Shown here: positions 1-64,000 of the stretch, one piece after another | Layout: every line of letters begins with the position of its first letter | How positions within the stretch are numbered: the stretch's first letter is position 1 | Assembly (NCBI GenBank): GCA_013359125.1 | Contig: JABWCR010000014.1 | Location: 3,431 to 67,430, forward strand | Source of the DNA: Armatimonadota bacterium | GTDB lineage: Bacteria > Armatimonadota > Fimbriimonadia > Fimbriimonadales > GBS-DC | DNA: 64,000 nucleotides | Direction: 5' to 3' | Position numbers and translations under genes: made by a program | Notes under the pieces: generated by a model | Database searches by the model: none | What the model saw: the letters and a program-made list of their open reading frames with translations, nothing else | Told to the model about the DNA's origin: nothing

Positions 1-1
1 A

Positions 2-2752
2 GAAATCAATGCCCGAGGCATGCATCTAACCCCCGGGGTCATCGACTGCCATTCGCACACCGCCATCTCGGGCGGCGTCAACGAGGGCACCAACGTCGTT
101 ACGGCGGAAGTTCGCATTCGAGACGTGGTCAACCCGAACGATGTGAACATCTATCGCCAGTTGGCGGGCGGCGTTACCGCGGCGAACCTTTTGCACGGTT
201 CGGCCAACGTGATCGGCGGTCAGAACGCCACGATCAAAATGCGCTGGGGCAAGACGGCCGATGAGATCATGTTCAAAGAGGCACCCGAAGGCATCAAGTT
301 CGCCTTGGGCGAAAACGTCAAGCGGTCGAACTTTAACGAGATCATCTCGACCGGCCAGCAGCCGCGCTATCCCACAACGCGCATGGGCGTCGAGCAGACC
401 GTGCGCGAACGCTTCATGTCTGCGCTCGATTACAAGCGCCAGCAAGAGGAGTTCCGCGCGGGCCGGCGCGCATTCCCTCCCAAGAGGGATCTGCAGCTGG
501 ACGCTATTGTGGAGATATTGGACGGCAAGCGTTTGATCCATTGTCATAGCTACCGACAGGACGAAATCCTGATGCTGATCCGCGTTTGCGACGAGTTCGG
601 CGTCAAGATCAAGACTTTTCAGCATGTGTTGGAAGGTTACAAGGTGGCCGACGAGATGGCCGCTCATGGCGTCGGCGGCTCTACGTTCTCCGACTGGTGG
701 GCGTACAAGGTCGAGGCGTTCGATGCGATCCCGCATAACGGCGCCCTGATGACGGCGCGAGGGGTCAATGTCTCCTTTAACAGCGACAGTTCCGAACTGG
801 CGCGTCGTCTCAATCTGGATGCGGCGAAAGGCGTCAAGTATGGCGGCATGGACGAGCAGGAAGCACTGAAACTGGTAACGCTCAATCCGGCGATTCAGTT
901 GGGCGTCGATAAGTATGTCGGAACGGTCGAACCGGGCAAGCAGGCCGATTTGGCGCTTTGGACCGGGCATCCGCTCGATTCGATGACGCGGTGCGAGATG
1001 ACCTTTGTCGATGGCGTTCGCTACTTCGATCGCACGACCGATTTAGAGTTCCGCAAGAAGTTGGACGAAGAGCGCGAGACCTATTTGAAGCAATTGCGAC
1101 CGTCGCCCTATGGCCAGGCGGCTGCCGCTCAGCCCGAACAGCCAGGCGAATTGCGCTCATCCATTGCAGGGCAGTGGTCCGGCAAGTTGTCTGGAGCCGA
1201 GTTCCTGCCACCGGAAGGCGCGACGCTCAGCATGACGGTTACGGTAGGCGCGGACGGATCGATCACGGGCGTTTCCAAGACCGATATGGGCGATGCTCCG
1301 ATCACGGGCGGAACTTTTAATGCGGCTACGGGCGAGGTCAGCCTAAAGATCGCTGTGCCTGGTTTGTCCGAGGTTACTATGAACGGCCGCGTGCGCGGAC
1401 GAACCATGACCGGCACGATCGCCATCATGGGGCAGACCGTGAACGTCAACCTGACCAAGGACGACGAAGAGAATCAGATTCTTCATGCATCGCACGAAGC
1501 TGAGTTGAAGACCAAAGTCGAGATCAGCCCTCGCTATGATGCCAGCAAAACCAAGACCCTGAAGACGAAAGGTCGAATGCTGATAACAAACGCCGAAATC
1601 CACACCATGGCTGGGCCGGTCATCAAGAACGGCTCGATCCTGATCGAAGACGGCAAGATCGCGGCGATCAATCCTAACCGACCGAATGTCGAAACGGTCT
1701 ACGATGCAAAAGGCAAGCGAGTCTATCCGGGCATGATCGACGGCCTGACGACCCTTGGCATCACCGAAATAGGCTCAATCACTGCCACCAACGATACGTC
1801 GGAAACAGGGCAGTTCAACCCCAATGCGAGGGTCGAGATTGCGCTGAATCCCGATTCGACCGCTATCCCCGTTGCCCGGGCCAATGGGGTTACCACGGCC
1901 ATTGTCGCGCCGTCCGGAGGCATCATTTCCGGTCAAGGCTGTGTGGTCAATCTAGATGGCTGGACGTGGGAAGATCTCTGTTTGAAGGGGCCTATCGGCC
2001 AGTTCGTCAACTTTAACGGCCCTTCCAGCAGCATAACAGGCGCCACGGACAGTCGAAAGAGCGACTTTGAGAACTCGATCAAGCCGTTGGACGAGTTTAT
2101 CGAGAACGCTCGTCGCTATCTGAAGGCTAATGGCGCCAATCGGCCATTGGCGGAGCGCGATCCGAGATTTGAGGCGATGGCGCCTATTTTGGACGGGCGT
2201 TTGCCGCTGTTCTTAAGGCTCAACTCCCCTACCGCCGCTCGCGCCGCTGTACAGTGGGCCGAGAAGCAGAATGTTCGGATAGCCTTTGTCGGCGGCAGCG
2301 AACTTTGGCGGGTGGCCGATTTGCTCAAGGAGCACGATGTTCCGGTCATTCTCTCCAAGACCCATGCGTTGCCAGCGGGCGAGGATCGACCCTACGACGA
2401 GCCCTTTACTATCCCAGCCAAATTGCACCAAGCGGGCGTAGCGTTCTGCTTTAGCACGGGCGCCTCGTCCGATGTGCGGAATCTGCCCTATCAAGCGGCA
2501 ATGGCCGCTTCGTTCGGACTTCCGAAAGAGGTTGCTCTTAGGGCGCTGACCATCGATGCGGCCAAGATTTTCGGTCTCGAAGATCGAATCGGCTCTATCG
2601 AGGTTGGCAAGGATGCGAACCTGTTTATCTGCGACGGCGACCCGCTCGATATTCGCACTAACGTCGTCCAGACGATCATCGAAGGGCGCTTGTGCGACAT
2701 GTCTAACAAGCACACGCAGCTATACGACAAGTACCGATCTCGGCCAAAGTAG
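2..2752 (+). CDS. Amidohydrolase-superfamily protein, tandem two-domain form; 5' end cut by window edge
   Basis: The frame is open from nt 2 (EINARGMHLTPGVIDCHSH), so the ATG at 20 is internal. PGVIDCHSH is the HxH metal motif. Both halves end in the family C-terminal signature (GTVEPGKQADLALW and GSIEVGKDANLFICDGDPL). The second half has GMIDGLTTLG where HxH is expected. Confidence 0.85.
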   Translation, partial: EINARGMHLTPGVIDCHSHTAISGGVNEGTNVVTAEVRIRDVVNPNDVNIYRQLAGGVTAANLLHGSANVIGGQNATIKMRWGKTADEIMFKEAPEGIKFALGENVKRSNFNEIISTGQQPRYPTTRMGVEQTVRERFMSALDYKRQQEEFRAGRRAFPPKRDLQLDAIVEILDGKRLIHCHSYRQDEILMLIRVCDEFGVKIKTFQHVLEGYKVADEMAAHGVGGSTFSDWWAYKVEAFDAIPHNGALMTARGVNVSFNSDSSELARRLNLDAAKGVKYGGMDEQEALKLVTLNPAIQLGVDKYVGTVEPGKQADLALWTGHPLDSMTRCEMTFVDGVRYFDRTTDLEFRKKLDEERETYLKQLRPSPYGQAAAAQPEQPGELRSSIAGQWSGKLSGAEFLPPEGATLSMTVTVGADGSITGVSKTDMGDAPITGGTFNAATGEVSLKIAVPGLSEVTMNGRVRGRTMTGTIAIMGQTVNVNLTKDDEENQILHASHEAELKTKVEISPRYDASKTKTLKTKGRMLITNAEIHTMAGPVIKNGSILIEDGKIAAINPNRPNVETVYDAKGKRVYPGMIDGLTTLGITEIGSITATNDTSETGQFNPNARVEIALNPDSTAIPVARANGVTTAIVAPSGGIISGQGCVVNLDGWTWEDLCLKGPIGQFVNFNGPSSSITGATDSRKSDFENSIKPLDEFIENARRYLKANGANRPLAERDPRFEAMAPILDGRLPLFLRLNSPTAARAAVQWAEKQNVRIAFVGGSELWRVADLLKEHDVPVILSKTHALPAGEDRPYDEPFTIPAKLHQAGVAFCFSTGASSDVRNLPYQAAMAASFGLPKEVALRALTIDAAKIFGLEDRIGSIEVGKDANLFICDGDPLDIRTNVVQTIIEGRLCDMSNKHTQLYDKYRSRPK

Positions 2753-2762
2753 GCTAATCGGG

Positions 2763-2768
2763 TATACT
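2763..2768 (+). promoter_or_regulatory. -10-like box (GGTATACT) about 7 nt upstream of the riboswitch 5' end
   Basis: TATACT is preceded by GG, the same motif seen upstream of several other genes in the window. I found no convincing -35. Confidence 0.4.
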
Positions 2769-2774
2769 ATCGGC

Positions 2775-2925
2775 ACATCGCTTAACGACTCGCCCCAAAA
2801 AGGGCGAAGGACGTCGAGTTTTCGCACCCAGCGAAAAGCGGGGGACCCGGAAGTGGGGTGTAGTCCGCGAAGGCGGACCGAGTAATCTTGGCTCGAACCC
2901 GACAGCTAACCTCGTAGACAGAGCA
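2775..2925 (+). promoter_or_regulatory. c-di-AMP riboswitch (ydaO-yuaA class)
   Basis: The conserved blocks occur in order: AUCGCUUAA, GCGGGGGACCC, GGGGUGUAGUCC and GAACCCGACAGCUAACCUCGUAG. Local hairpins are CGCCCCaaaaaGGGCG and UCCGCgaagGCGGA. It lies in a 237-nt gap 5' of the operon starting at 2990. Confidence 0.75.
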
Positions 2926-2927
2926 AG

Positions 2928-2959
2928 AATCTGGCGGATGCTCACCAGATTTTCTCTTT
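2928..2959 (+). terminator. Possible riboswitch expression-platform hairpin/terminator
   Basis: AATCTGG (2928-2934) pairs with CCAGATT (2945-2951) across a 10-nt loop, followed by TTCTCTTT. The stem is short and AT-rich for this genome, so this is tentative. Confidence 0.35.
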
Positions 2960-2989
2960 GCGCACTGCTCGGCGGCCAAGGAGAACATC

Positions 2990-4468
2990 ATGTGCGGCAT
3001 TGCATGCGCCATACGAAGTTCCGATCCGGCCGAAGTTGCACGAATGTCGGAGAAAATCGCCCATCGCGGCCCTGACGGCGTCGGCCTGCTGGCCGACGCG
3101 GACAATGCCTTGGCTCATCGCCGTCTGGCCATTCTCGATCCCAAAGGAGGCGTGCAACCTTGGGCCACGCCAAGCGGTGGCGTGTTGATCTACAACGGCG
3201 AGATTTACAACCACCTAGGCCTTCGGTCGCAGATGCCTGACCGAACCTTTCAAACCCGGTGCGACACGGAAACCCTGGCCGCAGCGCTCGAGAATTGGGG
3301 CGCAGACGCCGTCGAGAAACTGGACGGTATGTTCGCATTTGTCTATGTCGACGGAGAGCGATACATCGCGGCCAGAGACCCGGTCGGCATCAAACCTCTG
3401 TTTCGAGCGGACCGCAACGGCGCGACCATCTTTGCGAGCGAGTTCAAAGCTTTTGACGATCAATGCACGAACATTGAGGACGTCCCTGCGGGCACCGTCA
3501 TCGATTCTGAAACGGGCGCCAAGCAGTTTTACTTTGTACCGAAGCCCGAGCCGCGCGCGATGTCGATGGAGACAGCGGCGGATGCCGTGCGAAGCATTCT
3601 TTACCGTGCGGTCTCTAAGCGCATGCTTTCGGATGTGCCGGTCGGAGTCTTCTTAAGCGGCGGGCTCGACAGCGCTATTATCGCCGCAATTGCAGTTAGG
3701 CTGAATCCAGACACGATGGCCTTTTCGGTCGGTTTCCACGACAGCCAGGACGCAGGGGCAGCGCAGGAGGTTGCGGCAGCTCTCGGAATGCGCCACTGCC
3801 ACGTTAGCCTGAGCGCGGGCAAATTGGTCGAAATGCTGCCGAAAGTCATTTATCACCTCGAGTCGTTCGATGCGCCGCTCGTTCGCAGCGCCTTGGCCAA
3901 CTATGCCGTTTCCGAGATGGCGCGGGATCACATAAAAGTGGCCCTCACGGGCGAAGGCGCCGATGAACTCTTTGCCGGATACGACTATCTTAGAGAGTTT
4001 TCCGGCGTTGGGCTGGACGAGAAACTCCGGTCGCTGGTTCTGGAGCTTCAGAATACCAATCTGCAGCGAACCGATCGAATGACGATGGCTCACGGGATTG
4101 AGGGGCGCGTGCCGTTTCTCGACAAGGAGATGATTGCGCTCGCGTTCCAACTCCCGGTCGAGCTAAAGCTCTCTCCAGCAGGCGTCAGCAAGGCCGTTCT
4201 GCGCATGGCGTTTCGGGACATGCTGCCAAATTGGGCGGTCAATCGTCCTAAGCAGGAGTTTGGTCGCGGCACCGGTGTGGCCGAAGTGATGGCCAAACAT
4301 GCAGCGATAGCGATCACTGACGATGAGTTTGAGGCTAACAGATTCGTATCGAGCGGGCTACCGTTGCGCGACAAGGAAGAGCTGATTTACTACCGAGTCT
4401 GGCGGAGTTTCTTCCGGCCGGAACTGACCGCTCTGGTCGGTCGAAGCCGCAAAGAGGAGATTGAATGA
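2990..4468 (+). CDS. Asparagine synthase (glutamine-hydrolysing)-like amidotransferase
   Basis: N-terminal MCGI gives the Cys2 nucleophile of a class II GATase. YNGEIYN is present, as is the PP-loop FLSGGLDSAIIAA. An SD (AAGGAGAA) lies upstream. Confidence 0.9.
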   Translation: MCGIACAIRSSDPAEVARMSEKIAHRGPDGVGLLADADNALAHRRLAILDPKGGVQPWATPSGGVLIYNGEIYNHLGLRSQMPDRTFQTRCDTETLAAALENWGADAVEKLDGMFAFVYVDGERYIAARDPVGIKPLFRADRNGATIFASEFKAFDDQCTNIEDVPAGTVIDSETGAKQFYFVPKPEPRAMSMETAADAVRSILYRAVSKRMLSDVPVGVFLSGGLDSAIIAAIAVRLNPDTMAFSVGFHDSQDAGAAQEVAAALGMRHCHVSLSAGKLVEMLPKVIYHLESFDAPLVRSALANYAVSEMARDHIKVALTGEGADELFAGYDYLREFSGVGLDEKLRSLVLELQNTNLQRTDRMTMAHGIEGRVPFLDKEMIALAFQLPVELKLSPAGVSKAVLRMAFRDMLPNWAVNRPKQEFGRGTGVAEVMAKHAAIAITDDEFEANRFVSSGLPLRDKEELIYYRVWRSFFRPELTALVGRSRKEEIE

Positions 4469-5574
4469 GCGACAAACCGAGATTTGCTATCTTGGGGGCC
4501 GGAAACGGCGGCTTAGCCATGGCTGGCCACCTGGCCTTGATGGGCTTCCCCGTCTCGCTTTTCAATCGCAACGAGGCGAGGATCGCGCTCATCCGGCAAA
4601 CAATGGAGATTCAGGTGCTGGCCAATCGCGAATCGGACGATCTTCCGCACGGCAGGGCTTCCATGGACCGTGTAACGTCGAACATGGCCGAAGCGATTCA
4701 CGATGCCGAGATCATCATGGTCGTCGCTCCCGCGACGGCGCACAGATATATGGCCGAAGAGGCTGCTCCGCACTTGCGCGACGGCCAGATCGTTGTGCTC
4801 AATCCGGGGCGAACGGGCGGCGCGCTGGAGTTTCGCCATGTGATCAAGGAAAAAGGATGCACGGCTGACGTTGTCGTGTCGGAGGCTCAAACGTTGTTAT
4901 ACGCCAGCCGAGCGTCCAACCCCGGACAGGTCAACATCTTTAGTATCAAGAACAGCGTGCCGATAGCCGCAATACCGGCCTACCGAACGCCTGAGGTGGT
5001 CAAGAGGCTCTCGGTCGCCTACCCCCAGTTTGTACCCGGCGACAATGCGCTCAAGACCAGCCTGGACAACATCGGCGCGATCTTTCATCCGGCGGTAACT
5101 TTGCTGAACGCAGCGCGAATTGAGACCGGCCGCGGCGATTTTGAGTTCTATATCGAAGGCATCTCGCGAAGCGTGGCCAAGGCGCTGGAGGTGATCGATG
5201 TAGAGCGAGTGAACGTCGGAAAAACCCTTGGTTTCAACTGTATGAGCGCGCGGGATTGGCTCTATGTGGCCTATGGCGCTGCGGGCAAAACCCTCTTCGA
5301 CTCCATCCGCGCTAACGAAGGCTACTATGGCATCAAGGCGCCCACACTGCTCGATCATCGCTATTTGACCGAGGACGTGCCGATGAGCCTGGTGCCCATT
5401 GCATCGTTGGGACGACACATGGACTCGCCATGCCCCACTATCGAAGCCATGATCCACTTAGCCAACGTCATCTTGGGAGTCGATTTCTGGGAAACTGGAC
5501 GCACCGTCGAATCGATGGGGCTGTCTGGCCTAAACTTGCAACAGATTCGCCGCGTCATTCTTGACGGAGAGTGA
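4465..5574 (+). CDS. NAD(P)-dependent opine (octopine/nopaline) dehydrogenase-family protein
   Basis: Has the GAGNGG Rossmann motif (FAILGAGNGGLAMAGHL). Family-typical blocks are DNIGAIFHPAVTLLNAARIE and FYIEGIS. Its start overlaps the upstream stop as ATGA. Confidence 0.85.
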   Translation: MSDKPRFAILGAGNGGLAMAGHLALMGFPVSLFNRNEARIALIRQTMEIQVLANRESDDLPHGRASMDRVTSNMAEAIHDAEIIMVVAPATAHRYMAEEAAPHLRDGQIVVLNPGRTGGALEFRHVIKEKGCTADVVVSEAQTLLYASRASNPGQVNIFSIKNSVPIAAIPAYRTPEVVKRLSVAYPQFVPGDNALKTSLDNIGAIFHPAVTLLNAARIETGRGDFEFYIEGISRSVAKALEVIDVERVNVGKTLGFNCMSARDWLYVAYGAAGKTLFDSIRANEGYYGIKAPTLLDHRYLTEDVPMSLVPIASLGRHMDSPCPTIEAMIHLANVILGVDFWETGRTVESMGLSGLNLQQIRRVILDGE

Positions 5575-5575
5575 G

Positions 5576-7453
5576 ATGAAGCCCCTTTCAGGCCGCGAGG
5601 TTATTGGTTTGTGCCGCCCCTATGTCGATGCTCATACGCTTGGGGTCAGCGCGATCGAGCAGCTCCTTATCGAGTGCGGATACGAGACGGTCATTGCCGA
5701 TGCGGACCTATGCGAAGCGGTCGGAGCGCCGAACGAACCCATTAACGAGGTTAAGATCGAGAATTGGATCAAGACCAACGGAATCAGCCGCTTGGGATTC
5801 AGTTACCGCTTGGACCCTGTTGACGGCGCCCGAGCATTTGGACGACTGAAGGCTGCGCTTGAGCGACGAAACCTCTTTGAAGAGAACGGAGGGCCGATCA
5901 AGGGCCTCTATTTTGCGGGTCTGCCCGAAGCCTGTCGTCGAGTCGAGGCTGAACATCGCGACAGTGTGAGAACCTTTATCGGCGATGAATCCCCCGCAGA
6001 GACTTTAGAAAAGTTTGGCGTCCCCAGCGGCCGCATTCCGTCTGCCCTTGCCAACGAGGCAACGGAGGATGCGGCACGGCTGGCTTTTGGCCAACGGCTC
6101 GTGCGATCCGAAGCCCACCTTAAGATAAAGCCTGTCGACCGGTCCGGCGGACCGAACTTTGGAACAAGGCGAGAGCATCTGCGCGACCGCATCGACCACG
6201 GCATCCAAATGGGCTTCCCGCCTCTGATGCGCGCGCATGTCGGGCCTTATCTTCCCAATCGGGAGGAGGCAGTCAGGCTCTATATCGAGCAGGCAAGGCA
6301 ATTGGCCGAGACCGGCTTCTTGGACGTGCTCTCGATCGGCTCCAGCCAATTGAGCCAAAGCCATTTCGGTCAAGACTGGGGCGATCTTCCCAACGGTGGC
6401 GGCGTGCCTGTCAACTCGCCAGAAGAGTATCGCGCCATCTACGAGGCGGCTCGACCGATGCTTGTGCGCACCTATGCCGGTACGAGAAATGTCGACAAAC
6501 TGGCGCCTGTCTACGAGGAGACGATCAACATCGCCTGGCACGCGCTTTCGTTTTGGTGGTTTTCGACCATCGATGGTCGCGGTCCAAATCCGCCCTTGCT
6601 CAATCTTCAACAGCACATGGCGACGCTGGAGCACATTGCACGGACCGGCAAGCCTTTCGAACCCAACATCCCCCATCATTTTGCGTTTCGGGGCGCGGAC
6701 GATGTCTCTTATGTCGTCTCTGCCATCTTGGCCGCGCGAACGGCTAAGCGCTTGGGCGTGCGCTATTTTGTGCTACAGCACATGCTCAACACGCCTCGTA
6801 GCACATGGGGGTCTCAAGACATTGCCAAAGGTCGGGCCATGCTCGCGTTAGCCCGAGATTTGGAGGACGAGCGGTTTCGCGTATTCTATCAGCCGCGCGC
6901 GGGCCTCGATTTCTTCTCGCCCGGCCTTGACAAGGCCAAGGCGCAGTTGGCTTCTGTCAGCGTTCTGATGGACTTGGTCGAGCCGAACAAACCGCATTCG
7001 CCCGATGCAATCCATGTGGTCAGTTACACCGAGGCCAGCCATTTGGCCGCGCCGCACGAGGTGGACGAGAGCATCCAGATAACGAGGGCGGCGATCGAAG
7101 CGCGCAGAAGGGAGAGATTCCAAGAAGGCGGAGAGTTGGAGCGCGAGGCCCAAGAGCGAACGGAAAAATTGCTGGGGGATGCCCGCAAGCTTCTAGCGAC
7201 GATGGAAGAGGCGATTCCCGATCTCTACTCCGCGAAGGGTCTCTACGATGCTTTCTGGGCGGGGTTCATGCCCGTGCCTTATCTGTGGGAAGGGCGAGAC
7301 GAGTTTGCTCGTGCCGTCAACTGGAAGACGGCCTTGCGAAACGGTTCGGTGATCGTGATCGACGAAAGGGGCCAACCAATTGAAGCAGAGGATCGTGCAA
7401 AGGTCGCAACGGCGAACCTGATTGACAACTATGCCGGCCGCCGTGTAGAATAG
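5576..7453 (+). CDS. B12-binding-like domain (DxHxxG) fused to a large mutase-like C-terminal domain
   Basis: DAHTLG lies in an N-terminal Rossmann-like segment of about 130 aa. The C-terminal 480 aa or so shows only motif-level resemblance to glutamate mutase E-type barrels (from memory). I prefer the ATG at 5576 (GGAGAG SD) over the listed TTG at 5561. Confidence 0.75.
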   Translation: MKPLSGREVIGLCRPYVDAHTLGVSAIEQLLIECGYETVIADADLCEAVGAPNEPINEVKIENWIKTNGISRLGFSYRLDPVDGARAFGRLKAALERRNLFEENGGPIKGLYFAGLPEACRRVEAEHRDSVRTFIGDESPAETLEKFGVPSGRIPSALANEATEDAARLAFGQRLVRSEAHLKIKPVDRSGGPNFGTRREHLRDRIDHGIQMGFPPLMRAHVGPYLPNREEAVRLYIEQARQLAETGFLDVLSIGSSQLSQSHFGQDWGDLPNGGGVPVNSPEEYRAIYEAARPMLVRTYAGTRNVDKLAPVYEETINIAWHALSFWWFSTIDGRGPNPPLLNLQQHMATLEHIARTGKPFEPNIPHHFAFRGADDVSYVVSAILAARTAKRLGVRYFVLQHMLNTPRSTWGSQDIAKGRAMLALARDLEDERFRVFYQPRAGLDFFSPGLDKAKAQLASVSVLMDLVEPNKPHSPDAIHVVSYTEASHLAAPHEVDESIQITRAAIEARRRERFQEGGELEREAQERTEKLLGDARKLLATMEEAIPDLYSAKGLYDAFWAGFMPVPYLWEGRDEFARAVNWKTALRNGSVIVIDERGQPIEAEDRAKVATANLIDNYAGRRVE

Positions 7454-7460
7454 GGCCGAT

Positions 7461-8333
7461 ATGCAGCCATGGATGGTCTCTTTGCACGGAGGACACAGCG
7501 GCGACTATTGTGACCACGCCCAAGGGACCCTCCGAGAAATCATCGAAACGGCGATCCGCATGGGCTTCCACACTTATGGTCTCGCCGAGCATATGCCTCG
7601 CGTCGAGGATCGCTTCATTTACTCGGAAGAACGCTCGATGGGTTGGGATGTCGAACATCTCCACAGGATGTTCGACGCTTATGCCGTCGAGACCCGCGCA
7701 CTGGCCGAGGAGTACGCCGATCGGATCGTCATTCTGAGAGGGTTTGAGGCCGAAGTGATCCCCCAGGACCGCTATCCGGACCTAATCCGACAAACCCTCG
7801 ATCGCTATCAGTTTGACTTTTTTGTCGGCTCGGCGCACTACGTGCGCGAGATCATTATCGATGGGCCGGACGAGCAGTTTGCCCATGCGATCGAGGTATA
7901 CGACGGTCTGGAGAACATGGCTGTGGCGTACTATGAAACGGTGGCCGATCTGATCGAGGCCGTCTCTCCGCCCGTGATCGGCCATTTTGATCTGGTCAAA
8001 AAGCGCGCTCGGCCCCATGGTCCGGTCGACGGTCCTCGCGCAAGGGAAGCGGCCTATCATGCCCTGACGCTGGCCAAACAGCATGACTGCATTCTCGATC
8101 TAAACCTTGCGGGTTGGCGAAAAGGGCTGAACGAACCCTATCCGGCGCCTTGGATAGTCGAAATGGCGCGAGAATTAGGCATCGACTTTTGCTTTGGCGA
8201 CGACAGCCACGGCCCTCATCAAGTGGGCGAGAACATTGAAAAAGGCCGCCTCTATCTGCTCGAACACGGCGTCAAGCACATTCGCGCTCTCAAACCCGGC
8301 GGACAATCCGATGTGATCTCTCTGGAGGCTTAG
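7461..8333 (+). CDS. PHP-family histidinol-phosphatase-like phosphoesterase (HisJ/His2 type)
   Basis: PHP metal ligand blocks are present: HGGHSGDYCDH, GLAEHMPR, GSAHYV, GHFDL and GDDSHG. It lies 7 nt after the upstream stop. Confidence 0.8.
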   Translation: MQPWMVSLHGGHSGDYCDHAQGTLREIIETAIRMGFHTYGLAEHMPRVEDRFIYSEERSMGWDVEHLHRMFDAYAVETRALAEEYADRIVILRGFEAEVIPQDRYPDLIRQTLDRYQFDFFVGSAHYVREIIIDGPDEQFAHAIEVYDGLENMAVAYYETVADLIEAVSPPVIGHFDLVKKRARPHGPVDGPRAREAAYHALTLAKQHDCILDLNLAGWRKGLNEPYPAPWIVEMARELGIDFCFGDDSHGPHQVGENIEKGRLYLLEHGVKHIRALKPGGQSDVISLEA

Positions 8334-8335
8334 AC

Positions 8336-10840
8336 ATGATCTCTATCTTGCTTGCTTGCCTGATCGCCCAGCAGCCGATTCGTTCGGGCGACTCGCAACC
8401 GATCCATGATCCATGGAGACCCGTAACGCGGATCGACCGCACTGGTTTCAAACTCCAGTACTACACGTCGCAGCCGTGCGACTCTAGAGTTCAGGTTCGC
8501 CAAGGCGATCTGCCGATGACGACCTTTGGCAAAGGGCTTGAGAATGTTTGGGTCGGCGCGCTCACGTTCGCTCGACCGGGACAGCGAACCTTGCACGAGA
8601 TCGAGATAACAGGGCTGGAGCCGGGCAAGAAGTACTTTTATCGAATTCTTGATCCGGGCGCCGTGCCGACCGGCCAAGAAAAGCGCTGGGGCGCAAAGCC
8701 TCCGTGGCGGCGCGAGCAGAGCGTCATCACGCAGGCCTCCAGAGGCTACAAGAGCATCGTCCGCATTCCGGTCAAAGTGCTTCTGATGCCCAATGTCGTC
8801 AACCTGAAGAGCGTAACGTCGGACGCGATGCAACCGTTGCCCCTCAGCGAAGAGGAGCTTCGCATCGTCCGGCAAGAATACGCTTACACATCGCGATTTT
8901 TCTTCGTCAACAGCGGCATGAGGCTTTGGGTCGATTTTCAGATATTTGTCGATAATCGGTGGCAGCGATGGAGCGAGGAGCCAGAAGGAATCGAGGCCTT
9001 CTACAAAGGATGGCCCGCATGTCGAAGCTGGTCGGGCGAGGATTTTCGCGGACCGGGCGGCGGCGACTTCACCGTTGTGGATACGAGAAACCTCCAGGTC
9101 AAGAACGCTCAACCTGTTCAAGAAGAGACGCCCTATATGGGGCAGATCGAACAGGCCTTCCCTCGGCGATGGAACCCGACTCTAAAGAAGTGGGAGTTTT
9201 ACAACAGCGGCGGGGGCACGTTTGGAGCGGACGAATTTCCCCGAGGTGTTACCAGCCGCTCGCAGTACCTTGGCGGAGGCGACACCGCTTGGCTAGCCTG
9301 TCATGAGTTTCATCACCAACTGGAATCGCATGGCGCATTCAGTCTCAGCGATCGCGAGGATGAGCGCGTGGTTTTCAATCACTACGAACCAAGGCGCCGA
9401 GAACAGAGGCCCGATGGAACGTATGCCGAAGCGACCTGGGCGACCAGCGGCAAGCATGGCGAGCATTGGGACGGTATGGCTTTTTGGGATCGAACGCTGA
9501 CGGACGCGCAATGGTTGCGGATGTATATGTCCTATGCGGTGGTCGTCCGCGATGCCGACGAGGACGGCGTGCCGGACGACGATCCTCGCCTGCCGTTGGA
9601 TGAGAAGCGGTTTGGCAGCGACCCGAGGCGAGACAGGACGGACGGGCGCATGGGCGATTTGGACAAGACCATGCTGAGCCACTGGATACCTTCTTGCCTT
9701 CAGGCCAGTTGGACCAAGCCCCCTTTCCAAGGAGTAACTCCCAATCCTCGCAGCATCGACAGCGACGGGGACGGCCAGCCGGACGACATCGACCCGTTGC
9801 CGCTTTTTGCCTATTCCCCGTTCGTCTGGCCCAAGCGAGCGACCGTGGACGGCCAGGCCGACGAATGGCGGCATACCCCTGTTAGCGGACAGATGGACGA
9901 GGGCGGGGCCGCGCTGACCTTTAAGCATGGGCACGACGACGCGGCCTACTATGGAGTCTTCACTGTTTCGGGAGACTGGAAGCGCGTTTATGCAACTTTG
10001 GACGGCGAGGGCGAGGGCTTTTTCTCGACCAATCGCACCCTTGCGATCGAGTTTACAAACGGCGCTGACGTTGCGTTTCGTTCGATACATGGCAACAGCA
10101 AGGGCCTAAACTGGAAGGCGAGCAAATCGGGCAGTGAGACCGTCATCGAGTTCTCGATCCCCAACCGCGAGGAAGGGCCTTGGTTTTGGCGGCGCGGCGG
10201 TCGCGAGGTCGGCGTGAGCATCGACCTGTTCGACGAGAAGGGAACGGGCTATTCGGTCTACGAGCCGTATCGAGCGATCTACTTTAGGATGTTGGAGCCG
10301 CACGGACAGTTTCCTATGCCGAGCGGCGCTCCGAGCGAACTGGGGACGGACGCCAAGCGCTTTATGCCAGGGGATGCAGCCGTTGCGGTTACAGGTTCCG
10401 GCTGGCGGGTTGCGGACGGCGCATGGCGATGCGACACCCATCCCGAAACTCATCTCACGATCGAGGCGCCCGATGCGACCGAGTTCGATCTGTGGATCGA
10501 CATCGAGGCTAAGCAGGACGCGATTCTGGCAGCTTTCTTGCCCGGATCGCAGAATCCGACTGCCGGGACGGACTATGTGCTCTTTGTCGGCGGCTATGCC
10601 AACACCGTTACGCGGTTTCGGCTTTTTGGCAGAGAAGAGGGCGAGGCGGATCAGATGATGTCGCCTGGTCGCCATCGAGTTCAACTGAGCCGCCGGAACG
10701 GCACTATTTGGGGTCTGATGGACGGCAAGCCGATACTCTGGGCAAAAGACCCGAACCCGACGGCCAAGATCAATCGTCTGGCAATCATCGGAGGTTACGA
10801 CGGGAACCAAGTTGTTCGAGAAATTCGCGCCCGCTGGTAG
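8336..10840 (+). CDS. Large multidomain protein with an HExxH metallopeptidase-like motif
   Basis: Strong SD (GGAGG). Domain order as read: an FN3-like segment resembling the purple-acid-phosphatase N-domain (LHEIEITGLEPGKKYFYRI); HEFHH; two acidic Ca-binding-like motifs (DADEDGVPDDD and DSDGDGQPDDID); and C-terminal lectin-like regions. Confidence 0.8.
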   Translation: MISILLACLIAQQPIRSGDSQPIHDPWRPVTRIDRTGFKLQYYTSQPCDSRVQVRQGDLPMTTFGKGLENVWVGALTFARPGQRTLHEIEITGLEPGKKYFYRILDPGAVPTGQEKRWGAKPPWRREQSVITQASRGYKSIVRIPVKVLLMPNVVNLKSVTSDAMQPLPLSEEELRIVRQEYAYTSRFFFVNSGMRLWVDFQIFVDNRWQRWSEEPEGIEAFYKGWPACRSWSGEDFRGPGGGDFTVVDTRNLQVKNAQPVQEETPYMGQIEQAFPRRWNPTLKKWEFYNSGGGTFGADEFPRGVTSRSQYLGGGDTAWLACHEFHHQLESHGAFSLSDREDERVVFNHYEPRRREQRPDGTYAEATWATSGKHGEHWDGMAFWDRTLTDAQWLRMYMSYAVVVRDADEDGVPDDDPRLPLDEKRFGSDPRRDRTDGRMGDLDKTMLSHWIPSCLQASWTKPPFQGVTPNPRSIDSDGDGQPDDIDPLPLFAYSPFVWPKRATVDGQADEWRHTPVSGQMDEGGAALTFKHGHDDAAYYGVFTVSGDWKRVYATLDGEGEGFFSTNRTLAIEFTNGADVAFRSIHGNSKGLNWKASKSGSETVIEFSIPNREEGPWFWRRGGREVGVSIDLFDEKGTGYSVYEPYRAIYFRMLEPHGQFPMPSGAPSELGTDAKRFMPGDAAVAVTGSGWRVADGAWRCDTHPETHLTIEAPDATEFDLWIDIEAKQDAILAAFLPGSQNPTAGTDYVLFVGGYANTVTRFRLFGREEGEADQMMSPGRHRVQLSRRNGTIWGLMDGKPILWAKDPNPTAKINRLAIIGGYDGNQVVREIRARW

Positions 10841-10843
10841 AAT
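10838..10843 (+). promoter_or_regulatory. -10 box (GGTAGAAT) 6 nt upstream of the GTG start at 10850; implies a leaderless mRNA
   Basis: TGGTAGAAT tccatt GTG, with no SD between the box and the start. Confidence 0.4.
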
Positions 10844-10849
10844 TCCATT

Positions 10850-11362
10850 GTGCTACAAAAGAAGTTAAGCCGAACCAAAGTCTCGCTGGTGGGCGGCGGG
10901 AGCGCGACTCTGCCCGACGCACGGCCCGCGCTTGTGCTTTTTGTCGGCCACGAATGCCCCATCGCTAACGCCTATGCGCCGGAAGTCTCTCGCATTGCTG
11001 CCGAGTACGCCAAGAAAGGCGTCAAAACTCTTCTCGTCTATCCCGATCCAGCATTGAACGGGAAGACGATTCAGCGCCACCAACAGGAGTTTAAGCTGCC
11101 GAGCATGGCGATACACGATAAGGAGCACAAGTTGGTGAACGCCTTTGGCGCGACCGTAACTCCTCAGGCCTTTCTATTGTTGCCAAACGGCGAGATCGCG
11201 TACCAAGGACGTATAGACGACCGGTATGCCGACTACTCGAAACTGCGGCGCGAACCCAATCGGCGCGATTTGCGCAATGCTCTTGACGCGGTTCTTGCCG
11301 GAAAGAAGCCACAAGTTCGTGAAACCGTGGCGCTCGGGTGTGTAATTCCCTCGCGCAAATGA
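10850..11362 (+). CDS. Thioredoxin-fold (redoxin-like) protein with a single-Cys CPxA motif
   Basis: LVLFVGHECPIANAY plus TPQAFLLLPNGEIAYQGRIDD. It is paralogous to the C-terminal half of the 30135-31211 protein. Confidence 0.75.
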   Translation: MLQKKLSRTKVSLVGGGSATLPDARPALVLFVGHECPIANAYAPEVSRIAAEYAKKGVKTLLVYPDPALNGKTIQRHQQEFKLPSMAIHDKEHKLVNAFGATVTPQAFLLLPNGEIAYQGRIDDRYADYSKLRREPNRRDLRNALDAVLAGKKPQVRETVALGCVIPSRK

Positions 11363-12537
11363 AGTTCCTGTTAGTCATTTCCGTCCTCTTTGCGGCTGTG
11401 CAACCGCCTACGTATAGCGATCAGATTGCAGCGATCTTGGACGAACACTGCGCGCCCTGCCATCGAGCCAATGCGATCGGCCCGTTTACCCTGACCGACT
11501 ACGAATCGGCGCGGAAGCGCGCGCCTCAACTGGCCTATGTGGCGCAACGACGACTGATGCCGCCTTGGAAAGCCGAGCCTTGCGACGTGGCATTCGAAGG
11601 CGAACGAAGGTTGACGAGGGAACAGATTCGCCTCATCGACGACTGGGCGGCCGCCGGCGCCCCCGAAGGCGATCCAAGGCGACGCCCCAAACCGCCGAGT
11701 TTTAGCCAGGGATGGGCGCTGGGGCAGCCGGACGAGATCGTACAGCTGCCCAGAGAGCACGCCATTCCCGCAGAGGGGCGCGATCTGTTCTATACGTTCG
11801 CCATCCCACTGAGGGCAGACAAGGAGAGATATGTCAGCGCAATCCAAGTCATGCCCAGCAATCCGCGCGTGCTGCACCACGTGCTGGTCTATGCGAACAA
11901 GCAGAACCTTCCGAGCGGCAAGGCGCTCGCGCCGCACGATCCCGATTCGTTCCTCTTCATTTGGTCTCCAGGGCATCCGACAGTTAAACTGCCTGAAGGC
12001 ATCTACAAACGAATTCCGGCTGGTTCGGGTCTGCTGGTCCAAGCGCACTACCATGCAACGGGGAGAGAGGAGCGCGATCGGCTCAGAATCGGTCTTTACT
12101 ACGCTGGGCAACCCAAGGACGAGGTTGAGATGGTTGAGATTGCGCCAAAACTGCCGACGATCCCGGCCAATGAAAGTCGATTCTTGATCCAAGAGACCGT
12201 CAAGATCGATAAAGATCGGACGCTGTTAGGCATCGTCCCCCATGCCCGGTTGCTGTGCGTTGAGGTTAGGCTGACTCTGAGATTGCCGACCGGGGAAACC
12301 AAATCGCTTCTGATCATTCGCGACTGGGACTTTAACTGGCAGGATCGATATGTGCTCAAGGAGCCTTTGACTTTACCAAAGGGCTCTCAGTTGACTGCTC
12401 GGTTCATTTATGATAACTCTTCGGCGAATCCTCGGAATCCCATCGCTCCGCCTCGACCAATAGCCGCTGGACAGGGGTTGGAAGACGAGACCGCGTTGAT
12501 CTGGCTCGAAACGCTGCCCGCCAAGACGGTACAATGA
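11359..12537 (+). CDS. Secreted c-type heme (CxxCH) domain fused to a copper type II monooxygenase-like domain
   Basis: Signal peptide MKFLLVISVLFAA. Carries CAPCH, plus HH (VLHHVLVY) and HxH (QAHYHATG) arranged as in PHM/DBH-type Cu sites. The ATG at 11359 overlaps the upstream stop (ATGA). Confidence 0.75.
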   Translation: MKFLLVISVLFAAVQPPTYSDQIAAILDEHCAPCHRANAIGPFTLTDYESARKRAPQLAYVAQRRLMPPWKAEPCDVAFEGERRLTREQIRLIDDWAAAGAPEGDPRRRPKPPSFSQGWALGQPDEIVQLPREHAIPAEGRDLFYTFAIPLRADKERYVSAIQVMPSNPRVLHHVLVYANKQNLPSGKALAPHDPDSFLFIWSPGHPTVKLPEGIYKRIPAGSGLLVQAHYHATGREERDRLRIGLYYAGQPKDEVEMVEIAPKLPTIPANESRFLIQETVKIDKDRTLLGIVPHARLLCVEVRLTLRLPTGETKSLLIIRDWDFNWQDRYVLKEPLTLPKGSQLTARFIYDNSSANPRNPIAPPRPIAAGQGLEDETALIWLETLPAKTVQ

Positions 12538-12559
12538 TGCGGAATCGGAGGAAGACCCA

Positions 12560-13672
12560 GTGAGCGTGCTTTATCAGCAGAGAGCAGAAAGATTGCGCAT
12601 GGCGATGCTTCAGGACGGCGTCGATCTCTATTTGGCCGCCACCCAGGTCAACATGGGCTATTTTAGCGGCTTTCGCGAGGCGCCGCTCGAGCGCATGATG
12701 TTTCTTGCAATCCCCCTTAAGGGCGATCCGATCTGGTTTATGCCGAGCCTGAGCGCCGAGAGCGCGCAATCGAACTCGGCAGGCTATGCTGTTCGCTATG
12801 TCTGGCACGATTCTGAAGGCTATCGAAAGGCGCTAGGGCAGTTTGCGCACGATTTAGACCTTGGCTCTGCCGTCATCGCCGTCGATGACGAGACGCCGTC
12901 TGTTTTTCTATTAGGGCTTCAAGAGGCGATTCCGGGCGCGCTTTTTCGCAGCGGTTGGCCGACCGTTGCCAAGGTTCGCTCAATCAAGGACGCGAACGAG
13001 ATTGCACACATGCGCGCTGCAGCGGCTCTTACGGACGCCGCAGTGGCCGACGGCTTAGAACTTTGCGCTCCCGGCCACACGGAGATCGCGATAGGGGTGG
13101 CTTTGGAAAGGGCATTGGCGCAAAGCGGCTCCCGCTTGGCCTTTGCCGGTCCCATTGTCGCTTCCGGGCCGAACAGTTCAAAGCCCCATTACGAGAAAGG
13201 GCATCGAGAAGTGCAGCCGGGCGATGTGGTCGTGATCGATTTTGGCGGCGTCGTTGAGGGTTATTGCAACGACATCACGCGCTGCGTCTGCGTCGGCAGA
13301 GCAAACGATGATGTGAGAAGGGTCTACGAGACCGTCCATCGCGCTTATGAGGCTGGGCTGGAGACAGCGGGCCCGGGCGTGCCGGCTCAAGAAGTGGACC
13401 GCGCCGCTCGCAAGGTCATCGCCGATGCTGGATATGGAGAGTACTTTGTTCATCGCACGGGGCACGGAATTGGTCTATCCGTGCACGAGCCCCCCTATAT
13501 CGTAGAGACCAATGCCGAGCCGCTTCAGGCCGGAAACTGCTTCACCATTGAGCCAGGCATCTATCTGCCCGGACAGTTCGGCATCCGGATCGAGAACGTT
13601 TGCCTGGTAACCGAGAGCGGCTGCGAATCGCTGAACGCCGAGCCCAGCGCAGACATTCGAGAAATCGGCTAA
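12560..13672 (+). CDS. M24-family Xaa-Pro aminopeptidase/dipeptidase
   Basis: VVIDFGG, HRTGHGIGLSVHEPP and GIRIEN match the pita-bread metal ligand pattern. An SD (GGAGGA) precedes the GTG. Confidence 0.9.
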   Translation: MSVLYQQRAERLRMAMLQDGVDLYLAATQVNMGYFSGFREAPLERMMFLAIPLKGDPIWFMPSLSAESAQSNSAGYAVRYVWHDSEGYRKALGQFAHDLDLGSAVIAVDDETPSVFLLGLQEAIPGALFRSGWPTVAKVRSIKDANEIAHMRAAAALTDAAVADGLELCAPGHTEIAIGVALERALAQSGSRLAFAGPIVASGPNSSKPHYEKGHREVQPGDVVVIDFGGVVEGYCNDITRCVCVGRANDDVRRVYETVHRAYEAGLETAGPGVPAQEVDRAARKVIADAGYGEYFVHRTGHGIGLSVHEPPYIVETNAEPLQAGNCFTIEPGIYLPGQFGIRIENVCLVTESGCESLNAEPSADIREIG

Positions 13673-13677
13673 GGGCG

Positions 13678-14334
13678 ATGGCAGGACGCCTGATCATTCG
13701 CATCGACCTCGATGCGCCTAATGTCGAGGGCCTGCCCAGTCTGGCCGATCCCTGTCAATCGATCGCATATCTGCGCCGGTTGGCGGACATCGGCGCAGAG
13801 AGCAAGAACGACCTTCAGGCATCTGCGACATTGGAGTCCATGCAAGCCTTTCATGGCGCAATCCGGACTCTCTACGACTTTGGATTGCCGATAGAGCCGC
13901 TCTTGCCCGGTCGCGATCGACCTGGCGCAGAGTTGGGCGAAATCCTGCGATACATGAAGGAACAGGGCTTTGTGCCCTCGGGCGCCTGTGCCGCGTTCGG
14001 TTCCCTACAGCCGCCCAGCGATGAGACCATCCGCAACTTCCAGTTGCGGTGGTTAAGCTCAGAAAACCACGGTCTAACGCCGACGGCGCCCGTCGATGCG
14101 GCCTACTTTCATGCCAACGGGCTCGGCCCGGCGCAAGCTTCGGCCTTCCTCCTGTCGCTGGTCGAAAGCCTGAAAGACGAGACGAATCTAATCTGGCTCC
14201 ATTGCCCGATAATGGCCGTCGCAGACCCGCGAGGAGAGATATTGAGAACGCTGTTGGGCGAAACGGAACGCCAAGGGTTAACGTATCTAACCTTTAGAGA
14301 GCATTGCGGATTGCCGCCGCTCTACCAAGATTAG
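13678..14334 (+). CDS. Hypothetical protein
   Basis: The ORF has coding-like composition. The ATG at 13678 lies just after the pepP-like stop, and the listed upstream extension overlaps that gene. No motif recognised. Confidence 0.55.
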   Translation: MAGRLIIRIDLDAPNVEGLPSLADPCQSIAYLRRLADIGAESKNDLQASATLESMQAFHGAIRTLYDFGLPIEPLLPGRDRPGAELGEILRYMKEQGFVPSGACAAFGSLQPPSDETIRNFQLRWLSSENHGLTPTAPVDAAYFHANGLGPAQASAFLLSLVESLKDETNLIWLHCPIMAVADPRGEILRTLLGETERQGLTYLTFREHCGLPPLYQD

Positions 14335-14358
14335 CCTTCGGTATAATGGCCTTACCCT

Positions 14359-16647
14359 ATGGCACAGAGAGAAAGAGCCCTGAAAGGCGTCGCGCCACGG
14401 ACCGGCAAGCGCAGAAGGAAGAAGAAAGCCCTCTGGAAGCGCATCCTTGCCGCGTTCGCGCTCTTGGTTCTCTCTTTGGTGGTCGTCGGCGTTACCTTCG
14501 TCGCAGTTGTCATCCATAACACTTCGAAACTACTCCCCTCCATCGAGGCTATTCAGAGTTTTCAGCCCTCGGGCAGCACTAAGATCCTCTCGTCGGACGG
14601 CACCGTAATGGGCGAACTTTCGGACGAGAAGCGAGAGCCGGCGCTGTTGGGCGATATGCCGCAAAACCTGATCAACGCCACCATTGCCAAGGAAGACAAG
14701 CGGTTTTGGGAGCACAAGGGCGTCGATGCCCGAGGCACCGCCCGGGCGCTTTGGGTCAACGTTACGGGCGGTCGGCTCCAACAGGGCGGAAGCACCATCA
14801 CGCAGCAGCTTGCGCGCAACATCTTCCTCTCGCAAGAGCGCACTTTGAACCGGAAAGTGCAAGAGATTCTGCTGGCGACCGAGATCGAACGCAACCGCAC
14901 CAAAGAGCAGATTCTGGAACTTTATCTGAACCAAGTCTATTACGGAAATCGCGCCTATGGCGTCAAGTCGGCGGCCCGGACCTACTTCAACAAGGATTTG
15001 AAGGACTTAACCCTCAGCGAGTGCGCGATGTTGGCCGCCATGCCGCAGCGACCTTCGGGCTACGACCCCTATGTTTATCCCGAAGAAGCCAAGCGCCAGC
15101 GCAACATCGTGCTCAATCTTATGGCCGAACAGAGCCTAATAACGACCGCTCAGCGCGATGCCGCCAAGGCGGAACCGCTGCGCCTGGCCAAGAATCCCAA
15201 GGGTTCCCACGGCTTTCGAGCGCCCTATGCCGTGATGGACATCCTGCGCGATTTGGAAGACGAGTTCTCTCGCGAGTTTCTCTATCGCGACCTGCGCGTG
15301 CAGTCGACGATCGACATGGCCATGCAGACCGCTGCAGAGAACGCTCTTAGCAAGGGTATCGCCAAGCATGCCGGCAAAGGCGTTACGCAGGGCGCTGTCG
15401 TGCTGATCGATCTGAAAACGGGCTACATTCGAGCCTTGGTCGGAGGGCGCAATTTTCGCGAAAGCCAGTACAATGCGATCACCCAAGGACGCCGCCCGCC
15501 CGGGTCCTCGTTCAAACCGCTGGTCTACGCCGTGGCCTTCGAGCATGAGAAACTGAGTCCGAGCAGCCGCCTTGTCGATGCGCCCGTTTCCTACCCGGGC
15601 GCAGCAGGCAAGCCCTGGAAGCCCAGAAACGCTAATGGCAAGTTCTCAGGAAGCGTCTCGGTCGAATCGGCCATCATCCACTCAATCAACATTCCCGCCA
15701 TCAAGGCGATGGAGCTCGTAGGCGCGCGCACCGTGGCCGAAGAGGCGCGAATCAAGTTTGGGATCGAGTCGCCGTTAGACCCTGTGTTGCCGCTGGCGTT
15801 GGGCGCGAACGCCGTGAAACCGATCGAACTGGCGCAAGCCTACTCCGTCTTTGCCAACAAAGGCGTCATGGTTCGACCCCGGCTGATTGTGGACGTACAA
15901 GACCGAGAAGGCACCGCGATCTTGGCTACTGAAAACCGCCAGCGACAAGCGATCTCCGAACAATCTGCAGAATGGATGGACGATATCCTTCGTAAGGTCG
16001 TAACCCGAGGCACAGCGACCGCCGCCAGCAAGATTCCAGAAGCCAGAGGCAAAACAGGCACCACCAACGACTATCGCGACGCTTGGTTCGTGGGCTATAC
16101 GCCCCGCTATATTGCGGTGGTATGGGTTTCCAGCGCCCAGTACAACGCGAAGTCCAAGCGATGGGACTATCTGCCCATGAAGCGCGTCTTTGGCGGCGTT
16201 GTCTGCGCGGCCATTTGGGCCGATTTGATGAACGACGTTATCGCAATCGACGCGAAGCGCAAGACTACCGAGAAACCCGATGAGAAGGTCGTCATCGAAT
16301 CGGGCGAACCGCCTTCTCCTCGAGTTCAAGAGGCGCCGTTAGACGAACCGCGAGAAGAGCAGCCCCCGAGCAACGACTGGCAGTTCTATCCGCCTTCGAC
16401 CGCTCCCAATGCGCCCAGCGAGCCAACTTTGGAGCGCACAACTCGAACGCGGCCCGCCGAGCCCAGGGAAACGGCCGCCGGCCCAAGAGCCGCCATGCCC
16501 GACGAGCCGGAGCCGATGATCAACGTTCGCATCTGCGCCGATACCGGTCAGCGAGCGACCGAGTATTGCCCGGAATCGATCGCGCGATCGATGACCGCCG
16601 ATGCTGCGCCTCGACGATCTTGCAGCCGCCACCGACCGCCCCATTAG
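14359..16647 (+). CDS. Class A penicillin-binding protein (transglycosylase/transpeptidase, PBP1A type)
   Basis: GT51 motifs EDKRFWEHKGVD and GGSTITQQLARN. Transpeptidase motifs SSFKP and KTGTT. N-terminal TM helix. Pro-rich tail with a terminal Cys/His cluster. Confidence 0.9.
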   Translation: MAQRERALKGVAPRTGKRRRKKKALWKRILAAFALLVLSLVVVGVTFVAVVIHNTSKLLPSIEAIQSFQPSGSTKILSSDGTVMGELSDEKREPALLGDMPQNLINATIAKEDKRFWEHKGVDARGTARALWVNVTGGRLQQGGSTITQQLARNIFLSQERTLNRKVQEILLATEIERNRTKEQILELYLNQVYYGNRAYGVKSAARTYFNKDLKDLTLSECAMLAAMPQRPSGYDPYVYPEEAKRQRNIVLNLMAEQSLITTAQRDAAKAEPLRLAKNPKGSHGFRAPYAVMDILRDLEDEFSREFLYRDLRVQSTIDMAMQTAAENALSKGIAKHAGKGVTQGAVVLIDLKTGYIRALVGGRNFRESQYNAITQGRRPPGSSFKPLVYAVAFEHEKLSPSSRLVDAPVSYPGAAGKPWKPRNANGKFSGSVSVESAIIHSINIPAIKAMELVGARTVAEEARIKFGIESPLDPVLPLALGANAVKPIELAQAYSVFANKGVMVRPRLIVDVQDREGTAILATENRQRQAISEQSAEWMDDILRKVVTRGTATAASKIPEARGKTGTTNDYRDAWFVGYTPRYIAVVWVSSAQYNAKSKRWDYLPMKRVFGGVVCAAIWADLMNDVIAIDAKRKTTEKPDEKVVIESGEPPSPRVQEAPLDEPREEQPPSNDWQFYPPSTAPNAPSEPTLERTTRTRPAEPRETAAGPRAAMPDEPEPMINVRICADTGQRATEYCPESIARSMTADAAPRRSCSRHRPPH

Positions 16648-16649
16648 AG

Positions 16650-18476
16650 ATGGATTATAAAGAACTTTCAAGGCGCAGGCCCAACCCCGCCATGGCGCGC
16701 GCCAGTCTCTTCTTTGGGCTGATCGTCGTCGCGCTGCTGATCTTGTGGCTACGGCTTTGGTATCTACAAATCGCCCAAGGCGAGCAGCTGGAACTGAAGG
16801 CGCAGAGCGCTCGCACTCGTTTTGTGCGAATTGCACCTCCGCGTGGAGCGATCGTCGATCGTAACGGTCTCCCCTTAGCCACCAACAAGCCGTTGGTCTT
16901 CGTTGTGTCCGTAGTGCCCGACGAGGCCAAGCGCAATCCCGACCACCTCCATCTGATCGCCAATCTGCTGAATCTTGACTTCGCTAAGCTTAAGGCAGAT
17001 GTGGAATCGCCGCACGTCAATCCCTTCGCCCCTGTGATTATTGCCAGCGGTCTGAGCTATCAGCAAGCCGTGCCCGTTTTCGAGGCGCAGCATCGCTTTC
17101 CCGAGCTTCGAGTCTGGATGGACTCGCCTCGATCTTATCCTCTTGGCTCCTCGGCCGCTCATCTCATCGGCTATGTCGGTCAGGTTTCGCCGGACGAGTT
17201 GAAGCGATATGCCGCCCTGTCGGAGGACGCAGACTCCGACGGCAACCTGCCCATCGCCCGGTACGATGGCGGCGATTTGGTCGGCAAGATCGGCGTCGAG
17301 CATCGATACGAACTGCGCCTGCATGGCCAGCCCGGCGGCGAGCGTGTAGAAGTTACGCCCAAGGGCCGACACGCAAGAGTGCTGGAAACGATCGAGAGCG
17401 AACGAGGCGAGCGCCTGGCCCTTACGATCGACGCCAACCTCCAGCAGTTGGCGTACCAATTGCTCGTTGACAAGAAGGTTCGCGGCGCTCTCGTCGCCAT
17501 CGACCCCAGGAACGGCCAAGTCATTGCTCTGACAAGCCGCCCAGCCTACAATCCCAACCTCTTTGTCGGACGGATTCCCGCCGACCTTTGGAACTCTCTG
17601 ACGAACGATAAGAGCGCGCCTCTGCAGCACCGCGCCATACAGTCGGCTTACGCGCCGGGTTCGATCTACAAGATGGTTACCGCCATGAGCGTGCTGGAGA
17701 CAGGGCTGATGAGCCCGCGCAACACGGTTACTTGTCGCGGAGGCACGCAATTGGGCACAAGATTCTTTAAGTGCCACGCTACTCACGGCACGGTCAATAT
17801 GTTGGGAGCGATCGCTCACTCTTGCGACAGCTACTTCTACGAGGCCGCTCGCCGCGCAGGCCCTAACCGCCTGGCCGAGTACAGTCGGATGTTCGGCCTC
17901 GGCGTTCCCACTGGGATCGACCTGCCTCACGAAGGCAAGGGCTTAGTGCCCGATGAGGAGTGGAAGCGCAAGCGATACAAGCAGGCTTGGTACGGCGGGG
18001 ACACCTTCAACTACGGAATCGGACAAGGCTTTCTTCAAACGACGCCGATCCAGATGGCGCAGATGACCTGCGTTGTGGCCAACCGCGGTTTTGCCTATGC
18101 GCCAAGATTGTTGCTGGAGGCAGAACCACAAATCGCCATCAAACCGTTTGGCCAATCCGCTCACTGGGAATTAGTCCATAGGGGCATGGTCTCGGTCGTT
18201 TCATCGGGCACTGCGCGCAGCGTAACTCTCCCGGGCATCCAAGTCGCAGGCAAAACAGGATCGGCCGAGTTTAGAAAGGGCGGCAAGACCCATAGTTGGT
18301 TCGTGGCTTATGCGCCGGCCGACAAACCAGAGATCGCTCTGGTCGTTATGGCCGAAGAAGCCGGACACGGGGGGACCATCGCCGCGCCGATTGCCAAGGC
18401 GTGGCTAGAGGCTTATTTTAAGGACAAAAGAAAAGCGGCGGGCGCCAGAACTGCAACGCCCGCCAACGCGCTTTAG
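16650..18476 (+). CDS. mrdA: Penicillin-binding protein 2 (class B transpeptidase)
   Basis: TM anchor followed by the PBP dimerisation region. Transpeptidase motifs are SIYK (SxxK), an SxD in HSCDSYFY and KTGSAE. The ATG at 16650 follows the PBP1A stop. Confidence 0.85.
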   Translation: MDYKELSRRRPNPAMARASLFFGLIVVALLILWLRLWYLQIAQGEQLELKAQSARTRFVRIAPPRGAIVDRNGLPLATNKPLVFVVSVVPDEAKRNPDHLHLIANLLNLDFAKLKADVESPHVNPFAPVIIASGLSYQQAVPVFEAQHRFPELRVWMDSPRSYPLGSSAAHLIGYVGQVSPDELKRYAALSEDADSDGNLPIARYDGGDLVGKIGVEHRYELRLHGQPGGERVEVTPKGRHARVLETIESERGERLALTIDANLQQLAYQLLVDKKVRGALVAIDPRNGQVIALTSRPAYNPNLFVGRIPADLWNSLTNDKSAPLQHRAIQSAYAPGSIYKMVTAMSVLETGLMSPRNTVTCRGGTQLGTRFFKCHATHGTVNMLGAIAHSCDSYFYEAARRAGPNRLAEYSRMFGLGVPTGIDLPHEGKGLVPDEEWKRKRYKQAWYGGDTFNYGIGQGFLQTTPIQMAQMTCVVANRGFAYAPRLLLEAEPQIAIKPFGQSAHWELVHRGMVSVVSSGTARSVTLPGIQVAGKTGSAEFRKGGKTHSWFVAYAPADKPEIALVVMAEEAGHGGTIAAPIAKAWLEAYFKDKRKAAGARTATPANAL

Positions 18477-19705
18477 TCGGCCAACAGCTGCTCGATCTTC
18501 TTGCGAAGCTCCTTCATGCCAGCCTCGCTATAGCCGATCTTGATGTGGCTCACGTTGCCATCCTTGTCTAGGAGAGCGACGTGCGGAATGCCGGTAACGC
18601 CATAGTTCTCAAAGTTCGACCGTTCGCCATAGACTACGGGCCAAGTCATCTTGTGCTCGGCCATAAAGTCCTTCATCTTGGCGAACTCGTCGTCCTTGCT
18701 GATGTTGCGCTCCGTGCCATAGTAGCCGTAGTAGGTCGTAAAGCCGACAATCTCAAGCCCTTTCGACTTCAGGTCTTTGTACATCTCGACCATCGAAGGG
18801 AAAGCGGCCTTGCACGGCCCGCACCAGTGGGCAAAGAAGTCGATCAGCACGACCTTGCCTTTCAGACCCTCAAGGCCCGGAAACTCGCCATAGCCGCGCT
18901 CGCTGGTCAATGCGGGCGCGCTCGTGCCGACCATGTTGATCTGGGTCTTCTTGGAAGCCAGGCGTCGGGTCAGACCGCCCTTGTCCTCGCCAATGGCGGT
19001 AACGGCGGTAATACCCTCTTCAAGAACCTTGATCGCATCGGACTTTCGCTTCAAGGTAATCAGAAGGTCGGCCTCTTTTTCGGCGAACATCTGTGCGATG
19101 TTCTGCTTGGCCGCTACGTCTGCGGGCTGAGCCGAAAACTCAGCAGCCATCACATTCTTCTTGACCGAGTGCAGCGCCGCAATCGCCTTCTCTGCGCCAA
19201 CCGCTCCGGCAATCGACTCAGAGAACACATAGGCCGTCTGCGAAGCCAGCGTTCGAGCCTGGTTGGTATTGGACGGAGACATCTTGGCGATCAGCTCGAT
19301 CACCGCATCGATTTCCTTCAGCGTGTTGCACGCCGTCGCCATCTTGATTTGCGCGTCAAACTTGGCCGCAGGCGCCGGGTTGGTGGTCAGATAGACCTTG
19401 GCCGCATCGCACACTTCCTTGGGCATTTCGGCCATCTCGTAAAGTTGAGCCCATGCATATCCTTTTTCAGGGGCGATCTTGCTCGGGTCGACGCCTTTGA
19501 CGCCTTCCAGCGCCATTTCGCGAATTTCGCGATTGAGAGCGTTAAAATCGACAGGTTTTTGTGCCGTGCGAGCTTCGGCCAATTTTGAGCTGCGATGCTT
19601 GTTGATCGCCTCAATGACCTCTTCCGGCTCTTTATCGACGGCAATCGCCAAACCAGCGATCAGCGTTACAGCGAGAAGTACTAACGACTTTTTGGGCGCG
19701 CCCAT
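18473..19705 (-). CDS. TlpA/ResA-like thiol:disulfide oxidoreductase with a long N-terminal helical domain
   Basis: C-terminal thioredoxin fold with WCGPC. Signal/anchor MGAPKKSLVLLAVTLIAGLA. I prefer the start at 19705, which has an AAGGAGG SD. Confidence 0.85.
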   Translation of the reverse strand: MGAPKKSLVLLAVTLIAGLAIAVDKEPEEVIEAINKHRSSKLAEARTAQKPVDFNALNREIREMALEGVKGVDPSKIAPEKGYAWAQLYEMAEMPKEVCDAAKVYLTTNPAPAAKFDAQIKMATACNTLKEIDAVIELIAKMSPSNTNQARTLASQTAYVFSESIAGAVGAEKAIAALHSVKKNVMAAEFSAQPADVAAKQNIAQMFAEKEADLLITLKRKSDAIKVLEEGITAVTAIGEDKGGLTRRLASKKTQINMVGTSAPALTSERGYGEFPGLEGLKGKVVLIDFFAHWCGPCKAAFPSMVEMYKDLKSKGLEIVGFTTYYGYYGTERNISKDDEFAKMKDFMAEHKMTWPVVYGERSNFENYGVTGIPHVALLDKDGNVSHIKIGYSEAGMKELRKKIEQLLAD

Positions 19706-20004
19706 CTCTTGCGCCTCCTTTTGTTCGTAGATTAACAAAGATTATGGCCATTTTTAGGCCAGTATGTCAAGCCAATAGCAAATAGGCCGGACATCGAAAG
19801 GAGGATCGATGCCCGGCCGTCTCTCGTCGCTCGGGCCGGCGGACCCAAGCGCCCGTCTCGCGGTATCAACGGTCTGAAGACCGCCGCACCCTTTACGGAG
19901 AAAGGAGGTCAATCACTTATATAGACGATTGTCGGCTAAAAAGGGTTCGCTCAACCTGTCCTCAGGTAAAATCCGTCCATAGAACGACTGAGGCCGACTA
20001 TCCG

Positions 20005-20547
20005 ATGGAAGAGACGACAAGCGATATTCAAGAAACCATAGAGACAGCCGAATCAGATGCGCTTCAAAACGCCCTTGCAGAGGCCGAAGAGCAGAGAAAC
20101 CTCTACTTAAGAACGCTGGCCGACTTTCAAAACTACAGGCGCAGGCAGCAAGACGCCCTAGACCAGATCCGGTGGACCATGGTTGAGGCTTTTGTGCACG
20201 ATCTCCTTCCCATTCTCGACAACTTCGATCGTGCTGTCTCGGCTGCTGTGGACGCCGAAGACGGAAACAGCATCCTAGAAGGCGTCAGGCTGACCCAAAA
20301 GCAGATAGCCGAGCTCCTCGAGCGCTTTGACATCAAACCGATCGAGGCTGTTGGCAAGCCGTTCGATCCGAATCTTCACGACGCGGTCTCGCGGGTCGAA
20401 TCGGTCGATCATCAAGATGGCGAGATCGTAGAAGAGATTCAGAGGGGTTATACGATACAAGACCGCGTGCTGAGACCGAGCCGAGTGCTGGTTGCAAAGA
20501 AGTCAGAACAACCCATCGAGAACGGAGGCATCGACACCGCCGTATGA
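20005..20547 (+). CDS. grpE: Nucleotide exchange factor GrpE
   Basis: LRTLADFQNYRRR and GYTIQDRVLRPSRVLV are GrpE signatures. Confidence 0.9.
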   Translation: MEETTSDIQETIETAESDALQNALAEAEEQRNLYLRTLADFQNYRRRQQDALDQIRWTMVEAFVHDLLPILDNFDRAVSAAVDAEDGNSILEGVRLTQKQIAELLERFDIKPIEAVGKPFDPNLHDAVSRVESVDHQDGEIVEEIQRGYTIQDRVLRPSRVLVAKKSEQPIENGGIDTAV

Positions 20548-21917
20548 GCGACGAACTGACGCTGTTCGGCACCGACGGATTCCGCGGCGAGGCAAACGTC
20601 ATCGTTACTGCCGAGATGGCCGCGAAAATTGGCACGGCGGTCGGCGGTTGGCTTCAGCAGGAGGGGCGTCCGCTCCGAGCCATCATTGGTCGGGATACCC
20701 GTCGCAGCGGCCCTATGATAGAAGCGGCCCTGACAGCGGGACTCGCCCAAATGGGAGTCGAGACGATCTCCATTGGCATTGCGCCCACCCCGGCGGTCTC
20801 CTTTCTTTGCCCGCGTTACGAAGCGGGCGTCGGCATCATTGTTTCGGCATCGCACAACAAGGCTACCGACAACGGCATCAAATTGATCGGCCCCGATGGT
20901 TGCAAGTTACCGACCCAGACGGAGCAGACCATCGAGCAGACGGTCAAAGACGAGTTGCGCGGCCTGAAACTCGCGACGTCTGACAAGATAGGGCAGTGGA
21001 AGGACGGTTCGGCTTGGGTCGAGAGCTACGCCGATTACCTCGTCGGCGCAGCACAACAGATTGCCGGCGCCGAACGACCGTTCGAAGGCATGAGGCTTGC
21101 GTTGGACTGTGCGAACGGCGCGGCTTATGCGATCGCCCCTCGCGTTCTGCGCGCTTTGGGAGCCGCCTTGTGCGAGACCGGGATCGAGCCCAACGGCGAC
21201 AACATCAATGAGAACTGCGGATCGACCCACTTGGGCGGTCTTATTGCGAGCGTTACGGGCTCCGGCGCCCACGCTGGAATCGCCTTCGACGGCGATGCCG
21301 ACCGGTGTCTGCTGATCGACGAGCGAGGCAACGAAGTAGACGGCGATCGAATCATGTGCTGGTTCGCGCTGCACAAACAAAGGAACGGCGGTTTCAAGCC
21401 GCCGGTTGTGGTTGCGACGATTATGTCCAACGGCGGTATGAGAGAGCGATTGGCGGAGGCCGATATCCAACTCGTCATGACCGATGTCGGCGACCGGCAC
21501 GTGGTCAACAAGATGCGCGAGATGGGGGCCATCATCGGCGGAGAACAGAGCGGCCACCTGATCTTTGCAGAGCATTCGGTTACCGGCGACGGCATCCTCA
21601 CGGCGATCCAGGCGCTATGCCTGCTGAAAGAATCGGGCAAGCCGCTTTCTGAAGTCGCCCATCCGTTTCGCCCCATGCCTCGAAAACTGGAGAAGTACGC
21701 GACCGATCGAACCAAGGTTTGGCACGAGGACGCGGAGATCACAGAAGCGTACCAACAAGCCGAGCAAGCGCTCGCTCCAAAGGGTCGCGTCAACATTCGC
21801 GAATCGGGCACAGAGCGCGGCATTGTGCGCGTCTTGGTCGAAGCAGAAGAGGCCCAAGATGCGACCAAATGGAGCGACAAGATCGGACGCATCATCATCG
21901 ACAGGATAGGTGCCTGA
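20544..21917 (+). CDS. glmM: Phosphoglucosamine mutase
   Basis: FGTDGFRG, the active-site SASHN, and GDADR and GGEQSGH blocks. Confidence 0.95.
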   Translation: MSDELTLFGTDGFRGEANVIVTAEMAAKIGTAVGGWLQQEGRPLRAIIGRDTRRSGPMIEAALTAGLAQMGVETISIGIAPTPAVSFLCPRYEAGVGIIVSASHNKATDNGIKLIGPDGCKLPTQTEQTIEQTVKDELRGLKLATSDKIGQWKDGSAWVESYADYLVGAAQQIAGAERPFEGMRLALDCANGAAYAIAPRVLRALGAALCETGIEPNGDNINENCGSTHLGGLIASVTGSGAHAGIAFDGDADRCLLIDERGNEVDGDRIMCWFALHKQRNGGFKPPVVVATIMSNGGMRERLAEADIQLVMTDVGDRHVVNKMREMGAIIGGEQSGHLIFAEHSVTGDGILTAIQALCLLKESGKPLSEVAHPFRPMPRKLEKYATDRTKVWHEDAEITEAYQQAEQALAPKGRVNIRESGTERGIVRVLVEAEEAQDATKWSDKIGRIIIDRIGA

Positions 21918-21920
21918 GCG

Positions 21921-22694
21921 TTGTTGCTGGCGATCGATGCGGGCAACACTCAGATCGTCTTTGGCGCTCGCGTCGAGGACGGCTGGCGCTCGTTCCGCAT
22001 CGCCACTCGCCCGCAAGCGACCGAAGACGAACTGGCCGCCGTCTTGCTCAACGTGCTCAAACTGGGAGGCATCGATCAGTTTCCCACCGGCATCGTCATT
22101 GCGAGCGTCGTGCCTCCTCTTAACGAGACTTTTTCCCGCTTGGCGGCCAAATGGCTGGGTTGCAAGCCGCTCTTTGTAACGCACGACCTGCCGTTGGGGA
22201 TCACAATTGCTTACGATCCGCCTAGCGCGGTCGGCGCCGACCGTCTGGCCAACGCCGTAGCGGCAGAGAGCCTTGTCGGTTCTCCCGCGATCGTGGTCGA
22301 CTTTGGCACCGCCGTTACGCTCGATGTCGTTTCGTCTCAAAAGGAGTACTTGGGCGGCTCGATCCTCCCGGGCATCTACTTGGCATTGGAGTCTCTAGCG
22401 GGCAAAACATCCAAACTGCCCGCTATCGATCTTTCGGAAGAATCCCCCCAAGCGATCGGCAAGACGACGCCCGAAAGCCTGCGCAGCGGCGTGCTCCTAG
22501 GCACGGCCGGAGCCGTCGAGTCGCTAATCGGTCGGATAAAGTTAGAATTGGGCGGCGACGCGGCTGTGGTCGCCACGGGCGGCTTGGCGACACGGATTGC
22601 GGGTCTATGCCCCTCGATTCATCGCGTCGAGCCGCATCTGACGCTGGACGGTCTCAGAATCATCCACAATCGTATGAAGCACGGAGAGAACTGA
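21921..22694 (+). CDS. coaX: Type III pantothenate kinase
   Basis: LLAIDAGNT, VVDFGTA and ATGG motifs. Confidence 0.9.
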   Translation: MLLAIDAGNTQIVFGARVEDGWRSFRIATRPQATEDELAAVLLNVLKLGGIDQFPTGIVIASVVPPLNETFSRLAAKWLGCKPLFVTHDLPLGITIAYDPPSAVGADRLANAVAAESLVGSPAIVVDFGTAVTLDVVSSQKEYLGGSILPGIYLALESLAGKTSKLPAIDLSEESPQAIGKTTPESLRSGVLLGTAGAVESLIGRIKLELGGDAAVVATGGLATRIAGLCPSIHRVEPHLTLDGLRIIHNRMKHGEN

Positions 22695-22695
22695 C

Positions 22696-23304
22696 ATGGA
22701 TTTAGCGGACGTTTGGAGCGCCATTCGAGACGAGGTTAAGGATCGGGTAACCGGCCGTTCGATGTGGCAAGCGATCGACGCCATGACGCCGATTCTGAGA
22801 GACGGGGATGCAACGGTCTTCGGAGTGCCCCATCAGAACGCCGATCTCATCGGCCATCTGCGCACGCCCGCTACCAAGAATATGATCGAATCGCTGCTCT
22901 CCGAGGCGTTGGGTTCCAGGGTCGCGCTGGTCGTTGTCGAAGGCGTCACTAAAGCCGACTATGAGTACCACCAGGAGCGTCAACGCGAGGCCAAAAGGAT
23001 TGAAGAAGAAGCCCACGAACGAAGAGGCCAGACTCGCGAGACCCAACAGAACTGGGAAGGGGTGTTCGAAACGGTCGGTAGGCGATTTGCCGAGCTGCCC
23101 AACCGCAGCCTCAACCAATCCAAAGCGCTCTATCTGCAAGAGATGACCATCGTGATCCGCGAGGCGATCCAGAAAGTCGGAATCGACAACGAGATGGACG
23201 AGCGACAACTGAACCGAGCCATCGAGCGCATCGCTACGAACATTGAAGCCCCTGCATCGATAGTCGCCTGGATCGTGCTCCACTCCCCAATCGAATCAGC
23301 GTGA
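22696..23304 (+). CDS. Hypothetical protein; the N-terminus resembles DnaA domain I
   Basis: The pattern WSAIRDEVKDRV..MWQAIDAMTPI......VFGVP resembles the DnaA N-terminal fold only at the pattern level. It is tightly packed after coaX. Confidence 0.55.
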   Translation: MDLADVWSAIRDEVKDRVTGRSMWQAIDAMTPILRDGDATVFGVPHQNADLIGHLRTPATKNMIESLLSEALGSRVALVVVEGVTKADYEYHQERQREAKRIEEEAHERRGQTRETQQNWEGVFETVGRRFAELPNRSLNQSKALYLQEMTIVIREAIQKVGIDNEMDERQLNRAIERIATNIEAPASIVAWIVLHSPIESA

Positions 23305-24590
23305 GCGCCCGCCCTTATGTTGCAAGGTTGTTGTTGCCGGACGGGTCGCCCGCGCCAGAGGCAGATCTGAAGGAAGCCTTCCTTTGCGACAGCCAGTTCG
23401 ATCCCTATGATCCTGAGACCTGTCGCCCTGGCAAGAATGGCGAACTGCGGCTTGTCTATCCGCGCTCGCCCTTTATCCTCTGCGCCCCATTGAACGTCTC
23501 AACGGTCGGTCGCAAGACCTTCTATGCCACCGCCGGCGCTTCGGGCTATCGATCTGCTTCGGCCCTGCACCAATCTCTCCTCAATCGCGAGATCGCTCAG
23601 TCTCATCTTGCCCGAGTTAGCCAGACTGCAAAGTGGGCCGCCAAGCGCATCGGGGCCAATGAGGGGCTGACCAAAGGTCTGAACGAATCGCGCGCGTTCT
23701 TGGACGCCGCGCGGGCAACCGCCGCTCCAGAACAGGTCGCTCGATTGGCCGACCAGTCGCTTGTTCTGTCGGTCGGCCTTGGCGAACAACTGACCGAGAC
23801 GATCGCTCGCGCCCGAATATCTCGGGTGGGAATGAGAGAAGCGTTTCTTTTTGGGTTAGCGCCCGGATCGGACTGGGACCTCACAGCACAAACCTGCAAC
23901 GCCGTTGCAGTGCGTTGCGACTGGTTTGGAGACGGTATTGAAGCAGAAGCGGCACTGGCCGAATGTGTGGCGCGTCGGCTTGTCTGTCAGATAGAAGACG
24001 ACCCGTGGCCGGCCGCTGCAAAACAAGCCGACACCGTAGCGTCCGTCGCGCATACAGCACAATCTGCGCTCGCGGCATCGATGCGTCGGTTCCGCGGACG
24101 GTCTCGATATTGGCAGATCGCGAAAGGCCTCTATCGATTTGCCGGGCGATACCGCATCTCGATCGACAACGTCATCGTGATCGTAGCAGGGTTAGGCGCC
24201 ATTGCCCACGAGACCGATTCTCACGCCGTTCGCATCGTTTCGTTGCCGCTTACTGGCGCGTCCGCTTCTCCTGGGCCAATGGGTGAGGACGGATTGACCC
24301 GCGGCCCCCTCAGCACAGCCTCCGCTCTGGTCGATGCCAATGCGCCCTTCGAGTGTCTGGAAGTGGAGGTCGATAGTCGGCACGACCTGCACACGATCGA
24401 GGAGATGCTGGAACGATTCGCCGAGTTCGGGAAGCCCATCCAAGTGAGAGCTTTGGCAAGCGTCGGTGCCCGCGAGTTCTCTCTTCTGCTTAAGATCGCT
24501 TACTCCAAAGCCTACGTTATGGGCTGTCTATGGGATCGGCCGGAAACCCGCGCAATGGCCGCCGCGCGCCACCAACTCCACCCCGATTGA
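23301..24590 (+). CDS. Hypothetical protein
   Basis: GTGA start/stop overlap with the upstream gene. Coding-like composition. No motif recognised. Confidence 0.6.
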   Translation: MSARPYVARLLLPDGSPAPEADLKEAFLCDSQFDPYDPETCRPGKNGELRLVYPRSPFILCAPLNVSTVGRKTFYATAGASGYRSASALHQSLLNREIAQSHLARVSQTAKWAAKRIGANEGLTKGLNESRAFLDAARATAAPEQVARLADQSLVLSVGLGEQLTETIARARISRVGMREAFLFGLAPGSDWDLTAQTCNAVAVRCDWFGDGIEAEAALAECVARRLVCQIEDDPWPAAAKQADTVASVAHTAQSALAASMRRFRGRSRYWQIAKGLYRFAGRYRISIDNVIVIVAGLGAIAHETDSHAVRIVSLPLTGASASPGPMGEDGLTRGPLSTASALVDANAPFECLEVEVDSRHDLHTIEEMLERFAEFGKPIQVRALASVGAREFSLLLKIAYSKAYVMGCLWDRPETRAMAAARHQLHPD

Positions 24591-24617
24591 GGTATACTCG
24601 AACAGCCCAATATCACC

Positions 24618-26081
24618 ATGAGCGCGGCCACAGCCCATACTCAAAGCGCGGACTGGACCTATGCTCCAGCCCCCGAATCAAGCGACATCGTTCGCATCTT
24701 GCCCGAGTACGACCTGTACATTGGCGGCAAGCGGGCCAAGCCCCAATCGGGCCGACGATTTGAAACGGTCAACCCGGCCAACGAGAAGACGCTCAGCCAT
24801 GTTGCCGAAGCCAATGAAGCCGATGTCGATCTCGCCGTCAACGCTGCGCGGAAGGCCCTTTCGCCTTGGAACCGACTTAAACCCGCCGAAAGAGGCAAAT
24901 ACCTTTACCGCATCGCTCGCATCATTCAAGAGCGGTCGCGCGAGTTCGCCGTCTTGGAGAGCATGGACGGCGGCAAACCGATCCGAGAATCGCGGGATGT
25001 CGATGTCCCATTGGCCGCGGCGCACTTCTTCTATCATGCGGGATGGACCGATAAGCTGGAATACGCCTTTCACGGACGCCAAGCCTCGCCGATCGGGGTC
25101 GTCGGCCAGATTATTCCTTGGAACTTTCCGCTGTTAATGGCTGCTTGGAAGATCGCCCCCGCGCTGGCGTGCGGCAACACGGTCGTGATCAAACCCGCCG
25201 AGACGACGCCGCTCACGGTCTTGCTCCTGTGCGAAGTGTTCGAACAGGCAGACCTCCCACCAGGCGTTGTCAACGTGATCACAGGCGCAGGCGCTACCGG
25301 CGCGGCTTTGGTCAATCATCCCGATATCGATAAGATCGCCTTTACCGGCAGCACAGAGGTCGGTCGCAACATTCAAAAAGCCTTGGCAGGCACAGGCAAG
25401 CGTTTGACGTTAGAACTTGGCGGTAAGGCCGCAAACGTCATCTTCGAGGACGCGGACATCGACCAAGCGGTAGAGGGCATCGTCAACGGCATTTACTTCA
25501 ATCAGGGCCACGTCTGTTGCGCAGGCAGCCGCCTTTTGGTCGAAGAGAGCATTGTCGATACGGTCGTTCGAAAACTGAGCCGACGCATCGAATTGTTGCG
25601 CATTGGCGATCCGCTGGACAAGAACACCGATGTCGGCGCCATCAATTCGCTGGCGCAGCTCCAACGCATCCGATCCATGGTGGATAAAGGCGTCGAAGAG
25701 GGCGCAATGTTCCACGAATCGAACTGCCCGCTGCCCGACAAGGGCTACTGGTTCCGACCGTCGTTCTTTACCAATGTTTCAATGAGTTGCTCGATCGCCC
25801 GAGACGAGATTTTTGGCCCTGTGCTGGCCATCATGACCTTTAGGACGCCCGACGAAGCGGTCAAACTGGCCAACAACACTCGTTACGGCCTCTCCGCCGG
25901 CGTTTGGACGGAAAAAGGCTCCAAGTATCTTGCCTTTGCCAAGAAAATGAGAGCGGGCGTCGTCTGGAGCAACACTTACAACCGATTCGATCCGACCAGC
26001 CCCTTTGGCGGCTTCAAAGAGAGCGGCTTTGGTCGAGAAGGCGGCCTGCACGGCCTCGAAGCGTACGTCAACTTACATTAG
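24618..26081 (+). CDS. NAD(P)-dependent aldehyde dehydrogenase
   Basis: [14 protein letters not shown] and the catalytic Cys block GHVCCAGSR. Confidence 0.9.
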
Positions 26082-26091
26082 GAGAAATGAA

Positions 26092-26859
26092 ATGAGAAGT
26101 TTACTGATCGCAATGTGCCTAATCAGCTTAGCGTCGGCTCAGCCGGGCAAGAATGAAGGCACCCTATTGGCCACCCTCCCGTCCGGCCTTAAAATTCAAG
26201 ACTTCCGTATCGGCACGGGCGATGCCGTCAAGGCGACCGACGAGGTTACGATCCATTACACGGCTACGCTCGCCAGCGGCAAGGAGTTTGACAACACCAA
26301 GTCGTCCGGTCTGCCGTTTACTTTCAACGTTGGGCGCAACAAGGTCATCAAAGGCCTAGACGAGGGCATGATCGGCATGAAAGCGGGCGGCAAGCGCAAA
26401 CTCGTGATGCCTCCTAATCTCGCCTTTGGCTCGACCGCATACTCTGCGGTTCCGGCCAACTCCACCGTTACCTACATCGTTGAGCTCATCAGCGTCCGTC
26501 CAGAACAGAAAGTATCCGGCAAAGAGGAATCTTCTGCAACTGGCCTCAAATGGGTCGACCTGACTATCGGGGATGGCGACTATCCGGTTACTGGCAAGAC
26601 GGTCGTCGTTCACTATACGGGAACTCTTGAGAACGGAACCAAGTTCGACAGTTCGCACGATCGGAACAAGCCGTTCGAGTTCGTGCTCGGAGCCGGAAAC
26701 GTCATCAAGGGCTGGGACGAGGGCCTCGCCACGATGCGCGTAGGCGGCAAAAGAAAACTCATTATCCCGCCCTCGCTGGGCTATGGCGATCGCGATTTGG
26801 GTACTATACCGCCTAACTCGACGCTCATCTTCGAGGTCGAACTGATCCGAATCAAGTAG
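26092..26859 (+). CDS. Secreted FKBP-type peptidyl-prolyl isomerase with two FKBP domains
   Basis: Signal peptide [16 protein letters not shown]. Two copies of the HYTGTL...VIKGWDEG...GGKRKL.IPP pattern. The ATG at 26092 has a GGAGAA SD. Confidence 0.85.
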
Positions 26860-26870
26860 GGAGAGAAACT

Positions 26871-27413
26871 ATGCGACACCTCGCGATCATAGCCTTGGCC
26901 GCAGCGATCGTCGGGCTTCTGGCCTGCTCCGGAGAGCCGGAAGCAACGACCGAAACCACGAACAACAAACCGGTGCCAGAAGGCATGGAGCCGCCGAAAA
27001 AAGCCGACCAGACCGAGGAATCGGACTACGAAGCCAAGAAAGACGCCGAAAAAGCCGAGACCAAGGAGGAAGGCAAAACCGTGAAGACGAGTTCGGGATT
27101 GGAATACGAAGACCTCAAAGTAGGAACCGGAGCGGAGGCTGCGAAAGGCCAGGTTGCCCAAGTCCACTACAAGGGAACGCTTACGAACGGCCAGCAGTTC
27201 GACAGCTCTTGGGATCGAGGCCAAGCCTTCTCGTTTACTATCGGCGCGGGCGAAGTGATCAAGGGTTGGGACGAGGGCGTAGCAGGCATGAAAGTGGGCG
27301 GTAAGCGCAAGCTGATCGTCCCTCCAGAACTTGGTTACGGCAGCCGCGACATGGGCGCAATCCCGCCCAATTCCGTGCTGATCTTCGAAGTCGACCTGCT
27401 TGCGCTCCGCTGA
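26871..27413 (+). CDS. FKBP-type peptidyl-prolyl isomerase lipoprotein
   Basis: Lipobox GLLAC. One FKBP domain (VHYKGTLTNGQQFDSS...VIKGWDEG). Confidence 0.85.
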   Translation: MRHLAIIALAAAIVGLLACSGEPEATTETTNNKPVPEGMEPPKKADQTEESDYEAKKDAEKAETKEEGKTVKTSSGLEYEDLKVGTGAEAAKGQVAQVHYKGTLTNGQQFDSSWDRGQAFSFTIGAGEVIKGWDEGVAGMKVGGKRKLIVPPELGYGSRDMGAIPPNSVLIFEVDLLALR

Positions 27414-27415
27414 GT

Positions 27416-27445
27416 TTGCATCTTTCCATGAATATCGGTTATAAT
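27416..27445 (+). promoter_or_regulatory. Sigma70-like promoter candidate (TTGCAT-N18-TATAAT)
   Basis: A perfect TATAAT at 27440-27445 and a weak -35 at 27416-27421, lying 60 nt upstream of the TPR gene. Confidence 0.4.
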
Positions 27446-27504
27446 TACCGGACGTTGGGTAGGCAGGGAGCGCCAATCTTCGCCCTCAGTGCGGCTATGG
27501 GAGC

Positions 27505-27867
27505 ATGAACTTACTCATGTCGGATTCGAACGGCATTATCAAACACGTGGTTCAGATCATCAACGAAGGCCAGTTCGATGAGGCCGAACGGATGCTGAAA
27601 GAACTGCTGGGCAACGAACCGAACAATGCCGAGGCGCATCACCAGTTAGGACGAGTCTATTCCTTTATCGGTCTGTTCGACGAATCGTTGGAAGAACTGA
27701 AAGTCGCCGTAGAGATACTGCCTAACGATCCGCCCATCCGAGTCGACTTGGCCATGCAATACTGCATGTTAGGCTTCAACGACGAGGCCAAACAAGAGTT
27801 TGAAGAGGTGTTGCGCCAAGACCCCAACAACGAGATGGCGCAGCGCCAGATAATCTACTTCCGCTAA
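27505..27867 (+). CDS. TPR-repeat protein
   Basis: Three TPR-like 34-residue units (AEAHHQLGRVY... and others). Confidence 0.7.
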   Translation: MNLLMSDSNGIIKHVVQIINEGQFDEAERMLKELLGNEPNNAEAHHQLGRVYSFIGLFDESLEELKVAVEILPNDPPIRVDLAMQYCMLGFNDEAKQEFEEVLRQDPNNEMAQRQIIYFR

Positions 27868-30138
27868 ATGCGGCGGCGCCTCGCGCTCTTCCTCGCTTTC
27901 TCAGCCCTTCTCGCCTTTGCGCTCGTCTGGCGCTCGACGCTTGGGGGACATGTCTTTGCGCCATTGCCGCTGCTGAAAACAATGTCGCCATGGGCAGAAA
28001 TGGGATTACCGGTTGACGATGCTTATTGGGACGTGCTCAACTGGGACAGCCTCGCACAGTTCTACCATTGGCGCGACATTAGCAACGAGCAGATTAGATC
28101 GCTTCAGGCGCCTCTCTGGAACCCTTACGCCTTGTGCGGAGCGCCCCTTCTAGCAAACGGCCAATCCGCGCCGTTTTACCCGCCCAATCTGATGTCCGCC
28201 CCGCTATCAGCCGCCCGTGCGACCGGATGGCTGGCCTGGTTCGCCCTCTTCTGGGCCTGCTTGGGCGGCTGTTTGCTCTTTGCCCGACAAGGCTTATCGA
28301 CTACCGCCAGTATGGTCGGCGGGGCAGTCTGGTGTCTGAGCGCGTTCTTCGTCGCATGGTTGCAACTGCCGTCGGTTACCGCCGTTCTCTCTTGCATCCC
28401 TTGGGCGCTGGTCGCCTGCCACCGTCTGGTCGACGACCCTCGCACAGGAGCGGCATGGCTGGCGCTGGCTGCTGCAATGATCCTGCTGGCGGGGCATCTT
28501 CAGTTCGCCTTTTACGGCCTGGCCTTGACCGTGGCCTATGCGCTGTTCTTGTCGATTCAACGTCGAGCATGGGTCAGCCTTGGCGTTTTGCCGATCGCGT
28601 TGATGTTAGGAGCAGCGATCTCTGCGTTACAGTTGCTTCCAATGCTCGAACTGATTGGCTTTTCTCACCGTGGAGCGACCATCCCGACCGCCGAAGGCTA
28701 TCAAGCCTATTCGCGTCTGGCAATGCCTCTTTATCATCTGATTTCCTACGTCTCGCCCGAACCGTTTGGCCATCCCCGGGACGGCGATTATTGGGGCGCG
28801 TATCACTATGCCGAACTGGCGCTCTTTATTGGTCTTCCGACGCTTTTCTTGGCGTCGGCCGCGCTGGTCTCTCGCCGAACGCCAGCTGTCTGGTTCTGGC
28901 TGGCTGCCTGGGTTGTAGCGATCATGATCGCTATGGGTACCGGTCTTACCCAAGCGCTCTACTTCTATCTGCCTGGATGGAGCGGTTCGGGCAGCCCCGC
29001 CCGCGTGCTGTGCATTGCTGCGCTGGCTCTGGCTGGGCTGGCAGCGCATGGCGCTCAAGCCTTGCGAGATCGCCCAACGCGGTGGCCGCATGCAACCGGA
29101 CTCTTTCTATCGATCGTCGCCGCTTTCGCGCTAATCGGTTTTGGCCTGCTGCCTCAAGGGACGTCGTTTGATCTCTCCAAGATCATTCACATCCCTTCGC
29201 TTGCTGCCCTGATCGTGCTTATCGCCGCATCGATCTTGAAGCAGCCCAAGATCGTCCTTGCAGCGACCGTTATCGCCCTTTTTATTCCCGCCTATCGCTA
29301 CAACTTGACCGGTCCGATCGAGGCTGCATTCCCCAAGCCCTACAATGTGCCAACTCTTCAGCCAGGCGAGCGAATCATCGGGATCAACAATTCTTGGAGT
29401 TTGAGAGAAGCTCCCCGGGGCCAATTGCCCCCCAATACCGCTGCTGCGTGGCGAACGCCCGATGCGACCGGTTACGATTCGACGCTCCTGCGATGGTACA
29501 AACGCATGGCCGACTGGATGAACGAGCAGGACAGCGCGCCGGTAGAAAACGGCAATATGATATTTGCCAAGGTTATGAGAGAGAGATGGTCATGGCTGCG
29601 GGTGAAGCGGGAGTTTAACATGGGTATATGGTATGAATTGTCCGCTAACGGCTATGGCCTCTTCGTTGGCCCGGCAGAATTTGCCGATGAGGAAGAGACG
29701 TGGCGCAGACTCGACGATGCATGGGGCCGGAAGACGATCCTCTTAACTGGAGACGGCGCGCAAGAAGCCCTGAATCGCTACGGCGCGGGCGATCCTCAGC
29801 CTGGCGAAGCCCGGATTACAGAGTATGGGCCAAACGAGATCGCCATCGCCGCTTCGAATCCCTCAAGTCTTGGATCGTGGCTTTTCATCAGCGATACTTA
29901 CTATCCGGGTTGGCGGGCAACGGTTAACGGCAAGAATATGCCCGTCATCCGTGCCAACGGCGCTTTTCGCGCCATACCCGTTCCGCCCGGCGACTCGACC
30001 GTCCGGATGCGTTACTCGCCGGCTTCTTTTCAGTGGGGCTTGATCCTCGCAACCCTTGGAATTGCGATAGTCGGCGTGCTGTTGACGAGAAAAAGGGCGG
30101 CCCGCGTCAAAGCAGAAGCCGCCCTTGGTACGAGTTAG
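27868..30138 (+). CDS. Polytopic membrane protein, YfhO-like (putative glycosyl/lipid transferase family)
   Basis: Many predicted TM helices followed by a C-terminal soluble domain and a final TM, an architecture typical of YfhO-type proteins. The ATG directly follows the TPR gene stop. Confidence 0.7.
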   Translation: MRRRLALFLAFSALLAFALVWRSTLGGHVFAPLPLLKTMSPWAEMGLPVDDAYWDVLNWDSLAQFYHWRDISNEQIRSLQAPLWNPYALCGAPLLANGQSAPFYPPNLMSAPLSAARATGWLAWFALFWACLGGCLLFARQGLSTTASMVGGAVWCLSAFFVAWLQLPSVTAVLSCIPWALVACHRLVDDPRTGAAWLALAAAMILLAGHLQFAFYGLALTVAYALFLSIQRRAWVSLGVLPIALMLGAAISALQLLPMLELIGFSHRGATIPTAEGYQAYSRLAMPLYHLISYVSPEPFGHPRDGDYWGAYHYAELALFIGLPTLFLASAALVSRRTPAVWFWLAAWVVAIMIAMGTGLTQALYFYLPGWSGSGSPARVLCIAALALAGLAAHGAQALRDRPTRWPHATGLFLSIVAAFALIGFGLLPQGTSFDLSKIIHIPSLAALIVLIAASILKQPKIVLAATVIALFIPAYRYNLTGPIEAAFPKPYNVPTLQPGERIIGINNSWSLREAPRGQLPPNTAAAWRTPDATGYDSTLLRWYKRMADWMNEQDSAPVENGNMIFAKVMRERWSWLRVKREFNMGIWYELSANGYGLFVGPAEFADEEETWRRLDDAWGRKTILLTGDGAQEALNRYGAGDPQPGEARITEYGPNEIAIAASNPSSLGSWLFISDTYYPGWRATVNGKNMPVIRANGAFRAIPVPPGDSTVRMRYSPASFQWGLILATLGIAIVGVLLTRKRAARVKAEAALGTS

Positions 30139-31211
30139 CGTCGAGCGCGCTTGATGGTGCAACCAAACGCCTTGGTCTCGGCCTTGGCGACCGTGCGACC
30201 GGCTACGATGTCGTTGAGAGCGTTCTCCAGATCCTTCGAAGTAATGCCGCTCGGATTCTGGCTGTCGTCGATCCGACCATGATAGACGAGCTTCAGGTTC
30301 GGGTCGAGCACAAACGCCTCGGGAGTAACCGCCGCCTTGTACTGGTCTGCGACCGCATGACCTTCGTCGCGCAGGACGGGGAAGACGTACTTCTTGTCCG
30401 TCGCATGTTGCGTAACCTCGGCTGTCGGCTCGGTTACGTTAGGATTGATGCCTACGAACAAGATGCCCTTGTCCATGAACTTCTTGGCGACCTCGTTCAT
30501 CCGCTCGTCGTATGCCAACGAAACAGGGCACTTGGTTGCGATGAAGAACACGACCATCGCTTTGTGATTCTTGGCCAGCGATGTGCCAGCCTGAGCGCCC
30601 CACTTGCTGAAGGCCTCCGGCTTGAACGCGACCGGCAGATTGAACGAAGGCGCAACCTCGCCGATCTTGCCCGTAAACTCGGCAGACGGCTTCTCGGCGA
30701 CCCAACCGGCCAAGTCGGCGCCATGCTTTTCGGTCTCAATGCCGGTCATCACGTTTTCGACGGTTCCATCTTTGCCGACCAAGAACGTAACTCGGCTAGC
30801 AAGCCCGCTGGGCGACTTCACGCCATACGCCTTGGCCACTTCGCCGTTCGTGTCGGCCAGCAGCGTGTAAGGCAAGTTGTGCTCTTTGGCAAATTTGGCG
30901 TGCGTCTCGACCGAATCGGTGCTGATGCCGAAGACTACGGCGCCCGTCTTCTTGATCGCATCGTAGCTATCGCGGATCGAGCAGGCCTGTTTAGTGCATC
31001 CGCCGGTAAAATCTTTGGGATAGAAGACCAGGGCGACCGGCTTGCCTGCATAGTCGCTGAGCTTGTGGGTCTTGCCGTTCTGATCTTCAAGCGCAAAGTC
31101 GGGGGCTTTGGAGCCTTTCTCAATGGGAGACGATGAGAGCGCGTACTTCGCGCCGAAAGCAACGGCCACGGTCAGGGCGACTGCGGCAATAATCCAGCCA
31201 TTCTTACTCAT
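30135..31211 (-). CDS. Bcp-type peroxiredoxin fused to a second thioredoxin-fold domain
   Basis: FYPKDFTGGCTKQAC is the Bcp CxxxxC motif. The C-terminal half (FFIATKCPVSLAY...TPEAFVLDPNLKLVYHGRIDD) is paralogous to the 10850 gene. I prefer the start at 31211 (GGAGGG SD). Confidence 0.85.
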   Translation of the reverse strand: MSKNGWIIAAVALTVAVAFGAKYALSSSPIEKGSKAPDFALEDQNGKTHKLSDYAGKPVALVFYPKDFTGGCTKQACSIRDSYDAIKKTGAVVFGISTDSVETHAKFAKEHNLPYTLLADTNGEVAKAYGVKSPSGLASRVTFLVGKDGTVENVMTGIETEKHGADLAGWVAEKPSAEFTGKIGEVAPSFNLPVAFKPEAFSKWGAQAGTSLAKNHKAMVVFFIATKCPVSLAYDERMNEVAKKFMDKGILFVGINPNVTEPTAEVTQHATDKKYVFPVLRDEGHAVADQYKAAVTPEAFVLDPNLKLVYHGRIDDSQNPSGITSKDLENALNDIVAGRTVAKAETKAFGCTIKRARR

Positions 31212-31265
31212 GTGTGACCACCCTCCGGTAGTTTTTCGGTACAACTTAACAACACGTTTGCAAGC

Positions 31266-32618
<1,353 letters not shown>

Positions 32619-32654
32619 CTATATGGTCGCCTATGGCGCGGCGCGGAACCCAAA

Positions 32655-32755
32655 CATGCGCGGGGATAGGCGGAGGTCGGCCGCTTTCCCTACGCCGGTA
32701 CTAACCGGATCAGGTTCGAGGGGTTCGTCTCAGCCTCTTGGCGCCCCCAGCGACG
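32655..32755 (-). promoter_or_regulatory. TPP (THI-box) riboswitch
   Basis: The minus strand reads GGGGCGCCAAGAGGCUGAGACGAACCC..GAACCUGAUCCGGUUAGUACCGGCGUAGGGAAAGCGG. A downstream CCUCC segment can pair with the thiC SD (AGGAGG). Confidence 0.85.
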
Positions 32756-32760
32756 CTCTT

Positions 32761-32766
32761 AGTATA
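32761..32766 (-). promoter_or_regulatory. -10-like box (GGGTATACT on the minus strand) just upstream of the TPP riboswitch
   Basis: The same GGTAnAnT motif occurs at other genes. It sits about 6 nt from the predicted riboswitch 5' end. Confidence 0.4.
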
Positions 32767-33133
32767 CCCATCGCTACACCGCGGCAAAGCCCGAACGGGA
32801 TTTTTTCGAAATGTAGCACAATTTTGAGTACGAATCAAGCCGGGAGGGCGAGCGTCCCCGCGAGCCGAATCACGGGGGAGTTATGTCCCTCGACCTATAA
32901 GGATACAAGGGTTCTGGAGGAAGGGCCAGGCGGAAGCCTGGCGTGCCGAAGGTACGGTCTCGCGCAAAGAGCGCGAAAGGACGCCAAGGACTCAGAGGAG
33001 ACCCCGAACGAAGTCAGGAAGAACCCACCCTCGTCAGCAACTCCCCGCCGACACGCAAAGATTCTGGCCAAGATAGTGTATAACCCTGCAAACCCGAGAA
33101 GCCGTGCAGGGTACGATATCGCTCCCTCAACCC

Positions 33134-35431
33134 ATGAGAAAAACAAAAGCCAAAGGAAAACGAACCTACAAACAAGAAGCCATCCCGCCCGGCGGATCGC
33201 TCGTCATTGTCGAATCGCCCGCCAAGACCAAGACCCTCAAGAACTTCTTGGGACCCGAGTTCAGGCTCGCAGCCTCCATGGGGCATGTGCGCGACCTGCC
33301 GGCTCGAAAGTTAGGCATCGACATCGAAAAGGAGTTCTCGCCTACTTACGAAGTCTCTCCGGAGCGCAAAGATATCGTCCAGAAACTGAAGGCCGCTGCG
33401 GCCTCGGCCGACCGGGTCTACATGGCCACCGACCCGGATCGAGAAGGAGAAGCCATCGCTTGGCACTTGGCTCATGCGCTCAACGTTAAAGACCCGATCC
33501 GCATTCAGTTCAACGAGATCACAGAGACCGCCGTTCGTCAGGCGCTGCAACAGCCCCGCGAGATTAACCTGTCATTGGTCGACGCGCAGCAAGCCCGTCG
33601 CGTGATGGATCGATTGGTCGGCTATCAGCTTAGCCCGTTGCTTTGGAAGAAGAGCGGATCCAAAAATCTGAGCGCCGGTCGTGTGCAATCGGTCGCTTTG
33701 CGGCTCATCGTGGAGCGCGAGCGCGAGATTCGCGCCTTCGTGCCCGAAGAGTATTGGAACATTTTCGCCACGCTGACCCCGCTCACTGAGGATTTTCCTT
33801 TCAAAGCAGAGCTCAAACAAAAGGGCGACGAGAAGATCGATCTGAAGACCCAAGCCCAGACCGACGCCGTGCTGAAGCAGTTAGAGGGCGCGGAGTACAT
33901 CGTCTCGTCGGTTACCAAAAAGACTCAGAAACGCCGCCCTCAACCGCCGTTCATCACCAGCACGCTGCAGCAAGAGGCAGCGCGCAAGTTAGGCTTTTCG
34001 GCCAACCTCACCATGCGAATTGCCCAGCAACTGTACGAAGGCATCGAACTCGGCTCCGAGGGCGCCGTCGGCCTGATCACCTATATGCGAACCGATTCTG
34101 TGCGCGTTGCCGACGAGGCGCAAAGAGCGGCCGCGGCCTACATCGAGCGAGAGTACGGAAAGGACCACTTGCCGCCCAGCAAGCGCGTTTACAAAACTCG
34201 CGGCGGCGCTCAGGACGCTCACGAAGCTGTTCGACCGACCGACGTGTTCCGAACGCCCGATTCGGTCGCTCGATTTCTCTCTCCCGAACAGAAGAAGCTT
34301 TACGAGATCATTTGGAAACGTTTTGTTGCCAGTCAGATGGCAGATGCCGAGATCGAGGTTACGCGAGTCGACATCAAGGCTGGGGATTTCCTGTTTCGAG
34401 CGTCGGGCAGCCGACCCGTGTTCTTAGGCTTTATGTCGGTCTATGTCGAAGGAAAGGACACGGCCGAAACGACCGACGACGAGCAGCCCCCGTTGCCCGC
34501 GCTCTCGCCCGATCAACTGCTGAAGCTGTTGGCGCTGGAGCCAAAGCAGTCTTTTACGCAACCGCCGCCCCGATACACCGAAGCGACGTTGGTCAAAGCG
34601 ATGGAGCAGCACGGCATCGGTCGACCGAGCACTTACGCCTCGATCATCTCAACCATTGTCGATCGCAAGTACGTCGAGTTAAAGAGCAAGGCGTTCCATC
34701 CGACGCCCGTGGGCGAGCTGGTCAACGACTATCTGGTCAAGCGGTTCGACGACGTGGTGAATGTAGCGTTTACCGCCCGAATGGAAGAGGAACTCGACCA
34801 GATCGAGGATGGCAAGATGAAGTGGACTCGCGTGGTGGGCGACTTTTATGAGCCGTTCAAAAGGCGTCTCAACGAGGCGGAGGGCGATTCTGAGCGACTA
34901 AAGCCGGCAGACGAGCCATCTGACCTCAAATGTCCCGAATGTGGTCGGCCCATGGTGATCAAGAGCGTGCTAAGAATGGGCGAGATCGAACGGTTCTACG
35001 GCTGTTCGGGCTACCCGGAGTGCAAGAAAACCATGCCAATGGAAGAAGAACAGGCGGAGCAAGAAAACGCGCCCGACTGTCCGGAGTGCAGCAAGAAGAT
35101 GAAACTCCGAAAGGGACGGTACGGTCCGTTTTGGTCCTGCCAGGACTACCCGGCGTGCAAAGGCATCCGCAAAGTTACGACCGGCATCCCATGCCCTCAG
35201 TGCAAGACCGGCCAGATACGCCAGATGAAAAGCAAGAAGGGCAAGACGTTCTTCAGTTGCGATCGGTATCCCGAATGCAAGTTTGCCAGTTGGAACAAGC
35301 CCACGGGCGAGCAGTGTCCAAACTGCGGCGGCTATCTGATCGAGATGGCAGGCGGCAGAGGCGTGCAATGCTCAGACAAAGGCTGCGGATACAAGCGACA
35401 AGAATCTGCCGGCCTTGCCGAAGCGGGATAG
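33134..35431 (+). CDS. topA: DNA topoisomerase I
   Basis: Toprim block LVIVESPAKTKTL, the active-site region around GLITYMRTDS, and four C-terminal Cys4 zinc ribbons (CPECG...C..YPECK). Confidence 0.95.
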   Translation: MRKTKAKGKRTYKQEAIPPGGSLVIVESPAKTKTLKNFLGPEFRLAASMGHVRDLPARKLGIDIEKEFSPTYEVSPERKDIVQKLKAAAASADRVYMATDPDREGEAIAWHLAHALNVKDPIRIQFNEITETAVRQALQQPREINLSLVDAQQARRVMDRLVGYQLSPLLWKKSGSKNLSAGRVQSVALRLIVEREREIRAFVPEEYWNIFATLTPLTEDFPFKAELKQKGDEKIDLKTQAQTDAVLKQLEGAEYIVSSVTKKTQKRRPQPPFITSTLQQEAARKLGFSANLTMRIAQQLYEGIELGSEGAVGLITYMRTDSVRVADEAQRAAAAYIEREYGKDHLPPSKRVYKTRGGAQDAHEAVRPTDVFRTPDSVARFLSPEQKKLYEIIWKRFVASQMADAEIEVTRVDIKAGDFLFRASGSRPVFLGFMSVYVEGKDTAETTDDEQPPLPALSPDQLLKLLALEPKQSFTQPPPRYTEATLVKAMEQHGIGRPSTYASIISTIVDRKYVELKSKAFHPTPVGELVNDYLVKRFDDVVNVAFTARMEEELDQIEDGKMKWTRVVGDFYEPFKRRLNEAEGDSERLKPADEPSDLKCPECGRPMVIKSVLRMGEIERFYGCSGYPECKKTMPMEEEQAEQENAPDCPECSKKMKLRKGRYGPFWSCQDYPACKGIRKVTTGIPCPQCKTGQIRQMKSKKGKTFFSCDRYPECKFASWNKPTGEQCPNCGGYLIEMAGGRGVQCSDKGCGYKRQESAGLAEAG

Positions 35432-35527
35432 ACGATTTCTAGTTTATAATATCCCTGGACATGGCTACATCGCCCGGTCCTATGGCATCATTTACTGTAG
35501 GGGCGTAACGGCGCCCAGACCATAAAA

Positions 35528-37135
35528 ATGAAGAGAGCGCTCTTGACGGTGATGCTTGTCGGCTCGATGTTCGGGCTGGCCCATGCACAAACGCTGGAAG
35601 AAGTCCAAGACAGCGTCATCTATGTCAACGAGTTCTTTCCGGCCAACCAACTGAAGACTTACCGTCTCACCGTTACCAATAACAATACAACTGCCAACTT
35701 TGTCCGGCAGATTCATCCGTTGATGACGACGCCGGACAAGCTGACGGGCCTCACCGCGCCTGCCGGATGGGTTTGGGCCAAAGTGCCCTGGGACGCTTTT
35801 CCAGACGCGGCGCTCGCCTCCACAACGGGCACGGGCATCGCGCCGAACGGCGGCACAGGCGTATTCACCTATCAATGCGACCCGCCGAACGACTTCTACG
35901 TCCGCTCCCAGATTCGCCAGGGTACGATCAGCAACAACTTTGTCGATCGACAGCGCGTTTTGCCGCGCATTCCGCATCTTGCCCGCGACTATATCTCCAA
36001 ACTCAGCGTTCGTACTCGGTCGCAACGAACCGATGTGATACGACTGGAGTACACGGTCGACTCTGCCGAGCGCATCACCCGCCATCGTCTGACCACGATC
36101 AATGCCGACCGACAGCCGGTCGATCACGTTCGCTGGCCGCCAGCCAACATGAACCAGGCCAACTTCCCGCCAGACCGGTTCTTCTCCAGCTCGGTGCCGC
36201 GCAACATCGATACGGCAGGCCAAATCACCGTTCAGAATTGGTTTTTGCGCTTCGAAACGGCTCAGTTTTCGGGAGGCGGCATGTCGCTTCCCCAGTTGGA
36301 ATGGGTCAGTTCCACCGTGCGGGAGTCTAAAGCGAAGCTAAGCATTGAGTTTGAACCTTCGGTCGATCGTCCCGGAGTCGGTCGATCCGCAGTCTTCAGA
36401 CTCCGCAACGACGATACTCGGATCGTCGTCATCGATCAACTCCAACTCTTTTTTCACCAGCCTACCGACTTGCCGTTCGATGCCATCGAGGATTGGACGA
36501 CCTGGGACCGCACGGTCGGGCCGTTTCAATTGACCCCGGGCCAGGTCCGAACCGAACTGTTCCAAATGGCGCCGGGTCAGTACATTATAGGCAGAGTTGT
36601 GGCTCGCGAGCTGGGATCGTCTATTCCAATCATGCTGCACTTTTTGCAAGAGGAGATCGGCAATCCGTTGGTCTGCGGCAGTACGCCCGATAATGAGAGA
36701 CCGATCAATGTTACTTTTAGGCGCGTTGGCACGACCGAAGACATTGTTCTGCCGGCCCAACTTTTGGGAGACGAGCGCTGGCAAGTGCCGATCGAGTTGA
36801 TCAGTTTGGATATTCGGGGAAGCTACTATGTGCGAGCAAAGCCCGATAGGGCGCTGAGCGTGCTGGGCCAGCGCTGGCGCGGGGGTACGCCGGTCTTCGA
36901 TCTCTTTATGCCAGGGGGCGACGCGGTCGATCCCGACATCCGCATCCAGCACTTGATTCTCGGCGATGTGGACAACAACGACATCATCGACGACACCGAC
37001 CTGGCGCGAGTGTTGGGCCGCTTCGGCGCCATTGGCAATCTGGCCGAAGACCTGAACGGCGATGGGATAGTGGACGACATCGACCTGGCCATTCTTCTAG
37101 AGAACTTTGGCCGATCTGGACCGCCTTGGCCGTAA
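35528..37135 (+). CDS. Secreted protein with a C-terminal dockerin-like repeat pair
   Basis: Signal peptide MKRALLTVMLVGSMFGLAHA. The C-terminus carries DVDNNDIIDDTDLARVLGRFG and DLNGDGIVDDIDLAILLENFG. Confidence 0.75.
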   Translation: MKRALLTVMLVGSMFGLAHAQTLEEVQDSVIYVNEFFPANQLKTYRLTVTNNNTTANFVRQIHPLMTTPDKLTGLTAPAGWVWAKVPWDAFPDAALASTTGTGIAPNGGTGVFTYQCDPPNDFYVRSQIRQGTISNNFVDRQRVLPRIPHLARDYISKLSVRTRSQRTDVIRLEYTVDSAERITRHRLTTINADRQPVDHVRWPPANMNQANFPPDRFFSSSVPRNIDTAGQITVQNWFLRFETAQFSGGGMSLPQLEWVSSTVRESKAKLSIEFEPSVDRPGVGRSAVFRLRNDDTRIVVIDQLQLFFHQPTDLPFDAIEDWTTWDRTVGPFQLTPGQVRTELFQMAPGQYIIGRVVARELGSSIPIMLHFLQEEIGNPLVCGSTPDNERPINVTFRRVGTTEDIVLPAQLLGDERWQVPIELISLDIRGSYYVRAKPDRALSVLGQRWRGGTPVFDLFMPGGDAVDPDIRIQHLILGDVDNNDIIDDTDLARVLGRFGAIGNLAEDLNGDGIVDDIDLAILLENFGRSGPPWP

Positions 37136-38106
37136 ACCAGCCTCTGCGCAACCCGTTGGGCGAAACTCAACTTCGAGTCGTCGAACCCAGCAACCCGGTC
37201 GATAGCGCAACCGACCCGGTCTATGGCTACTCGTTCTCTTACGCAATCTATGGCGAAACCCGGCAGAAAGGCGACTGGGAACGGCGCTTTGTCGTCCGAG
37301 CGCAAAAACGAGAACGATTGCCCCTCATCCGACTCGCGTCGACCTTCTTGCTTCGTTGCTGCGACTATGCGATCGACCGGCTCAATCGCGACTTTGTGAT
37401 AGCCGGATCGCGAGAACTGAACGTCTATTTTTGCACTGAGGGCCGGCCAGGCGGCGAACATTTTCGCAACAACATCTACCTCTTTCGTGCCGACGACAGC
37501 GTGGCGCCGATCGACTGGGCGCGAGAGATCGCCCATGAGTTTGGACATGCCTCTGTACCGCCGATCAATAGTTTTTTGGAGCCGGAAGCATGGGCCAATG
37601 GCGATGTGGGAGAAAGGCTCTTTCTCGAATGGCTGCTGGAAGACCTCAAGACGGGCCGCTTAAGCCCGGACGACGCCATGCGCTGCGCGCCCGGCGACCT
37701 TGAGAGATACCTCGACCGACATAAAAAGCCTCTTGTGGATCGCTTGTTGGCGAACGGCTTAGACGTTCGAAAATATCGATCTCGCAGCGCGGAGGGCTAC
37801 TTCGAATATGTCGCCTTCGCCTGCTACTTGGAGAGAGTCTATGGCGCGGCGCTCCTGGCAAGATCAATGGCGCTGGCCGGAGGCGTCGAACCCGAACATT
37901 TTCTCAAAGGCGCGACCGAGGCGATCAACGAATCGGACGATTTGACGGTTACGATGAGAAAGCAAAGCCAAATGCTCTTTCTGCCCAATTACGCCCAATG
38001 GCGAACCGAACAAGGAAGATTGGAACGGGGATCATCGAGCGATTGGCCGCGCATTGCACTGCAGAGTTGGAAACCCGACCAAAACCTGCGGTTGACAAAG
38101 GCATAG
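37126..38106 (+). CDS. Hypothetical protein with an HExxH (HEFGH) zinc-peptidase-like motif
   Basis: Contains AREIAHEFGHASVPP. The only in-frame starts are TTG (37126 or 37156), so the start is uncertain. It overlaps the upstream gene by 10 nt. Confidence 0.55.
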   Translation: MAVNQPLRNPLGETQLRVVEPSNPVDSATDPVYGYSFSYAIYGETRQKGDWERRFVVRAQKRERLPLIRLASTFLLRCCDYAIDRLNRDFVIAGSRELNVYFCTEGRPGGEHFRNNIYLFRADDSVAPIDWAREIAHEFGHASVPPINSFLEPEAWANGDVGERLFLEWLLEDLKTGRLSPDDAMRCAPGDLERYLDRHKKPLVDRLLANGLDVRKYRSRSAEGYFEYVAFACYLERVYGAALLARSMALAGGVEPEHFLKGATEAINESDDLTVTMRKQSQMLFLPNYAQWRTEQGRLERGSSSDWPRIALQSWKPDQNLRLTKA

Positions 38107-38141
38107 ACAGGACGCCCTGTAACTGGGGAGAAAGTCAGGGA

Positions 38142-39431
38142 ATGCTCAAGACCATCGCTGTTTTGCTGTGGGCGGCAAACGTCGCAAACGCCCAATGGGC
38201 CGATATCAAACAGATCGGTCGCGCGGGCGAGCCGTCCATGGCGACCGATTCGCGAGGCAACGTCTTTGTCGGCGCGCACTTGCCCGGCAGTCTCTTCGTC
38301 AGCCGCGATTGGGGCAAAACGTTCGAGCATCAAGCGATCGACGGCTATTGCGATTTTGTAACGCACGCGATGCCCGATGGGCGTTTTTATCTGGTCTATA
38401 TGGTGCACGGCATCGATGGTATTTCGGTCAAACGCTCGACCGATGCGGGCAAGACGCTCCAGGGCGGCAAGGTGCTGAGCGGACCGCTGGACCGGCAATG
38501 GATCGCCGTTCATCCCAAGACAGGGCACATTTTCATGGTCTACTCTCACGGTTATATCGGCGGTCCGGCGTCCAAGGGGATATTTTGTGCAGTCTCACAG
38601 GATGGCGGGGCGACGTTTCGCGAAGTGGCCCGAGCGGACGATGCTCCCAGTGGCGAGGAGGCGGTCGATCCGCTGATCGTAACCAGCACAACAGGCAGGC
38701 TATACGCTATGTGGGGGTTGTCTAAAGATAGGGACACTATATATGCCTATCGCATGGCCTACTCGGACGACGGCATCAGATGGAAAGGCCACCAGACGGT
38801 TGCGACCTCCAGCCCTCAGTTCGGCACCACGCAAGAACGGTGGATGCTGGGGTGCATGGTTGCTCAGGGGCCAAAGCGCTTGATCGTTTTCTACAGCGAC
38901 AAGGCCGAACTTTCGATCGACGGAGCGCCGCACCGCGCGCACCTTGTCTACTACAGAGTCAGCGATGACGGCGGCGTCACGTTTGGCCCGCCAAGAACCT
39001 TGCTTCCTCAGTCCGAACTCGAGAAAGTGGTTCGCCAGTATGCCGACAAGGCGCCCGGCAGAGGCGTCAATCTGTATGCCCAGGCGCTGGTATGGGCGAC
39101 GCTCGATCCCTATGGAGGTCTGCACGCCTTCTTCCACGACAATCGAGAGGGCAGGGCCCCGCTGCAGAACACCGTGGTCAATAAGTGGCACCTGCGACAC
39201 TCTATGTCTCTCAACCCGAACAGAGGCTTCATGCTCTCGCAGCGCGTTTCGCACGACCAGGTTTGCCTAAGGCCCGCGCTCGATTTCATCACGTGTGCGG
39301 CCGATTCGCGCTACCTCTACGCCGCTTGGGTCGAAACGCCAAACTCCATGAACGCGATGCCGTTTACTGGCAACCTGATGGTCGGTCGCTTGCCGTTGCC
39401 ATCGCTGATGCGCTTGATGTTCGGCCTTTAG
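38142..39431 (+). CDS. Secreted BNR/Asp-box repeat protein (sialidase-like beta-propeller)
   Basis: Signal peptide MLKTIAVLLWAANVANA. Asp-box-like SxDxGxT motifs: SRDWGKTF, STDAGKTL, SQDGGATF and SDDGGVTF. Confidence 0.8.
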   Translation: MLKTIAVLLWAANVANAQWADIKQIGRAGEPSMATDSRGNVFVGAHLPGSLFVSRDWGKTFEHQAIDGYCDFVTHAMPDGRFYLVYMVHGIDGISVKRSTDAGKTLQGGKVLSGPLDRQWIAVHPKTGHIFMVYSHGYIGGPASKGIFCAVSQDGGATFREVARADDAPSGEEAVDPLIVTSTTGRLYAMWGLSKDRDTIYAYRMAYSDDGIRWKGHQTVATSSPQFGTTQERWMLGCMVAQGPKRLIVFYSDKAELSIDGAPHRAHLVYYRVSDDGGVTFGPPRTLLPQSELEKVVRQYADKAPGRGVNLYAQALVWATLDPYGGLHAFFHDNREGRAPLQNTVVNKWHLRHSMSLNPNRGFMLSQRVSHDQVCLRPALDFITCAADSRYLYAAWVETPNSMNAMPFTGNLMVGRLPLPSLMRLMFGL

Positions 39432-39480
39432 CAAACCTCGCGCGCCTTTCTATACAGTTCCTTACACACGGAGGCTCGCA

Positions 39481-40026
39481 ATGGCATTTGGATGGGAAGG
39501 CGAAAAGGTTCGATTGACGCCGTTGGACAAGGAACGGCACTTTGAAAACGCATTTGCGTGGATTAACGATCCGGTCGTAACGCGCTACCTGGCGCACGGC
39601 GACATGCCCATAACGCGCCCATCCGAAGAGGAATGGTTCGAAAGAGCAAGTAAATCGAATGAAAGCGACGTTCTCTTTGCGATAGAGACCTTGGATGGCG
39701 TTCATCTTGGCTTCAACGGCATCCATGGCATCAACTGGCGATGGGGAACCGCCGTAACCGGAACCATGATCGGGCGCCAAGACATGTGGGGACAAGGCTT
39801 CGGCTCCGACGCGGCCCTCGTCAGAACGCGCTATGCGTTCGACGTGTTGAACCTGCGCCTGCTGCGATCCGAGGTGATGGCGGAGAACATCGGCTCGATC
39901 AAGATGCTGACGAGAGCGGGCTATCAGGAGGTCGGACGCATACCGCAGCTCTATTGGAAGCGCGGCGCCTACAGAGACGCCGTTATCCTCTGCGCTCTGA
40001 AGTCCGAGTTTAAGGACCCCAAGTAG
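39481..40026 (+). CDS. GNAT-family N-acetyltransferase (RimJ/RimL-like)
   Basis: The acetyl-CoA pocket pattern WGQGFGSDA, in a layout typical of this family. Confidence 0.8.
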   Translation: MAFGWEGEKVRLTPLDKERHFENAFAWINDPVVTRYLAHGDMPITRPSEEEWFERASKSNESDVLFAIETLDGVHLGFNGIHGINWRWGTAVTGTMIGRQDMWGQGFGSDAALVRTRYAFDVLNLRLLRSEVMAENIGSIKMLTRAGYQEVGRIPQLYWKRGAYRDAVILCALKSEFKDPK

Positions 40027-40730
40027 GCGATTACGGCCGGGCCGGTCATATAGATCGATCCCCGGCCGTTCTGCTCTATTAAGAGCGAGCCGCCGGGCAG
40101 ATCGACCTGATACTCGCCCGGTTCGCCGCCCGATCGAATCCAAGCCGCCACCGAAGCGCAAGCGCCCGTGCCGCATGCCTGCGTAAATCCGGCGCCCAAC
40201 TCAAAGGTGCGAACCCTCAGTCTGAAAGGCTCGACAAAGACAGCCTCGTGCGCGTTGGCCTGGTGTTCGCGCGCTTTCACCGGCGCTTCCGTTTCAAAAT
40301 CAGCGCGATGTTCCAGCCAGACCCAATGCAGATTGCCGACCTTTGCCAGCCAGCCGTCCTCCCGCCTTTCGACTGTCGGCAGCCCCATGTCGACGCGAAA
40401 CTGCCCGTCGCGCTCCTCGACGGCATAGACGCCCGATTCCGTTTCGACTCGCCAGACCGGACCCTCGGCCAATCGCCATGTCTTGGCCGCCAGCGCCGCG
40501 CAACGGATGCCGTTGCCGCACATCAGCGCGGTCGTGCCGTCGCTGTTGTGGACCGTCATCTTAAAGTCCGCCTTGTCCGAAGGCGAGAGAGTCAGCAGTC
40601 CGTCCGCGCCAATGCCAAGCTGACGATGGCACGCCGCACGGGCAAACTCGGACGTAGGCAAAAACGGGCTGCTGAACGACTCGACCAGAATGAAATCGTT
40701 GCCTAACCCGTGCGCCTTAGCAAATCGCAT
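39969..40730 (-). CDS. dapF: Diaminopimelate epimerase
   Basis: [16 protein letters not shown], and catalytic Cys blocks MCGNGIRC and ACGTGACA. Confidence 0.9.
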   Translation of the reverse strand: MRFAKAHGLGNDFILVESFSSPFLPTSEFARAACHRQLGIGADGLLTLSPSDKADFKMTVHNSDGTTALMCGNGIRCAALAAKTWRLAEGPVWRVETESGVYAVEERDGQFRVDMGLPTVERREDGWLAKVGNLHWVWLEHRADFETEAPVKAREHQANAHEAVFVEPFRLRVRTFELGAGFTQACGTGACASVAAWIRSGGEPGEYQVDLPGGSLLIEQNGRGSIYMTGPAVIAYLGSLNSDFRAQRITASL

Positions 40731-41008
40731 TACTCCTCATCGGTGGCATGTCCCTCGGGCCGGTCGTTGCTGTGCTCAGGCCTTCCGCCGTAGCCTGGCA
40801 CCGGCCTAGACGGCACGATCGACGAGACCGCATGTTTGTACACTAGTTGCACCGGTTTGCCCGGACTTTCTAGGAGAATCGTAAATGCGTCGAAGCCTCG
40901 CACCAGTCCTCTCAACTGCACGCTGCCCATCAGATAGATGGTAACAGAGATCCCCTCCTTGCGAACCTGGTTGAGAAACATGTCCTGCAAATTGATAGTC
41001 TTAGCCAT
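40730..41008 (-). CDS. hfq: RNA chaperone Hfq
   Basis: Sm1/Sm2 motifs ([36 protein letters not shown]...YKHAVSSI). Confidence 0.9.
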
Positions 41009-41993
41009 TCAAGCGTCCTCCCTCCATTGGAGACAAATACCAAAGTTCAGCAATCCGTGCGCTAGTCGCGCGCGCCTCTCCGCTCGTTTCCATCCAAATG
41101 ACGTTCGGTTCTCGTCTAAACCACGTCATCTGCCTCTTGGCGTATCTTCGCGTCTGAAGCTGGAAATCCTCTACCGCTTGCGCGCGAGTCGACTCTCCTT
41201 TGAGCATCCTCACAGCCTGCTTTACGCCCAACATGCGCAGGGCCGGCGCGTCTTCGGGCGCTCCCGCTTCCAACAGCGCTCGGGTCTCCTCCACGAGTCC
41301 TGTTTCGAACAGATGGGCCGAACGCCGATCGATGCGCTCGTACAGCGCCTTCCGATCCATCGTCAGCCCGATTTTGAGCGAAGGAAGCTCGCACTCCTCG
41401 CGCTTTTGCCAATCGGACCAGGGCAACCCCGATACAGTATACACTTCCAACGCGCGAAGGTTTCGAACAGGGTCGTTCGGATGTATTTTTTGAGCCGCTA
41501 TCGGGTCTATTCGCTCTAATTCGGCCCTGATGGCCGCTGGTCCTTTGGATTGGAGTTCCAAGCGCGTCTGGAGCGAAACTGGCGGCGGCGGGCGATACTG
41601 CGCCAGCAGAGCGCGGATATACAGCCCCGTGCCGCCGCACACGATGGGCAACCGCCCCCTTTGCCGAATCTCTCGGATCGCGGCTCTCGCCAACTCGGCG
41701 AATCGACCGGCCGTGAAGGCTTCTCGCGGATCGGCGACATCGATCAGATGGAACGGCACGCCCTTGCGCTCTTCTTGCGTGGGCTTTACCGCGCTGACGT
41801 CCATCCCGCGATAAACCGCCGCGCTATCGGCCGAGATAATTTCGCCATCGAGCCTGAGCGCCGTTTCGATCGCAACGTCCGTCTTCCCGACCGCCGTCGG
41901 GCCTAGGATAACGAGGATGCGGCGGTCCTGCGACTGTTGACCCGGCGCCGGTTGCCCTTGTGCCTCTTGAGGTTGGTTCTCTTGCCCCATCAT
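41001..41993 (-). CDS. miaA: tRNA dimethylallyltransferase
   Basis: P-loop GPTAVGKT. Classic miaA-hfq linkage. Confidence 0.9.
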
Positions 41994-42140
41994 TTTAGGA
42001 GGCTGTTCGCCTGCTTTGGCGTCATTATAGCCGTTCAGCCAGAGCAGGCGAACAGGTCTCGATTGGCATCCGAGAAGCGAGATCTATCCGGTATTCTAAA
42101 GTGCTCGGATATAAATCGACAAAGGGGACCAAGGTGCCAT

Positions 42141-43250
42141 ATGACAATGTTTCTCGCGGTCGCGACTGTGCTCGTCTGCATCGGCCAAACCGCCCCGAAC
42201 TCCCCCATGCAAACCAGGTTCATCGACCTTTCGAAGGAGACGCACCGACAAATCGTCGTCGATCGGGAGCCGGGGCAGTACCTGGGCCACGTTTCGACTG
42301 TGCTGTTGGAGGACGGTCGCACTCTATTGGCCGCGTATCCAAGAGGCCACGGAAAGGGCGCGATCGTGCTCAAGAAGAGCACGGACGGCGGCAAGACCTG
42401 GAGCGAACGGCTGCCCGTACCGGATAACTGGTCGACGAGTTTAGAAACGCCGACCATTCATCGCACAATCGACCCTAAGAGCGGGAAGAAGCGCCTCATC
42501 CTCTGGTCCGGTCTTTATCCGGCGCGCCTTGCCTTTAGCGAGGACGACGGCAAAACCTGGACGCCGCTCAAACAGGCGGGCGATTGGGGCGGAATCGTCG
42601 TGATGGGCTTTGTGGAAAGACTAAGCGACGGCCGCTATCTGGCCATGTTTCACGACGATGGCCGATTCTTTTCCAAGAATGGCAGGGCAACCGGCGCTTT
42701 CACGCTTTACAAGACCTACTCGACAGACGGCGGGCTGACTTGGTCGTTCCCTGAAGTCGTTTGGAGCGGTTCCGATATTCATTTGTGCGAACCTGGTTTT
42801 GTCCGGTCGCCCGACGGCAAGCGCCTCGCGGTTTTGTTGCGCGAGAATCGTCGCGTCAAGCGATCGCACGTCATGTTCTCAAGCGACGAGGGCAAGACGT
42901 GGAGCGTGCCTCGCGAACTTCCGCTGGAATTGACCGGAGATCGGCACACGGCCAAATATGCCCCGGACGGCAGGTTAGTCGTAAGCTTTCGCGATATGGC
43001 TTCCGGAAGCCCGACCTGGGGCGATTGGGTCGTTTGGGTCGGGACGTTCGAGGACATTGAGCAAGGACGCCCGGGCCAGTACCGCGTTCGTCTGATGGAC
43101 AATCTGAAAGGCTCGGATTGCGCCTACCCTGGAGTCGAAGCCTTGCCGGACGGCACATTCGTCTGCGCGACGTATGGCCATTGGGCAGAGGGCGAACAGC
43201 CTTATATCGTCTCAGTTCGGTTTAAGTTGCAGGAGTTCGACCAAAAGTAA
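42141..43250 (+). CDS. Secreted BNR/Asp-box repeat glycosidase-like protein (sialidase fold)
   Basis: Four clean Asp boxes: STDGGKTW, SEDDGKTW, STDGGLTW and SSDEGKTW. An N-terminal hydrophobic signal follows the ATG at 42141. Confidence 0.8.
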   Translation: MTMFLAVATVLVCIGQTAPNSPMQTRFIDLSKETHRQIVVDREPGQYLGHVSTVLLEDGRTLLAAYPRGHGKGAIVLKKSTDGGKTWSERLPVPDNWSTSLETPTIHRTIDPKSGKKRLILWSGLYPARLAFSEDDGKTWTPLKQAGDWGGIVVMGFVERLSDGRYLAMFHDDGRFFSKNGRATGAFTLYKTYSTDGGLTWSFPEVVWSGSDIHLCEPGFVRSPDGKRLAVLLRENRRVKRSHVMFSSDEGKTWSVPRELPLELTGDRHTAKYAPDGRLVVSFRDMASGSPTWGDWVVWVGTFEDIEQGRPGQYRVRLMDNLKGSDCAYPGVEALPDGTFVCATYGHWAEGEQPYIVSVRFKLQEFDQK

Positions 43251-43251
43251 A

Positions 43252-43287
43252 AATCCCCCAGAGCCCTTGGAGAGGGCCTGGGGGATT
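43252..43287. terminator. Bidirectional intrinsic terminator between convergent genes
   Basis: AATCCCCCAG..GCCC ttggaga GGGC.CTGGGGGATT forms about 14 bp of stem. It is flanked by an A-run on the 5' side and T-rich sequence on the 3' side. Confidence 0.65.
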
Positions 43288-43295
43288 GGGGGTTT

Positions 43296-46200
43296 CTACT
43301 GTTGCTTTGCCGGGGGCATGCGGTTGCGGACTTGGAACTCCGGCCCCATGTTGTACAACTCGGGATGGAGGTAGAAGCCGCGCTCCCAGTCGGCCTTCCG
43401 CTCTTCGACGATGATGGGATAGGCTTTGGCGAACGGGTCTTGCCGTACGCCGTAGACGACCCAGGTAACCGACTTGCCGGCCACGCCGCCGCCGATCTTG
43501 AAGCGCCCGCCCTTGAGCTCTTCAGCAATGTGAAGGTTGGGCATGGGCGCGCCGATCGCCGTCAGATTGTAGTCGAAGTCGGTATTGATCGCCGTCAGCC
43601 AGGCGGGCACATCGACGACCGCCTCGCCCTTAGCGTCGAACACCGCGCGACCCTTGTAGATGTTGGTCATTTGGTCGCTCTCGACCGAGGCGTGGCGCAG
43701 GTAGTAGTTGCCCGGGTCCTGTGGATGGTCGATCAAGAAGGCCTTGACCCCTGCAGTCGCCGTATCGCCATAGATCTCGCCCAGGTTGGCGCCGGTGATC
43801 CGGGCGCCCGCGCGAGCGGTGGCGTCGGAGTTTCGGATAACCTCCATGCGACCGTTGCCAACGTCATCCACGAACATTTGGGATCTGACCTTAAGCGCGG
43901 TGGCCGCGTTGGGCTTTGAGGCGGCGACGAATCCATGATGCCGTTGGACGGCGCCGGTGCCGACCGCGCTCAGTTGCACGATCGGCAGGGCGCCTTCGTT
44001 GTTGACGATGATTCGGCCGTGGTCGCCTGTGGTGTTTCGCGCCAGTTCGATCCGGGCGCTGCCAGCAACAGTTGAAACCAACACTCGGCCGCTGAAATTA
44101 GCGGCGGCCTGGCCTGTGGCCTCATTGTTGTGGATCACGCGCATGGTTGTGTTCGTGGATGCGGCAGGCGATGAGGCAAATACCGCGTTTTGCGATGCGG
44201 CTGCGGACTCGGCGAATACGGCAACGCCCCCTGCGCCTTCGGCTTTGCCGTAGACACCGTGGCCGCTAGCGCCAGTTGCATGGCCGTAGACTCCGCTTCC
44301 GCCTGTCGTATTGCCGAAAACACCGATGGCCGATAGACCGGTGTTGGCTTGACCGTGCACTCCGATGCCAGCAGCTTGAGAGGACGAGCCATATACGCCT
44401 GTTCCGACGATCGGCGTTCCGGCGGCGCCGAATTGCCCGACGACGCCGATGCCGCTGGTGGTTGTGCCGTAGACGCCCTTGGCGGCCGCGCCGTTGTTGG
44501 CTACGCCTAAGACAGCGGCGGCGCCCGCCGTTCCGGTGATCGCATGCATGGCCGTGCCTGCGGGCGCCGTAGGAGCGGCGCCTGCGGCGATCGCGACCAT
44601 ACCGATACCGGTCGTGCTTTGTCCAAGCACGCCGATACCGGTCGCATTGTTCGCTCGACCCGATACGCCTATGCCGTTGGCCACATCGGCCCGCCCGGTA
44701 ACGCCTCGAGCGCCTGCGCCTGTGGCAACGCCTTGCACCGCGTCGCCATCGGCTGCCGAAGCTCTGGCATCGACGCCCACGCCTACGCCTTCTGCATAGA
44801 CGCCGATAGAGGCGGCTCCGTTGGGCGCACGGAAGTAGCCCGCGGTTACGTTATTGTTGACGATATTGGCTTCGACGCCGCGGCCGCCGGCATTGACGTT
44901 GGCCGAGACCCCGACCGTAACGCCGCGCCCGTCGACACCGACATTTCCGGTGCCTATGACGCCAAATGTTCCGCCGGTTGCTCGGACGGCTGTTCCAGCA
45001 TTAGCCGTCGCATCGACGCCGAACGCATTGCCCGTGATCGTCGCGCCGACGGCTCCGGCGCCGTTGACGGCAGAAGCCGTGAGGCCGGTGCCGTTGGCGC
45101 CGGTGGCCGAACCGATCAGCCCGGTGCCGCCTCCTGCGGTCGCTGTTGCGGTTACACCAATGTTCGTGCCGGTGAATCCGCCGCCAGGACCTCCGCCTGA
45201 GGTTACAAGGACGCCTTCTCGGCCTGCGCCGCCTGCGATGATGCGCGCGCCGATGCCGTCTACAGTCGTAACAAAGACTCCGACGCCGCCAGCGGCGGAG
45301 GCGTCTGCTCGGACTCCGATACCGCCAGTCGTCGTTCCATGAACTCCAATGGCGTTGCCTCCGTTGTCGGCAATGCCTCGCACGCCTGTAGAGTTGAGGC
45401 CCGTGGCTTCGCCGCGGATGGCTGCGGCGCCTCCAATGGAAGAAACGCCCCAGACGCCGGTGCCGGCCGGAACGGCTACGATCCCCGCGCCGACCAATCC
45501 GTGAACGCCGACAGTGTTCAGGCTAAAGCCTTGTACGCCGGCCCCTGCATCGTTTCGCCCGCCTACGCCAGCTGCGTTCGGGCCTATCGCGTTGCCTTGA
45601 ATGCCGTAGCCGGTGCCTGTGTTCGAAATTGTAAAGACCGCTGCCGGCGTTCCTACATTGGCGGCGCCGACAAATGGGAGGAGCAGTCCGCTTGCTATGG
45701 GATAGGCCCAACCGGCGTTGCCGAAACCGTCCGAGGTGATCGCCTGTCCGACCAAGCCGCCCGCTCCGCTGATCTTGTTGATCGTTACGGACGCATTCTG
45801 AAGGTGCACGTTGCCTACGGCTAGCGGCGCGATTTTCGTCGCGTCCACTGCCGCGTTTGCGATGTGTCCAGTTTCTACCGCTAGCGCTGCGATCTTCGTG
45901 CCGTCCACTGCCGCGTTCGCGATCTTTGGCGTGGTTACGGCCCCATCCGCTAACTTCGCAGTGGTAACCTGGTTATCGCCGATCTTTCCGGTCGTAACGG
46001 CGCCATCCGCAAGTTTGGCTGTCGTAACCTGGTTATCGCCGATCTTTCCGGTCGTAACCGCGCCGTCGGCCAACTTGGGCGTGGTTACAGCGCCATCCGC
46101 AAGTTTGGCTGTCGTAACCTGGTTATCGCCGATTTTGGCCGTAGTAACCGCGCCATCGGCCAGCTTTGGCGTCGTAACCGACCCGTCGGCCAGCATGGCG

Positions 46201-46751
46201 GTGACCACGCCTAAAGGCATGATCGAAATCTCATCGCCGACTATCTGCAGTCCGGCTCCGGCCGTTACGATGGTGCCCGGCCCGGGCTTCCAGACTTCGA
46301 GCCCTGCGTCCCACTTCAGCACTTGGCCGTTAGTCGGCGCATCGGCGGCGATGTTCCGACCCTGCAATCGGATCGCATTGGCCGTATGCGCATAAATAGA
46401 GTAGGGCACTGGCATCATCTTGATGCGCGGCGCAAGCACATTGTGAGGATCGGTGTCGGCCCCTGGCCGCACGGATATCTCTAGCCAACGATCGGCGCCG
46501 GCAAAGGCTCCCGCCCCAAAGTCTAGATCAACGCTGAACAGACCATTGGCAACGTCGAGGTCGTTGAACGAGACGGTGGAACCGATCTGGTCGCCCAACG
46601 TCTCGGCGTTGAAAAGCTTAAACTGAAAGTCGAACTGCCCGTTGGCCGGGCCGCCGTCCTGTCGGATCTGACCCTGATAGTTAAAAGCAGTCTGCCCAAA
46701 AACTGTCAAACAGAGCGCGGCATAAACCGCAAGCGTCGCAAAGTAGCGCAT
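43296..46751 (-). CDS. Giant secreted glycine-rich repeat protein (beta-helix/fibre-like)
   Basis: Strong SD (AAGGAGGG) and signal peptide [19 protein letters not shown]. Contains about 15 decapeptide repeats, then about 550 aa of G-x-G-V-x-G-type degenerate repeats, then a globular C-terminal domain. Confidence 0.85.
45760..46211 (-). repeat. In-frame 30-bp tandem repeat (about 15 copies) encoding DGAVTTxKLA-type decapeptides
   Basis: The DNA has near-identical 30/60-bp units, e.g. GTCGTAACCTGGTTATCGCCGATCTTTCCGGTCGTAAC occurs twice. The protein reads [49 protein letters not shown]... Confidence 0.85.
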
Positions 46752-46784
46752 CTAATCCCTCCTTACCTTTTGTGAAGCGATTAG

Positions 46785-46790
46785 AGTATA
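46785..46790 (-). promoter_or_regulatory. -10-like box (CGTATACT on the minus strand) for the giant repeat-protein gene
   Basis: Sits about 34 nt upstream of the ATG, with the SD in between. It is divergent from the rimI promoter. Confidence 0.35.
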
Positions 46791-46825
46791 CGCCGGTTTT
46801 GGGTCAGATTCCTGCTTCTCGTCGG

Positions 46826-46831
46826 TATAAT
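46826..46831 (+). promoter_or_regulatory. -10 box (GGTATAAT) 10 nt upstream of the ATG at 46842
   Basis: A perfect TATAAT with no SD before the ATG, implying a very short leader. Confidence 0.45.
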
Positions 46832-46841
46832 CCCAGCGCTT

Positions 46842-47375
46842 ATGGTTGCCCCAAGGGTCGTGCCGCCGATTGTGCTCAGCCCTATGAGAGCCGATCACTT
46901 GGATCAGGTGATCGCTATCGAGCGTCTCAGCTATTCTTCGCCTTGGACAAGAGGCGCGTTTGCGGCCGAACTATCCAACGCGGCAGCCTTCTACTTAATC
47001 GCGACACTGGACGATGCGTTGATCGGTTATGGCGGTTCTTGGTCGGTAATCGATGAAACCCATATCACTACAGTCGCCGTTCACCCAGATTTTCGGGGCA
47101 ACCGGTATGGCGAAGCGATCCTGCACGCCATGCTGGACGCAGGAAAGAGGCATGGGATGGAGCGAGCGACCTTAGAGGTTCGCGCCAGCAATCAAGCGGC
47201 TATCGCCCTTTACCAAAAGTACGGGTTCGTGGACGTTGGAGCGCGACCAAACTACTATAAGGACCCCGTCGAGGACGGTCTTATCATGTGGCTGGAGGGG
47301 CTTGCGTCGCCTCGCTACGAGCTTCGATTGAAGGAACTGCGCAAGGGGCTTAATTATGTTGCTCCTTGGGATTGA
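46842..47375 (+). CDS. rimI: Ribosomal-protein-alanine N-acetyltransferase
   Basis: A GNAT fold (VHPDFRGNRYGEAIL) placed next to tsaD. An alternative start is the ATG at 46884 (MRADHLDQV). Confidence 0.8.
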   Translation: MVAPRVVPPIVLSPMRADHLDQVIAIERLSYSSPWTRGAFAAELSNAAAFYLIATLDDALIGYGGSWSVIDETHITTVAVHPDFRGNRYGEAILHAMLDAGKRHGMERATLEVRASNQAAIALYQKYGFVDVGARPNYYKDPVEDGLIMWLEGLASPRYELRLKELRKGLNYVAPWD

Positions 47376-48348
47376 AACCAGTTGCGACGAGACGGCGGCG
47401 GCAATAGTCCGCGACGATCGTGCTGTGCTCTCCAGCATTGTCGCCTCGCAAGTGGACATTCATGCTCAATGGGGCGGCATCGTGCCAGAGGCTGCGGCAC
47501 GCATGCATGTCGAACGGGTCAATCCGGTCATTCAACAGGCTTTAGATACAGCCGGAATCGGCTTTGACGGCATCGATGCGGTCGCGGTAACGCACCGGCC
47601 TGGTTTGGTCGGAGCGCTCGTCGTCGGCATGGCGGCGGCCAAGGCGATCTCTTTCGCCCGAAAGATTCCATTAGTAGGGGTCAATCACTTGGCAGGGCAT
47701 TTCTACTCGCCTTTTCTATCTGCCGAGCCTCGTTTTCCTTGCATTGCGCTCATCGTGTCGGGCGGCCACACAGAACTGGTCTATTCGAAGGCCCCAGAGA
47801 AGTTCCAGCTGATCGGGCAGACGCTGGACGATGCGGCGGGCGAGGCCTTCGACAAGACCGCTCGACTCTTAGGTCTTGGCTATCCGGGCGGAGCGGCGCT
47901 TTCGGAATTGGCCAAGCAGGGAGATTCGACCCAGATCAAACTCCCCCGGGCGAAGTTGTCAACGCCGTTCGACTTCAGTTTCAGCGGGCTCAAAACGGCT
48001 GTTCTGCGTTACGTTCAATCCGCTCCAAAAGGCTTCTCGAAACCGGACCTCTGCGCCGCGCTCGAAATGGCTATCGCAGAGCCGCTGGTCTCAAGGACGA
48101 TGGCCGGTGCAGAAACTTATGGGGTAGGAACAGTAACCGTTTCGGGAGGCGTCTCGGCTAATAGGACGTTGCGATCCCTCATGGCCAGCGCCTGCGAACA
48201 GAATGGTTTTGAACTCCTGATGCCCGAGCCGCACTACTGCACCGACAACGCCGCCATGATCGCGCTCGCCGGATGGTATCGCCTGCAAACCCACGGTCCA
48301 GACGATTTCGATTTGGATGCCTATGCTTACGGCGATTGGTCGAGTTAG
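47356..48348 (+). CDS. tsaD: tRNA N6-adenosine threonylcarbamoyltransferase
   Basis: LLLGIETSCDETAAA, VNHLAGH and SGGHT motifs. Confidence 0.95.
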   Translation: MLLLGIETSCDETAAAIVRDDRAVLSSIVASQVDIHAQWGGIVPEAAARMHVERVNPVIQQALDTAGIGFDGIDAVAVTHRPGLVGALVVGMAAAKAISFARKIPLVGVNHLAGHFYSPFLSAEPRFPCIALIVSGGHTELVYSKAPEKFQLIGQTLDDAAGEAFDKTARLLGLGYPGGAALSELAKQGDSTQIKLPRAKLSTPFDFSFSGLKTAVLRYVQSAPKGFSKPDLCAALEMAIAEPLVSRTMAGAETYGVGTVTVSGGVSANRTLRSLMASACEQNGFELLMPEPHYCTDNAAMIALAGWYRLQTHGPDDFDLDAYAYGDWSS

Positions 48349-48349
48349 G

Positions 48350-48355
48350 TAGAAT
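48350..48355 (+). promoter_or_regulatory. -10 box (GGTAGAAT) 7 nt upstream of the GTG at 48363; leaderless candidate
   Basis: GGTAGAAT cgcctgc GTG. It overlaps the tsaD stop codon region. Confidence 0.4.
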
Positions 48356-48362
48356 CGCCTGC

Positions 48363-48785
48363 GTGAGGCTCCGCGAATTCGTTAGCGACCACCTAAACAG
48401 CCTTTTCACCGCGCTCAAGGCCTCACAAGCCCCGCCGATCGGAGAGTGTGACGAGGCTCAGTTGAAGGAGTGTCTTCGCAGAGGGCGAGTCCAAACCGGC
48501 ACAGTCCGATATCGGCCTATGGCCGTGCAATTCGAGTTCATTTTTCAAGACCCATCGCTCGGACCGGCCGTGCTTACGGTAACTGTAGAAACCCCGGAAC
48601 CGATCGTCTATATGCCAGTGCCCGATTGGGTTCAAGAAGAGGTCTGGCAAGGCGAGGTGGGCGGTACTTTTCGCTTCAGGAGCGAGGCCGAACAGATGAT
48701 CGAGCAGTTCGCCGCATCGACGCTCAGCACGGATCAGAACGCCGTCTGGTTTGAGGAACGGCAGAGGGCCAAAAGGCGCGAATGA
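48363..48785 (+). CDS. Hypothetical small protein
   Basis: The ORF ends in an ATGA overlap with the M16 peptidase gene, suggesting translational coupling. The start is inferred from the -10 spacing. No motif recognised. Confidence 0.45.
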   Translation: MRLREFVSDHLNSLFTALKASQAPPIGECDEAQLKECLRRGRVQTGTVRYRPMAVQFEFIFQDPSLGPAVLTVTVETPEPIVYMPVPDWVQEEVWQGEVGGTFRFRSEAEQMIEQFAASTLSTDQNAVWFEERQRAKRRE

Positions 48786-50080
48786 CGCTGTACGATTCTA
48801 AGTACCGCCTTAAGTTCGAGCAGGGCGAGCTTCCCAACGGTTTGCGCTTTGTGTTTGCGCCCGACGACGGCGCCCCGGTCGCAGCCTCTGTGCTTCTCTA
48901 TGATGTCGGCGCTCGAAACGAAGACCCGGGCAAGACGGGGTTTGCCCACCTGTTCGAGCATATGATGTTCCAAGGCTCTGCGAACGTGCCGCGCGAGATG
49001 CACTTTAAGCATGTAGAGGCGAACGGAGGCGTTTGCAACGCCTTCACCTCCTTTGATGTAACCGTCTACTTTGAATTGATGCCGTCGTCTAAGTTGCCGT
49101 TGGCGCTCTGGCTAGAGGCGGATCGGATGCAGTCGCTCGACCTGAGTCAACAGAACTTGGACAATCAGCGGGCTGTTGTCAAGGAGGAGCGCCGCCTAGC
49201 GGTAGACAACAAGCCTTACGCCCCTGCCAGAGAGCGACTGCGCGAAATCGCTTACGATTCCTTTGCCAATCAGCATTCGATCATTGGCTACATGGAAGAC
49301 ATCGACCGCGCAAGCCTCAGCGAGTTTCAGGAGTTCTTTCGAACGTATTATGCGCCGAACAATGCGCTGCTTGTGGTAGCGGGAAGCTTTGACCCTCGGG
49401 ATGCAATGAAGCTGATCGAAGAGCTCTTCGGCGGCGCTTCCAGACGGCCAGACCCGCGGCCGCCCGATGTCAACGAGTCTAATAGGAGCGCCGAGCGCAG
49501 AGAGACGATCCATGATCCCTTGGCTAACGTGCCGGGATTGGCCGTCGCATGGAAGGCGCCCGACCGCTCGCATCCCGACGCCGAGGCACTCTCGATGGCG
49601 GCAGAGATACTGTTCGGCGGATCGGCCTCACGGATTTATCAGCGTCTTGTCAAAAAGGACGCACTCGCAGTCAGCGTCTCGGGCTATCTGGAGATGCGGC
49701 GAGGGCCGAGTTTGTTTCACTTCTTTGCGCTTCATCGTCCAGACGTCGATCCCACCGATATAGAACGCGCGGTTTACGATGAGTTTGCCAACTTCGCCCT
49801 CAACGGCCCGAACGATCAGGAGGTCGAGCGGGCACGGGCCAGAGTGCTGGCACAGAGGCTGGGAGGGTTGTCCATTTATGGGTTGCAATCGCCGCTTGGC
49901 AAGGCGCTGGCGCTGGGAGAGGCGGGCCTGTTCGATGGCGATCCGGATCAGGCCAATCTGCGGCTAGACCGAGCCCTGACTTTGACGCCGAGCAGCATGA
50001 AAGAGGCTGTCGCACGGTGGTTGATCGATGATGGCGAGCGAGCGACGCTGCACATTGGCGCTGGGGAGGGAGGATCGTGA
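48782..50080 (+). CDS. M16-family zinc peptidase (pitrilysin-like), catalytic subunit
   Basis: The inverted zinc motif HLFEHMMFQGS (HxxEH). Confidence 0.9.
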   Translation: MTLYDSKYRLKFEQGELPNGLRFVFAPDDGAPVAASVLLYDVGARNEDPGKTGFAHLFEHMMFQGSANVPREMHFKHVEANGGVCNAFTSFDVTVYFELMPSSKLPLALWLEADRMQSLDLSQQNLDNQRAVVKEERRLAVDNKPYAPARERLREIAYDSFANQHSIIGYMEDIDRASLSEFQEFFRTYYAPNNALLVVAGSFDPRDAMKLIEELFGGASRRPDPRPPDVNESNRSAERRETIHDPLANVPGLAVAWKAPDRSHPDAEALSMAAEILFGGSASRIYQRLVKKDALAVSVSGYLEMRRGPSLFHFFALHRPDVDPTDIERAVYDEFANFALNGPNDQEVERARARVLAQRLGGLSIYGLQSPLGKALALGEAGLFDGDPDQANLRLDRALTLTPSSMKEAVARWLIDDGERATLHIGAGEGGS

Positions 50081-51372
50081 GCGCCTTTCCGACTTCGCCT
50101 CCGCCCGACTTAGAATCCAAGGCGTTCGTACTGCCGGAGCCGATCAACATGGCTCTATCGGGCGGCACAAGGCTTAAGTTCGTGCGGAACGAGCAGGCGC
50201 CCATGATCATCTTGCGCGTCATCGTCCGCTCTGCGGCAGAGCATTGCGCCGAACCGTTCGGGCTAGCGGCTGCGGTCGCACGGCTGATCGCATCGGGCAC
50301 TAGCGGCAAGTCGAGCTTTGAGATCGCCGACGAGGCTAATCGATATGGCGGCGGCGTCAGCGCCTCCGCATCGAGCGATTACGCCGTTCTGTCCATTAGT
50401 TGTCTCAGCGCCTACTTGGATCCCATGATGAAGTTGGCCGGGGAAGTCCTCAGCAATTCGAATTACCCCGAGAACGAGGTCGAGATCGACCGTGCGAACT
50501 TGATCCAAAGGCTGCGCGCGCAACGAGCCGAGCCAGGCTTTCTGGCTGCAGAGAAATATGCCCAAGCAGCCTATCCAGGACATCCTTATAGCATGGTCTC
50601 GCCTTCCGAAGAGGACGTCCTCCAATGGACGGCAGAACAGATGCGCGAGGCACGGCAAGCGCTTTTCCGTTCGGGCGCCTCTAATGCGATCATCGTTGCC
50701 GTTGGCGATGCAGAGCCTGAGAATCTAAAGGCCGCGATCGAGCGCCATTGGTCAAACTGGTTAGCGAGCACGACAGAACCAGAAGATTTCATCCAACCCA
50801 TGCTGCCCAACGAATCTGGCGAGATTTGGGTTCAGAGGCCGCGATCCGCTCAGTGCAATCTCAGAATCGGCTGCCGCGCGCCGACGCGCACCGACGACGA
50901 GTTCACCCCGCTCAACATAGCAACGGTCGTGCTTGGAGGTTCCGCCAGCTCTCGCCTCTTTCTGAACGTCCGAGAAGATCTCGGCTACGCCTATCACGTT
51001 GGCGCCCGTTTGAGCACGCGCCTCAAAGCCGGTTCAATGATCGTCGAGGCCGAAACGGCCCAAGAGAACGTCCGCCATGCTATCCAAGAGATTCATCGCG
51101 AAATCAATCGTATGGCAAACGACGGGCCGACCGAACAAGAACTCTCGACCATCAAGGCCTATATGACCGGACAGTTGGCCATGCGCTGGATCACCCAGGG
51201 CGGGATCGCCGACACGCTTTTGGTCAGCGAAGCCTTTGGTCTGCCCGACGACTATTGGCAGACGCAACCCGAACGAATTCGGCAGACAACGGCCGAACAA
51301 GCCCGCCAAGCCTTTGCCAATCGCCTCGATCTAGATCGCTTAATCACCGTCGGCGTAGGCGAATCGCTGTGA
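50077..51372 (+). CDS. M16-family peptidase, non-catalytic partner (no HxxEH)
   Basis: Same length and domain layout as the upstream M16 gene, with a GTGA start/stop overlap, but the zinc motif is absent. Confidence 0.85.
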   Translation: MSAFPTSPPPDLESKAFVLPEPINMALSGGTRLKFVRNEQAPMIILRVIVRSAAEHCAEPFGLAAAVARLIASGTSGKSSFEIADEANRYGGGVSASASSDYAVLSISCLSAYLDPMMKLAGEVLSNSNYPENEVEIDRANLIQRLRAQRAEPGFLAAEKYAQAAYPGHPYSMVSPSEEDVLQWTAEQMREARQALFRSGASNAIIVAVGDAEPENLKAAIERHWSNWLASTTEPEDFIQPMLPNESGEIWVQRPRSAQCNLRIGCRAPTRTDDEFTPLNIATVVLGGSASSRLFLNVREDLGYAYHVGARLSTRLKAGSMIVEAETAQENVRHAIQEIHREINRMANDGPTEQELSTIKAYMTGQLAMRWITQGGIADTLLVSEAFGLPDDYWQTQPERIRQTTAEQARQAFANRLDLDRLITVGVGESL

Positions 51373-51446
51373 GCGCGGGTAAGATTCACGGTCTTGGAAC
51401 ATTTTCCGCGCAATGCCGGTCAAACCACTCAGGGCAGAGCGAATCC

Positions 51447-52286
51447 ATGCCTGCCTTACCGCTTGCCAGGGGGTATAGCGCTTTGAAAAAGGGATTTACA
51501 CTGACCGAACTGTTAGTCGTGATCGCCATCATCTCCATCCTCGCGGCGATCATCTTTCCGGTCTTTAGTTCTGTAAGGGAAAACGCTCGACGAACCACCT
51601 GCGCTTCCAATCTGAACCAAATCTACGTCGCCTTTGAAACGTACCGCCTGGACTATGGCGGCCAAGCGCCGCCCGCGCTGTTCGGTTACGTCTTGGGCCA
51701 AGGCAACAGTTGCGCGGTTCAAGCGCCCAACATGGACCAGCTTCCCAACAACGAGTTTCTGCGCCACTACCTCAAGAACAGCGCGATCTTTCAGTGCCCC
51801 AATAATCCAACGAACGATCGGGGTCTGCTGGGCACGGCAGTCTATCCCGCAGGACATGCTTTGGCGGGGCAGACCGTTAGAGAAGACCCCTTTGACAACA
51901 GCAGCCCGGTCAAGTGCTTCTATCAAGCCAATTCGTACGACACAGGCCGACGTTTGGACACCAGCCAACTCGAGTTGCGATATACGCTCTTTTGGTCTAA
52001 CGAGGCCCTCAACGGGGTCGAAAACCAACTGAACGGCGGCACGACCACCTATGGCCTGGGCTATTACGATCCGCCGGTCGGCGGCAAGCCCAGCGATACG
52101 CCAAGGCAATTGGGTTATCGTAAGAAAGAGCCTAGCGCTGTGATCACATGGTGCACCCACCATCGAAAGTTCACCAATTCGCAAGTCAACAAAGGCAAGG
52201 ACGATCTGGTCCTCTTTGCGAGCGGCAACGTTGCTCGATTCGACTCCGCGACCCTGACGGACAATCCTTATAATAGGCGGCCCTAA
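51447..52286 (+). CDS. Prepilin-type N-terminal cleavage/methylation domain protein (DUF1559-like small pilin)
   Basis: KKG|FTLTELLVVIAIISILAAIIFPVF is a class III signal with Glu5. The part of the listed ORF upstream of 51447 overlaps the M16 gene and is discarded. An alternative start is the TTG at 51483 (giving MKKGFTL). Confidence 0.85.
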   Translation: MPALPLARGYSALKKGFTLTELLVVIAIISILAAIIFPVFSSVRENARRTTCASNLNQIYVAFETYRLDYGGQAPPALFGYVLGQGNSCAVQAPNMDQLPNNEFLRHYLKNSAIFQCPNNPTNDRGLLGTAVYPAGHALAGQTVREDPFDNSSPVKCFYQANSYDTGRRLDTSQLELRYTLFWSNEALNGVENQLNGGTTTYGLGYYDPPVGGKPSDTPRQLGYRKKEPSAVITWCTHHRKFTNSQVNKGKDDLVLFASGNVARFDSATLTDNPYNRRP

Positions 52287-52462
52287 TCGAAGGCAGGATA
52301 ACCGGCCTAAGAAACCGAAAATAAACTGTGGAACAAAATCGCCTTTCAGAATGTCGAAGAGAGAAAAGCGGCGTCGCGAACGCAGGGCCGATCGCGATGC
52401 CGCGCGTCCGTTCGACAAACCGAGAGGCACGGATCAAGAAACTAACTGTGCCGGGGGCAGCA

Positions 52463-53299
52463 ATGAAAAAAGGGTTTACCTTGACAGAACTTTTGGTCGT
52501 TGTTTTTATCGTAACCGTGCTCGCGGCCATCATCTTTCCTGTTGCGGCCTCTGTTCGCGAGCGCGCTCGACGAAGCTCCACCCTGTCCAACCTTCAACAG
52601 ATCTACATCGCCATCCAGCAGTACAAACTGGACGAGCAGGCTTTTCCGCCCGCGCTCTTCAACTACATCGTCGATACTAACGGCGTCGGCTGCGGCAACA
52701 TTGCGGCGCCCCCCATCGATCATGTGGATACAACGGGGTTCTTAAAGCCCTATCTAAGATCGACCGAGGTGTTCCATTCGCTCAACAGTCCATACGACGA
52801 TCGGCGCATTTTGACCGAGGTCTACTACCCGCAAGGGCATGCATTGGCGGGTCGCATGGTGCGGGTCGACCCCTTGGATAATTCGAGCCCGCCTCTTTGC
52901 TACTACCGTTACGACAGCATGAACATCGGGCACAATCCGGGCGCCAGCCGCTTTGAACTGCGATATAGCCTTTTCTGGAGCAACAGCGCGCTCAATCAAA
53001 CGGAGAATAGACTCGGAGGCGACCCGAACGGCGCCCAACCGTATGGCGACGGCTTTTGGGACGCGCCGGTCGGCATGAAGCGCACCGACACGCCGCGCCA
53101 ATTGGGCTACAAAAACCCCGATGACTCCACCGTTATCACCTGGTGCAGTTATCACCGAACTTATAGCGGCGGTACGCCTAACTTGGGCAGAGACGACTTA
53201 GCGCTGTTCTTGAACGGCACAGCCAAATCCGTGAGCACGCGGGATGCCGCCGTTAACAGCATAGACATGTTCAACGCGCCTTACAACGTCCGACCGTAA
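52463..53299 (+). CDS. Prepilin-type N-terminal cleavage/methylation domain protein, tandem paralog
   Basis: MKKG|FTLTELLVVVFIVTVLAAIIFPVA. It is collinear with the upstream paralog along its whole length (RYSLFWSN.ALN..EN.L, VITWC..HR). Confidence 0.85.
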   Translation: MKKGFTLTELLVVVFIVTVLAAIIFPVAASVRERARRSSTLSNLQQIYIAIQQYKLDEQAFPPALFNYIVDTNGVGCGNIAAPPIDHVDTTGFLKPYLRSTEVFHSLNSPYDDRRILTEVYYPQGHALAGRMVRVDPLDNSSPPLCYYRYDSMNIGHNPGASRFELRYSLFWSNSALNQTENRLGGDPNGAQPYGDGFWDAPVGMKRTDTPRQLGYKNPDDSTVITWCSYHRTYSGGTPNLGRDDLALFLNGTAKSVSTRDAAVNSIDMFNAPYNVRP

Positions 53300-53331
53300 A
53301 TCGGCCCGAGGACAAGAGGAGATCCGAAAAG

Positions 53332-55128
53332 ATGAAGCATCGAAGCGCAGAACGAGGAACCACGCTGATCGAAATTCTCGTGGTCATCGTCATCTTGCTG
53401 GTCGGAATCTTCGCGTTCGTTCGCCTTTTGCCCACTGGCTTCTTCATACTTCAGCAGTCTGGCGAAGCAGGAAACGCAGGACGCTTGGCTCAGAGCGAAC
53501 TGGAGAGACTAAAGGCCCAGCCCCAGAACTTAGCCTCTGCAATTCTCCCTGTTAAGTTCGAACAGGACGCTCAGGGCAACTGGGGACAGGTCATCGATAT
53601 GGACGCCGAGCCGGACCGCATGGTTTTCGACGACTCCTATCTGCCCGCCTATTACAGGCAGTACGCGACGGGCGCAAATCGATTTCGAGCCATTCGAGGC
53701 GAGCGCGTCAACGTGCCCCTGCCCGGACCGACAAACGTTGGACTGGGCTGCGTCTACATGACTTCGTTCGCGCCCATCGTCGAGGACCCGCCAAGCGCGA
53801 TCAGCTCCAATCTGTTGCTCTACTCGGATCCGATGCGGCGCAACGTGATGGAGTACGACACCTCTCGATTTCCTCGGTTGAGGCCGTTTGAGTACGGTAT
53901 CGATTACGACGAGGCCAAAATACTCTTGCGTCCCCGAGCCGACTTCGCCGTATCGTACAAAATCGACTTTGCCTTCTATCAGCAGGTCAACGGAGCGGTT
54001 ACCGTCGTCTTCTCACAGCAGACGGCTCTCTTAAATCCTACGGGCAATCCGAGAATCACAGCGGTTTGGGGCGATCTGGAGTACAACGGCCAGCCGGTTG
54101 CCACCGTCCCAGGCTTTATCGGCATCGTCCCCGATAGCGATGTGGCCGCAAGGCTGTTCGATCGATTGGGCAACTTTACGGCTTGGGCTGCGGACTATCC
54201 CTACCAATACAAAGTGGTCAACCACGCCTTGGGACTTGTTATCATGAATCCGGCGGCGTCCGGCTACTACGAGCGGTACGGCAATGGGCTAAGACCCCTC
54301 AGAGCCAATGTCGATTACATCGTGCGAGACTGGCGGATTATTCGCGAAGATCGCCAAGTGCCCAACCGCCGCATCGTCAAGCTCACTTTCAGCAATGTCA
54401 AGAAGAGCGGCGACCTGCAGAACGACCAGACGACTTACGCCGGCCTAGCCATTACGCCGGACGGCCAACTGATCAGCGGCACCGAGGACGTGCTGATCAT
54501 CAACACCGAGGACGGCGGCGTGGCCAAGTCGGGCTATCAGGTCGACTATCGAACGGGCGAAGTGCGCTTTGATCAGAACGTCGATTTTGTTCGCGTTCGA
54601 TTCGATAATAACACTCTTCAAAGGATGTTCGAGCCTTATACGGCAGATCTGAACGCGCAAACGCTTACTCTACGATTTCTTTATCGAGTGGAGAACGACT
54701 GGGCGATGTCTGCGCAGAAATCGACCGAGAGTTTTACTCCATCCTATTCGCCCGCGATCAACTTCGATCAGTGTTACATCAGCGACAGTTCGCCGCAACT
54801 GTTCTTTAGGCTTTGCGAAGCGGGCAAGACGGTCGTGCTGAGAGAGTATTTCTATCGGGACGACAAGGGCAACATCCATAGGGCGGCCAATGGAATCTTT
54901 AAGATCACGAACAATCCCGCCCTCTACCAGACCAACGGCGCCATTCGGCTAGCGCCCCTCGATCTGAGAGAGAGACATCCCAATGCGGTCGCTTGGGCGC
55001 CGGAACCGACAGGACTGCCGGTGCGCGGCGTGCAGGGCGTCTCTCTGCGAGTGCGCATGAGTTGGCAGCCGCCAGGACAACGAATCAAAAGACAAGATTT
55101 CGATACTTTGCTGGTTCGAGAGCAGTAA
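53332..55128 (+). CDS. Very large pseudopilin-like protein (598 aa) with a class III signal
   Basis: ERG|TTLIEILVVIVILLVGIFAF (Gly-1, Glu5). SD AGAGGAG. Confidence 0.8.
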   Translation: MKHRSAERGTTLIEILVVIVILLVGIFAFVRLLPTGFFILQQSGEAGNAGRLAQSELERLKAQPQNLASAILPVKFEQDAQGNWGQVIDMDAEPDRMVFDDSYLPAYYRQYATGANRFRAIRGERVNVPLPGPTNVGLGCVYMTSFAPIVEDPPSAISSNLLLYSDPMRRNVMEYDTSRFPRLRPFEYGIDYDEAKILLRPRADFAVSYKIDFAFYQQVNGAVTVVFSQQTALLNPTGNPRITAVWGDLEYNGQPVATVPGFIGIVPDSDVAARLFDRLGNFTAWAADYPYQYKVVNHALGLVIMNPAASGYYERYGNGLRPLRANVDYIVRDWRIIREDRQVPNRRIVKLTFSNVKKSGDLQNDQTTYAGLAITPDGQLISGTEDVLIINTEDGGVAKSGYQVDYRTGEVRFDQNVDFVRVRFDNNTLQRMFEPYTADLNAQTLTLRFLYRVENDWAMSAQKSTESFTPSYSPAINFDQCYISDSSPQLFFRLCEAGKTVVLREYFYRDDKGNIHRAANGIFKITNNPALYQTNGAIRLAPLDLRERHPNAVAWAPEPTGLPVRGVQGVSLRVRMSWQPPGQRIKRQDFDTLLVREQ

Positions 55129-55162
55129 CCCGCGCCGGAACATCCAGCGGGTAGAAGAGGTC

Positions 55163-57022
55163 ATGAATAAGGAGCGATCGATGCGGAGCGTCAACAAATG
55201 GAGAGCCGGGTTCACCTTGGTAGAACTGCTGGTGGTCATTGCGATCACCGCCATTCTGCTGGGCCTGCTGTTAGGCCCGCTGGTTACCGGCTTCAATCTG
55301 ACGCGCAAGAGCCAAGCCGTCATCCAGGCGCAAAACTCCGCCCGTTTGGCCATGGAGACGGTCGAGCGCGAGCTTCGCAGCGCAGCCTATATCTTTGACA
55401 ACTTCGACCGTCGTCTTAGAATTTGGGCGCGAGACGGCGCCGGAAACATGGTCTACAGCGACGAGCCTTTCTGCATTATCGACCTTGCGCCGCCAGCGCG
55501 AGGCAACCCGGTCGCGCCCTCTAACGATCCCACGACCGACGTGCCGACCGGCGAGATCAATCTTCCGCTGGCCGCCGGCCGCGTGATGGTGCGCTACTTT
55601 ATCGGCCTGCAGGACAACCGCTCGGCGATGAACAATGGCGTCTGGATGCCCGTCCGAGGCTATGTCAACGGCTTTGAAAGCAACTTCGTCGCCGCCGGAC
55701 AAGACGACAACCTCTACCTCTTGTATCGAGCCGAGTTTCCAATCTATCGCGAGGACGGCTCGCTGAACACCGACCTTTTTGTGGACGCCGATAACGACAA
55801 CATACCGGACGACTTCGACGATCCGAACTTTTTCTACGGTCCGAATTGGCAGAACTGGCAGCGCGTCGCCCAACCGGTAGTCGCCGCTCAACGAGCCGAC
55901 ATGATCACGCTCAAAGTCGATCCTAACGGTGCCATCACCGAGTTCAATCCGCTCATGCAGTTCAGGCCGGTCGAGGTCAAAGGCCAGACGGCCGCGCCGA
56001 TCTCGGACAATTCGCTGAGCGACGAAATGGGCGATCAGGCCGCGCCGACCCAGTTCCGACTGCCGCACGGCTCCTGGGCCAACAAATTTGATATGGCGAT
56101 CTATCGAAGTTCGCCCGACGCCAACCCGGCAGCCAACCAGACTCGCGAGCTTTTCTACACCTCGCGCGAGCCGAACGGCTGGATGCTCTATCACTGGATT
56201 CAGCCTGCAGGCGCGCCTAACGGCACAGCCGAGCGAGTCGCTAACCTCACTGAGTTCAAAAGATGGTTTTTGGGCGGGCCGACGCCGACCATGCCGCCTA
56301 ATCTTTGGAACCAGATGGACGTTTCCACCACTCAAGAGCCGACCATCTTCTTGGTGGACGAAGGCAATGGGATGCTCCAGTTCGACATTCCCTCATGGCT
56401 CTTCGCACCGAACGGATTTGTCTACGACACGGACGTTATCAACCAGCGATATGTCGATGCGATCGCGCTGGATCCCGACAACGCGCCCAACATTCGCCGG
56501 TTCGTCAGCCTGATCGATTCCGACGATAACGGAACGATCGACAACCCAAGAGGCAACAACCGAAACCCGGTCGCCTACTACAGCGCCGGGGTCGTACCCG
56601 GCTCGGAACTCGTGATCGGGCCGGATCAGAGCGCAGGACCGCACTTTGGCCGACCCATCCGCTACACTCGAGTTGCCTACAATTCGATGTCGGTCGGGCC
56701 CAACCAGTATCGCGTTCGATATCAAGATTTGATCACCAATGCGGCCGCGCCCGAGTTCAACCAGCCGAGATTTCGTCGCGGCTACATCGAATTTACCAGC
56801 GACCCGGCCACGCCGTTGCCATCGGGAGAGATCGTTGTAACGTTCTCCTTTCAGCTCAATCGAAAGAGCGACACGGTCGTCGTGGACTATGTTACTCGAC
56901 AAGCCCTCAACGTCTCGATGTCGATCAAGGTGTACGACCCCGGCTCGGGCGACGCTATGTACTATGCCCTCAACACCAACATCGAACAGCCGAATCTGAT
57001 CCGAATCATGGGAGAGAGATAG
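55163..57022 (+). CDS. Very large PilW/GspJ-like pseudopilin (about 613-619 aa)
   Basis: RAG|FTLVELLVVIAITAILLGLL followed by ARLAMETVERELRSA. The ATG at 55181 has a better SD (AAGGAG) than the one at 55163. Confidence 0.8.
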   Translation: MNKERSMRSVNKWRAGFTLVELLVVIAITAILLGLLLGPLVTGFNLTRKSQAVIQAQNSARLAMETVERELRSAAYIFDNFDRRLRIWARDGAGNMVYSDEPFCIIDLAPPARGNPVAPSNDPTTDVPTGEINLPLAAGRVMVRYFIGLQDNRSAMNNGVWMPVRGYVNGFESNFVAAGQDDNLYLLYRAEFPIYREDGSLNTDLFVDADNDNIPDDFDDPNFFYGPNWQNWQRVAQPVVAAQRADMITLKVDPNGAITEFNPLMQFRPVEVKGQTAAPISDNSLSDEMGDQAAPTQFRLPHGSWANKFDMAIYRSSPDANPAANQTRELFYTSREPNGWMLYHWIQPAGAPNGTAERVANLTEFKRWFLGGPTPTMPPNLWNQMDVSTTQEPTIFLVDEGNGMLQFDIPSWLFAPNGFVYDTDVINQRYVDAIALDPDNAPNIRRFVSLIDSDDNGTIDNPRGNNRNPVAYYSAGVVPGSELVIGPDQSAGPHFGRPIRYTRVAYNSMSVGPNQYRVRYQDLITNAAAPEFNQPRFRRGYIEFTSDPATPLPSGEIVVTFSFQLNRKSDTVVVDYVTRQALNVSMSIKVYDPGSGDAMYYALNTNIEQPNLIRIMGER

Positions 57023-57023
57023 G

Positions 57024-59702
57024 ATGAACCGGGTTTACCCAAGACGGGCAAAACAAGACGGCACGACGCTCATTATCGCGCTGCTGGTAATCGTTATCAT
57101 GGCTTCGCTGGGCGCCGTGTTCATCAGCCTCATCTCCAGGAACATCCGCTTTGCGGAGCGCGGGCGCGAAAGCCTGACCGAGCAGTACTTTGCCGAGGCA
57201 GGCATCCGATTTGCCGTCAATCAGCTTTCCCACAGCGAAGAGGGCGCCGATTGGCGACCTCAGCCGGACAACCTGGATATGACGCAACCCCTCATCGCTC
57301 GAGATCCCGATGCGCCTTTCTTGATGCCATATTCCCAGGCCGATCAATTTGATAACAATGGCGTCCGGGTCAGCGGACCTTCGGGCGGCTTTACGCGAAT
57401 CGCTTTTGGAAAGGGACGATCGCTGGTGCGAGTCAGCTACCAGCCTCAACTGAACGATCCGTTCTCTCACATGATCAAGATCGAATCGGTGGGACGAGTG
57501 GGCGAAGTCGATGCGAACGATCCGACGACCTTCATCAACGACGGACCGCTCAAGAGGCGCGTGCTGGTCGCATATGTCCAAATCGGCCTTGCCGACTATC
57601 TGCGCTTTGTCATGAACCATGATCGAAGAGCCACGCCGACCGAAGTCGGCGCGGACGAAATCGGCCTGGTCGATCCCCAGAACGCCGCGCAGAGCATCAC
57701 TCCGACCATCGTCTATGGTCTGCCTCAGGCTGCCGGCGCTGGATGGGGCGGCGCGCCCATGCGTTTCAACACCGACGTTCGCTTCCGCGGCAACGTTCAG
57801 ATGTTCGTCAACCCGGATTTTGAGCGCGTAGAGGTTGCCGGCAGCATCGACGTGCCGGGGTTGGCGGCCAATGGCACGCCGTCGGTAACGCTTAACGGCG
57901 TTCCCGTTTATCCCAGCAACCGACAACAGTTCAGCACGCACAACGGCCTTATCCGCGATGCCAGCGCGCGCGTCGATCCTTTCGGCTATCCGCGCAGCGC
58001 CGCCTACCTCGAACCGCCCCGCATGGACGTGGTGGACCCGGCCAGCGGGCAGAACCGTTACATCGCCCTCACCCGCGCATCGGGCCGGTGGCGGCAAGAC
58101 TTTGGCGGCAACTGGTACAACACCGGCCGAGACGGATACGGCCGTGGCATCTACATCAACAACACGGGCGACATCCAGCAAGAGAGCGGCAGTTTGGTCG
58201 GCGGCTATAGCATGCGATCGGACTGGCTCAATCCAGGCCGAAGTCCCTTCTGGAACGGCGCGTTCTACACGCCGCCGGGAGCCTATGTCGAACTGATCGA
58301 TCGAGCCGACGTCAATCCGTTGCGAGCCAAGTTCGGAATGGTCGTTACGCGAAATCAATCCAACAACAACGACACTTGGAGAGAGCCCGTATCGGGCAGG
58401 CGAACAAACATCAAGACCCTTGGCTTCTGGTTCCGAGCGCCCAACGACCGGTTCGATCCGCGCATCTACAACGATTTCACGCGCAACCAGCCGAACCAGG
58501 ATGTCGAGTTCAATGGCGTCATCTATCTCGAAGGCAATGTGCGAATCCGAGGCACGATCCCGCGCGGTCGGCAGATCACGATCGTAACCAACGGCACGGC
58601 CTACATAGAAGGGAACCTTTTAAAGGGCGACGCCTTCTCGTCGCTGGCTATCATCGCCAAGGACCATGTCTGCCTGAACACGACCCAGTTCCTTTCGAAA
58701 CTCCCAAGCGGACCTGCGGTCGCTGTAACCGATCCGTTGGACAGCGATGCACCGTTCCACTTTTCGACCGATGCCAATACGCCGCTCGACCTCAGTTTCT
58801 CATTCGGCGTCGATCCGACGACATACGACACCTTTAACACTTACGGCGTTCGGTATCTTACCAGGCACTCCGGCGCTTCCGTCGCTTCATTGATCAACCT
58901 ACTGATCAATCCTGGCGTGGACAACAGCCCGCTCAACGATTTTTATCTGTTCAACCTGCCCAACTTTGCGCCGAACCTCTATGTGCTGCAGAATCAGGCC
59001 AGTCAGATTTATCCGCGCTACGAGCGAGGCGGCATCAACCTGCTTCCGCCGACCAACAACTACGCGATATACGTCCAGCCAGGTTGGGAGAACCTCCTAA
59101 GGTTTCAACTGGACCCGACGGTTAGCGCGCCTTCTGGCAATCAGAACTACTTCTTTAGCACGGGCGCCGTGGTGCCGAACGATTGGGTCGTCCAAGCGGC
59201 CCTCTATGCCCAGAACGGCAGTTTCTTCGTTATCCCAGGCTATTGGCACAACACCAACACGGACGACACTCGCGCCAACTTTGCCGCTCGGGGCACGAGG
59301 CCGCTGGGGGTCTTGTCGCCAGACGTTCCGTTCTACGGCGAACCCTTGGACATTAAGATCACGATCGAAGGCGCGATCGCAGAGAACACAGCGGCTTCGT
59401 TGCACGACCAGAGCGAATGGCTCAAACGATGGGGATGGATTCCGCTGACCTATGGCAATTCCGGACAAGAGATTCCGTCCACTCACCAACAGTTTATGCA
59501 TCACGCCGATTACGCGGCCAATCTCTTTATGCGGTACGACCGCACTTGGCGCAGGCCGTTCAGCAACACTGTTACGCCCGAACCGTTGAGGATCGCGAAT
59601 TTTCCAGATCCGTCGGGCACGCATCCCGGTCGGCTTTTGCCGGCTGCGCCTAAACTGCCTGTCTGCCCCAAGCCTGTTTATGTAGGAGAGGATAGAAGAT
59701 GA
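57024..59702 (+). CDS. Very large PilX/GspK-like pseudopilin (892 aa) lacking Glu5
   Basis: QDG|TTLIIALLVIVIMASLGAVFISL has Ile at +5. It is followed by the PilX_N/GspK-like AEAGIRFAVNQL. It begins 1 nt after the upstream stop. Confidence 0.8.
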   Translation: MNRVYPRRAKQDGTTLIIALLVIVIMASLGAVFISLISRNIRFAERGRESLTEQYFAEAGIRFAVNQLSHSEEGADWRPQPDNLDMTQPLIARDPDAPFLMPYSQADQFDNNGVRVSGPSGGFTRIAFGKGRSLVRVSYQPQLNDPFSHMIKIESVGRVGEVDANDPTTFINDGPLKRRVLVAYVQIGLADYLRFVMNHDRRATPTEVGADEIGLVDPQNAAQSITPTIVYGLPQAAGAGWGGAPMRFNTDVRFRGNVQMFVNPDFERVEVAGSIDVPGLAANGTPSVTLNGVPVYPSNRQQFSTHNGLIRDASARVDPFGYPRSAAYLEPPRMDVVDPASGQNRYIALTRASGRWRQDFGGNWYNTGRDGYGRGIYINNTGDIQQESGSLVGGYSMRSDWLNPGRSPFWNGAFYTPPGAYVELIDRADVNPLRAKFGMVVTRNQSNNNDTWREPVSGRRTNIKTLGFWFRAPNDRFDPRIYNDFTRNQPNQDVEFNGVIYLEGNVRIRGTIPRGRQITIVTNGTAYIEGNLLKGDAFSSLAIIAKDHVCLNTTQFLSKLPSGPAVAVTDPLDSDAPFHFSTDANTPLDLSFSFGVDPTTYDTFNTYGVRYLTRHSGASVASLINLLINPGVDNSPLNDFYLFNLPNFAPNLYVLQNQASQIYPRYERGGINLLPPTNNYAIYVQPGWENLLRFQLDPTVSAPSGNQNYFFSTGAVVPNDWVVQAALYAQNGSFFVIPGYWHNTNTDDTRANFAARGTRPLGVLSPDVPFYGEPLDIKITIEGAIAENTAASLHDQSEWLKRWGWIPLTYGNSGQEIPSTHQQFMHHADYAANLFMRYDRTWRRPFSNTVTPEPLRIANFPDPSGTHPGRLLPAAPKLPVCPKPVYVGEDRR

Positions 59703-62700
59703 AAACCAAGCGATTTGACCGATTGATCAAGGGCGGCTTGGCCGCCTTAGCCATTTTCAGCGCTGCTCAAACGGCGATCGCCGATGGGCGCGGATACGGG
59801 CCTCGGAGAGCCGAGATCAATGCCGCGGTCGTGGTCCTCTCCAACCAGCCCGACGATCCCAATATCGCGCCGGGCGCGGACGACAGCCGAGACTGGTACG
59901 CCTTTTTCGCCCTCGATTCGCGCACCGACCTCAAACCGCCTGGCTGGGAGTTCTTGAATCCTTACGCTCCTGCTGATACCGGCAAGCGGTCTGCACGCTA
60001 TTGGAAGGTTCGACTGAGCCAACTGAGCGACAACCAACTGATGCGCTACAACGTGCTGTTGCTGTCGGCGGCGCCGGCCTCGTTCCGTATGAGCCTAAGC
60101 GATCGGGACAAACTTCGACGCTTTGTCGATGCGGGCGGCGTGCTTTGGGTCGAGATCCCTGCGGGATGGAACAGGGGGCAGAACATCTTCTTCCCAGACG
60201 TTCGCAATACAATATCCGCCGGGGGGGCAGCTGGCATCTTTGCTATCGACCACCCCATGCTCCGAGGTTACTACACGCTCAATCCGACAGAAGCGCTCAA
60301 CCTTGGCGTTATCAGAACCTCCGCGTTTACTCTGTCGGTCAGCGAACTGATACCCGTCATCGGCACTTCGACCAACCAGAATATGCTGGCGTCGGGAATG
60401 TACGGAAGCGGACGGATCGTGGTGAGTTCGATTGGCATCGCGCAGTCGCTCAGTCAGCCCTTTGGGTCTGGTCCGGCGGCGCTCGCATCGGCCGTAAAGT
60501 TGGTTCCACCCAAGGATCTCAAGCTGATTTACAATGCTGTCCGTTGGGCCGGCTCCACCTCGACGCCCAGCAAAGATTTTCGAAGGTCCAACCATGCGTT
60601 CGATCGATACGGTGCCCCGATGGCCAACAAATGGCAGGCGGCAGGCATCAATCCAGTTGCAACGCCCACCATTCACAAAGGATTTGTCTATATTGCCGAC
60701 GGCGGTCGTCTCATGTGTTTTGACGGTTTCCCCCGCAGGGATGCCGACCTGGACGGCAGCAGCGACGACGGCATACCCGATCTGTTTCGCAATCCGCCCA
60801 TTCCGGGACGTACCTACGACCAGGTTTGGGAAGCTCGGTTAAGCGGCGGCCAATCGAGCAGTCCGGTCGTCGTCCAGGTCGCGCGGCAACAGCCCGGCGG
60901 CCAAGTAACGCCCGAAGACTTAGTGATCGTGGTCGGCGATTCCGACATACGCGCCTACCGCGCCGTGCCGAGATTGCCAAACGGACGCATCAGCCCGGTT
61001 GGAGAATTGGCATGGACCGTCAACTGGGGCGATTTTGGCGGAGCCCCGCTCTCGCCGGCCCGGCTGCCTAACGGCGAGACCGTCGGAGCGCTCTATGCCG
61101 ACGGCCTGATCATGATCCCGTGCGAATCTTCCAGCGGCGGCAACAACCATGCGGGCATGGTCGCGATCTGGGGGCCGACCGGACAGACGATGTACAGTTT
61201 CGATCGCAATCAGCCAGGCGTGCCGATCCCGTGGGTACAGCCCAACCCGCGAAGCGTCGTTCCGGTCAGCACGTGGAAGGCGCATCCTGCCATGGGATGG
61301 GTGCCTAACACCAGCCAGGGCGGCGGGGTCGATCTGGTCGCCTATCTGCCGGGCGAACAGCAGTTCGGCCAGGGCCAAACCGTAACCCAGCCGACCGTGT
61401 TTGCGTTTTGGGTGGGCGCAAGAGGAGAACTTTTGCAACAAGAGGCGGTCGGCTCTGGGCTGTTCTCTACTCGCCTCACTCGCGTCTCGGGCGCGGATAT
61501 GTTCATCATTAACAACCAGTCCAACCCCGGTTGGGAATTGAGACCTCGCGTCTATGCGGAAAACCGGCTGACGAGCACAGTGGTCGAAGTGCCTGACACG
61601 GCGCTGAACTTTGCGCAGGGCAACGGCCGCGTGCAGATCGATCCGACTTGGGATCCGGCCATCTACAACCTCTACATCGACTACTTCCTCGATTGGAAAG
61701 CCGTCGTCCAAACGGCGCTTTTCCGAACCTTTATGACCTTGGCCTCGGCCAGTGCTGCCGGACAGAACCCGTATGCCAACGAGATCGCGGGCGTAACCCT
61801 GGCCCCCGATGGCACGCTGTTCGTCGCCTCCCACGCTACCGATGCCACTGCGCCGCTAAGCAATGGCAACGTCTTCGCCGTCGAAGAGCGCTTTAGCGAC
61901 GGACGCACGAGCGGCACTCGCGTGCTATGGCGCTGGCAAGCCCACGGCGGATACACGCAAATCGTAGCCGGTCAGGTAACCGGCATTCCGGCCTCGCTCA
62001 ACTGGATGGACACCAGCCTTCCGTTCTTTAATCAGTGGATCAACAGCGGTTTGATGGATTTTGGCGAACCCGGAAACAACCAAGACAACGATCAGATGCA
62101 CGTTCGATTTACCCATCCGCCGGTCTACGCGAACGGCGTGCTGTACCTGGTGGGAGAAGGGCGCGTGCGCTTCTTTGGGTTCCCAGTCGGCTACAGTGTG
62201 CTGATGGCGCTCGACGCCAATCCGAATCAGTTCGAGATTCGCCTGGGCGCGCCGATCACTAGCCCGACCGGCACGATCCTCATCCGACAACTGGATTATG
62301 CTCGCGGCGGCCGAATCAATGGCGCCACCAACACCATCTCGATCAATCCGAACGGGAACGACCGCCGGATCGAGCTGAAAATGGAAGGCGGCGTGATCCG
62401 ATTCAAGTCCTTCGCCGACTACACACAAAGTCGCCCCGACCTGATGAACAACGTGCTCAGCCTGAGCCAGCCGGTCGAGGTCAATATCAGCGGCCAAAGC
62501 TACTTCATCCGGCCAAGCGACCCGCAACTGTCCGGCACTTGGAACAACCTGCTTTGGTATGTCGTTTCTCCAACGGGCACGGCGCAAGGTCCGCCGGTGG
62601 TGATGGGCGATATCGTCTACACGCCGATGAACAACACCTTCTTTGATCCCGGCCAAGGCGGCATCACCACGTTTGGCGGCGTAACCGCCATGAGCGCGAA

Positions 62701-64000
62701 TCCGAAAAGGGAACTGCCCAACCTGACCCGAGGCGGACAGGTGCCTCTGATCGGAGTGGAAGCCATGCTCTGGCCAAGCCTCAAAGATCTGCCCGCCGAT
62801 GCCCAGAACAATCCGGGCGCGTTTCTGCGAGAATTGATCGTGCGCTTCCGCAACAGTTCGATTCTCGGAAGCAACGTGAGGCCTCTCGCCTTCGGCGACG
62901 GATTGCTGATGGCCAGCGGCAGCGAAGGCATGGTGGCCTACGAGCGCGAGTTCACGCTCATTGCCGACAACGGACGAATCATCGAACTGGATACCGAAAG
63001 CACAGTGGCCTGGGCGGCGGAGAACAGCGAACTGCTGACCCAACTCACAGGATCGACCGAGGCCGTCGTCAAAACGCCTATCGGTTCTTCCGCTCGAGTC
63101 TATCGCATCAACCCCAACGAGATGCTGGTGGTCGATTCGACCAACGACCGAGTGATCGTGATGGATCGTAGCGGCAACGAAAGACGAATCATTAAGTCGT
63201 TCGTGCCCGATCGCGCGCCGATCAGAGCGGCTAACGGCAACATCGTCAATTTTGCAACAACCCGAGACGCCAATCGGCCAACCGGATGGGTCGGGGGCGA
63301 TTCGGTTACCCTGCGCTCACCCAGCGATGCGGCCACTTGGACAGAGTTCGTGCCCAATGCCAACAACCCGTTTGCCTACAAGTCGCCAACGGGCCTGGAG
63401 TATTGGGTCCACTATTTGATCGCGGACACGGGCAACTTCCGAATAGTCGATGTGGTCGATCGATATGCGGCCGACGCGACCACCCGCGCCGTGCGAGGAG
63501 TCTTGATCGATCCGAGCACCAATCAGGAGCAGCTAAACATGCTCAACTGGGTCTCGCCCACGTCGACCGACGGCAAAACCTACCGATACGTGGGTGCCAA
63601 TCGATTCCAATACGGCATTCTGAACCCTGGGCAGGCCAACGAGACTCCCGTGTGGGGATTTGCAAGCCTGGTGCAGAACTATCGGGCAGGTGGGACGGCC
63701 GCAACGCCGCAAGATCGCCAATCGCCCGAAGAAGGCATGATCATCCTGCAGATCAACAATGCCGACGGCACGACCAGTCTCAACTATTGCCGCAGGATGC
63801 GCATCCGGCTTCCTGGCCAAGGCGTCGTTGAAAGACCACTGATCAACCCGGTTTCGATCGCGGTTTCTCCGAACGGGCTGGCCGGCAATGTCGGAAATGT
63901 CCAACTTTTCGACATTCGGGTCATGTTCGTCGATGCGACCGGCGTCTACGAGTTGACGCCCAATCCAAACTCCGAAACTTGGGACTGCGTTTGGGCGTTC
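59699..64000 (+). CDS. Giant secreted protein (>1433 aa), PilY1-like by position and beta-propeller-like repeats; 3' end beyond the window
   Basis: My own translation from the ATG at 59699 (ATGA overlap with the upstream stop, GGAGAGGA SD) stays open to nt 64000. Signal peptide MKTKRFDRLIKGGLAALAIFSAAQTAIA. Repeated strand motifs occur, such as GFVYIADGGRLMCFDG, ANGVLYLVGEG and GDIVYTP. It is absent from the ORF track because it has no stop in the window. Confidence 0.8.
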   Translation, partial: MKTKRFDRLIKGGLAALAIFSAAQTAIADGRGYGPRRAEINAAVVVLSNQPDDPNIAPGADDSRDWYAFFALDSRTDLKPPGWEFLNPYAPADTGKRSARYWKVRLSQLSDNQLMRYNVLLLSAAPASFRMSLSDRDKLRRFVDAGGVLWVEIPAGWNRGQNIFFPDVRNTISAGGAAGIFAIDHPMLRGYYTLNPTEALNLGVIRTSAFTLSVSELIPVIGTSTNQNMLASGMYGSGRIVVSSIGIAQSLSQPFGSGPAALASAVKLVPPKDLKLIYNAVRWAGSTSTPSKDFRRSNHAFDRYGAPMANKWQAAGINPVATPTIHKGFVYIADGGRLMCFDGFPRRDADLDGSSDDGIPDLFRNPPIPGRTYDQVWEARLSGGQSSSPVVVQVARQQPGGQVTPEDLVIVVGDSDIRAYRAVPRLPNGRISPVGELAWTVNWGDFGGAPLSPARLPNGETVGALYADGLIMIPCESSSGGNNHAGMVAIWGPTGQTMYSFDRNQPGVPIPWVQPNPRSVVPVSTWKAHPAMGWVPNTSQGGGVDLVAYLPGEQQFGQGQTVTQPTVFAFWVGARGELLQQEAVGSGLFSTRLTRVSGADMFIINNQSNPGWELRPRVYAENRLTSTVVEVPDTALNFAQGNGRVQIDPTWDPAIYNLYIDYFLDWKAVVQTALFRTFMTLASASAAGQNPYANEIAGVTLAPDGTLFVASHATDATAPLSNGNVFAVEERFSDGRTSGTRVLWRWQAHGGYTQIVAGQVTGIPASLNWMDTSLPFFNQWINSGLMDFGEPGNNQDNDQMHVRFTHPPVYANGVLYLVGEGRVRFFGFPVGYSVLMALDANPNQFEIRLGAPITSPTGTILIRQLDYARGGRINGATNTISINPNGNDRRIELKMEGGVIRFKSFADYTQSRPDLMNNVLSLSQPVEVNISGQSYFIRPSDPQLSGTWNNLLWYVVSPTGTAQGPPVVMGDIVYTPMNNTFFDPGQGGITTFGGVTAMSANPKRELPNLTRGGQVPLIGVEAMLWPSLKDLPADAQNNPGAFLRELIVRFRNSSILGSNVRPLAFGDGLLMASGSEGMVAYEREFTLIADNGRIIELDTESTVAWAAENSELLTQLTGSTEAVVKTPIGSSARVYRINPNEMLVVDSTNDRVIVMDRSGNERRIIKSFVPDRAPIRAANGNIVNFATTRDANRPTGWVGGDSVTLRSPSDAATWTEFVPNANNPFAYKSPTGLEYWVHYLIADTGNFRIVDVVDRYAADATTRAVRGVLIDPSTNQEQLNMLNWVSPTSTDGKTYRYVGANRFQYGILNPGQANETPVWGFASLVQNYRAGGTAATPQDRQSPEEGMIILQINNADGTTSLNYCRRMRIRLPGQGVVERPLINPVSIAVSPNGLAGNVGNVQLFDIRVMFVDATGVYELTPNPNSETWDCVWAF

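Follow-up and report, generated by a model that had tools for sequence, protein, structure and literature searches.

Three enlarged pilin-like proteins as putative core minor pilins of a type IVa-like pilus in Armatimonadota

The 64-kb stretch of Armatimonadota DNA analysed here (the window) contains three consecutive genes whose products begin like type IV pilins and are 2 to 5 times larger than the GspI-GspJ-GspK and PilV-PilW-PilX proteins. These genes raise the question of whether such large proteins are subunits of a filament and, if so, of which kind of filament. A first-pass annotation of the locus had read them as an enlarged tip or priming complex of an uncharacterised type IV filament.

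Gene content of the locus and conservation of the N-termini

Genes C (53332..55128, 598 aa), D (55163..57022, 619 aa) and E (57024..59702, 892 aa), all on the forward strand, are real genes and tightly coupled: the three reading frames are present in the ORF list where the first-pass annotation had placed them, and the spacing is as it described, with 34 nt between C and D, 1 nt between D and E and a 4-nt overlap between E and gene F. This overlap is ATGA (59699-59702), and F is translationally coupled to E. The class III-type starts described earlier are likewise present, i.e. MKHRSAERG/TTLIE in C, the first of the trio in the PilV/GspI position, ...KWRAG/FTLVE in D, the middle gene in the PilW/GspJ position, and ...AKQDG/TTLII in E, the last gene in the PilX/GspK position (the slash precedes position +1), as are the motifs ARLAMETVERELRSA in D and AEAGIRFAVNQL in E.

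Directly upstream of C lie two pilin genes that the first-pass annotation omitted: A (51447..52286, forward strand, 279 aa, leader ALKKG/FTLTE) and its paralog B (52463..53299, forward strand, 278 aa, leader MKKG/FTLTE), which ends 32 nt upstream of C and shares 50% identity with A (BLASTP, E 2e-93). Both exceed the cut-offs of N_methyl (A 30.9 and B 25.4 bits, cut-off 21.2) and TIGR02532 (35.1 and 27.3 bits, cut-off 16.3), and the N-terminus of A also matches GspG (E 8.8e-12) and the N-terminal segment of DUF1559. Every related locus that extends far enough upstream has one or two pilins of this type ahead of C, and gene A is a candidate for the major pilin or pseudopilin of the filament. A fourth minor pilin of the GspH/FimU type was not identified, unless A or B fills this role.

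A six-frame pattern search found only five class III-like signals in the whole window, one at the beginning of each of the consecutive genes A to E. Together with the conservation of the N-termini across relatives, this suggests that the pattern is more than chance. In the C family, Gly-1 and Glu+5 are both invariant (48/48 each); in the D family, position -1 is Gly or Ala, and Phe+1 and Glu+5 are found in all 54 relatives; in the E family, Gly-1 is present in 82 of 84 relatives, and position +5 is Ile, Val, Leu or Met in 89/89 and Glu in none. The lack of Glu5 originally noticed in E is therefore a property of the whole family, while C and D keep this residue.

Downstream, gene F (59699..64000, forward strand, cut by the window end) encodes a large protein with the Sec-type signal MKTKRFDRLIKGGLAALAIFSAAQTAIA. 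That F runs past the window end had been omitted earlier. Its frame is open for 1433 codons and the full protein is thus longer than 1433 aa; in L087, a strain that is 97% identical at the DNA level, F has 1561 aa and is followed by gene G, which encodes 2084 aa with a Golvesin_C domain and a PQQ-like propeller. F follows E in all loci that extend that far. DUF4159 matches the window protein weakly and one ortholog (L004) above the cut-off (32.8 vs 25.9 bits). At its extreme C-terminus F carries Y-x-L-x-x-P-x-x-A-D-R-x-F, which is shared by most of 61 orthologs and varies in those that are more divergent.

Linkage to pilus assembly genes and the kind of filament

Relatives of E are found in 307 species genomes, and apart from a few odd or unclassified bins these all carry the label Armatimonadota. 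All 80 species-level loci examined have the collinear order pilin-C-D-E-F, and in 40 of these 80 loci pilB-pilT-pilC-pilD lies directly upstream of it. The absence of assembly machinery from the window holds, since Pfam scans of 30 other large ORFs found housekeeping genes only, and adjacent assembly genes are also missing from the loci of the closest relatives. The first-pass annotation did not include the assembly genes that adjoin this gene set in many relatives, and it had named a complete lack of linkage between the orthologs and pilus machinery as evidence against its own reading; with 40 linked loci, such a lack is not observed.

In the related operons, the first ATPase scores 654 bits with PilB and 613 bits with GspE, and this PilB carries the c-di-GMP-binding MshEN motif. 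The second ATPase, encoded between pilB and pilC, passes the PilT/PilU family cut-off (519 vs 319 bits), the platform protein is best matched by type IV pilus PilC models and is also matched by GspF, and an A24 peptidase is encoded as well. Fimbriae are present on Fimbriimonas ginsengisoli, whose genome has genes for PilB, C, D, Q, M and T (PMC4072686). Because pilB-pilT-pilC-pilD lies directly upstream in 40 loci, we suggest that the system is type IVa-pilus-like, and that Armatimonadota likely use C, D and E as the three core minor pilins, i.e. the putative starter/tip complex, of a retractile pilus of this kind. The synteny thus supports the part of the original interpretation that invoked an enlarged tip or priming complex; the part that called the filament uncharacterised is not supported, as the gene set includes the retraction ATPase PilT and looks like that of a type IVa pilus.

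Alternatively, C, D and E could cap a short periplasmic pseudopilus that, as in type II secretion, expels F, G or other cargo without forming a surface pilus. GspG is the best match for the N-termini of A and B (E 6e-12 to 9e-12), the GspE score of the first ATPase nearly equals its PilB score, the platform protein has its GspF match, and F and G, very large proteins with Sec signals, are fixed in the same operon; moreover, type II secretion systems have been described in Armatimonadetes after reassignment by Denise et al. (PMC6668835). We nevertheless regard this reading as unlikely, given that the platform protein is matched best by PilC models, that GspC, GspL, GspM and secretin genes were not seen in the adjacent 10 kb of related loci, that Fimbriimonas bears fimbriae and that PilT/PilU scores well above its cut-off between pilB and pilC. 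We know of no classical type II secretion system that includes PilT.

Family membership and predicted structure of C, D and E

The PilV/W/X (GspI/J/K) labels given at first are supported by gene order and N-termini and not at the level of family membership, as none of the curated GspI/J/K and PilV/W/X models was passed, all being far below cut-off with alignments confined to the N-terminal helix. For C and D, the labels PilV and PilW rest solely on gene order and N-terminal sequence. Below threshold, the best matches come in the order expected. For C, whose relatives (n=137) have about 580-670 aa, the best NCBIfam match is PilV TIGR02523 (residues 8-69, E 4.9e-6, 27.1 bits, below the cut-off of 52.2), and 45 of 49 family members match N_methyl and no other model. 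D (185 relatives) exceeds the cut-offs of N_methyl (26 bits) and TIGR02532 (23.4 bits), and its N-terminus matches HpsC best among NCBIfam models (E 8.6e-8, 32 bits vs a cut-off of 200), with further matches to Verru_Chthon cassette C (E 2e-6) and GspJ. E matches GspK over residues 11-74 only (15.9 bits vs a cut-off of 130). Consistent with the initial remark that no domains could be named in the extra mass, Pfam and NCBIfam match nothing beyond the first ~75 residues of C, D and E, and the three families have only the N-terminal helix in common with each other.

Profile searches against PDB sequences returned pilin N-termini only for C and D and nothing for E. The AF2 model of D (pLDDT 83.4) has a helix of 55 residues (19-73) followed by antiparallel beta strands, and Foldseek found no neighbour for it in the PDB (best E 0.016). 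In the model of E (pLDDT 92.2, pTM 0.91), a helix of 57 residues (14-70) is followed by a small sheet (antiparallel strands, 115-185), which supports the first-pass reading, and then by a beta-rich mass that is in part beta-solenoid-like and in part jelly-roll-like, with the last strand at 886-889. A C-terminal motif is conserved among relatives of E, with L872, P873, P876 and P879 invariant. Foldseek matches E to carbohydrate-binding modules (CBMs) and jelly-roll domains (E about 3e-4) and to a phage depolymerase (tailspike-like) beta-helix; neither D nor E has GspJ-like or GspK-like neighbours, and the sole pilin among the PDB matches of E is ComZ (6qvi), with a weak score (E 4e-3, probability 0.23, TM about 0.12-0.19 over about 600 columns). 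E is a candidate tip cap that carries beta-solenoid-like and jelly-roll-like modules, and by analogy with ComZ, GspK and CpaL its conserved last strand probably folds back to join the pilin sheet in cis.

That C, D and E are envelope proteins outside any filament, in which the pilin-like helix is reused as an anchor or export signal, has a model in pilin-like proteins that serve as regulators or anchored enzymes. No similarity to pilins is detectable in their globular parts, passage through a secretin is difficult to square with their size, and the dozens of PulG-like genes in Armatimonadota, 79 in F. ginsengisoli (PMC4072686), cannot all encode filament subunits. This reading is improbable, however, as the Gly-1/Glu+5 pattern is invariant in C and D (with Gly or Ala at -1 in D) and Glu5 is strictly absent from the last gene alone, which fits filament assembly and not mere anchoring, as the gene order is fixed downstream of pilB-pilT-pilC-pilD-pilin, and as E weakly resembles the tip pilin ComZ.

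An accessory role in polysaccharide secretion or gliding as for the giant PilX-like HpsA and the pseudopilins HpsB-D of cyanobacteria, which with the pilus motor export or track extracellular polysaccharide, would accommodate the HpsC match of D, the CBM-like and beta-helix-like modules of E, the Golvesin_C and propeller domains of G and the proposal that the giant PilX-class pilins PilX-EPS/HpsA bind self-laid polysaccharide (10.64898/2026.02.12.705559), but is very improbable given that E does not match the HpsA model, that D is far below the HpsC cut-off and that genes for glycosyltransferases or polysaccharide export are absent from the flanks of the block, both in the window and in the inspected loci, and it would be a functional specialisation of the tip-complex reading rather than a true alternative to it.

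A putative tip complex and its relation to known pilins

Combining these data, we suggest a scheme in which (i) a prepilin peptidase encoded elsewhere in the genome would cut after Gly-1, (ii) the N-terminal helices would seat C, D and E in the inner membrane, (iii) the three proteins would form a trimer on the PilC platform with E, lacking Glu5, in the topmost cap position, (iv) the trimer would prime polymerisation of A/B pilin below it, and (v) the trimer would be carried to the filament tip, where the extra 400-700 residues per subunit would be displayed for binding. F is a candidate tip-associated adhesin or PilY1/MshQ analogue, and F and G are probably tip-associated or secreted adhesins. 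In type IV filaments the last strand is given in cis or in trans (PMC13533445), and F, through its conserved C-terminal peptide, could dock in trans in the manner of PilY1 or MshQ. If the tip reading is true, about 230 kDa of C, D and E and about 170 kDa of F would need to pass the outer-membrane channel, which counts against it.

Three genes in I-J-K order that are translationally coupled, Glu5 in the first two and not in the last, a large non-pilin Sec protein immediately downstream in the PilY1/MshQ position and the linkage to pilB-pilT-pilC-pilD in relatives are all shared with the GspI-GspJ-GspK and PilV-PilW-PilX tip complexes of type II secretion systems and type IVa pili; apart from their size, C, D and E differ from these in the HMM scores far below cut-off, in the lack of Foldseek matches to solved GspJ and GspK and in the lack of a GspH/FimU-like fourth member. 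PilX-class pilins cap the filament and lack Glu5 (10.64898/2026.02.12.705559), and very large members of this class have precedents. Thermus thermophilus ComZ (PDB 6QVI), the tip pilin of the competence pilus, carries a beta-solenoid insertion ahead of its last pilin strand (PMC6561018). Like E, it is a large pilin-like protein that ends a minor-pilin cluster and is missed by standard pilin detectors; in both, a pilin module at the N-terminus is followed by a bulky beta-rich module ahead of the last strand (for E as modelled), and the filament tip is argued to be the only place where ComZ fits. In contrast to ComZ, with which it shares no sequence similarity and a weak structural score, E is about 60% longer with an additional jelly-roll or CBM-like module, C and D have about 600 aa whereas the ComZ partners PilA1-3 are ordinary-sized, and the DNA binding of ComZ has no sign here.

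The cyanobacterial PilX family, including PilX-EPS/HpsA, has an inserted beta-solenoid in PilX and some members of >1280 aa, and has been put forward as an adhesin that takes the place of the PilY1 tip plug (10.64898/2026.02.12.705559). Its members are also encoded beside PilV-class and PilW-class partners, but these are ordinary-sized by family profiles (HpsB 211 and HpsC 318 positions), and the Armatimonadota operon adds the giant Sec-secreted proteins F and G. Modular pilins are widespread (PMC8179133); in those of Streptococcus sanguinis (PilB/PilC), ETEC (CofB) and Caulobacter (CpaL/TadG), a functional module, commonly lectin-like or a beta-sandwich, is grafted onto the pilin module and presumably lies exposed at the tip (PMC8179133, PMC13533445). 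E has a layout similar to that of CpaL, a very large PilX-class protein without Glu5 in which about 470 residues separate the pilin-like domain at the N-terminus from an essential strand at the extreme C-terminus (PMC13533445). In the systems described so far a single modular subunit is usual, whereas here C, D and E are all enlarged; their extra modules are without database signature, and D has no structural neighbour in the PDB.

The precedents of ComZ, PilX/HpsA and CpaL, together with the type IVa-like nature of the filament, lower the novelty of the system, and we suggest that the pilin set is most likely an enlarged modular version of a known design and not a new kind of machine. In this enlarged version, the beta-solenoid-like and jelly-roll/CBM-like character of the extra mass predicted for E suggests a function in adhesion to glycans or surfaces.

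Signals and family traits of the pilin-like proteins

Three consecutive giant pilin-like genes, here called C, D and E, lie on the forward strand at 53332-55128, 55163-57022 and 57024-59702 and encode proteins of 598, 619 and 892 aa with the N-termini MKHRSAERG/TTLIE, MNKERSMRSVNKWRAG/FTLVE and MNRVYPRRAKQDG/TTLII, respectively (the slash marks the putative class III signal cleavage site). In all three, a short basic leader with Gly at position -1 precedes approximately 20 hydrophobic residues, and the leader end and hydrophobic stretch read ERG/TTLIEILVVIVILLVGIFAF in C, RAG/FTLVELLVVIAITAILLGLL in D and QDG/TTLIIALLVIVIMASLGAVF in E. C and D are separated by 34 nt and D and E by 1 nt, and E shares a 4-nt overlap (ATGA) with gene F (59699-64000, +), which is open to the window end over 1433 codons and starts with a Sec-type signal and not a pilin signal. 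The three ORFs with their coordinates and lengths, their spacing, N-termini and internal motifs are all present as described in the first-pass annotation; in public gene calls, D starts six codons downstream. Spurious high-GC frames are ruled out for C, D and E by full-length orthologs with 30-59% identity.

Two further pilin genes, A (51447-52286, +; 279 aa) and B (52463-53299, +; 278 aa), which the first-pass annotation does not mention, lie directly 5' of C and are paralogs with 50% identity. A six-frame pattern search of the 64 kb found class III-like signals at five sites only, the starts of the consecutive genes A, B, C, D and E. Both A and B start like GspG, have an N-terminal segment of the DUF1559 type and carry an H-x9-DG-like stretch in the C-terminal part; they belong to the PulG-like genes that are hugely expanded in Armatimonadota, with 79 in F. 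ginsengisoli (PMC4072686). Scanning the surroundings of A and B for promoters and terminators gave nothing informative. A pair of M16 zinc peptidase genes (48782-51372, +) is directly 5' of A and is also found in L087, a related locus from another sample; in HR15 (L001), the next relative examined, the genes upstream of the pilin block differ, and the position of the M16 pair beside A is probably incidental. Elsewhere in the window, a 1151-aa ORF with a signal peptide (43296-46751, -) has no Pfam or NCBIfam match and lies in the most GC-rich stretch (64.6% vs ~58%). ORFs at 35528-37135 (+), 5561-7453 (+), 23301-24590 (+) and 11338-12537 (+) have no family match; one of these four, of 535 aa, has a signal peptide and, in its C-terminal part, a stretch resembling dockerin (…DLNGDGIVDDIDLAILLENFG…).

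The residues around the cleavage site are conserved in each of the three families. C-family proteins have Gly at -1 and Glu at +5 in 48/48 cases, with mostly Ala at +1; in the D family, Phe at +1 and Glu at +5 are found in 54/54 and the -1 residue is Gly in 49/54 and Ala in 5/54. The E family has Gly at -1 in 82/84 members and mostly Gln at +1, and position +5 is Ile, Val, Leu or Met in 89/89, never Glu. Absence of Glu5 is the known exception pattern of the GspK and PilX cap subunits. A one-off mutation as the source of the loss in E is ruled out, given that the loss is family-wide.

Full-length relatives (28-59% identity) number over 130 for each of C, D and E; their annotation is that of hypothetical proteins or unspecific pseudopilins, and Pfam recognises nothing in them other than N_methyl. 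In a profile search of 1.8 billion representatives, the E family comprises approximately 1070 clusters at 50% identity, 527 of them with an E-value <= 1e-30; the matches listed are full-length orthologs only, and none of them links the family to HpsA, ComZ or the Verrucomicrobia cassette protein A. A scan with one genome per species found relatives of E in 307 genomes. Taxon-labelled relatives of C, D and E are from Armatimonadota with few exceptions. Of these, a D relative labelled Synechococcus sp. RC10 (P0183) and an E relative in a Sedimentisphaerales MAG (L063) are probably due to contamination with, or misbinning of, Armatimonadota contigs and not to horizontal transfer. A distant C-family member (P0360) has the precomputed Pfam accession PF27067, which is absent from the local Pfam copy; part of the C family may already be included in a Pfam family of very recent date.

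Gene order and linkage to the pil genes

In a sample of 80 species-level loci, the order of one or two A/B-type pilins followed by C, D, E and F is collinear in 80/80, and G, the next gene, often follows. The block is directly 3' of pilB-pilT-pilC-pilD in 40/80 loci, which are from more divergent clades including the Chthonomonadales; the combination of PilB, PilT, PilC and PilD in one cluster that marks a type IVa system is found in 40/80 loci and not in the window. The four pil genes are not adjacent in 16 loci for which 5 kb or more of sequence 5' of the block is available, all from the Fimbriimonadales/HR15 clade nearest the window. Given this adjacency in divergent clades and its absence in the window's own clade, the pil cluster seems to be split in the lineage of the window. 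As had been noticed in the first-pass annotation, the window lacks an assembly ATPase, platform protein and secretin: scans of 30 other large ORFs showed housekeeping genes and none of these three, nor a peptidase; the linkage of orthologs to pilus machinery, which that annotation had proposed as a check, is present in the 40 loci. An A24 prepilin peptidase gene lies two to three genes 5' of C in related operons, and there is none in the window.

In the related locus L004, the first ATPase is PilB-like (654 bits, just below the cut-off of 676) and has a c-di-GMP-binding MshEN motif, the second, a retraction ATPase, matches the PilT/PilU model TIGR01420 with 519 bits vs a cut-off of 319, and the platform protein has its best matches among type IV pilus PilC models, the Thermus-type model giving an E-value of 1e-125; the next gene encodes an A24 prepilin peptidase. 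A rival reading takes the block for a pseudopilus of the type II secretion kind that would export F and G; the N-termini of A and B, which resemble that of GspG, and Denise et al. (PMC6668835) speak for it. The presence of PilT in the operon, however, argues for a retractile type IVa-like pilus over a type II secretion system.

Two giant secreted proteins follow the pilin-like proteins. F is complete in L087 (97% DNA identity), where it spans 11874-16559 and encodes 1561 aa. Its Sec-type signal and its gene position, which is that of PilY1/MshQ, fit a PilY1-like protein. F has no PilY1 propeller domain; its orthologs show weak PQQ and NHL hints plus DUF4159, and the DUF4159 match is weak in the window protein and over the cut-off in a distant ortholog. 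The extreme C-terminus of F (…SGSYQLRMPTSADRPF in L087) has the form Y-x-L-x-x-P-x-x-A-D-R-x-F in the majority of 61 orthologs across the phylum; the more divergent orthologs carry variants of it, and the rest of F diverges more. PilY1, PilC and MshQ have a short docking peptide of a similar kind at their C-termini, and F may likewise dock in trans. G, which lies beyond the window end, is 3' of F in most loci of the Fimbriimonadales clade and in some others, and encodes proteins of 2084-2123 aa (L087, 16633 onward, 2084 aa; L001, 16617-21868) with a Sec signal, Golvesin_C and a PQQ/BamB-like beta-propeller; it is a candidate for a second tip adhesin or for cargo.

Family models and predicted structures

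D scores above the cut-offs for N_methyl (PF07963; 26.0 vs 21.2 bits) and TIGR02532 (23.4 vs 16.3 bits), which supports its placement in the type IV pilin superfamily. C is below the cut-offs (N_methyl 17.5, TIGR02532 13.2 bits), yet N_methyl matches 45/49 members of its family at an E-value <= 0.01. E matches neither model, as expected because Phe1 and Glu5 are absent. On the basis of motif and helix, C and E likely belong to the same superfamily, but their scores are sub-threshold or lacking altogether.

At the level of classes, the first-pass annotation had proposed PilV/W/X and GspI/J/K labels. Gene order, N-termini and the Glu5 pattern fit these labels, but family HMMs and Foldseek do not support them as family memberships. 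E has no Glu5 and is the last gene of the I-J-K trio, the pattern of the GspK/PilX class; the GspK model (NF037980) gives 15.9 bits vs a cut-off of 130, over residues 11-74 only. The window protein E has no Pfam match (T2SSK, PilX_N), PilX_N matches 1/49 relatives (E-value 0.046), and HpsA is absent among its NCBIfam matches at an E-value <= 1. For D, the middle gene position is the sole trait that fits the GspJ/PilW class: GspJ TIGR01711 gives 13 vs 64.85 bits, HpsC 32 vs 200 bits and Verru_Chthon C 27 vs 256.5 bits, all over the N-terminus only. C fits the PilV/GspI class by its first gene position and its N-terminus of the S-L-V-E-V-L-V type; its best match, PilV TIGR02523, gives 27.1 vs 52.2 bits over residues 8-69 only. 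The class labels of C and D are putative and based on gene order and N-terminal sequence. Because HMM and Foldseek searches gave no clear assignment to GspI/J/K, PilV/W/X, ComZ, HpsA or PilY1, we describe the proteins as occupying these roles and not as members of these families.

In C, D and E, Pfam and NCBIfam match nothing beyond the initial ~75 residues, in agreement with the earlier statement that no domain could be named in the extra mass. Profile searches of PDB sequences with the three families recovered pilin N-termini or nothing; for E there was no match at an E-value <= 1, ComZ included. A shared duplicated domain was considered as the source of the extra mass; hhalign between the families aligned the N-terminal helix alone, and this idea was therefore rejected.

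The AF2 model of E (pLDDT 92.2, pTM 0.91) has an N-terminal helix at 14-70 (57 residues), a small strand set at 115-185 and a large beta-rich mass with runs of short strands at ~499-552 and long-stranded sandwiches at ~578-740; the last strand, 886-889, follows a motif in which L872, P873, P876 and P879 are invariant in the family. The AF2 model of D (pLDDT 83.4) has a helix at 19-73 (55 residues) and then strands, and the helix in each of the two models precedes 4-5 strands. Foldseek searches of the PDB with E found the carbohydrate-binding jelly rolls CBM28, Fbs1, CBM61 and CBM6 (E-values ~3e-4 to 2e-2) and a phage capsule depolymerase beta-helix, and BFVD gave tailspike-like and CBM-like matches. 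The match to ComZ (6qvi) is weak (E-value 4e-3, ~600 aligned columns, probability 0.23). Runs of short strands are typical of a solenoid, and those in the model of E are, together with the beta-helix tailspike matches, compatible with such a fold. D has no PDB neighbour, the best match being an unrelated protein at an E-value of 0.016. An Hps-like, polysaccharide-linked role would be a specialisation of the minor pilin model set out below; the sub-threshold HpsC match and the lectin-like folds speak for it, and nothing else does. That C, D and E are anchored envelope proteins merely borrowing a pilin helix is argued against by the invariant Gly-1/Glu+5 pattern and the fixed gene position.

A probable enlarged minor pilin set

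The reading with the best support makes C, D and E the core minor pilins of a type IVa-like pilus in the Armatimonadota, where they would take the places of PilV/GspI, PilW/GspJ and PilX/GspK, each enlarged by lineage-specific modules. Its basis is the signals and the Glu5 pattern, the gene coupling, the invariant order, the pilB-pilT-pilC-pilD-pilin linkage and the long helices in the models. The original proposal of an enlarged tip or priming complex of an uncharacterised filament gains from the synteny with pil genes and needs amending in that the filament looks type IVa-like. We suggest that (i) PilD would cleave the N-termini of C, D and E, (ii) C, D and E would assemble into a trimer on the platform, with E, which lacks Glu5, uppermost, (iii) this trimer would prime polymerisation of A or B, and (iv) the extra modules would be displayed at the tip as adhesins. 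Glycans are possible ligands given the CBM-like and solenoid-like modules of E.

Modular pilins are known to be widespread; more than 1200 such proteins fall into 264 architectures, and the authors of that survey expected many more with unrecognised modules (PMC8179133). Giant Glu5-less pilins of the PilX class are already described in Thermus and cyanobacteria. The layout of E, a putative pilin module, ~700 residues and a conserved last strand, has parallels in ComZ, in which a solenoid is placed before the last pilin strand (PMC6561018), in cyanobacterial PilX (10.64898/2026.02.12.705559), and in CpaL and GspK, which provide their own last strand in cis (PMC13533445). The final strand completing the small pilin sheet can be provided in cis or in trans by a PilY1-like partner (PMC13533445). 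In known systems, it is usually a single subunit that is enlarged (ComZ, HpsA/PilX, CpaL, S. sanguinis PilB), or a PilY1 adhesin is added, whereas in the C/D/E operon the whole I-J-K set is 2-5 fold larger and is followed by two giant secreted proteins. The apparent novelty lies in the enlargement of all three proteins (~230 kDa together) and in their fixed position beside two giant secreted proteins across the phylum; literature searches found no description of an enlarged Armatimonadota trio. A tentative and rather doubtful extension is that the trio acquired its modules independently and that, with F docked through its C-terminal peptide, it forms a tip organelle of at least 400 kDa across the phylum, a size not described elsewhere. 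If true, the D module without a PDB structural neighbour would be part of a lineage-specific tip organelle with F (1561 aa), and such a tip would challenge ideas on passage through, or assembly at, the outer-membrane pilus channel.

Minor-pilin tip complexes decide the start of type IV filament growth and what the filament binds. Hundreds of species in a phylum that has received little study share the arrangement found here, which comprises three sizeable families without a Pfam domain beyond N_methyl, with confident models for E and D. The operon is a natural test of the cargo load that a tip complex can carry through the machine and of the new model of a last beta strand that is contributed either in cis or in trans. 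Its most interesting thread is how a tip as bulky as ~230 kDa would pass the outer membrane. A connection with the fimbriae of Fimbriimonas and with habitats rich in polysaccharide is plausible and would provide a molecular handle on adhesion in the Armatimonadota.

Follow-up and report, generated by a model that had tools for sequence, protein, structure and literature searches.

A phylum-specific multi-propeller protein encoded in the PilY1 position of Armatimonadota minor-pilin loci: a candidate type IV pilus tip subunit

Tip subunits of described pili

In PilC and PilY1 the last ~10–12 residues are a plug that completes the beta-sheet of PilK or PilX. Two 2026 studies show that PilC/PilY1 govern pilus assembly and tip display by donating a short strand from their C-terminus to the minor pilin at the apex, and suggest gene order and complex modelling as means of finding tip subunits that are still unrecognised. 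In Neisseria, a truncated PilC was rescued by supplying the synthetic tail peptide. The order of the genes pilI/J/K hardly varies (PMC13533445). PilX and GspK, which are without Glu5, are located at the apex beside PilY1 (PMC7541494). In the MSHA pilus of Vibrio cholerae, MshQ is a non-PilY1 protein of ~1,200 aa that is encoded right after the pilIJK homologues mshDOP; its extreme C-terminus is the predicted anchor (PMC13533445). In the phylum Armatimonadota, Fimbriimonas ginsengisoli is fimbriate and has PilB/C/D/M/Q/T, with no PilY1 listed (PMC4072686).

The locus analyzed here encodes a 1,561 amino acid protein that is probably a functional analogue of PilC/PilY1, i.e. a Sec-exported non-pilin priming and tip subunit of the type IVa pilus minor-pilin module of Armatimonadota. 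Its likeness to PilC/PilY1 (P. aeruginosa PilY1, Neisseria PilC1/2, M. xanthus PilY1.1–1.3) includes a gene position after pilV/W/X-type genes and beside a Glu5-less apex pilin, a predicted type I signal peptide in place of a prepilin signal, a very large size, a beta-propeller, an exact Dx[DN]xDGxxD loop and a conserved extreme C-terminus. At the N-terminus, where a vWA domain is found in many PilY1 proteins, it likewise has an alpha/beta domain set apart from the rest. By sequence and fold, however, the protein is outside the PilC/PilY1 family (PF05567/IPR008707). PF05567 does not match it at E ≤ 1, and at E ≤ 0.01 it matches none of 30 family members. For genuine PilC models the best fold match is 3HX6, the solved PilY1 propeller; this structure is absent from the best 50 Foldseek PDB matches of either AlphaFold2 model. 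Both results count against the PilC/PilY1 analogy.

The protein shares with MshQ the PilY1 position without the PilY1 domain; the two differ in domain make-up and phylum, and no sequence relationship was detected (NCBIfam, E ≤ 1). GspK (T2SS), CpaL/TadG (Tad pili) and ComZ (Thermus) resemble the 892 aa partner encoded upstream, which has the same type of Glu5-less pilin-like N-terminus, large inserted body and conserved C-terminal segment. The 1,561 aa protein has no pilin-type N-terminus and thus is not of the GspK/CpaL/ComZ class.

Reading frame and family

The window (the whole 64,000 nt stretch of DNA analyzed) contains the first 1,434 codons of the gene at positions 59699–64000 of the + strand, as seen from translation, a full-length relative and codon-position GC. 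There is no stop codon between the ATG at 59699 and the window edge, and this portion corresponds to the N-terminal 92% of the protein. GenBank entry JAPKFX010000003.1 (locus L001) is identical to the window base for base, where window position equals L001 position + 49698. In this entry the frame reaches its stop codon, which is expected ~384 nt beyond the window end, at ~64384, and gives the full length of 1,561 aa. The product is identical to HUU60_08070, a hypothetical protein of an Armatimonadetes MAG. An earlier analysis made from the nucleotide letters (the sequence-only reading) had described this open-ended frame and proposed extension of the contig to find its stop; the extension bears this out, and all peptides quoted in that reading are present in the translation. 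It had also attributed the absence of the frame from the supplied list of open reading frames to the missing stop. This is correct, because open reading frames that run off the window end are omitted from the list.

The start codon (59699–59701) overlaps the TGA (59700–59702) of the 892 aa open reading frame, which extends from 57024 to 59702, in the four-nucleotide sequence ATGA. A Shine-Dalgarno-like sequence, GGAGAGGA, is found at 59685–59692 (+ strand), 6 nt 5′ of the ATG. Both features agree with the start region as first described. The ATGA overlap suggests translational coupling of the two genes.

Two minus-strand open reading frames lie within the gene, at 60920–61834 and 61925–63043. 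The GC3 of the + frame is 0.718, similar to neighbouring genes (0.71–0.75), and the minus-strand frames display a GC1 of 0.75 and a GC3 of 0.58–0.62, which mirror the + frame. They are therefore rejected as genes and represent shadow open reading frames, the antisense artefacts that the sequence-only reading had taken them to be.

The family to which the protein belongs has no name and, on sequence evidence, is restricted to the phylum Armatimonadota. A first homology search gave ~90 homologues of about 1,450–1,750 aa, and a search with a profile of the N-terminal 407 positions of the family alignment gave at least 392 clusters (50% identity) at E ≤ 1e-30. Ten sampled representatives are unnamed or annotated as "hypothetical protein". 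Among cultured species, Fimbriimonas ginsengisoli Gsoil 348 and Chthonomonas calidirosea T49 each encode members of the family. The full 1,561 aa sequence has no match among PDB chains in a sequence search and none in an NCBIfam scan at E ≤ 1, and the family profile gives only marginal matches in the PDB, to NHL and tetrathionate-hydrolase repeats. In the literature searched (DUF4159, Armatimonadota minor pilins, Fimbriimonas/Chthonomonas pili) the protein is nowhere described, nor is an amidotransferase-like domain fused to tandem propellers in a pilus operon; DUF4159 is mentioned there only in the Pfam database paper.

The absence of a stop inside the window is the one feature in favor of a chance open frame or a decaying, non-functional pseudogene. 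The probability of this is close to nil. Full-length homologues number in the hundreds (24–49% identity), their motifs are conserved, the folds are predicted with confidence, and the codon-position GC is typical of coding DNA; the homologues and their conservation refute it. Neither a frameshift nor an internal stop was found, and the propeller fold and the linkage to pilin genes in orthologues, on which the sequence-only reading also depended, are both present as described below.

Domain structure of the 1,561 aa protein

A Sec-type (type I) signal peptide is predicted at amino acid positions 1–28 (59699–59782, + strand), as judged by eye and by homologue conservation. The N-terminus reads MKTKRFDRLIKGGLAALAIFSAAQTAIA followed by DG, with predicted cleavage at AIA/DG. 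This site, already proposed from the letters, aligns with the conserved A-x-A/DGRGYEPR junction of the homologues, in which the mature start DGRGY.PR is conserved. Equivalent signals with A-x-A sites are found in 40 homologues. The AlphaFold2 model shows low pLDDT at positions 24–35.

The signal is followed by an N-terminal alpha/beta domain at aa ~36–290 (59804–60568, + strand), which is class I glutamine-amidotransferase-like (DUF4159-like) by Pfam, Foldseek and conservation. The stretch likened to DUF4159 in the sequence-only reading coincides with a sub-threshold Pfam DUF4159 match at aa 107–152 (E = 0.038; 13.9 bits against a gathering cut-off of 25.9). In a Pfam scan of 30 family members, with matches counted at E ≤ 0.01, PF13709 (DUF4159) is found in 22 (best E = 1.9e-9) and GLMA_2nd in seven. 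Foldseek matches to 7vky and 7bob, which are amidotransferase-like accessory domains of glycosidases, cover ~285 columns with a probability of 1.0. The most conserved 10-mer of the whole protein, KLRRFVDAGG (aa 138–147), is in this domain. Thus the family matches and the fold show a likeness to DUF4159/ThuA/GH42-type GATase1-like domains; the differences are that the protein itself is below the Pfam cut-off and is without the catalytic Cys. Catalytic amidotransferase activity of the domain is rejected because the family alignment shows no conserved Cys in it. The domain is not of the vWA type, as had been remarked earlier, and differs in this from PilC/PilY1 proteins, in which a vWA, DUF4114 or lectin domain may occupy this end.

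The kinship of these fold matches and of GLMA_2nd with accessory domains of glycoside hydrolases and transferases is compatible with a different role, that of a carbohydrate-binding or -processing cargo or surface-displayed exoprotein of a T2SS-like pathway, pushed out through the secretin together with the 2,084 aa protein encoded downstream. The analyses revealed neither a catalytic domain nor a conserved Cys, which argues against this role, and in view of the gene neighbourhood described below it is considered unlikely.

The central all-beta region, aa ~300–1055 (60596–62863, + strand), appears in AlphaFold2 and Foldseek analyses as a large beta-propeller with inserted beta sub-domains and terminates in a long helix (aa 1039–1053); these boundaries are approximate and taken from DSSP strings only. 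The two AlphaFold2 models have pTM values of 0.84 and 0.73. Foldseek matches of this region are to generic seven-blade-class propellers, e.g. those of semaphorins, tetrathionate hydrolase, EMC1, Lgl2, SF3B3 and CPSF160. PQQ_2 (PF13360) is found in eight of the 30 homologues (best E = 1.9e-8) and does not match the protein itself.

A second, NHL-like propeller at aa ~1060–1561 starts in the window at 62876 and continues to its end at 64000 (+ strand; Foldseek), with the final 127 aa beyond. It superposes on solved NHL domains (Thin, TRIM2, TRIM71) with a Foldseek probability of 1.0, and the matches 6xg7, 6d69, 7b96, 8j72 and 9jur have target TM-scores of 0.40–0.52. By sequence the NHL similarity is weak: Pfam NHL is found in two of the 30 members, and profile matches to Brat and TRIM2 in the PDB have E ~0.02. 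Thus there are two propeller regions, central with insertions and NHL-like, compared with one in PilC/PilY1.

The propeller-like repeats noted in the sequence-only reading are therefore supported by the structure prediction that it had called for and by the Foldseek and family-member matches. The scan of family models which it had also proposed gave a mixed outcome: the PilY1 model is not found, PQQ is found in homologues and not in the protein, and DUF4159 is below threshold in the protein and present in most family members. That reading had made no claim of PilY1 family membership.

A conserved acidic loop, D348-A-D-L-D-G-S-S-D-D-G358 (60740–60772, + strand), is identified by conservation and by a consensus match; the acidic motif pointed out earlier is found here, at aa 348–361. 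Residues D348ADLDGSSD356 match exactly the EF-hand-like PilY1 calcium-site consensus Dx[DN]xDGxxD (PMC8833165). In the family alignment D348, D350, D357 and G358 are invariant, and D352, G353 and D356 are at least 90% conserved. The loop is the second most conserved 10-mer of the protein, and the motif arose by chance in 15 of 2000 shuffles. DxDxDG loops are common in secreted proteins generally. From its sequence the D348–D356 loop is a putative calcium site of the PilY1 type. In the model it follows the first four-stranded blade of the central propeller, between strands 337–342 and 374–380. It is thus in the first propeller, towards the start of the propeller region, and not in the C-terminal propeller, which is a difference from PilC/PilY1 and counts against a tip subunit.

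The C-terminal tail, ...LRMPTSADRPF, lies beyond the window end. Its P-x-[F/S]-A-D-R pattern is kept across the phylum; its conservation is 0.58, which ranks 137th among 1552 windows, and the mean over the whole protein is 0.40. The monomer model predicts an ordered structure for the final 10 residues (pLDDT 86, with a short strand at 1556–1558), unlike the PilC plug, and this also counts against the tip-subunit assignment. The conserved tail would be a candidate anchoring strand to a PilK/PilX-type subunit.

Gene neighbourhood and proposed role

Five pilin-like genes precede the 1,561 aa gene on the + strand. The first two encode prepilins with the sequence KKG/FTLTELLVV, one of 279 aa with a GspG-like N-terminus and DUF1559 (51447–52286) and one of 300 aa with N_methyl and DUF1559 (52397–53299). 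They are followed by a 598 aa minor pilin (RG/TTLIEILVV; 53332–55128) with a weak PilV N-terminal match, a 613 aa minor pilin (AG/FTLVELLVV; 55181–57022) in the PilW/GspJ position, and the 892 aa pilin-like protein (DG/TTLIIALLVIV; 57024–59702), which is without Glu5 and in the PilX/GspK position. The minor pilins are 3–4 times the usual size, which is a further difference from PilC/PilY1 systems. The PilX/GspK assignment of the 892 aa protein draws on its gene position, the lack of Glu5 and a single weak NCBIfam GspK N-terminal match (E = 0.007), because a 16-sequence profile of it has no match in the PDB or Pfam. The sequence-only reading was right on linkage to pilin genes; the number it gave, three pseudopilins, is replaced by five.

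The order prepilin, ~600 aa pilin, ~620 aa pilin, ~900 aa Glu5-less pilin-like protein, 1,561 aa protein and ~2,100–2,500 aa secreted propeller protein is the same in three independently fetched metagenome loci and across 79 Armatimonadota genome loci. A homologue of the 892 aa gene is directly upstream of the 1,561 aa homologue in 65 of 67 testable Armatimonadota loci, so that the PilY1 position assigned from the letters holds across the phylum. The whole upstream gene set is present in 51 of 53 loci, and the two misses in each count are thresholding artefacts. An M16 peptidase pair upstream was rejected as part of the module because it is absent from loci L004–L006.

With respect to the assembly machinery, T2SSF and prepilin peptidase genes are upstream in metagenome loci L005 and L006, and PilM and PilN/O-like genes are downstream in these two loci and in JAPKFX010000003.1. 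In a relative, L102, PilM is followed by an N0/STN protein, a secretin and then aroK/aroB. These genes bear on the T2SS-like cargo interpretation. The prepilins with GspG-like N-termini and DUF1559, and the Golvesin_C and PQQ-type propellers of the 2,084 aa downstream neighbour, are in keeping with it. PilY1 itself has been likened to a T2SS substrate (PMC7541494), and the Fimbriimonas genome paper places many such genes under T2SS (PMC4072686). However, the adjoining assembly platform is PilM/PilN/PilO-like and not GspL/M, the related L102 operon has the classic pilMNO-secretin-aroK-aroB layout, and a phylum-wide linkage to a minor-pilin operon with a 4-nt overlap is abnormal for cargo genes.

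The presence of pilMNO right downstream in 28 of 47 loci could also indicate a periplasmic or outer-membrane accessory of the pilus machine that stays in the cell. It might plug or gate the secretin, or serve as a scaffold for alignment or for spanning the peptidoglycan. A Sec signal with no pilin-type signal, and a compact multi-propeller body (that of the pTM 0.84 model) which is large relative to the secretin channel, are consistent with this, and PilC has been proposed to sit pre-loaded in the secretin like a cork. The chance of such a role is nevertheless small. The six-gene module is apart from pilMNOPQ in L004 and others, as are minor-pilin/PilY1 operons, and the gene is more tightly linked to the Glu5-less tip pilin than to the platform genes (65/67 compared with 28/47).

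The second giant secreted protein is itself a departure from PilC/PilY1 systems. Its homologue follows that of the 1,561 aa gene in 58 of 67 loci. This co-occurrence would fit an arrangement in which the 2,084 aa protein is the true PilY1 analogue anchored to the 892 aa pilin, and the 1,561 aa protein is a tip-located secondary adhesin or chaperone that piggy-backs on it, comparable to TfcP or PilY2. Such an arrangement is very improbable: it is the 1,561 aa gene that follows and overlaps the PilX/GspK-type gene, this gene is in every locus examined while the neighbour is undetected in nine of 67, and the neighbour has no calcium-type motif.

In the favored interpretation, that of a PilC/PilY1-like tip subunit, the 1,561 aa protein would be produced together with the Glu5-less 892 aa PilX/GspK-type pilin, whose gene overlaps its own by 4 nt. 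It would join the giant minor pilins (598, 613 and 892 aa) in a complex at the inner membrane that serves to prime filament assembly, and would exit through the secretin borne on the pilus tip. The distal amidotransferase-like domain and the calcium-loop propeller may then form a binding or sensing surface. The 2,084 aa protein would probably be a second subunit of the same complex. At ~5,700 residues the complex would be very bulky for a secretin to let through, and this counts against the interpretation.

The 892 aa protein has a conserved C-terminal tail of its own, P[RK]LPV.P.L.YFGE. As in GspK or CpaL, this tail could complete the sheet of the 892 aa protein in cis and make a donated strand unneeded, which counts against the favored interpretation; the system would then resemble GspK/CpaL/ComZ and not PilK with PilC.

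A broader proposal is put forward tentatively, with somewhat less than even confidence. The locus may represent a third kind of type IV pilus tip presentation, in which three giant minor pilins carry the 1,561 and 2,084 aa multi-propeller proteins (~5,700 residues), and the 1,561 aa protein has acquired PilY1 hallmarks convergently on an unrelated scaffold. Such a tip module would be distinct from both modular pilins and PilY1-domain proteins. The convergent hallmarks would be Sec export, the DxDxDGxxD calcium loop and the conserved C-terminal anchoring peptide, and the scaffold would be the amidotransferase-like domain with tandem propellers.

The 1,561 aa family is a candidate for the unrecognised tip subunit of a whole bacterial phylum, with a different architecture in the PilY1 slot. 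If it is not a tip subunit, it is still a large, well-defined and phylum-specific protein family that deserves a name. If it is, an unrelated scaffold can take on the role of tip adhesin, the question arises of how so bulky a complex passes the secretin, and the family would provide an entry point to the binding targets of the fimbriae in Fimbriimonas and its relatives.

Full length of the open reading frame at 59699

The open reading frame that starts with the ATG at positions 59699–59701 (+) displays 1,434 stop-free codons and runs off the end of the window at position 64000. The ATG overlaps the TGA (59700–59702) of an open reading frame encoding 892 aa (57024–59702, +) and is preceded by GGAGAGGA at positions 59685–59692 (+). 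A sequence-only reading had described the open frame and the ATGA overlap, and had correctly attributed the absence of this frame from the mechanical ORF list to the want of a stop codon, since ORFs running off the window end go unlisted. A homology search gave an identical match of 1,561 aa, P0001, annotated as 'MAG: hypothetical protein HUU60_08070 [Armatimonadetes bacterium]', and its contig, JAPKFX010000003.1 (L001), is identical to the window at every base from window position 49699 onwards. Thus the window carries the first 92% of the gene.

The GC3 of the plus-strand frame is 0.718, similar to that of neighboring genes. Two long minus-strand ORFs that lie over it had been dismissed as antisense artefacts, and they are rejected as genes here because their codon-position GC (GC1 0.75, GC3 approximately 0.6) marks them as shadows of the plus-strand frame.

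Domain organization and conserved motifs

The protein has a Sec-type signal at its N-terminus (site AIA|DG), as had been proposed, and the homologues share the junction A-x-A|DGRGYEPR. Two AlphaFold2 models were made from a 41-sequence alignment, one of aa positions 1–1200 (pLDDT 79.0, pTM 0.84) and one of positions 362–1561 (pLDDT 79.9, pTM 0.73). Domain boundaries were taken from secondary-structure strings and are approximate.

The N-terminal alpha/beta domain (aa positions ~36–290) is amidotransferase-like in its predicted fold. Foldseek aligns it at probability 1.0, over about 285 columns, with amidotransferase-like accessory domains from two enzymes, an Ignavibacterium glucosyltransferase (7vky) and an Opitutaceae mannosidase (7bob). 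The Pfam DUF4159 match is sub-threshold in the protein itself (E = 0.038, positions 107–152); 22 of 30 family members match DUF4159 (best E = 1.9e-9) and seven of the 30 match GLMA_2nd. The earlier suggestion of a DUF4159-like domain in place of vWA agrees with these results. The family alignment displays no conserved Cys in this domain; KLRRFVDAGG (positions 138–147) is the most conserved 10-mer in the entire protein.

The central all-beta region (positions ~300–1055) resembles, by Foldseek, seven-blade-class propellers with insertions (semaphorins, tetrathionate hydrolase, EMC1) and also the multi-propeller proteins Lgl2, SF3B3 and CPSF160. The C-terminal propeller (positions ~1060–1561) is NHL-like, with matches at probability 1.0 to the NHL propellers of Thin, TRIM2 and TRIM71 (target TM-scores 0.40–0.52), and weak profile matches to Brat and TRIM2 agree. 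The models bear out the propeller repeats that had been read from the sequence.

The acidic motif D348-A-D-L-D-G-S-S-D356-D-G is in the loop following the first blade. It exactly fits Dx[DN]xDGxxD, the consensus of the EF-hand-like calcium site of PilY1 (PMC8833165), and is a candidate calcium site. The motif is invariant or nearly so in 41 of 41 aligned sequences, is the second most conserved 10-mer, and appears by chance in only 15 of 2,000 shuffled versions of the protein. The extreme C-terminus, which is outside of the window, displays, phylum-wide, P-x-[F/S]-A-D-R and then one or two more residues. Conservation in this tail is 0.58 versus a protein mean of 0.40.

Gene order and neighboring proteins

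The L001 locus begins with two M16 peptidase genes, followed by genes for 279 and 300 aa prepilins (both KKG|FTLTE), a 598 aa pilin (RG|TTLIE), a 613 aa pilin (AG|FTLVE), the 892 aa pilin-like protein, whose mature N-terminus (DG|TTLIIALL) is without Glu5, and the gene analyzed here. Then come a gene for a 2,084 aa protein that has a Sec signal and matches Golvesin_C and PQQ_2/BamB-type propellers, and pilM with pilN-like and pilO-like genes (L001 positions 21227–24686). Three distant loci from metagenomes have the same six-gene core. In two of them T2SSF and prepilin peptidase lie upstream of the core and PilM lies downstream; near the third there are no platform genes. The gene directly upstream encodes a homologue of the 892 aa protein in 65 of 67 testable genome loci, and 51 of 53 have the complete upstream set, the two misses in each count being thresholding artefacts. 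The proposed PilY1-like position and linkage to pilin genes are thus upheld in orthologues. PilM is at most 10 kb away in 28 of 47 genome loci. In a relative's locus identified through PilM (L102), an operon at positions 10001–17969 has PilM, PilN/O-like genes, a separate 244 aa N0/STN ORF, a 565 aa secretin ORF and a fused aroK-aroB. Such an arrangement is classic for type IVa pili. In this locus the secretin is possibly split or frameshifted.

These data bear on whether the protein is instead a cargo or surface exoprotein of T2SS-like type. In favor of this are the glycosidase-like matches of the N-terminal domain and the GspG/DUF1559 type of the prepilins; against it are the PilM/N/O platform and the phylum-wide locking of the operon, and we regard a cargo role as unlikely.

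The 598 aa (53332–55128, +) and 613 aa (55181–57022, +) minor pilins are three to four times the usual size, and the latter has a putative calcium-type motif of its own, DSDDNGTID, at aa position 446. The 892 aa protein displays a beta-helix-like repetitive body, e.g. FNGVIYLEGNVRIRG, and a phylum-wide conserved C-terminal segment, P[RK]LPV[CS]P.L.YFGE; it gave no match in Pfam or PDB, even as a 16-sequence profile. The 2,084 aa protein is encoded at L001 positions 14760–21014, starting 74 nt after the stop codon of the gene analyzed here and beyond the window end. Its orthologues reach 2,100–2,900 aa and share the C-terminal region W.FW.STR.G..D.Y.QT.AP.F.P, and a homologue is downstream in 58 of 67 genome loci. 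It is probably a second subunit; that it is the true anchor is very unlikely.

A 512 aa ORF with a TTG start (50748–52286, +) is over-extended. The prepilin motif sits at its aa position 247, thus the real gene is that of the 279 aa prepilin, from 51447. The M16 (insulinase-type) pair (48782–51372, +, 4 nt overlap) is directly upstream of the pilin genes but is absent from the three distant loci examined and therefore probably lies outside the module.

The remainder of the window holds housekeeping genes, and an ARAGORN search of the entire 64 kb gave no tRNA or tmRNA gene. ORFs at 5561–7453 (+, 630 aa) and 8336–10840 (+, 834 aa) match nothing in Pfam at E <= 1e-5. A 1,151 aa secreted protein (43296–46751, −), also without a Pfam match, is Gly/Ala/Val-rich with about ten tandem repeats of 19 residues. 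Its gene lies where the GC content of the window is highest (0.646), and the protein looks like a fibre or surface-layer type.

Comparison with PilC/PilY1 and distribution of the family

The order of minor-pilin genes, I/J/K (V/W/X), is nearly invariant. The final member of the set (PilX, PilK or GspK) is without Glu5 and forms the apex, and its gene is often followed, in type IVa pili, by that of PilY1. PilY1 is large and Sec-exported, combines a calcium-binding propeller with an N-terminal domain that varies, and sits on the apex pilin (PMC7541494, PMC13533445). Two 2026 studies show that PilC/PilY1 contributes a strand to PilK with its last 10–12 residues, and that GspK and CpaL each provide this strand from their own chain. 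MshQ (~1,200 aa), which is not a PilY1 homologue, is encoded after pilIJK homologues and is predicted to donate a strand as PilC does (PMC13533445).

The protein displays several features of the PilC/PilY1 type, namely operon position, signal peptide type, size, a propeller, a calcium-type loop and a conserved C-terminal peptide. Because of these features a PilC/PilY1-like role, in which it would act as a priming and tip subunit, appears to be the best explanation, and we favor it with moderate confidence. It is likewise unlikely that the protein stays inside the cell as a periplasmic accessory or plug.

The protein is not a PilY1 family member, however. PF05567 is matched neither by it nor by any of 30 relatives, NCBIfam gives no match, and the solved PilY1 propeller is absent from the 50 best Foldseek matches of both models, whereas models of true PilC retrieve that propeller first (2026 study). 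In place of vWA, DUF4114 or lectin, the N-terminal domain is of an amidotransferase-like type. The protein has two propeller regions instead of one, with the calcium-type loop in the first, and the monomer model displays an ordered tail (pLDDT 86). In addition, the 892 aa partner has its own C-terminal segment and may close its sheet in cis, as GspK or CpaL do. Overall, the observation made in the sequence-only reading is confirmed and its interpretation is supported.

The first homology search gave 90 proteins, nearly all of 1,450–1,750 aa and 24%–49% identical. A pattern scan with one genome per species found 79 loci, of which 73 bear Armatimonadota-lineage names (Fimbriimonadia, Chthonomonadales including Chthonomonas calidirosea, a Fimbriimonas ginsengisoli MAG, Armatimonas), five are named only 'bacterium' and one is an Archangium MAG. 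Records named for other phyla, i.e. Synechococcus sp. RC10B2 (P0022/P0025) and the Archangium gephyra MAG (L050), also have the family; these contigs are probably mis-binned. An exhaustive search with a profile of the N-terminal 407 positions (E <= 1e-30) gave 392 clusters at 50% identity; the best 150 are almost all full-length, and ten sampled representatives are nameless or 'hypothetical protein'. No paper describing the family was found. The protein defines a large, unnamed, Armatimonadota-restricted family, and what is new is a protein in the PilY1 slot with a non-PilY1 architecture.
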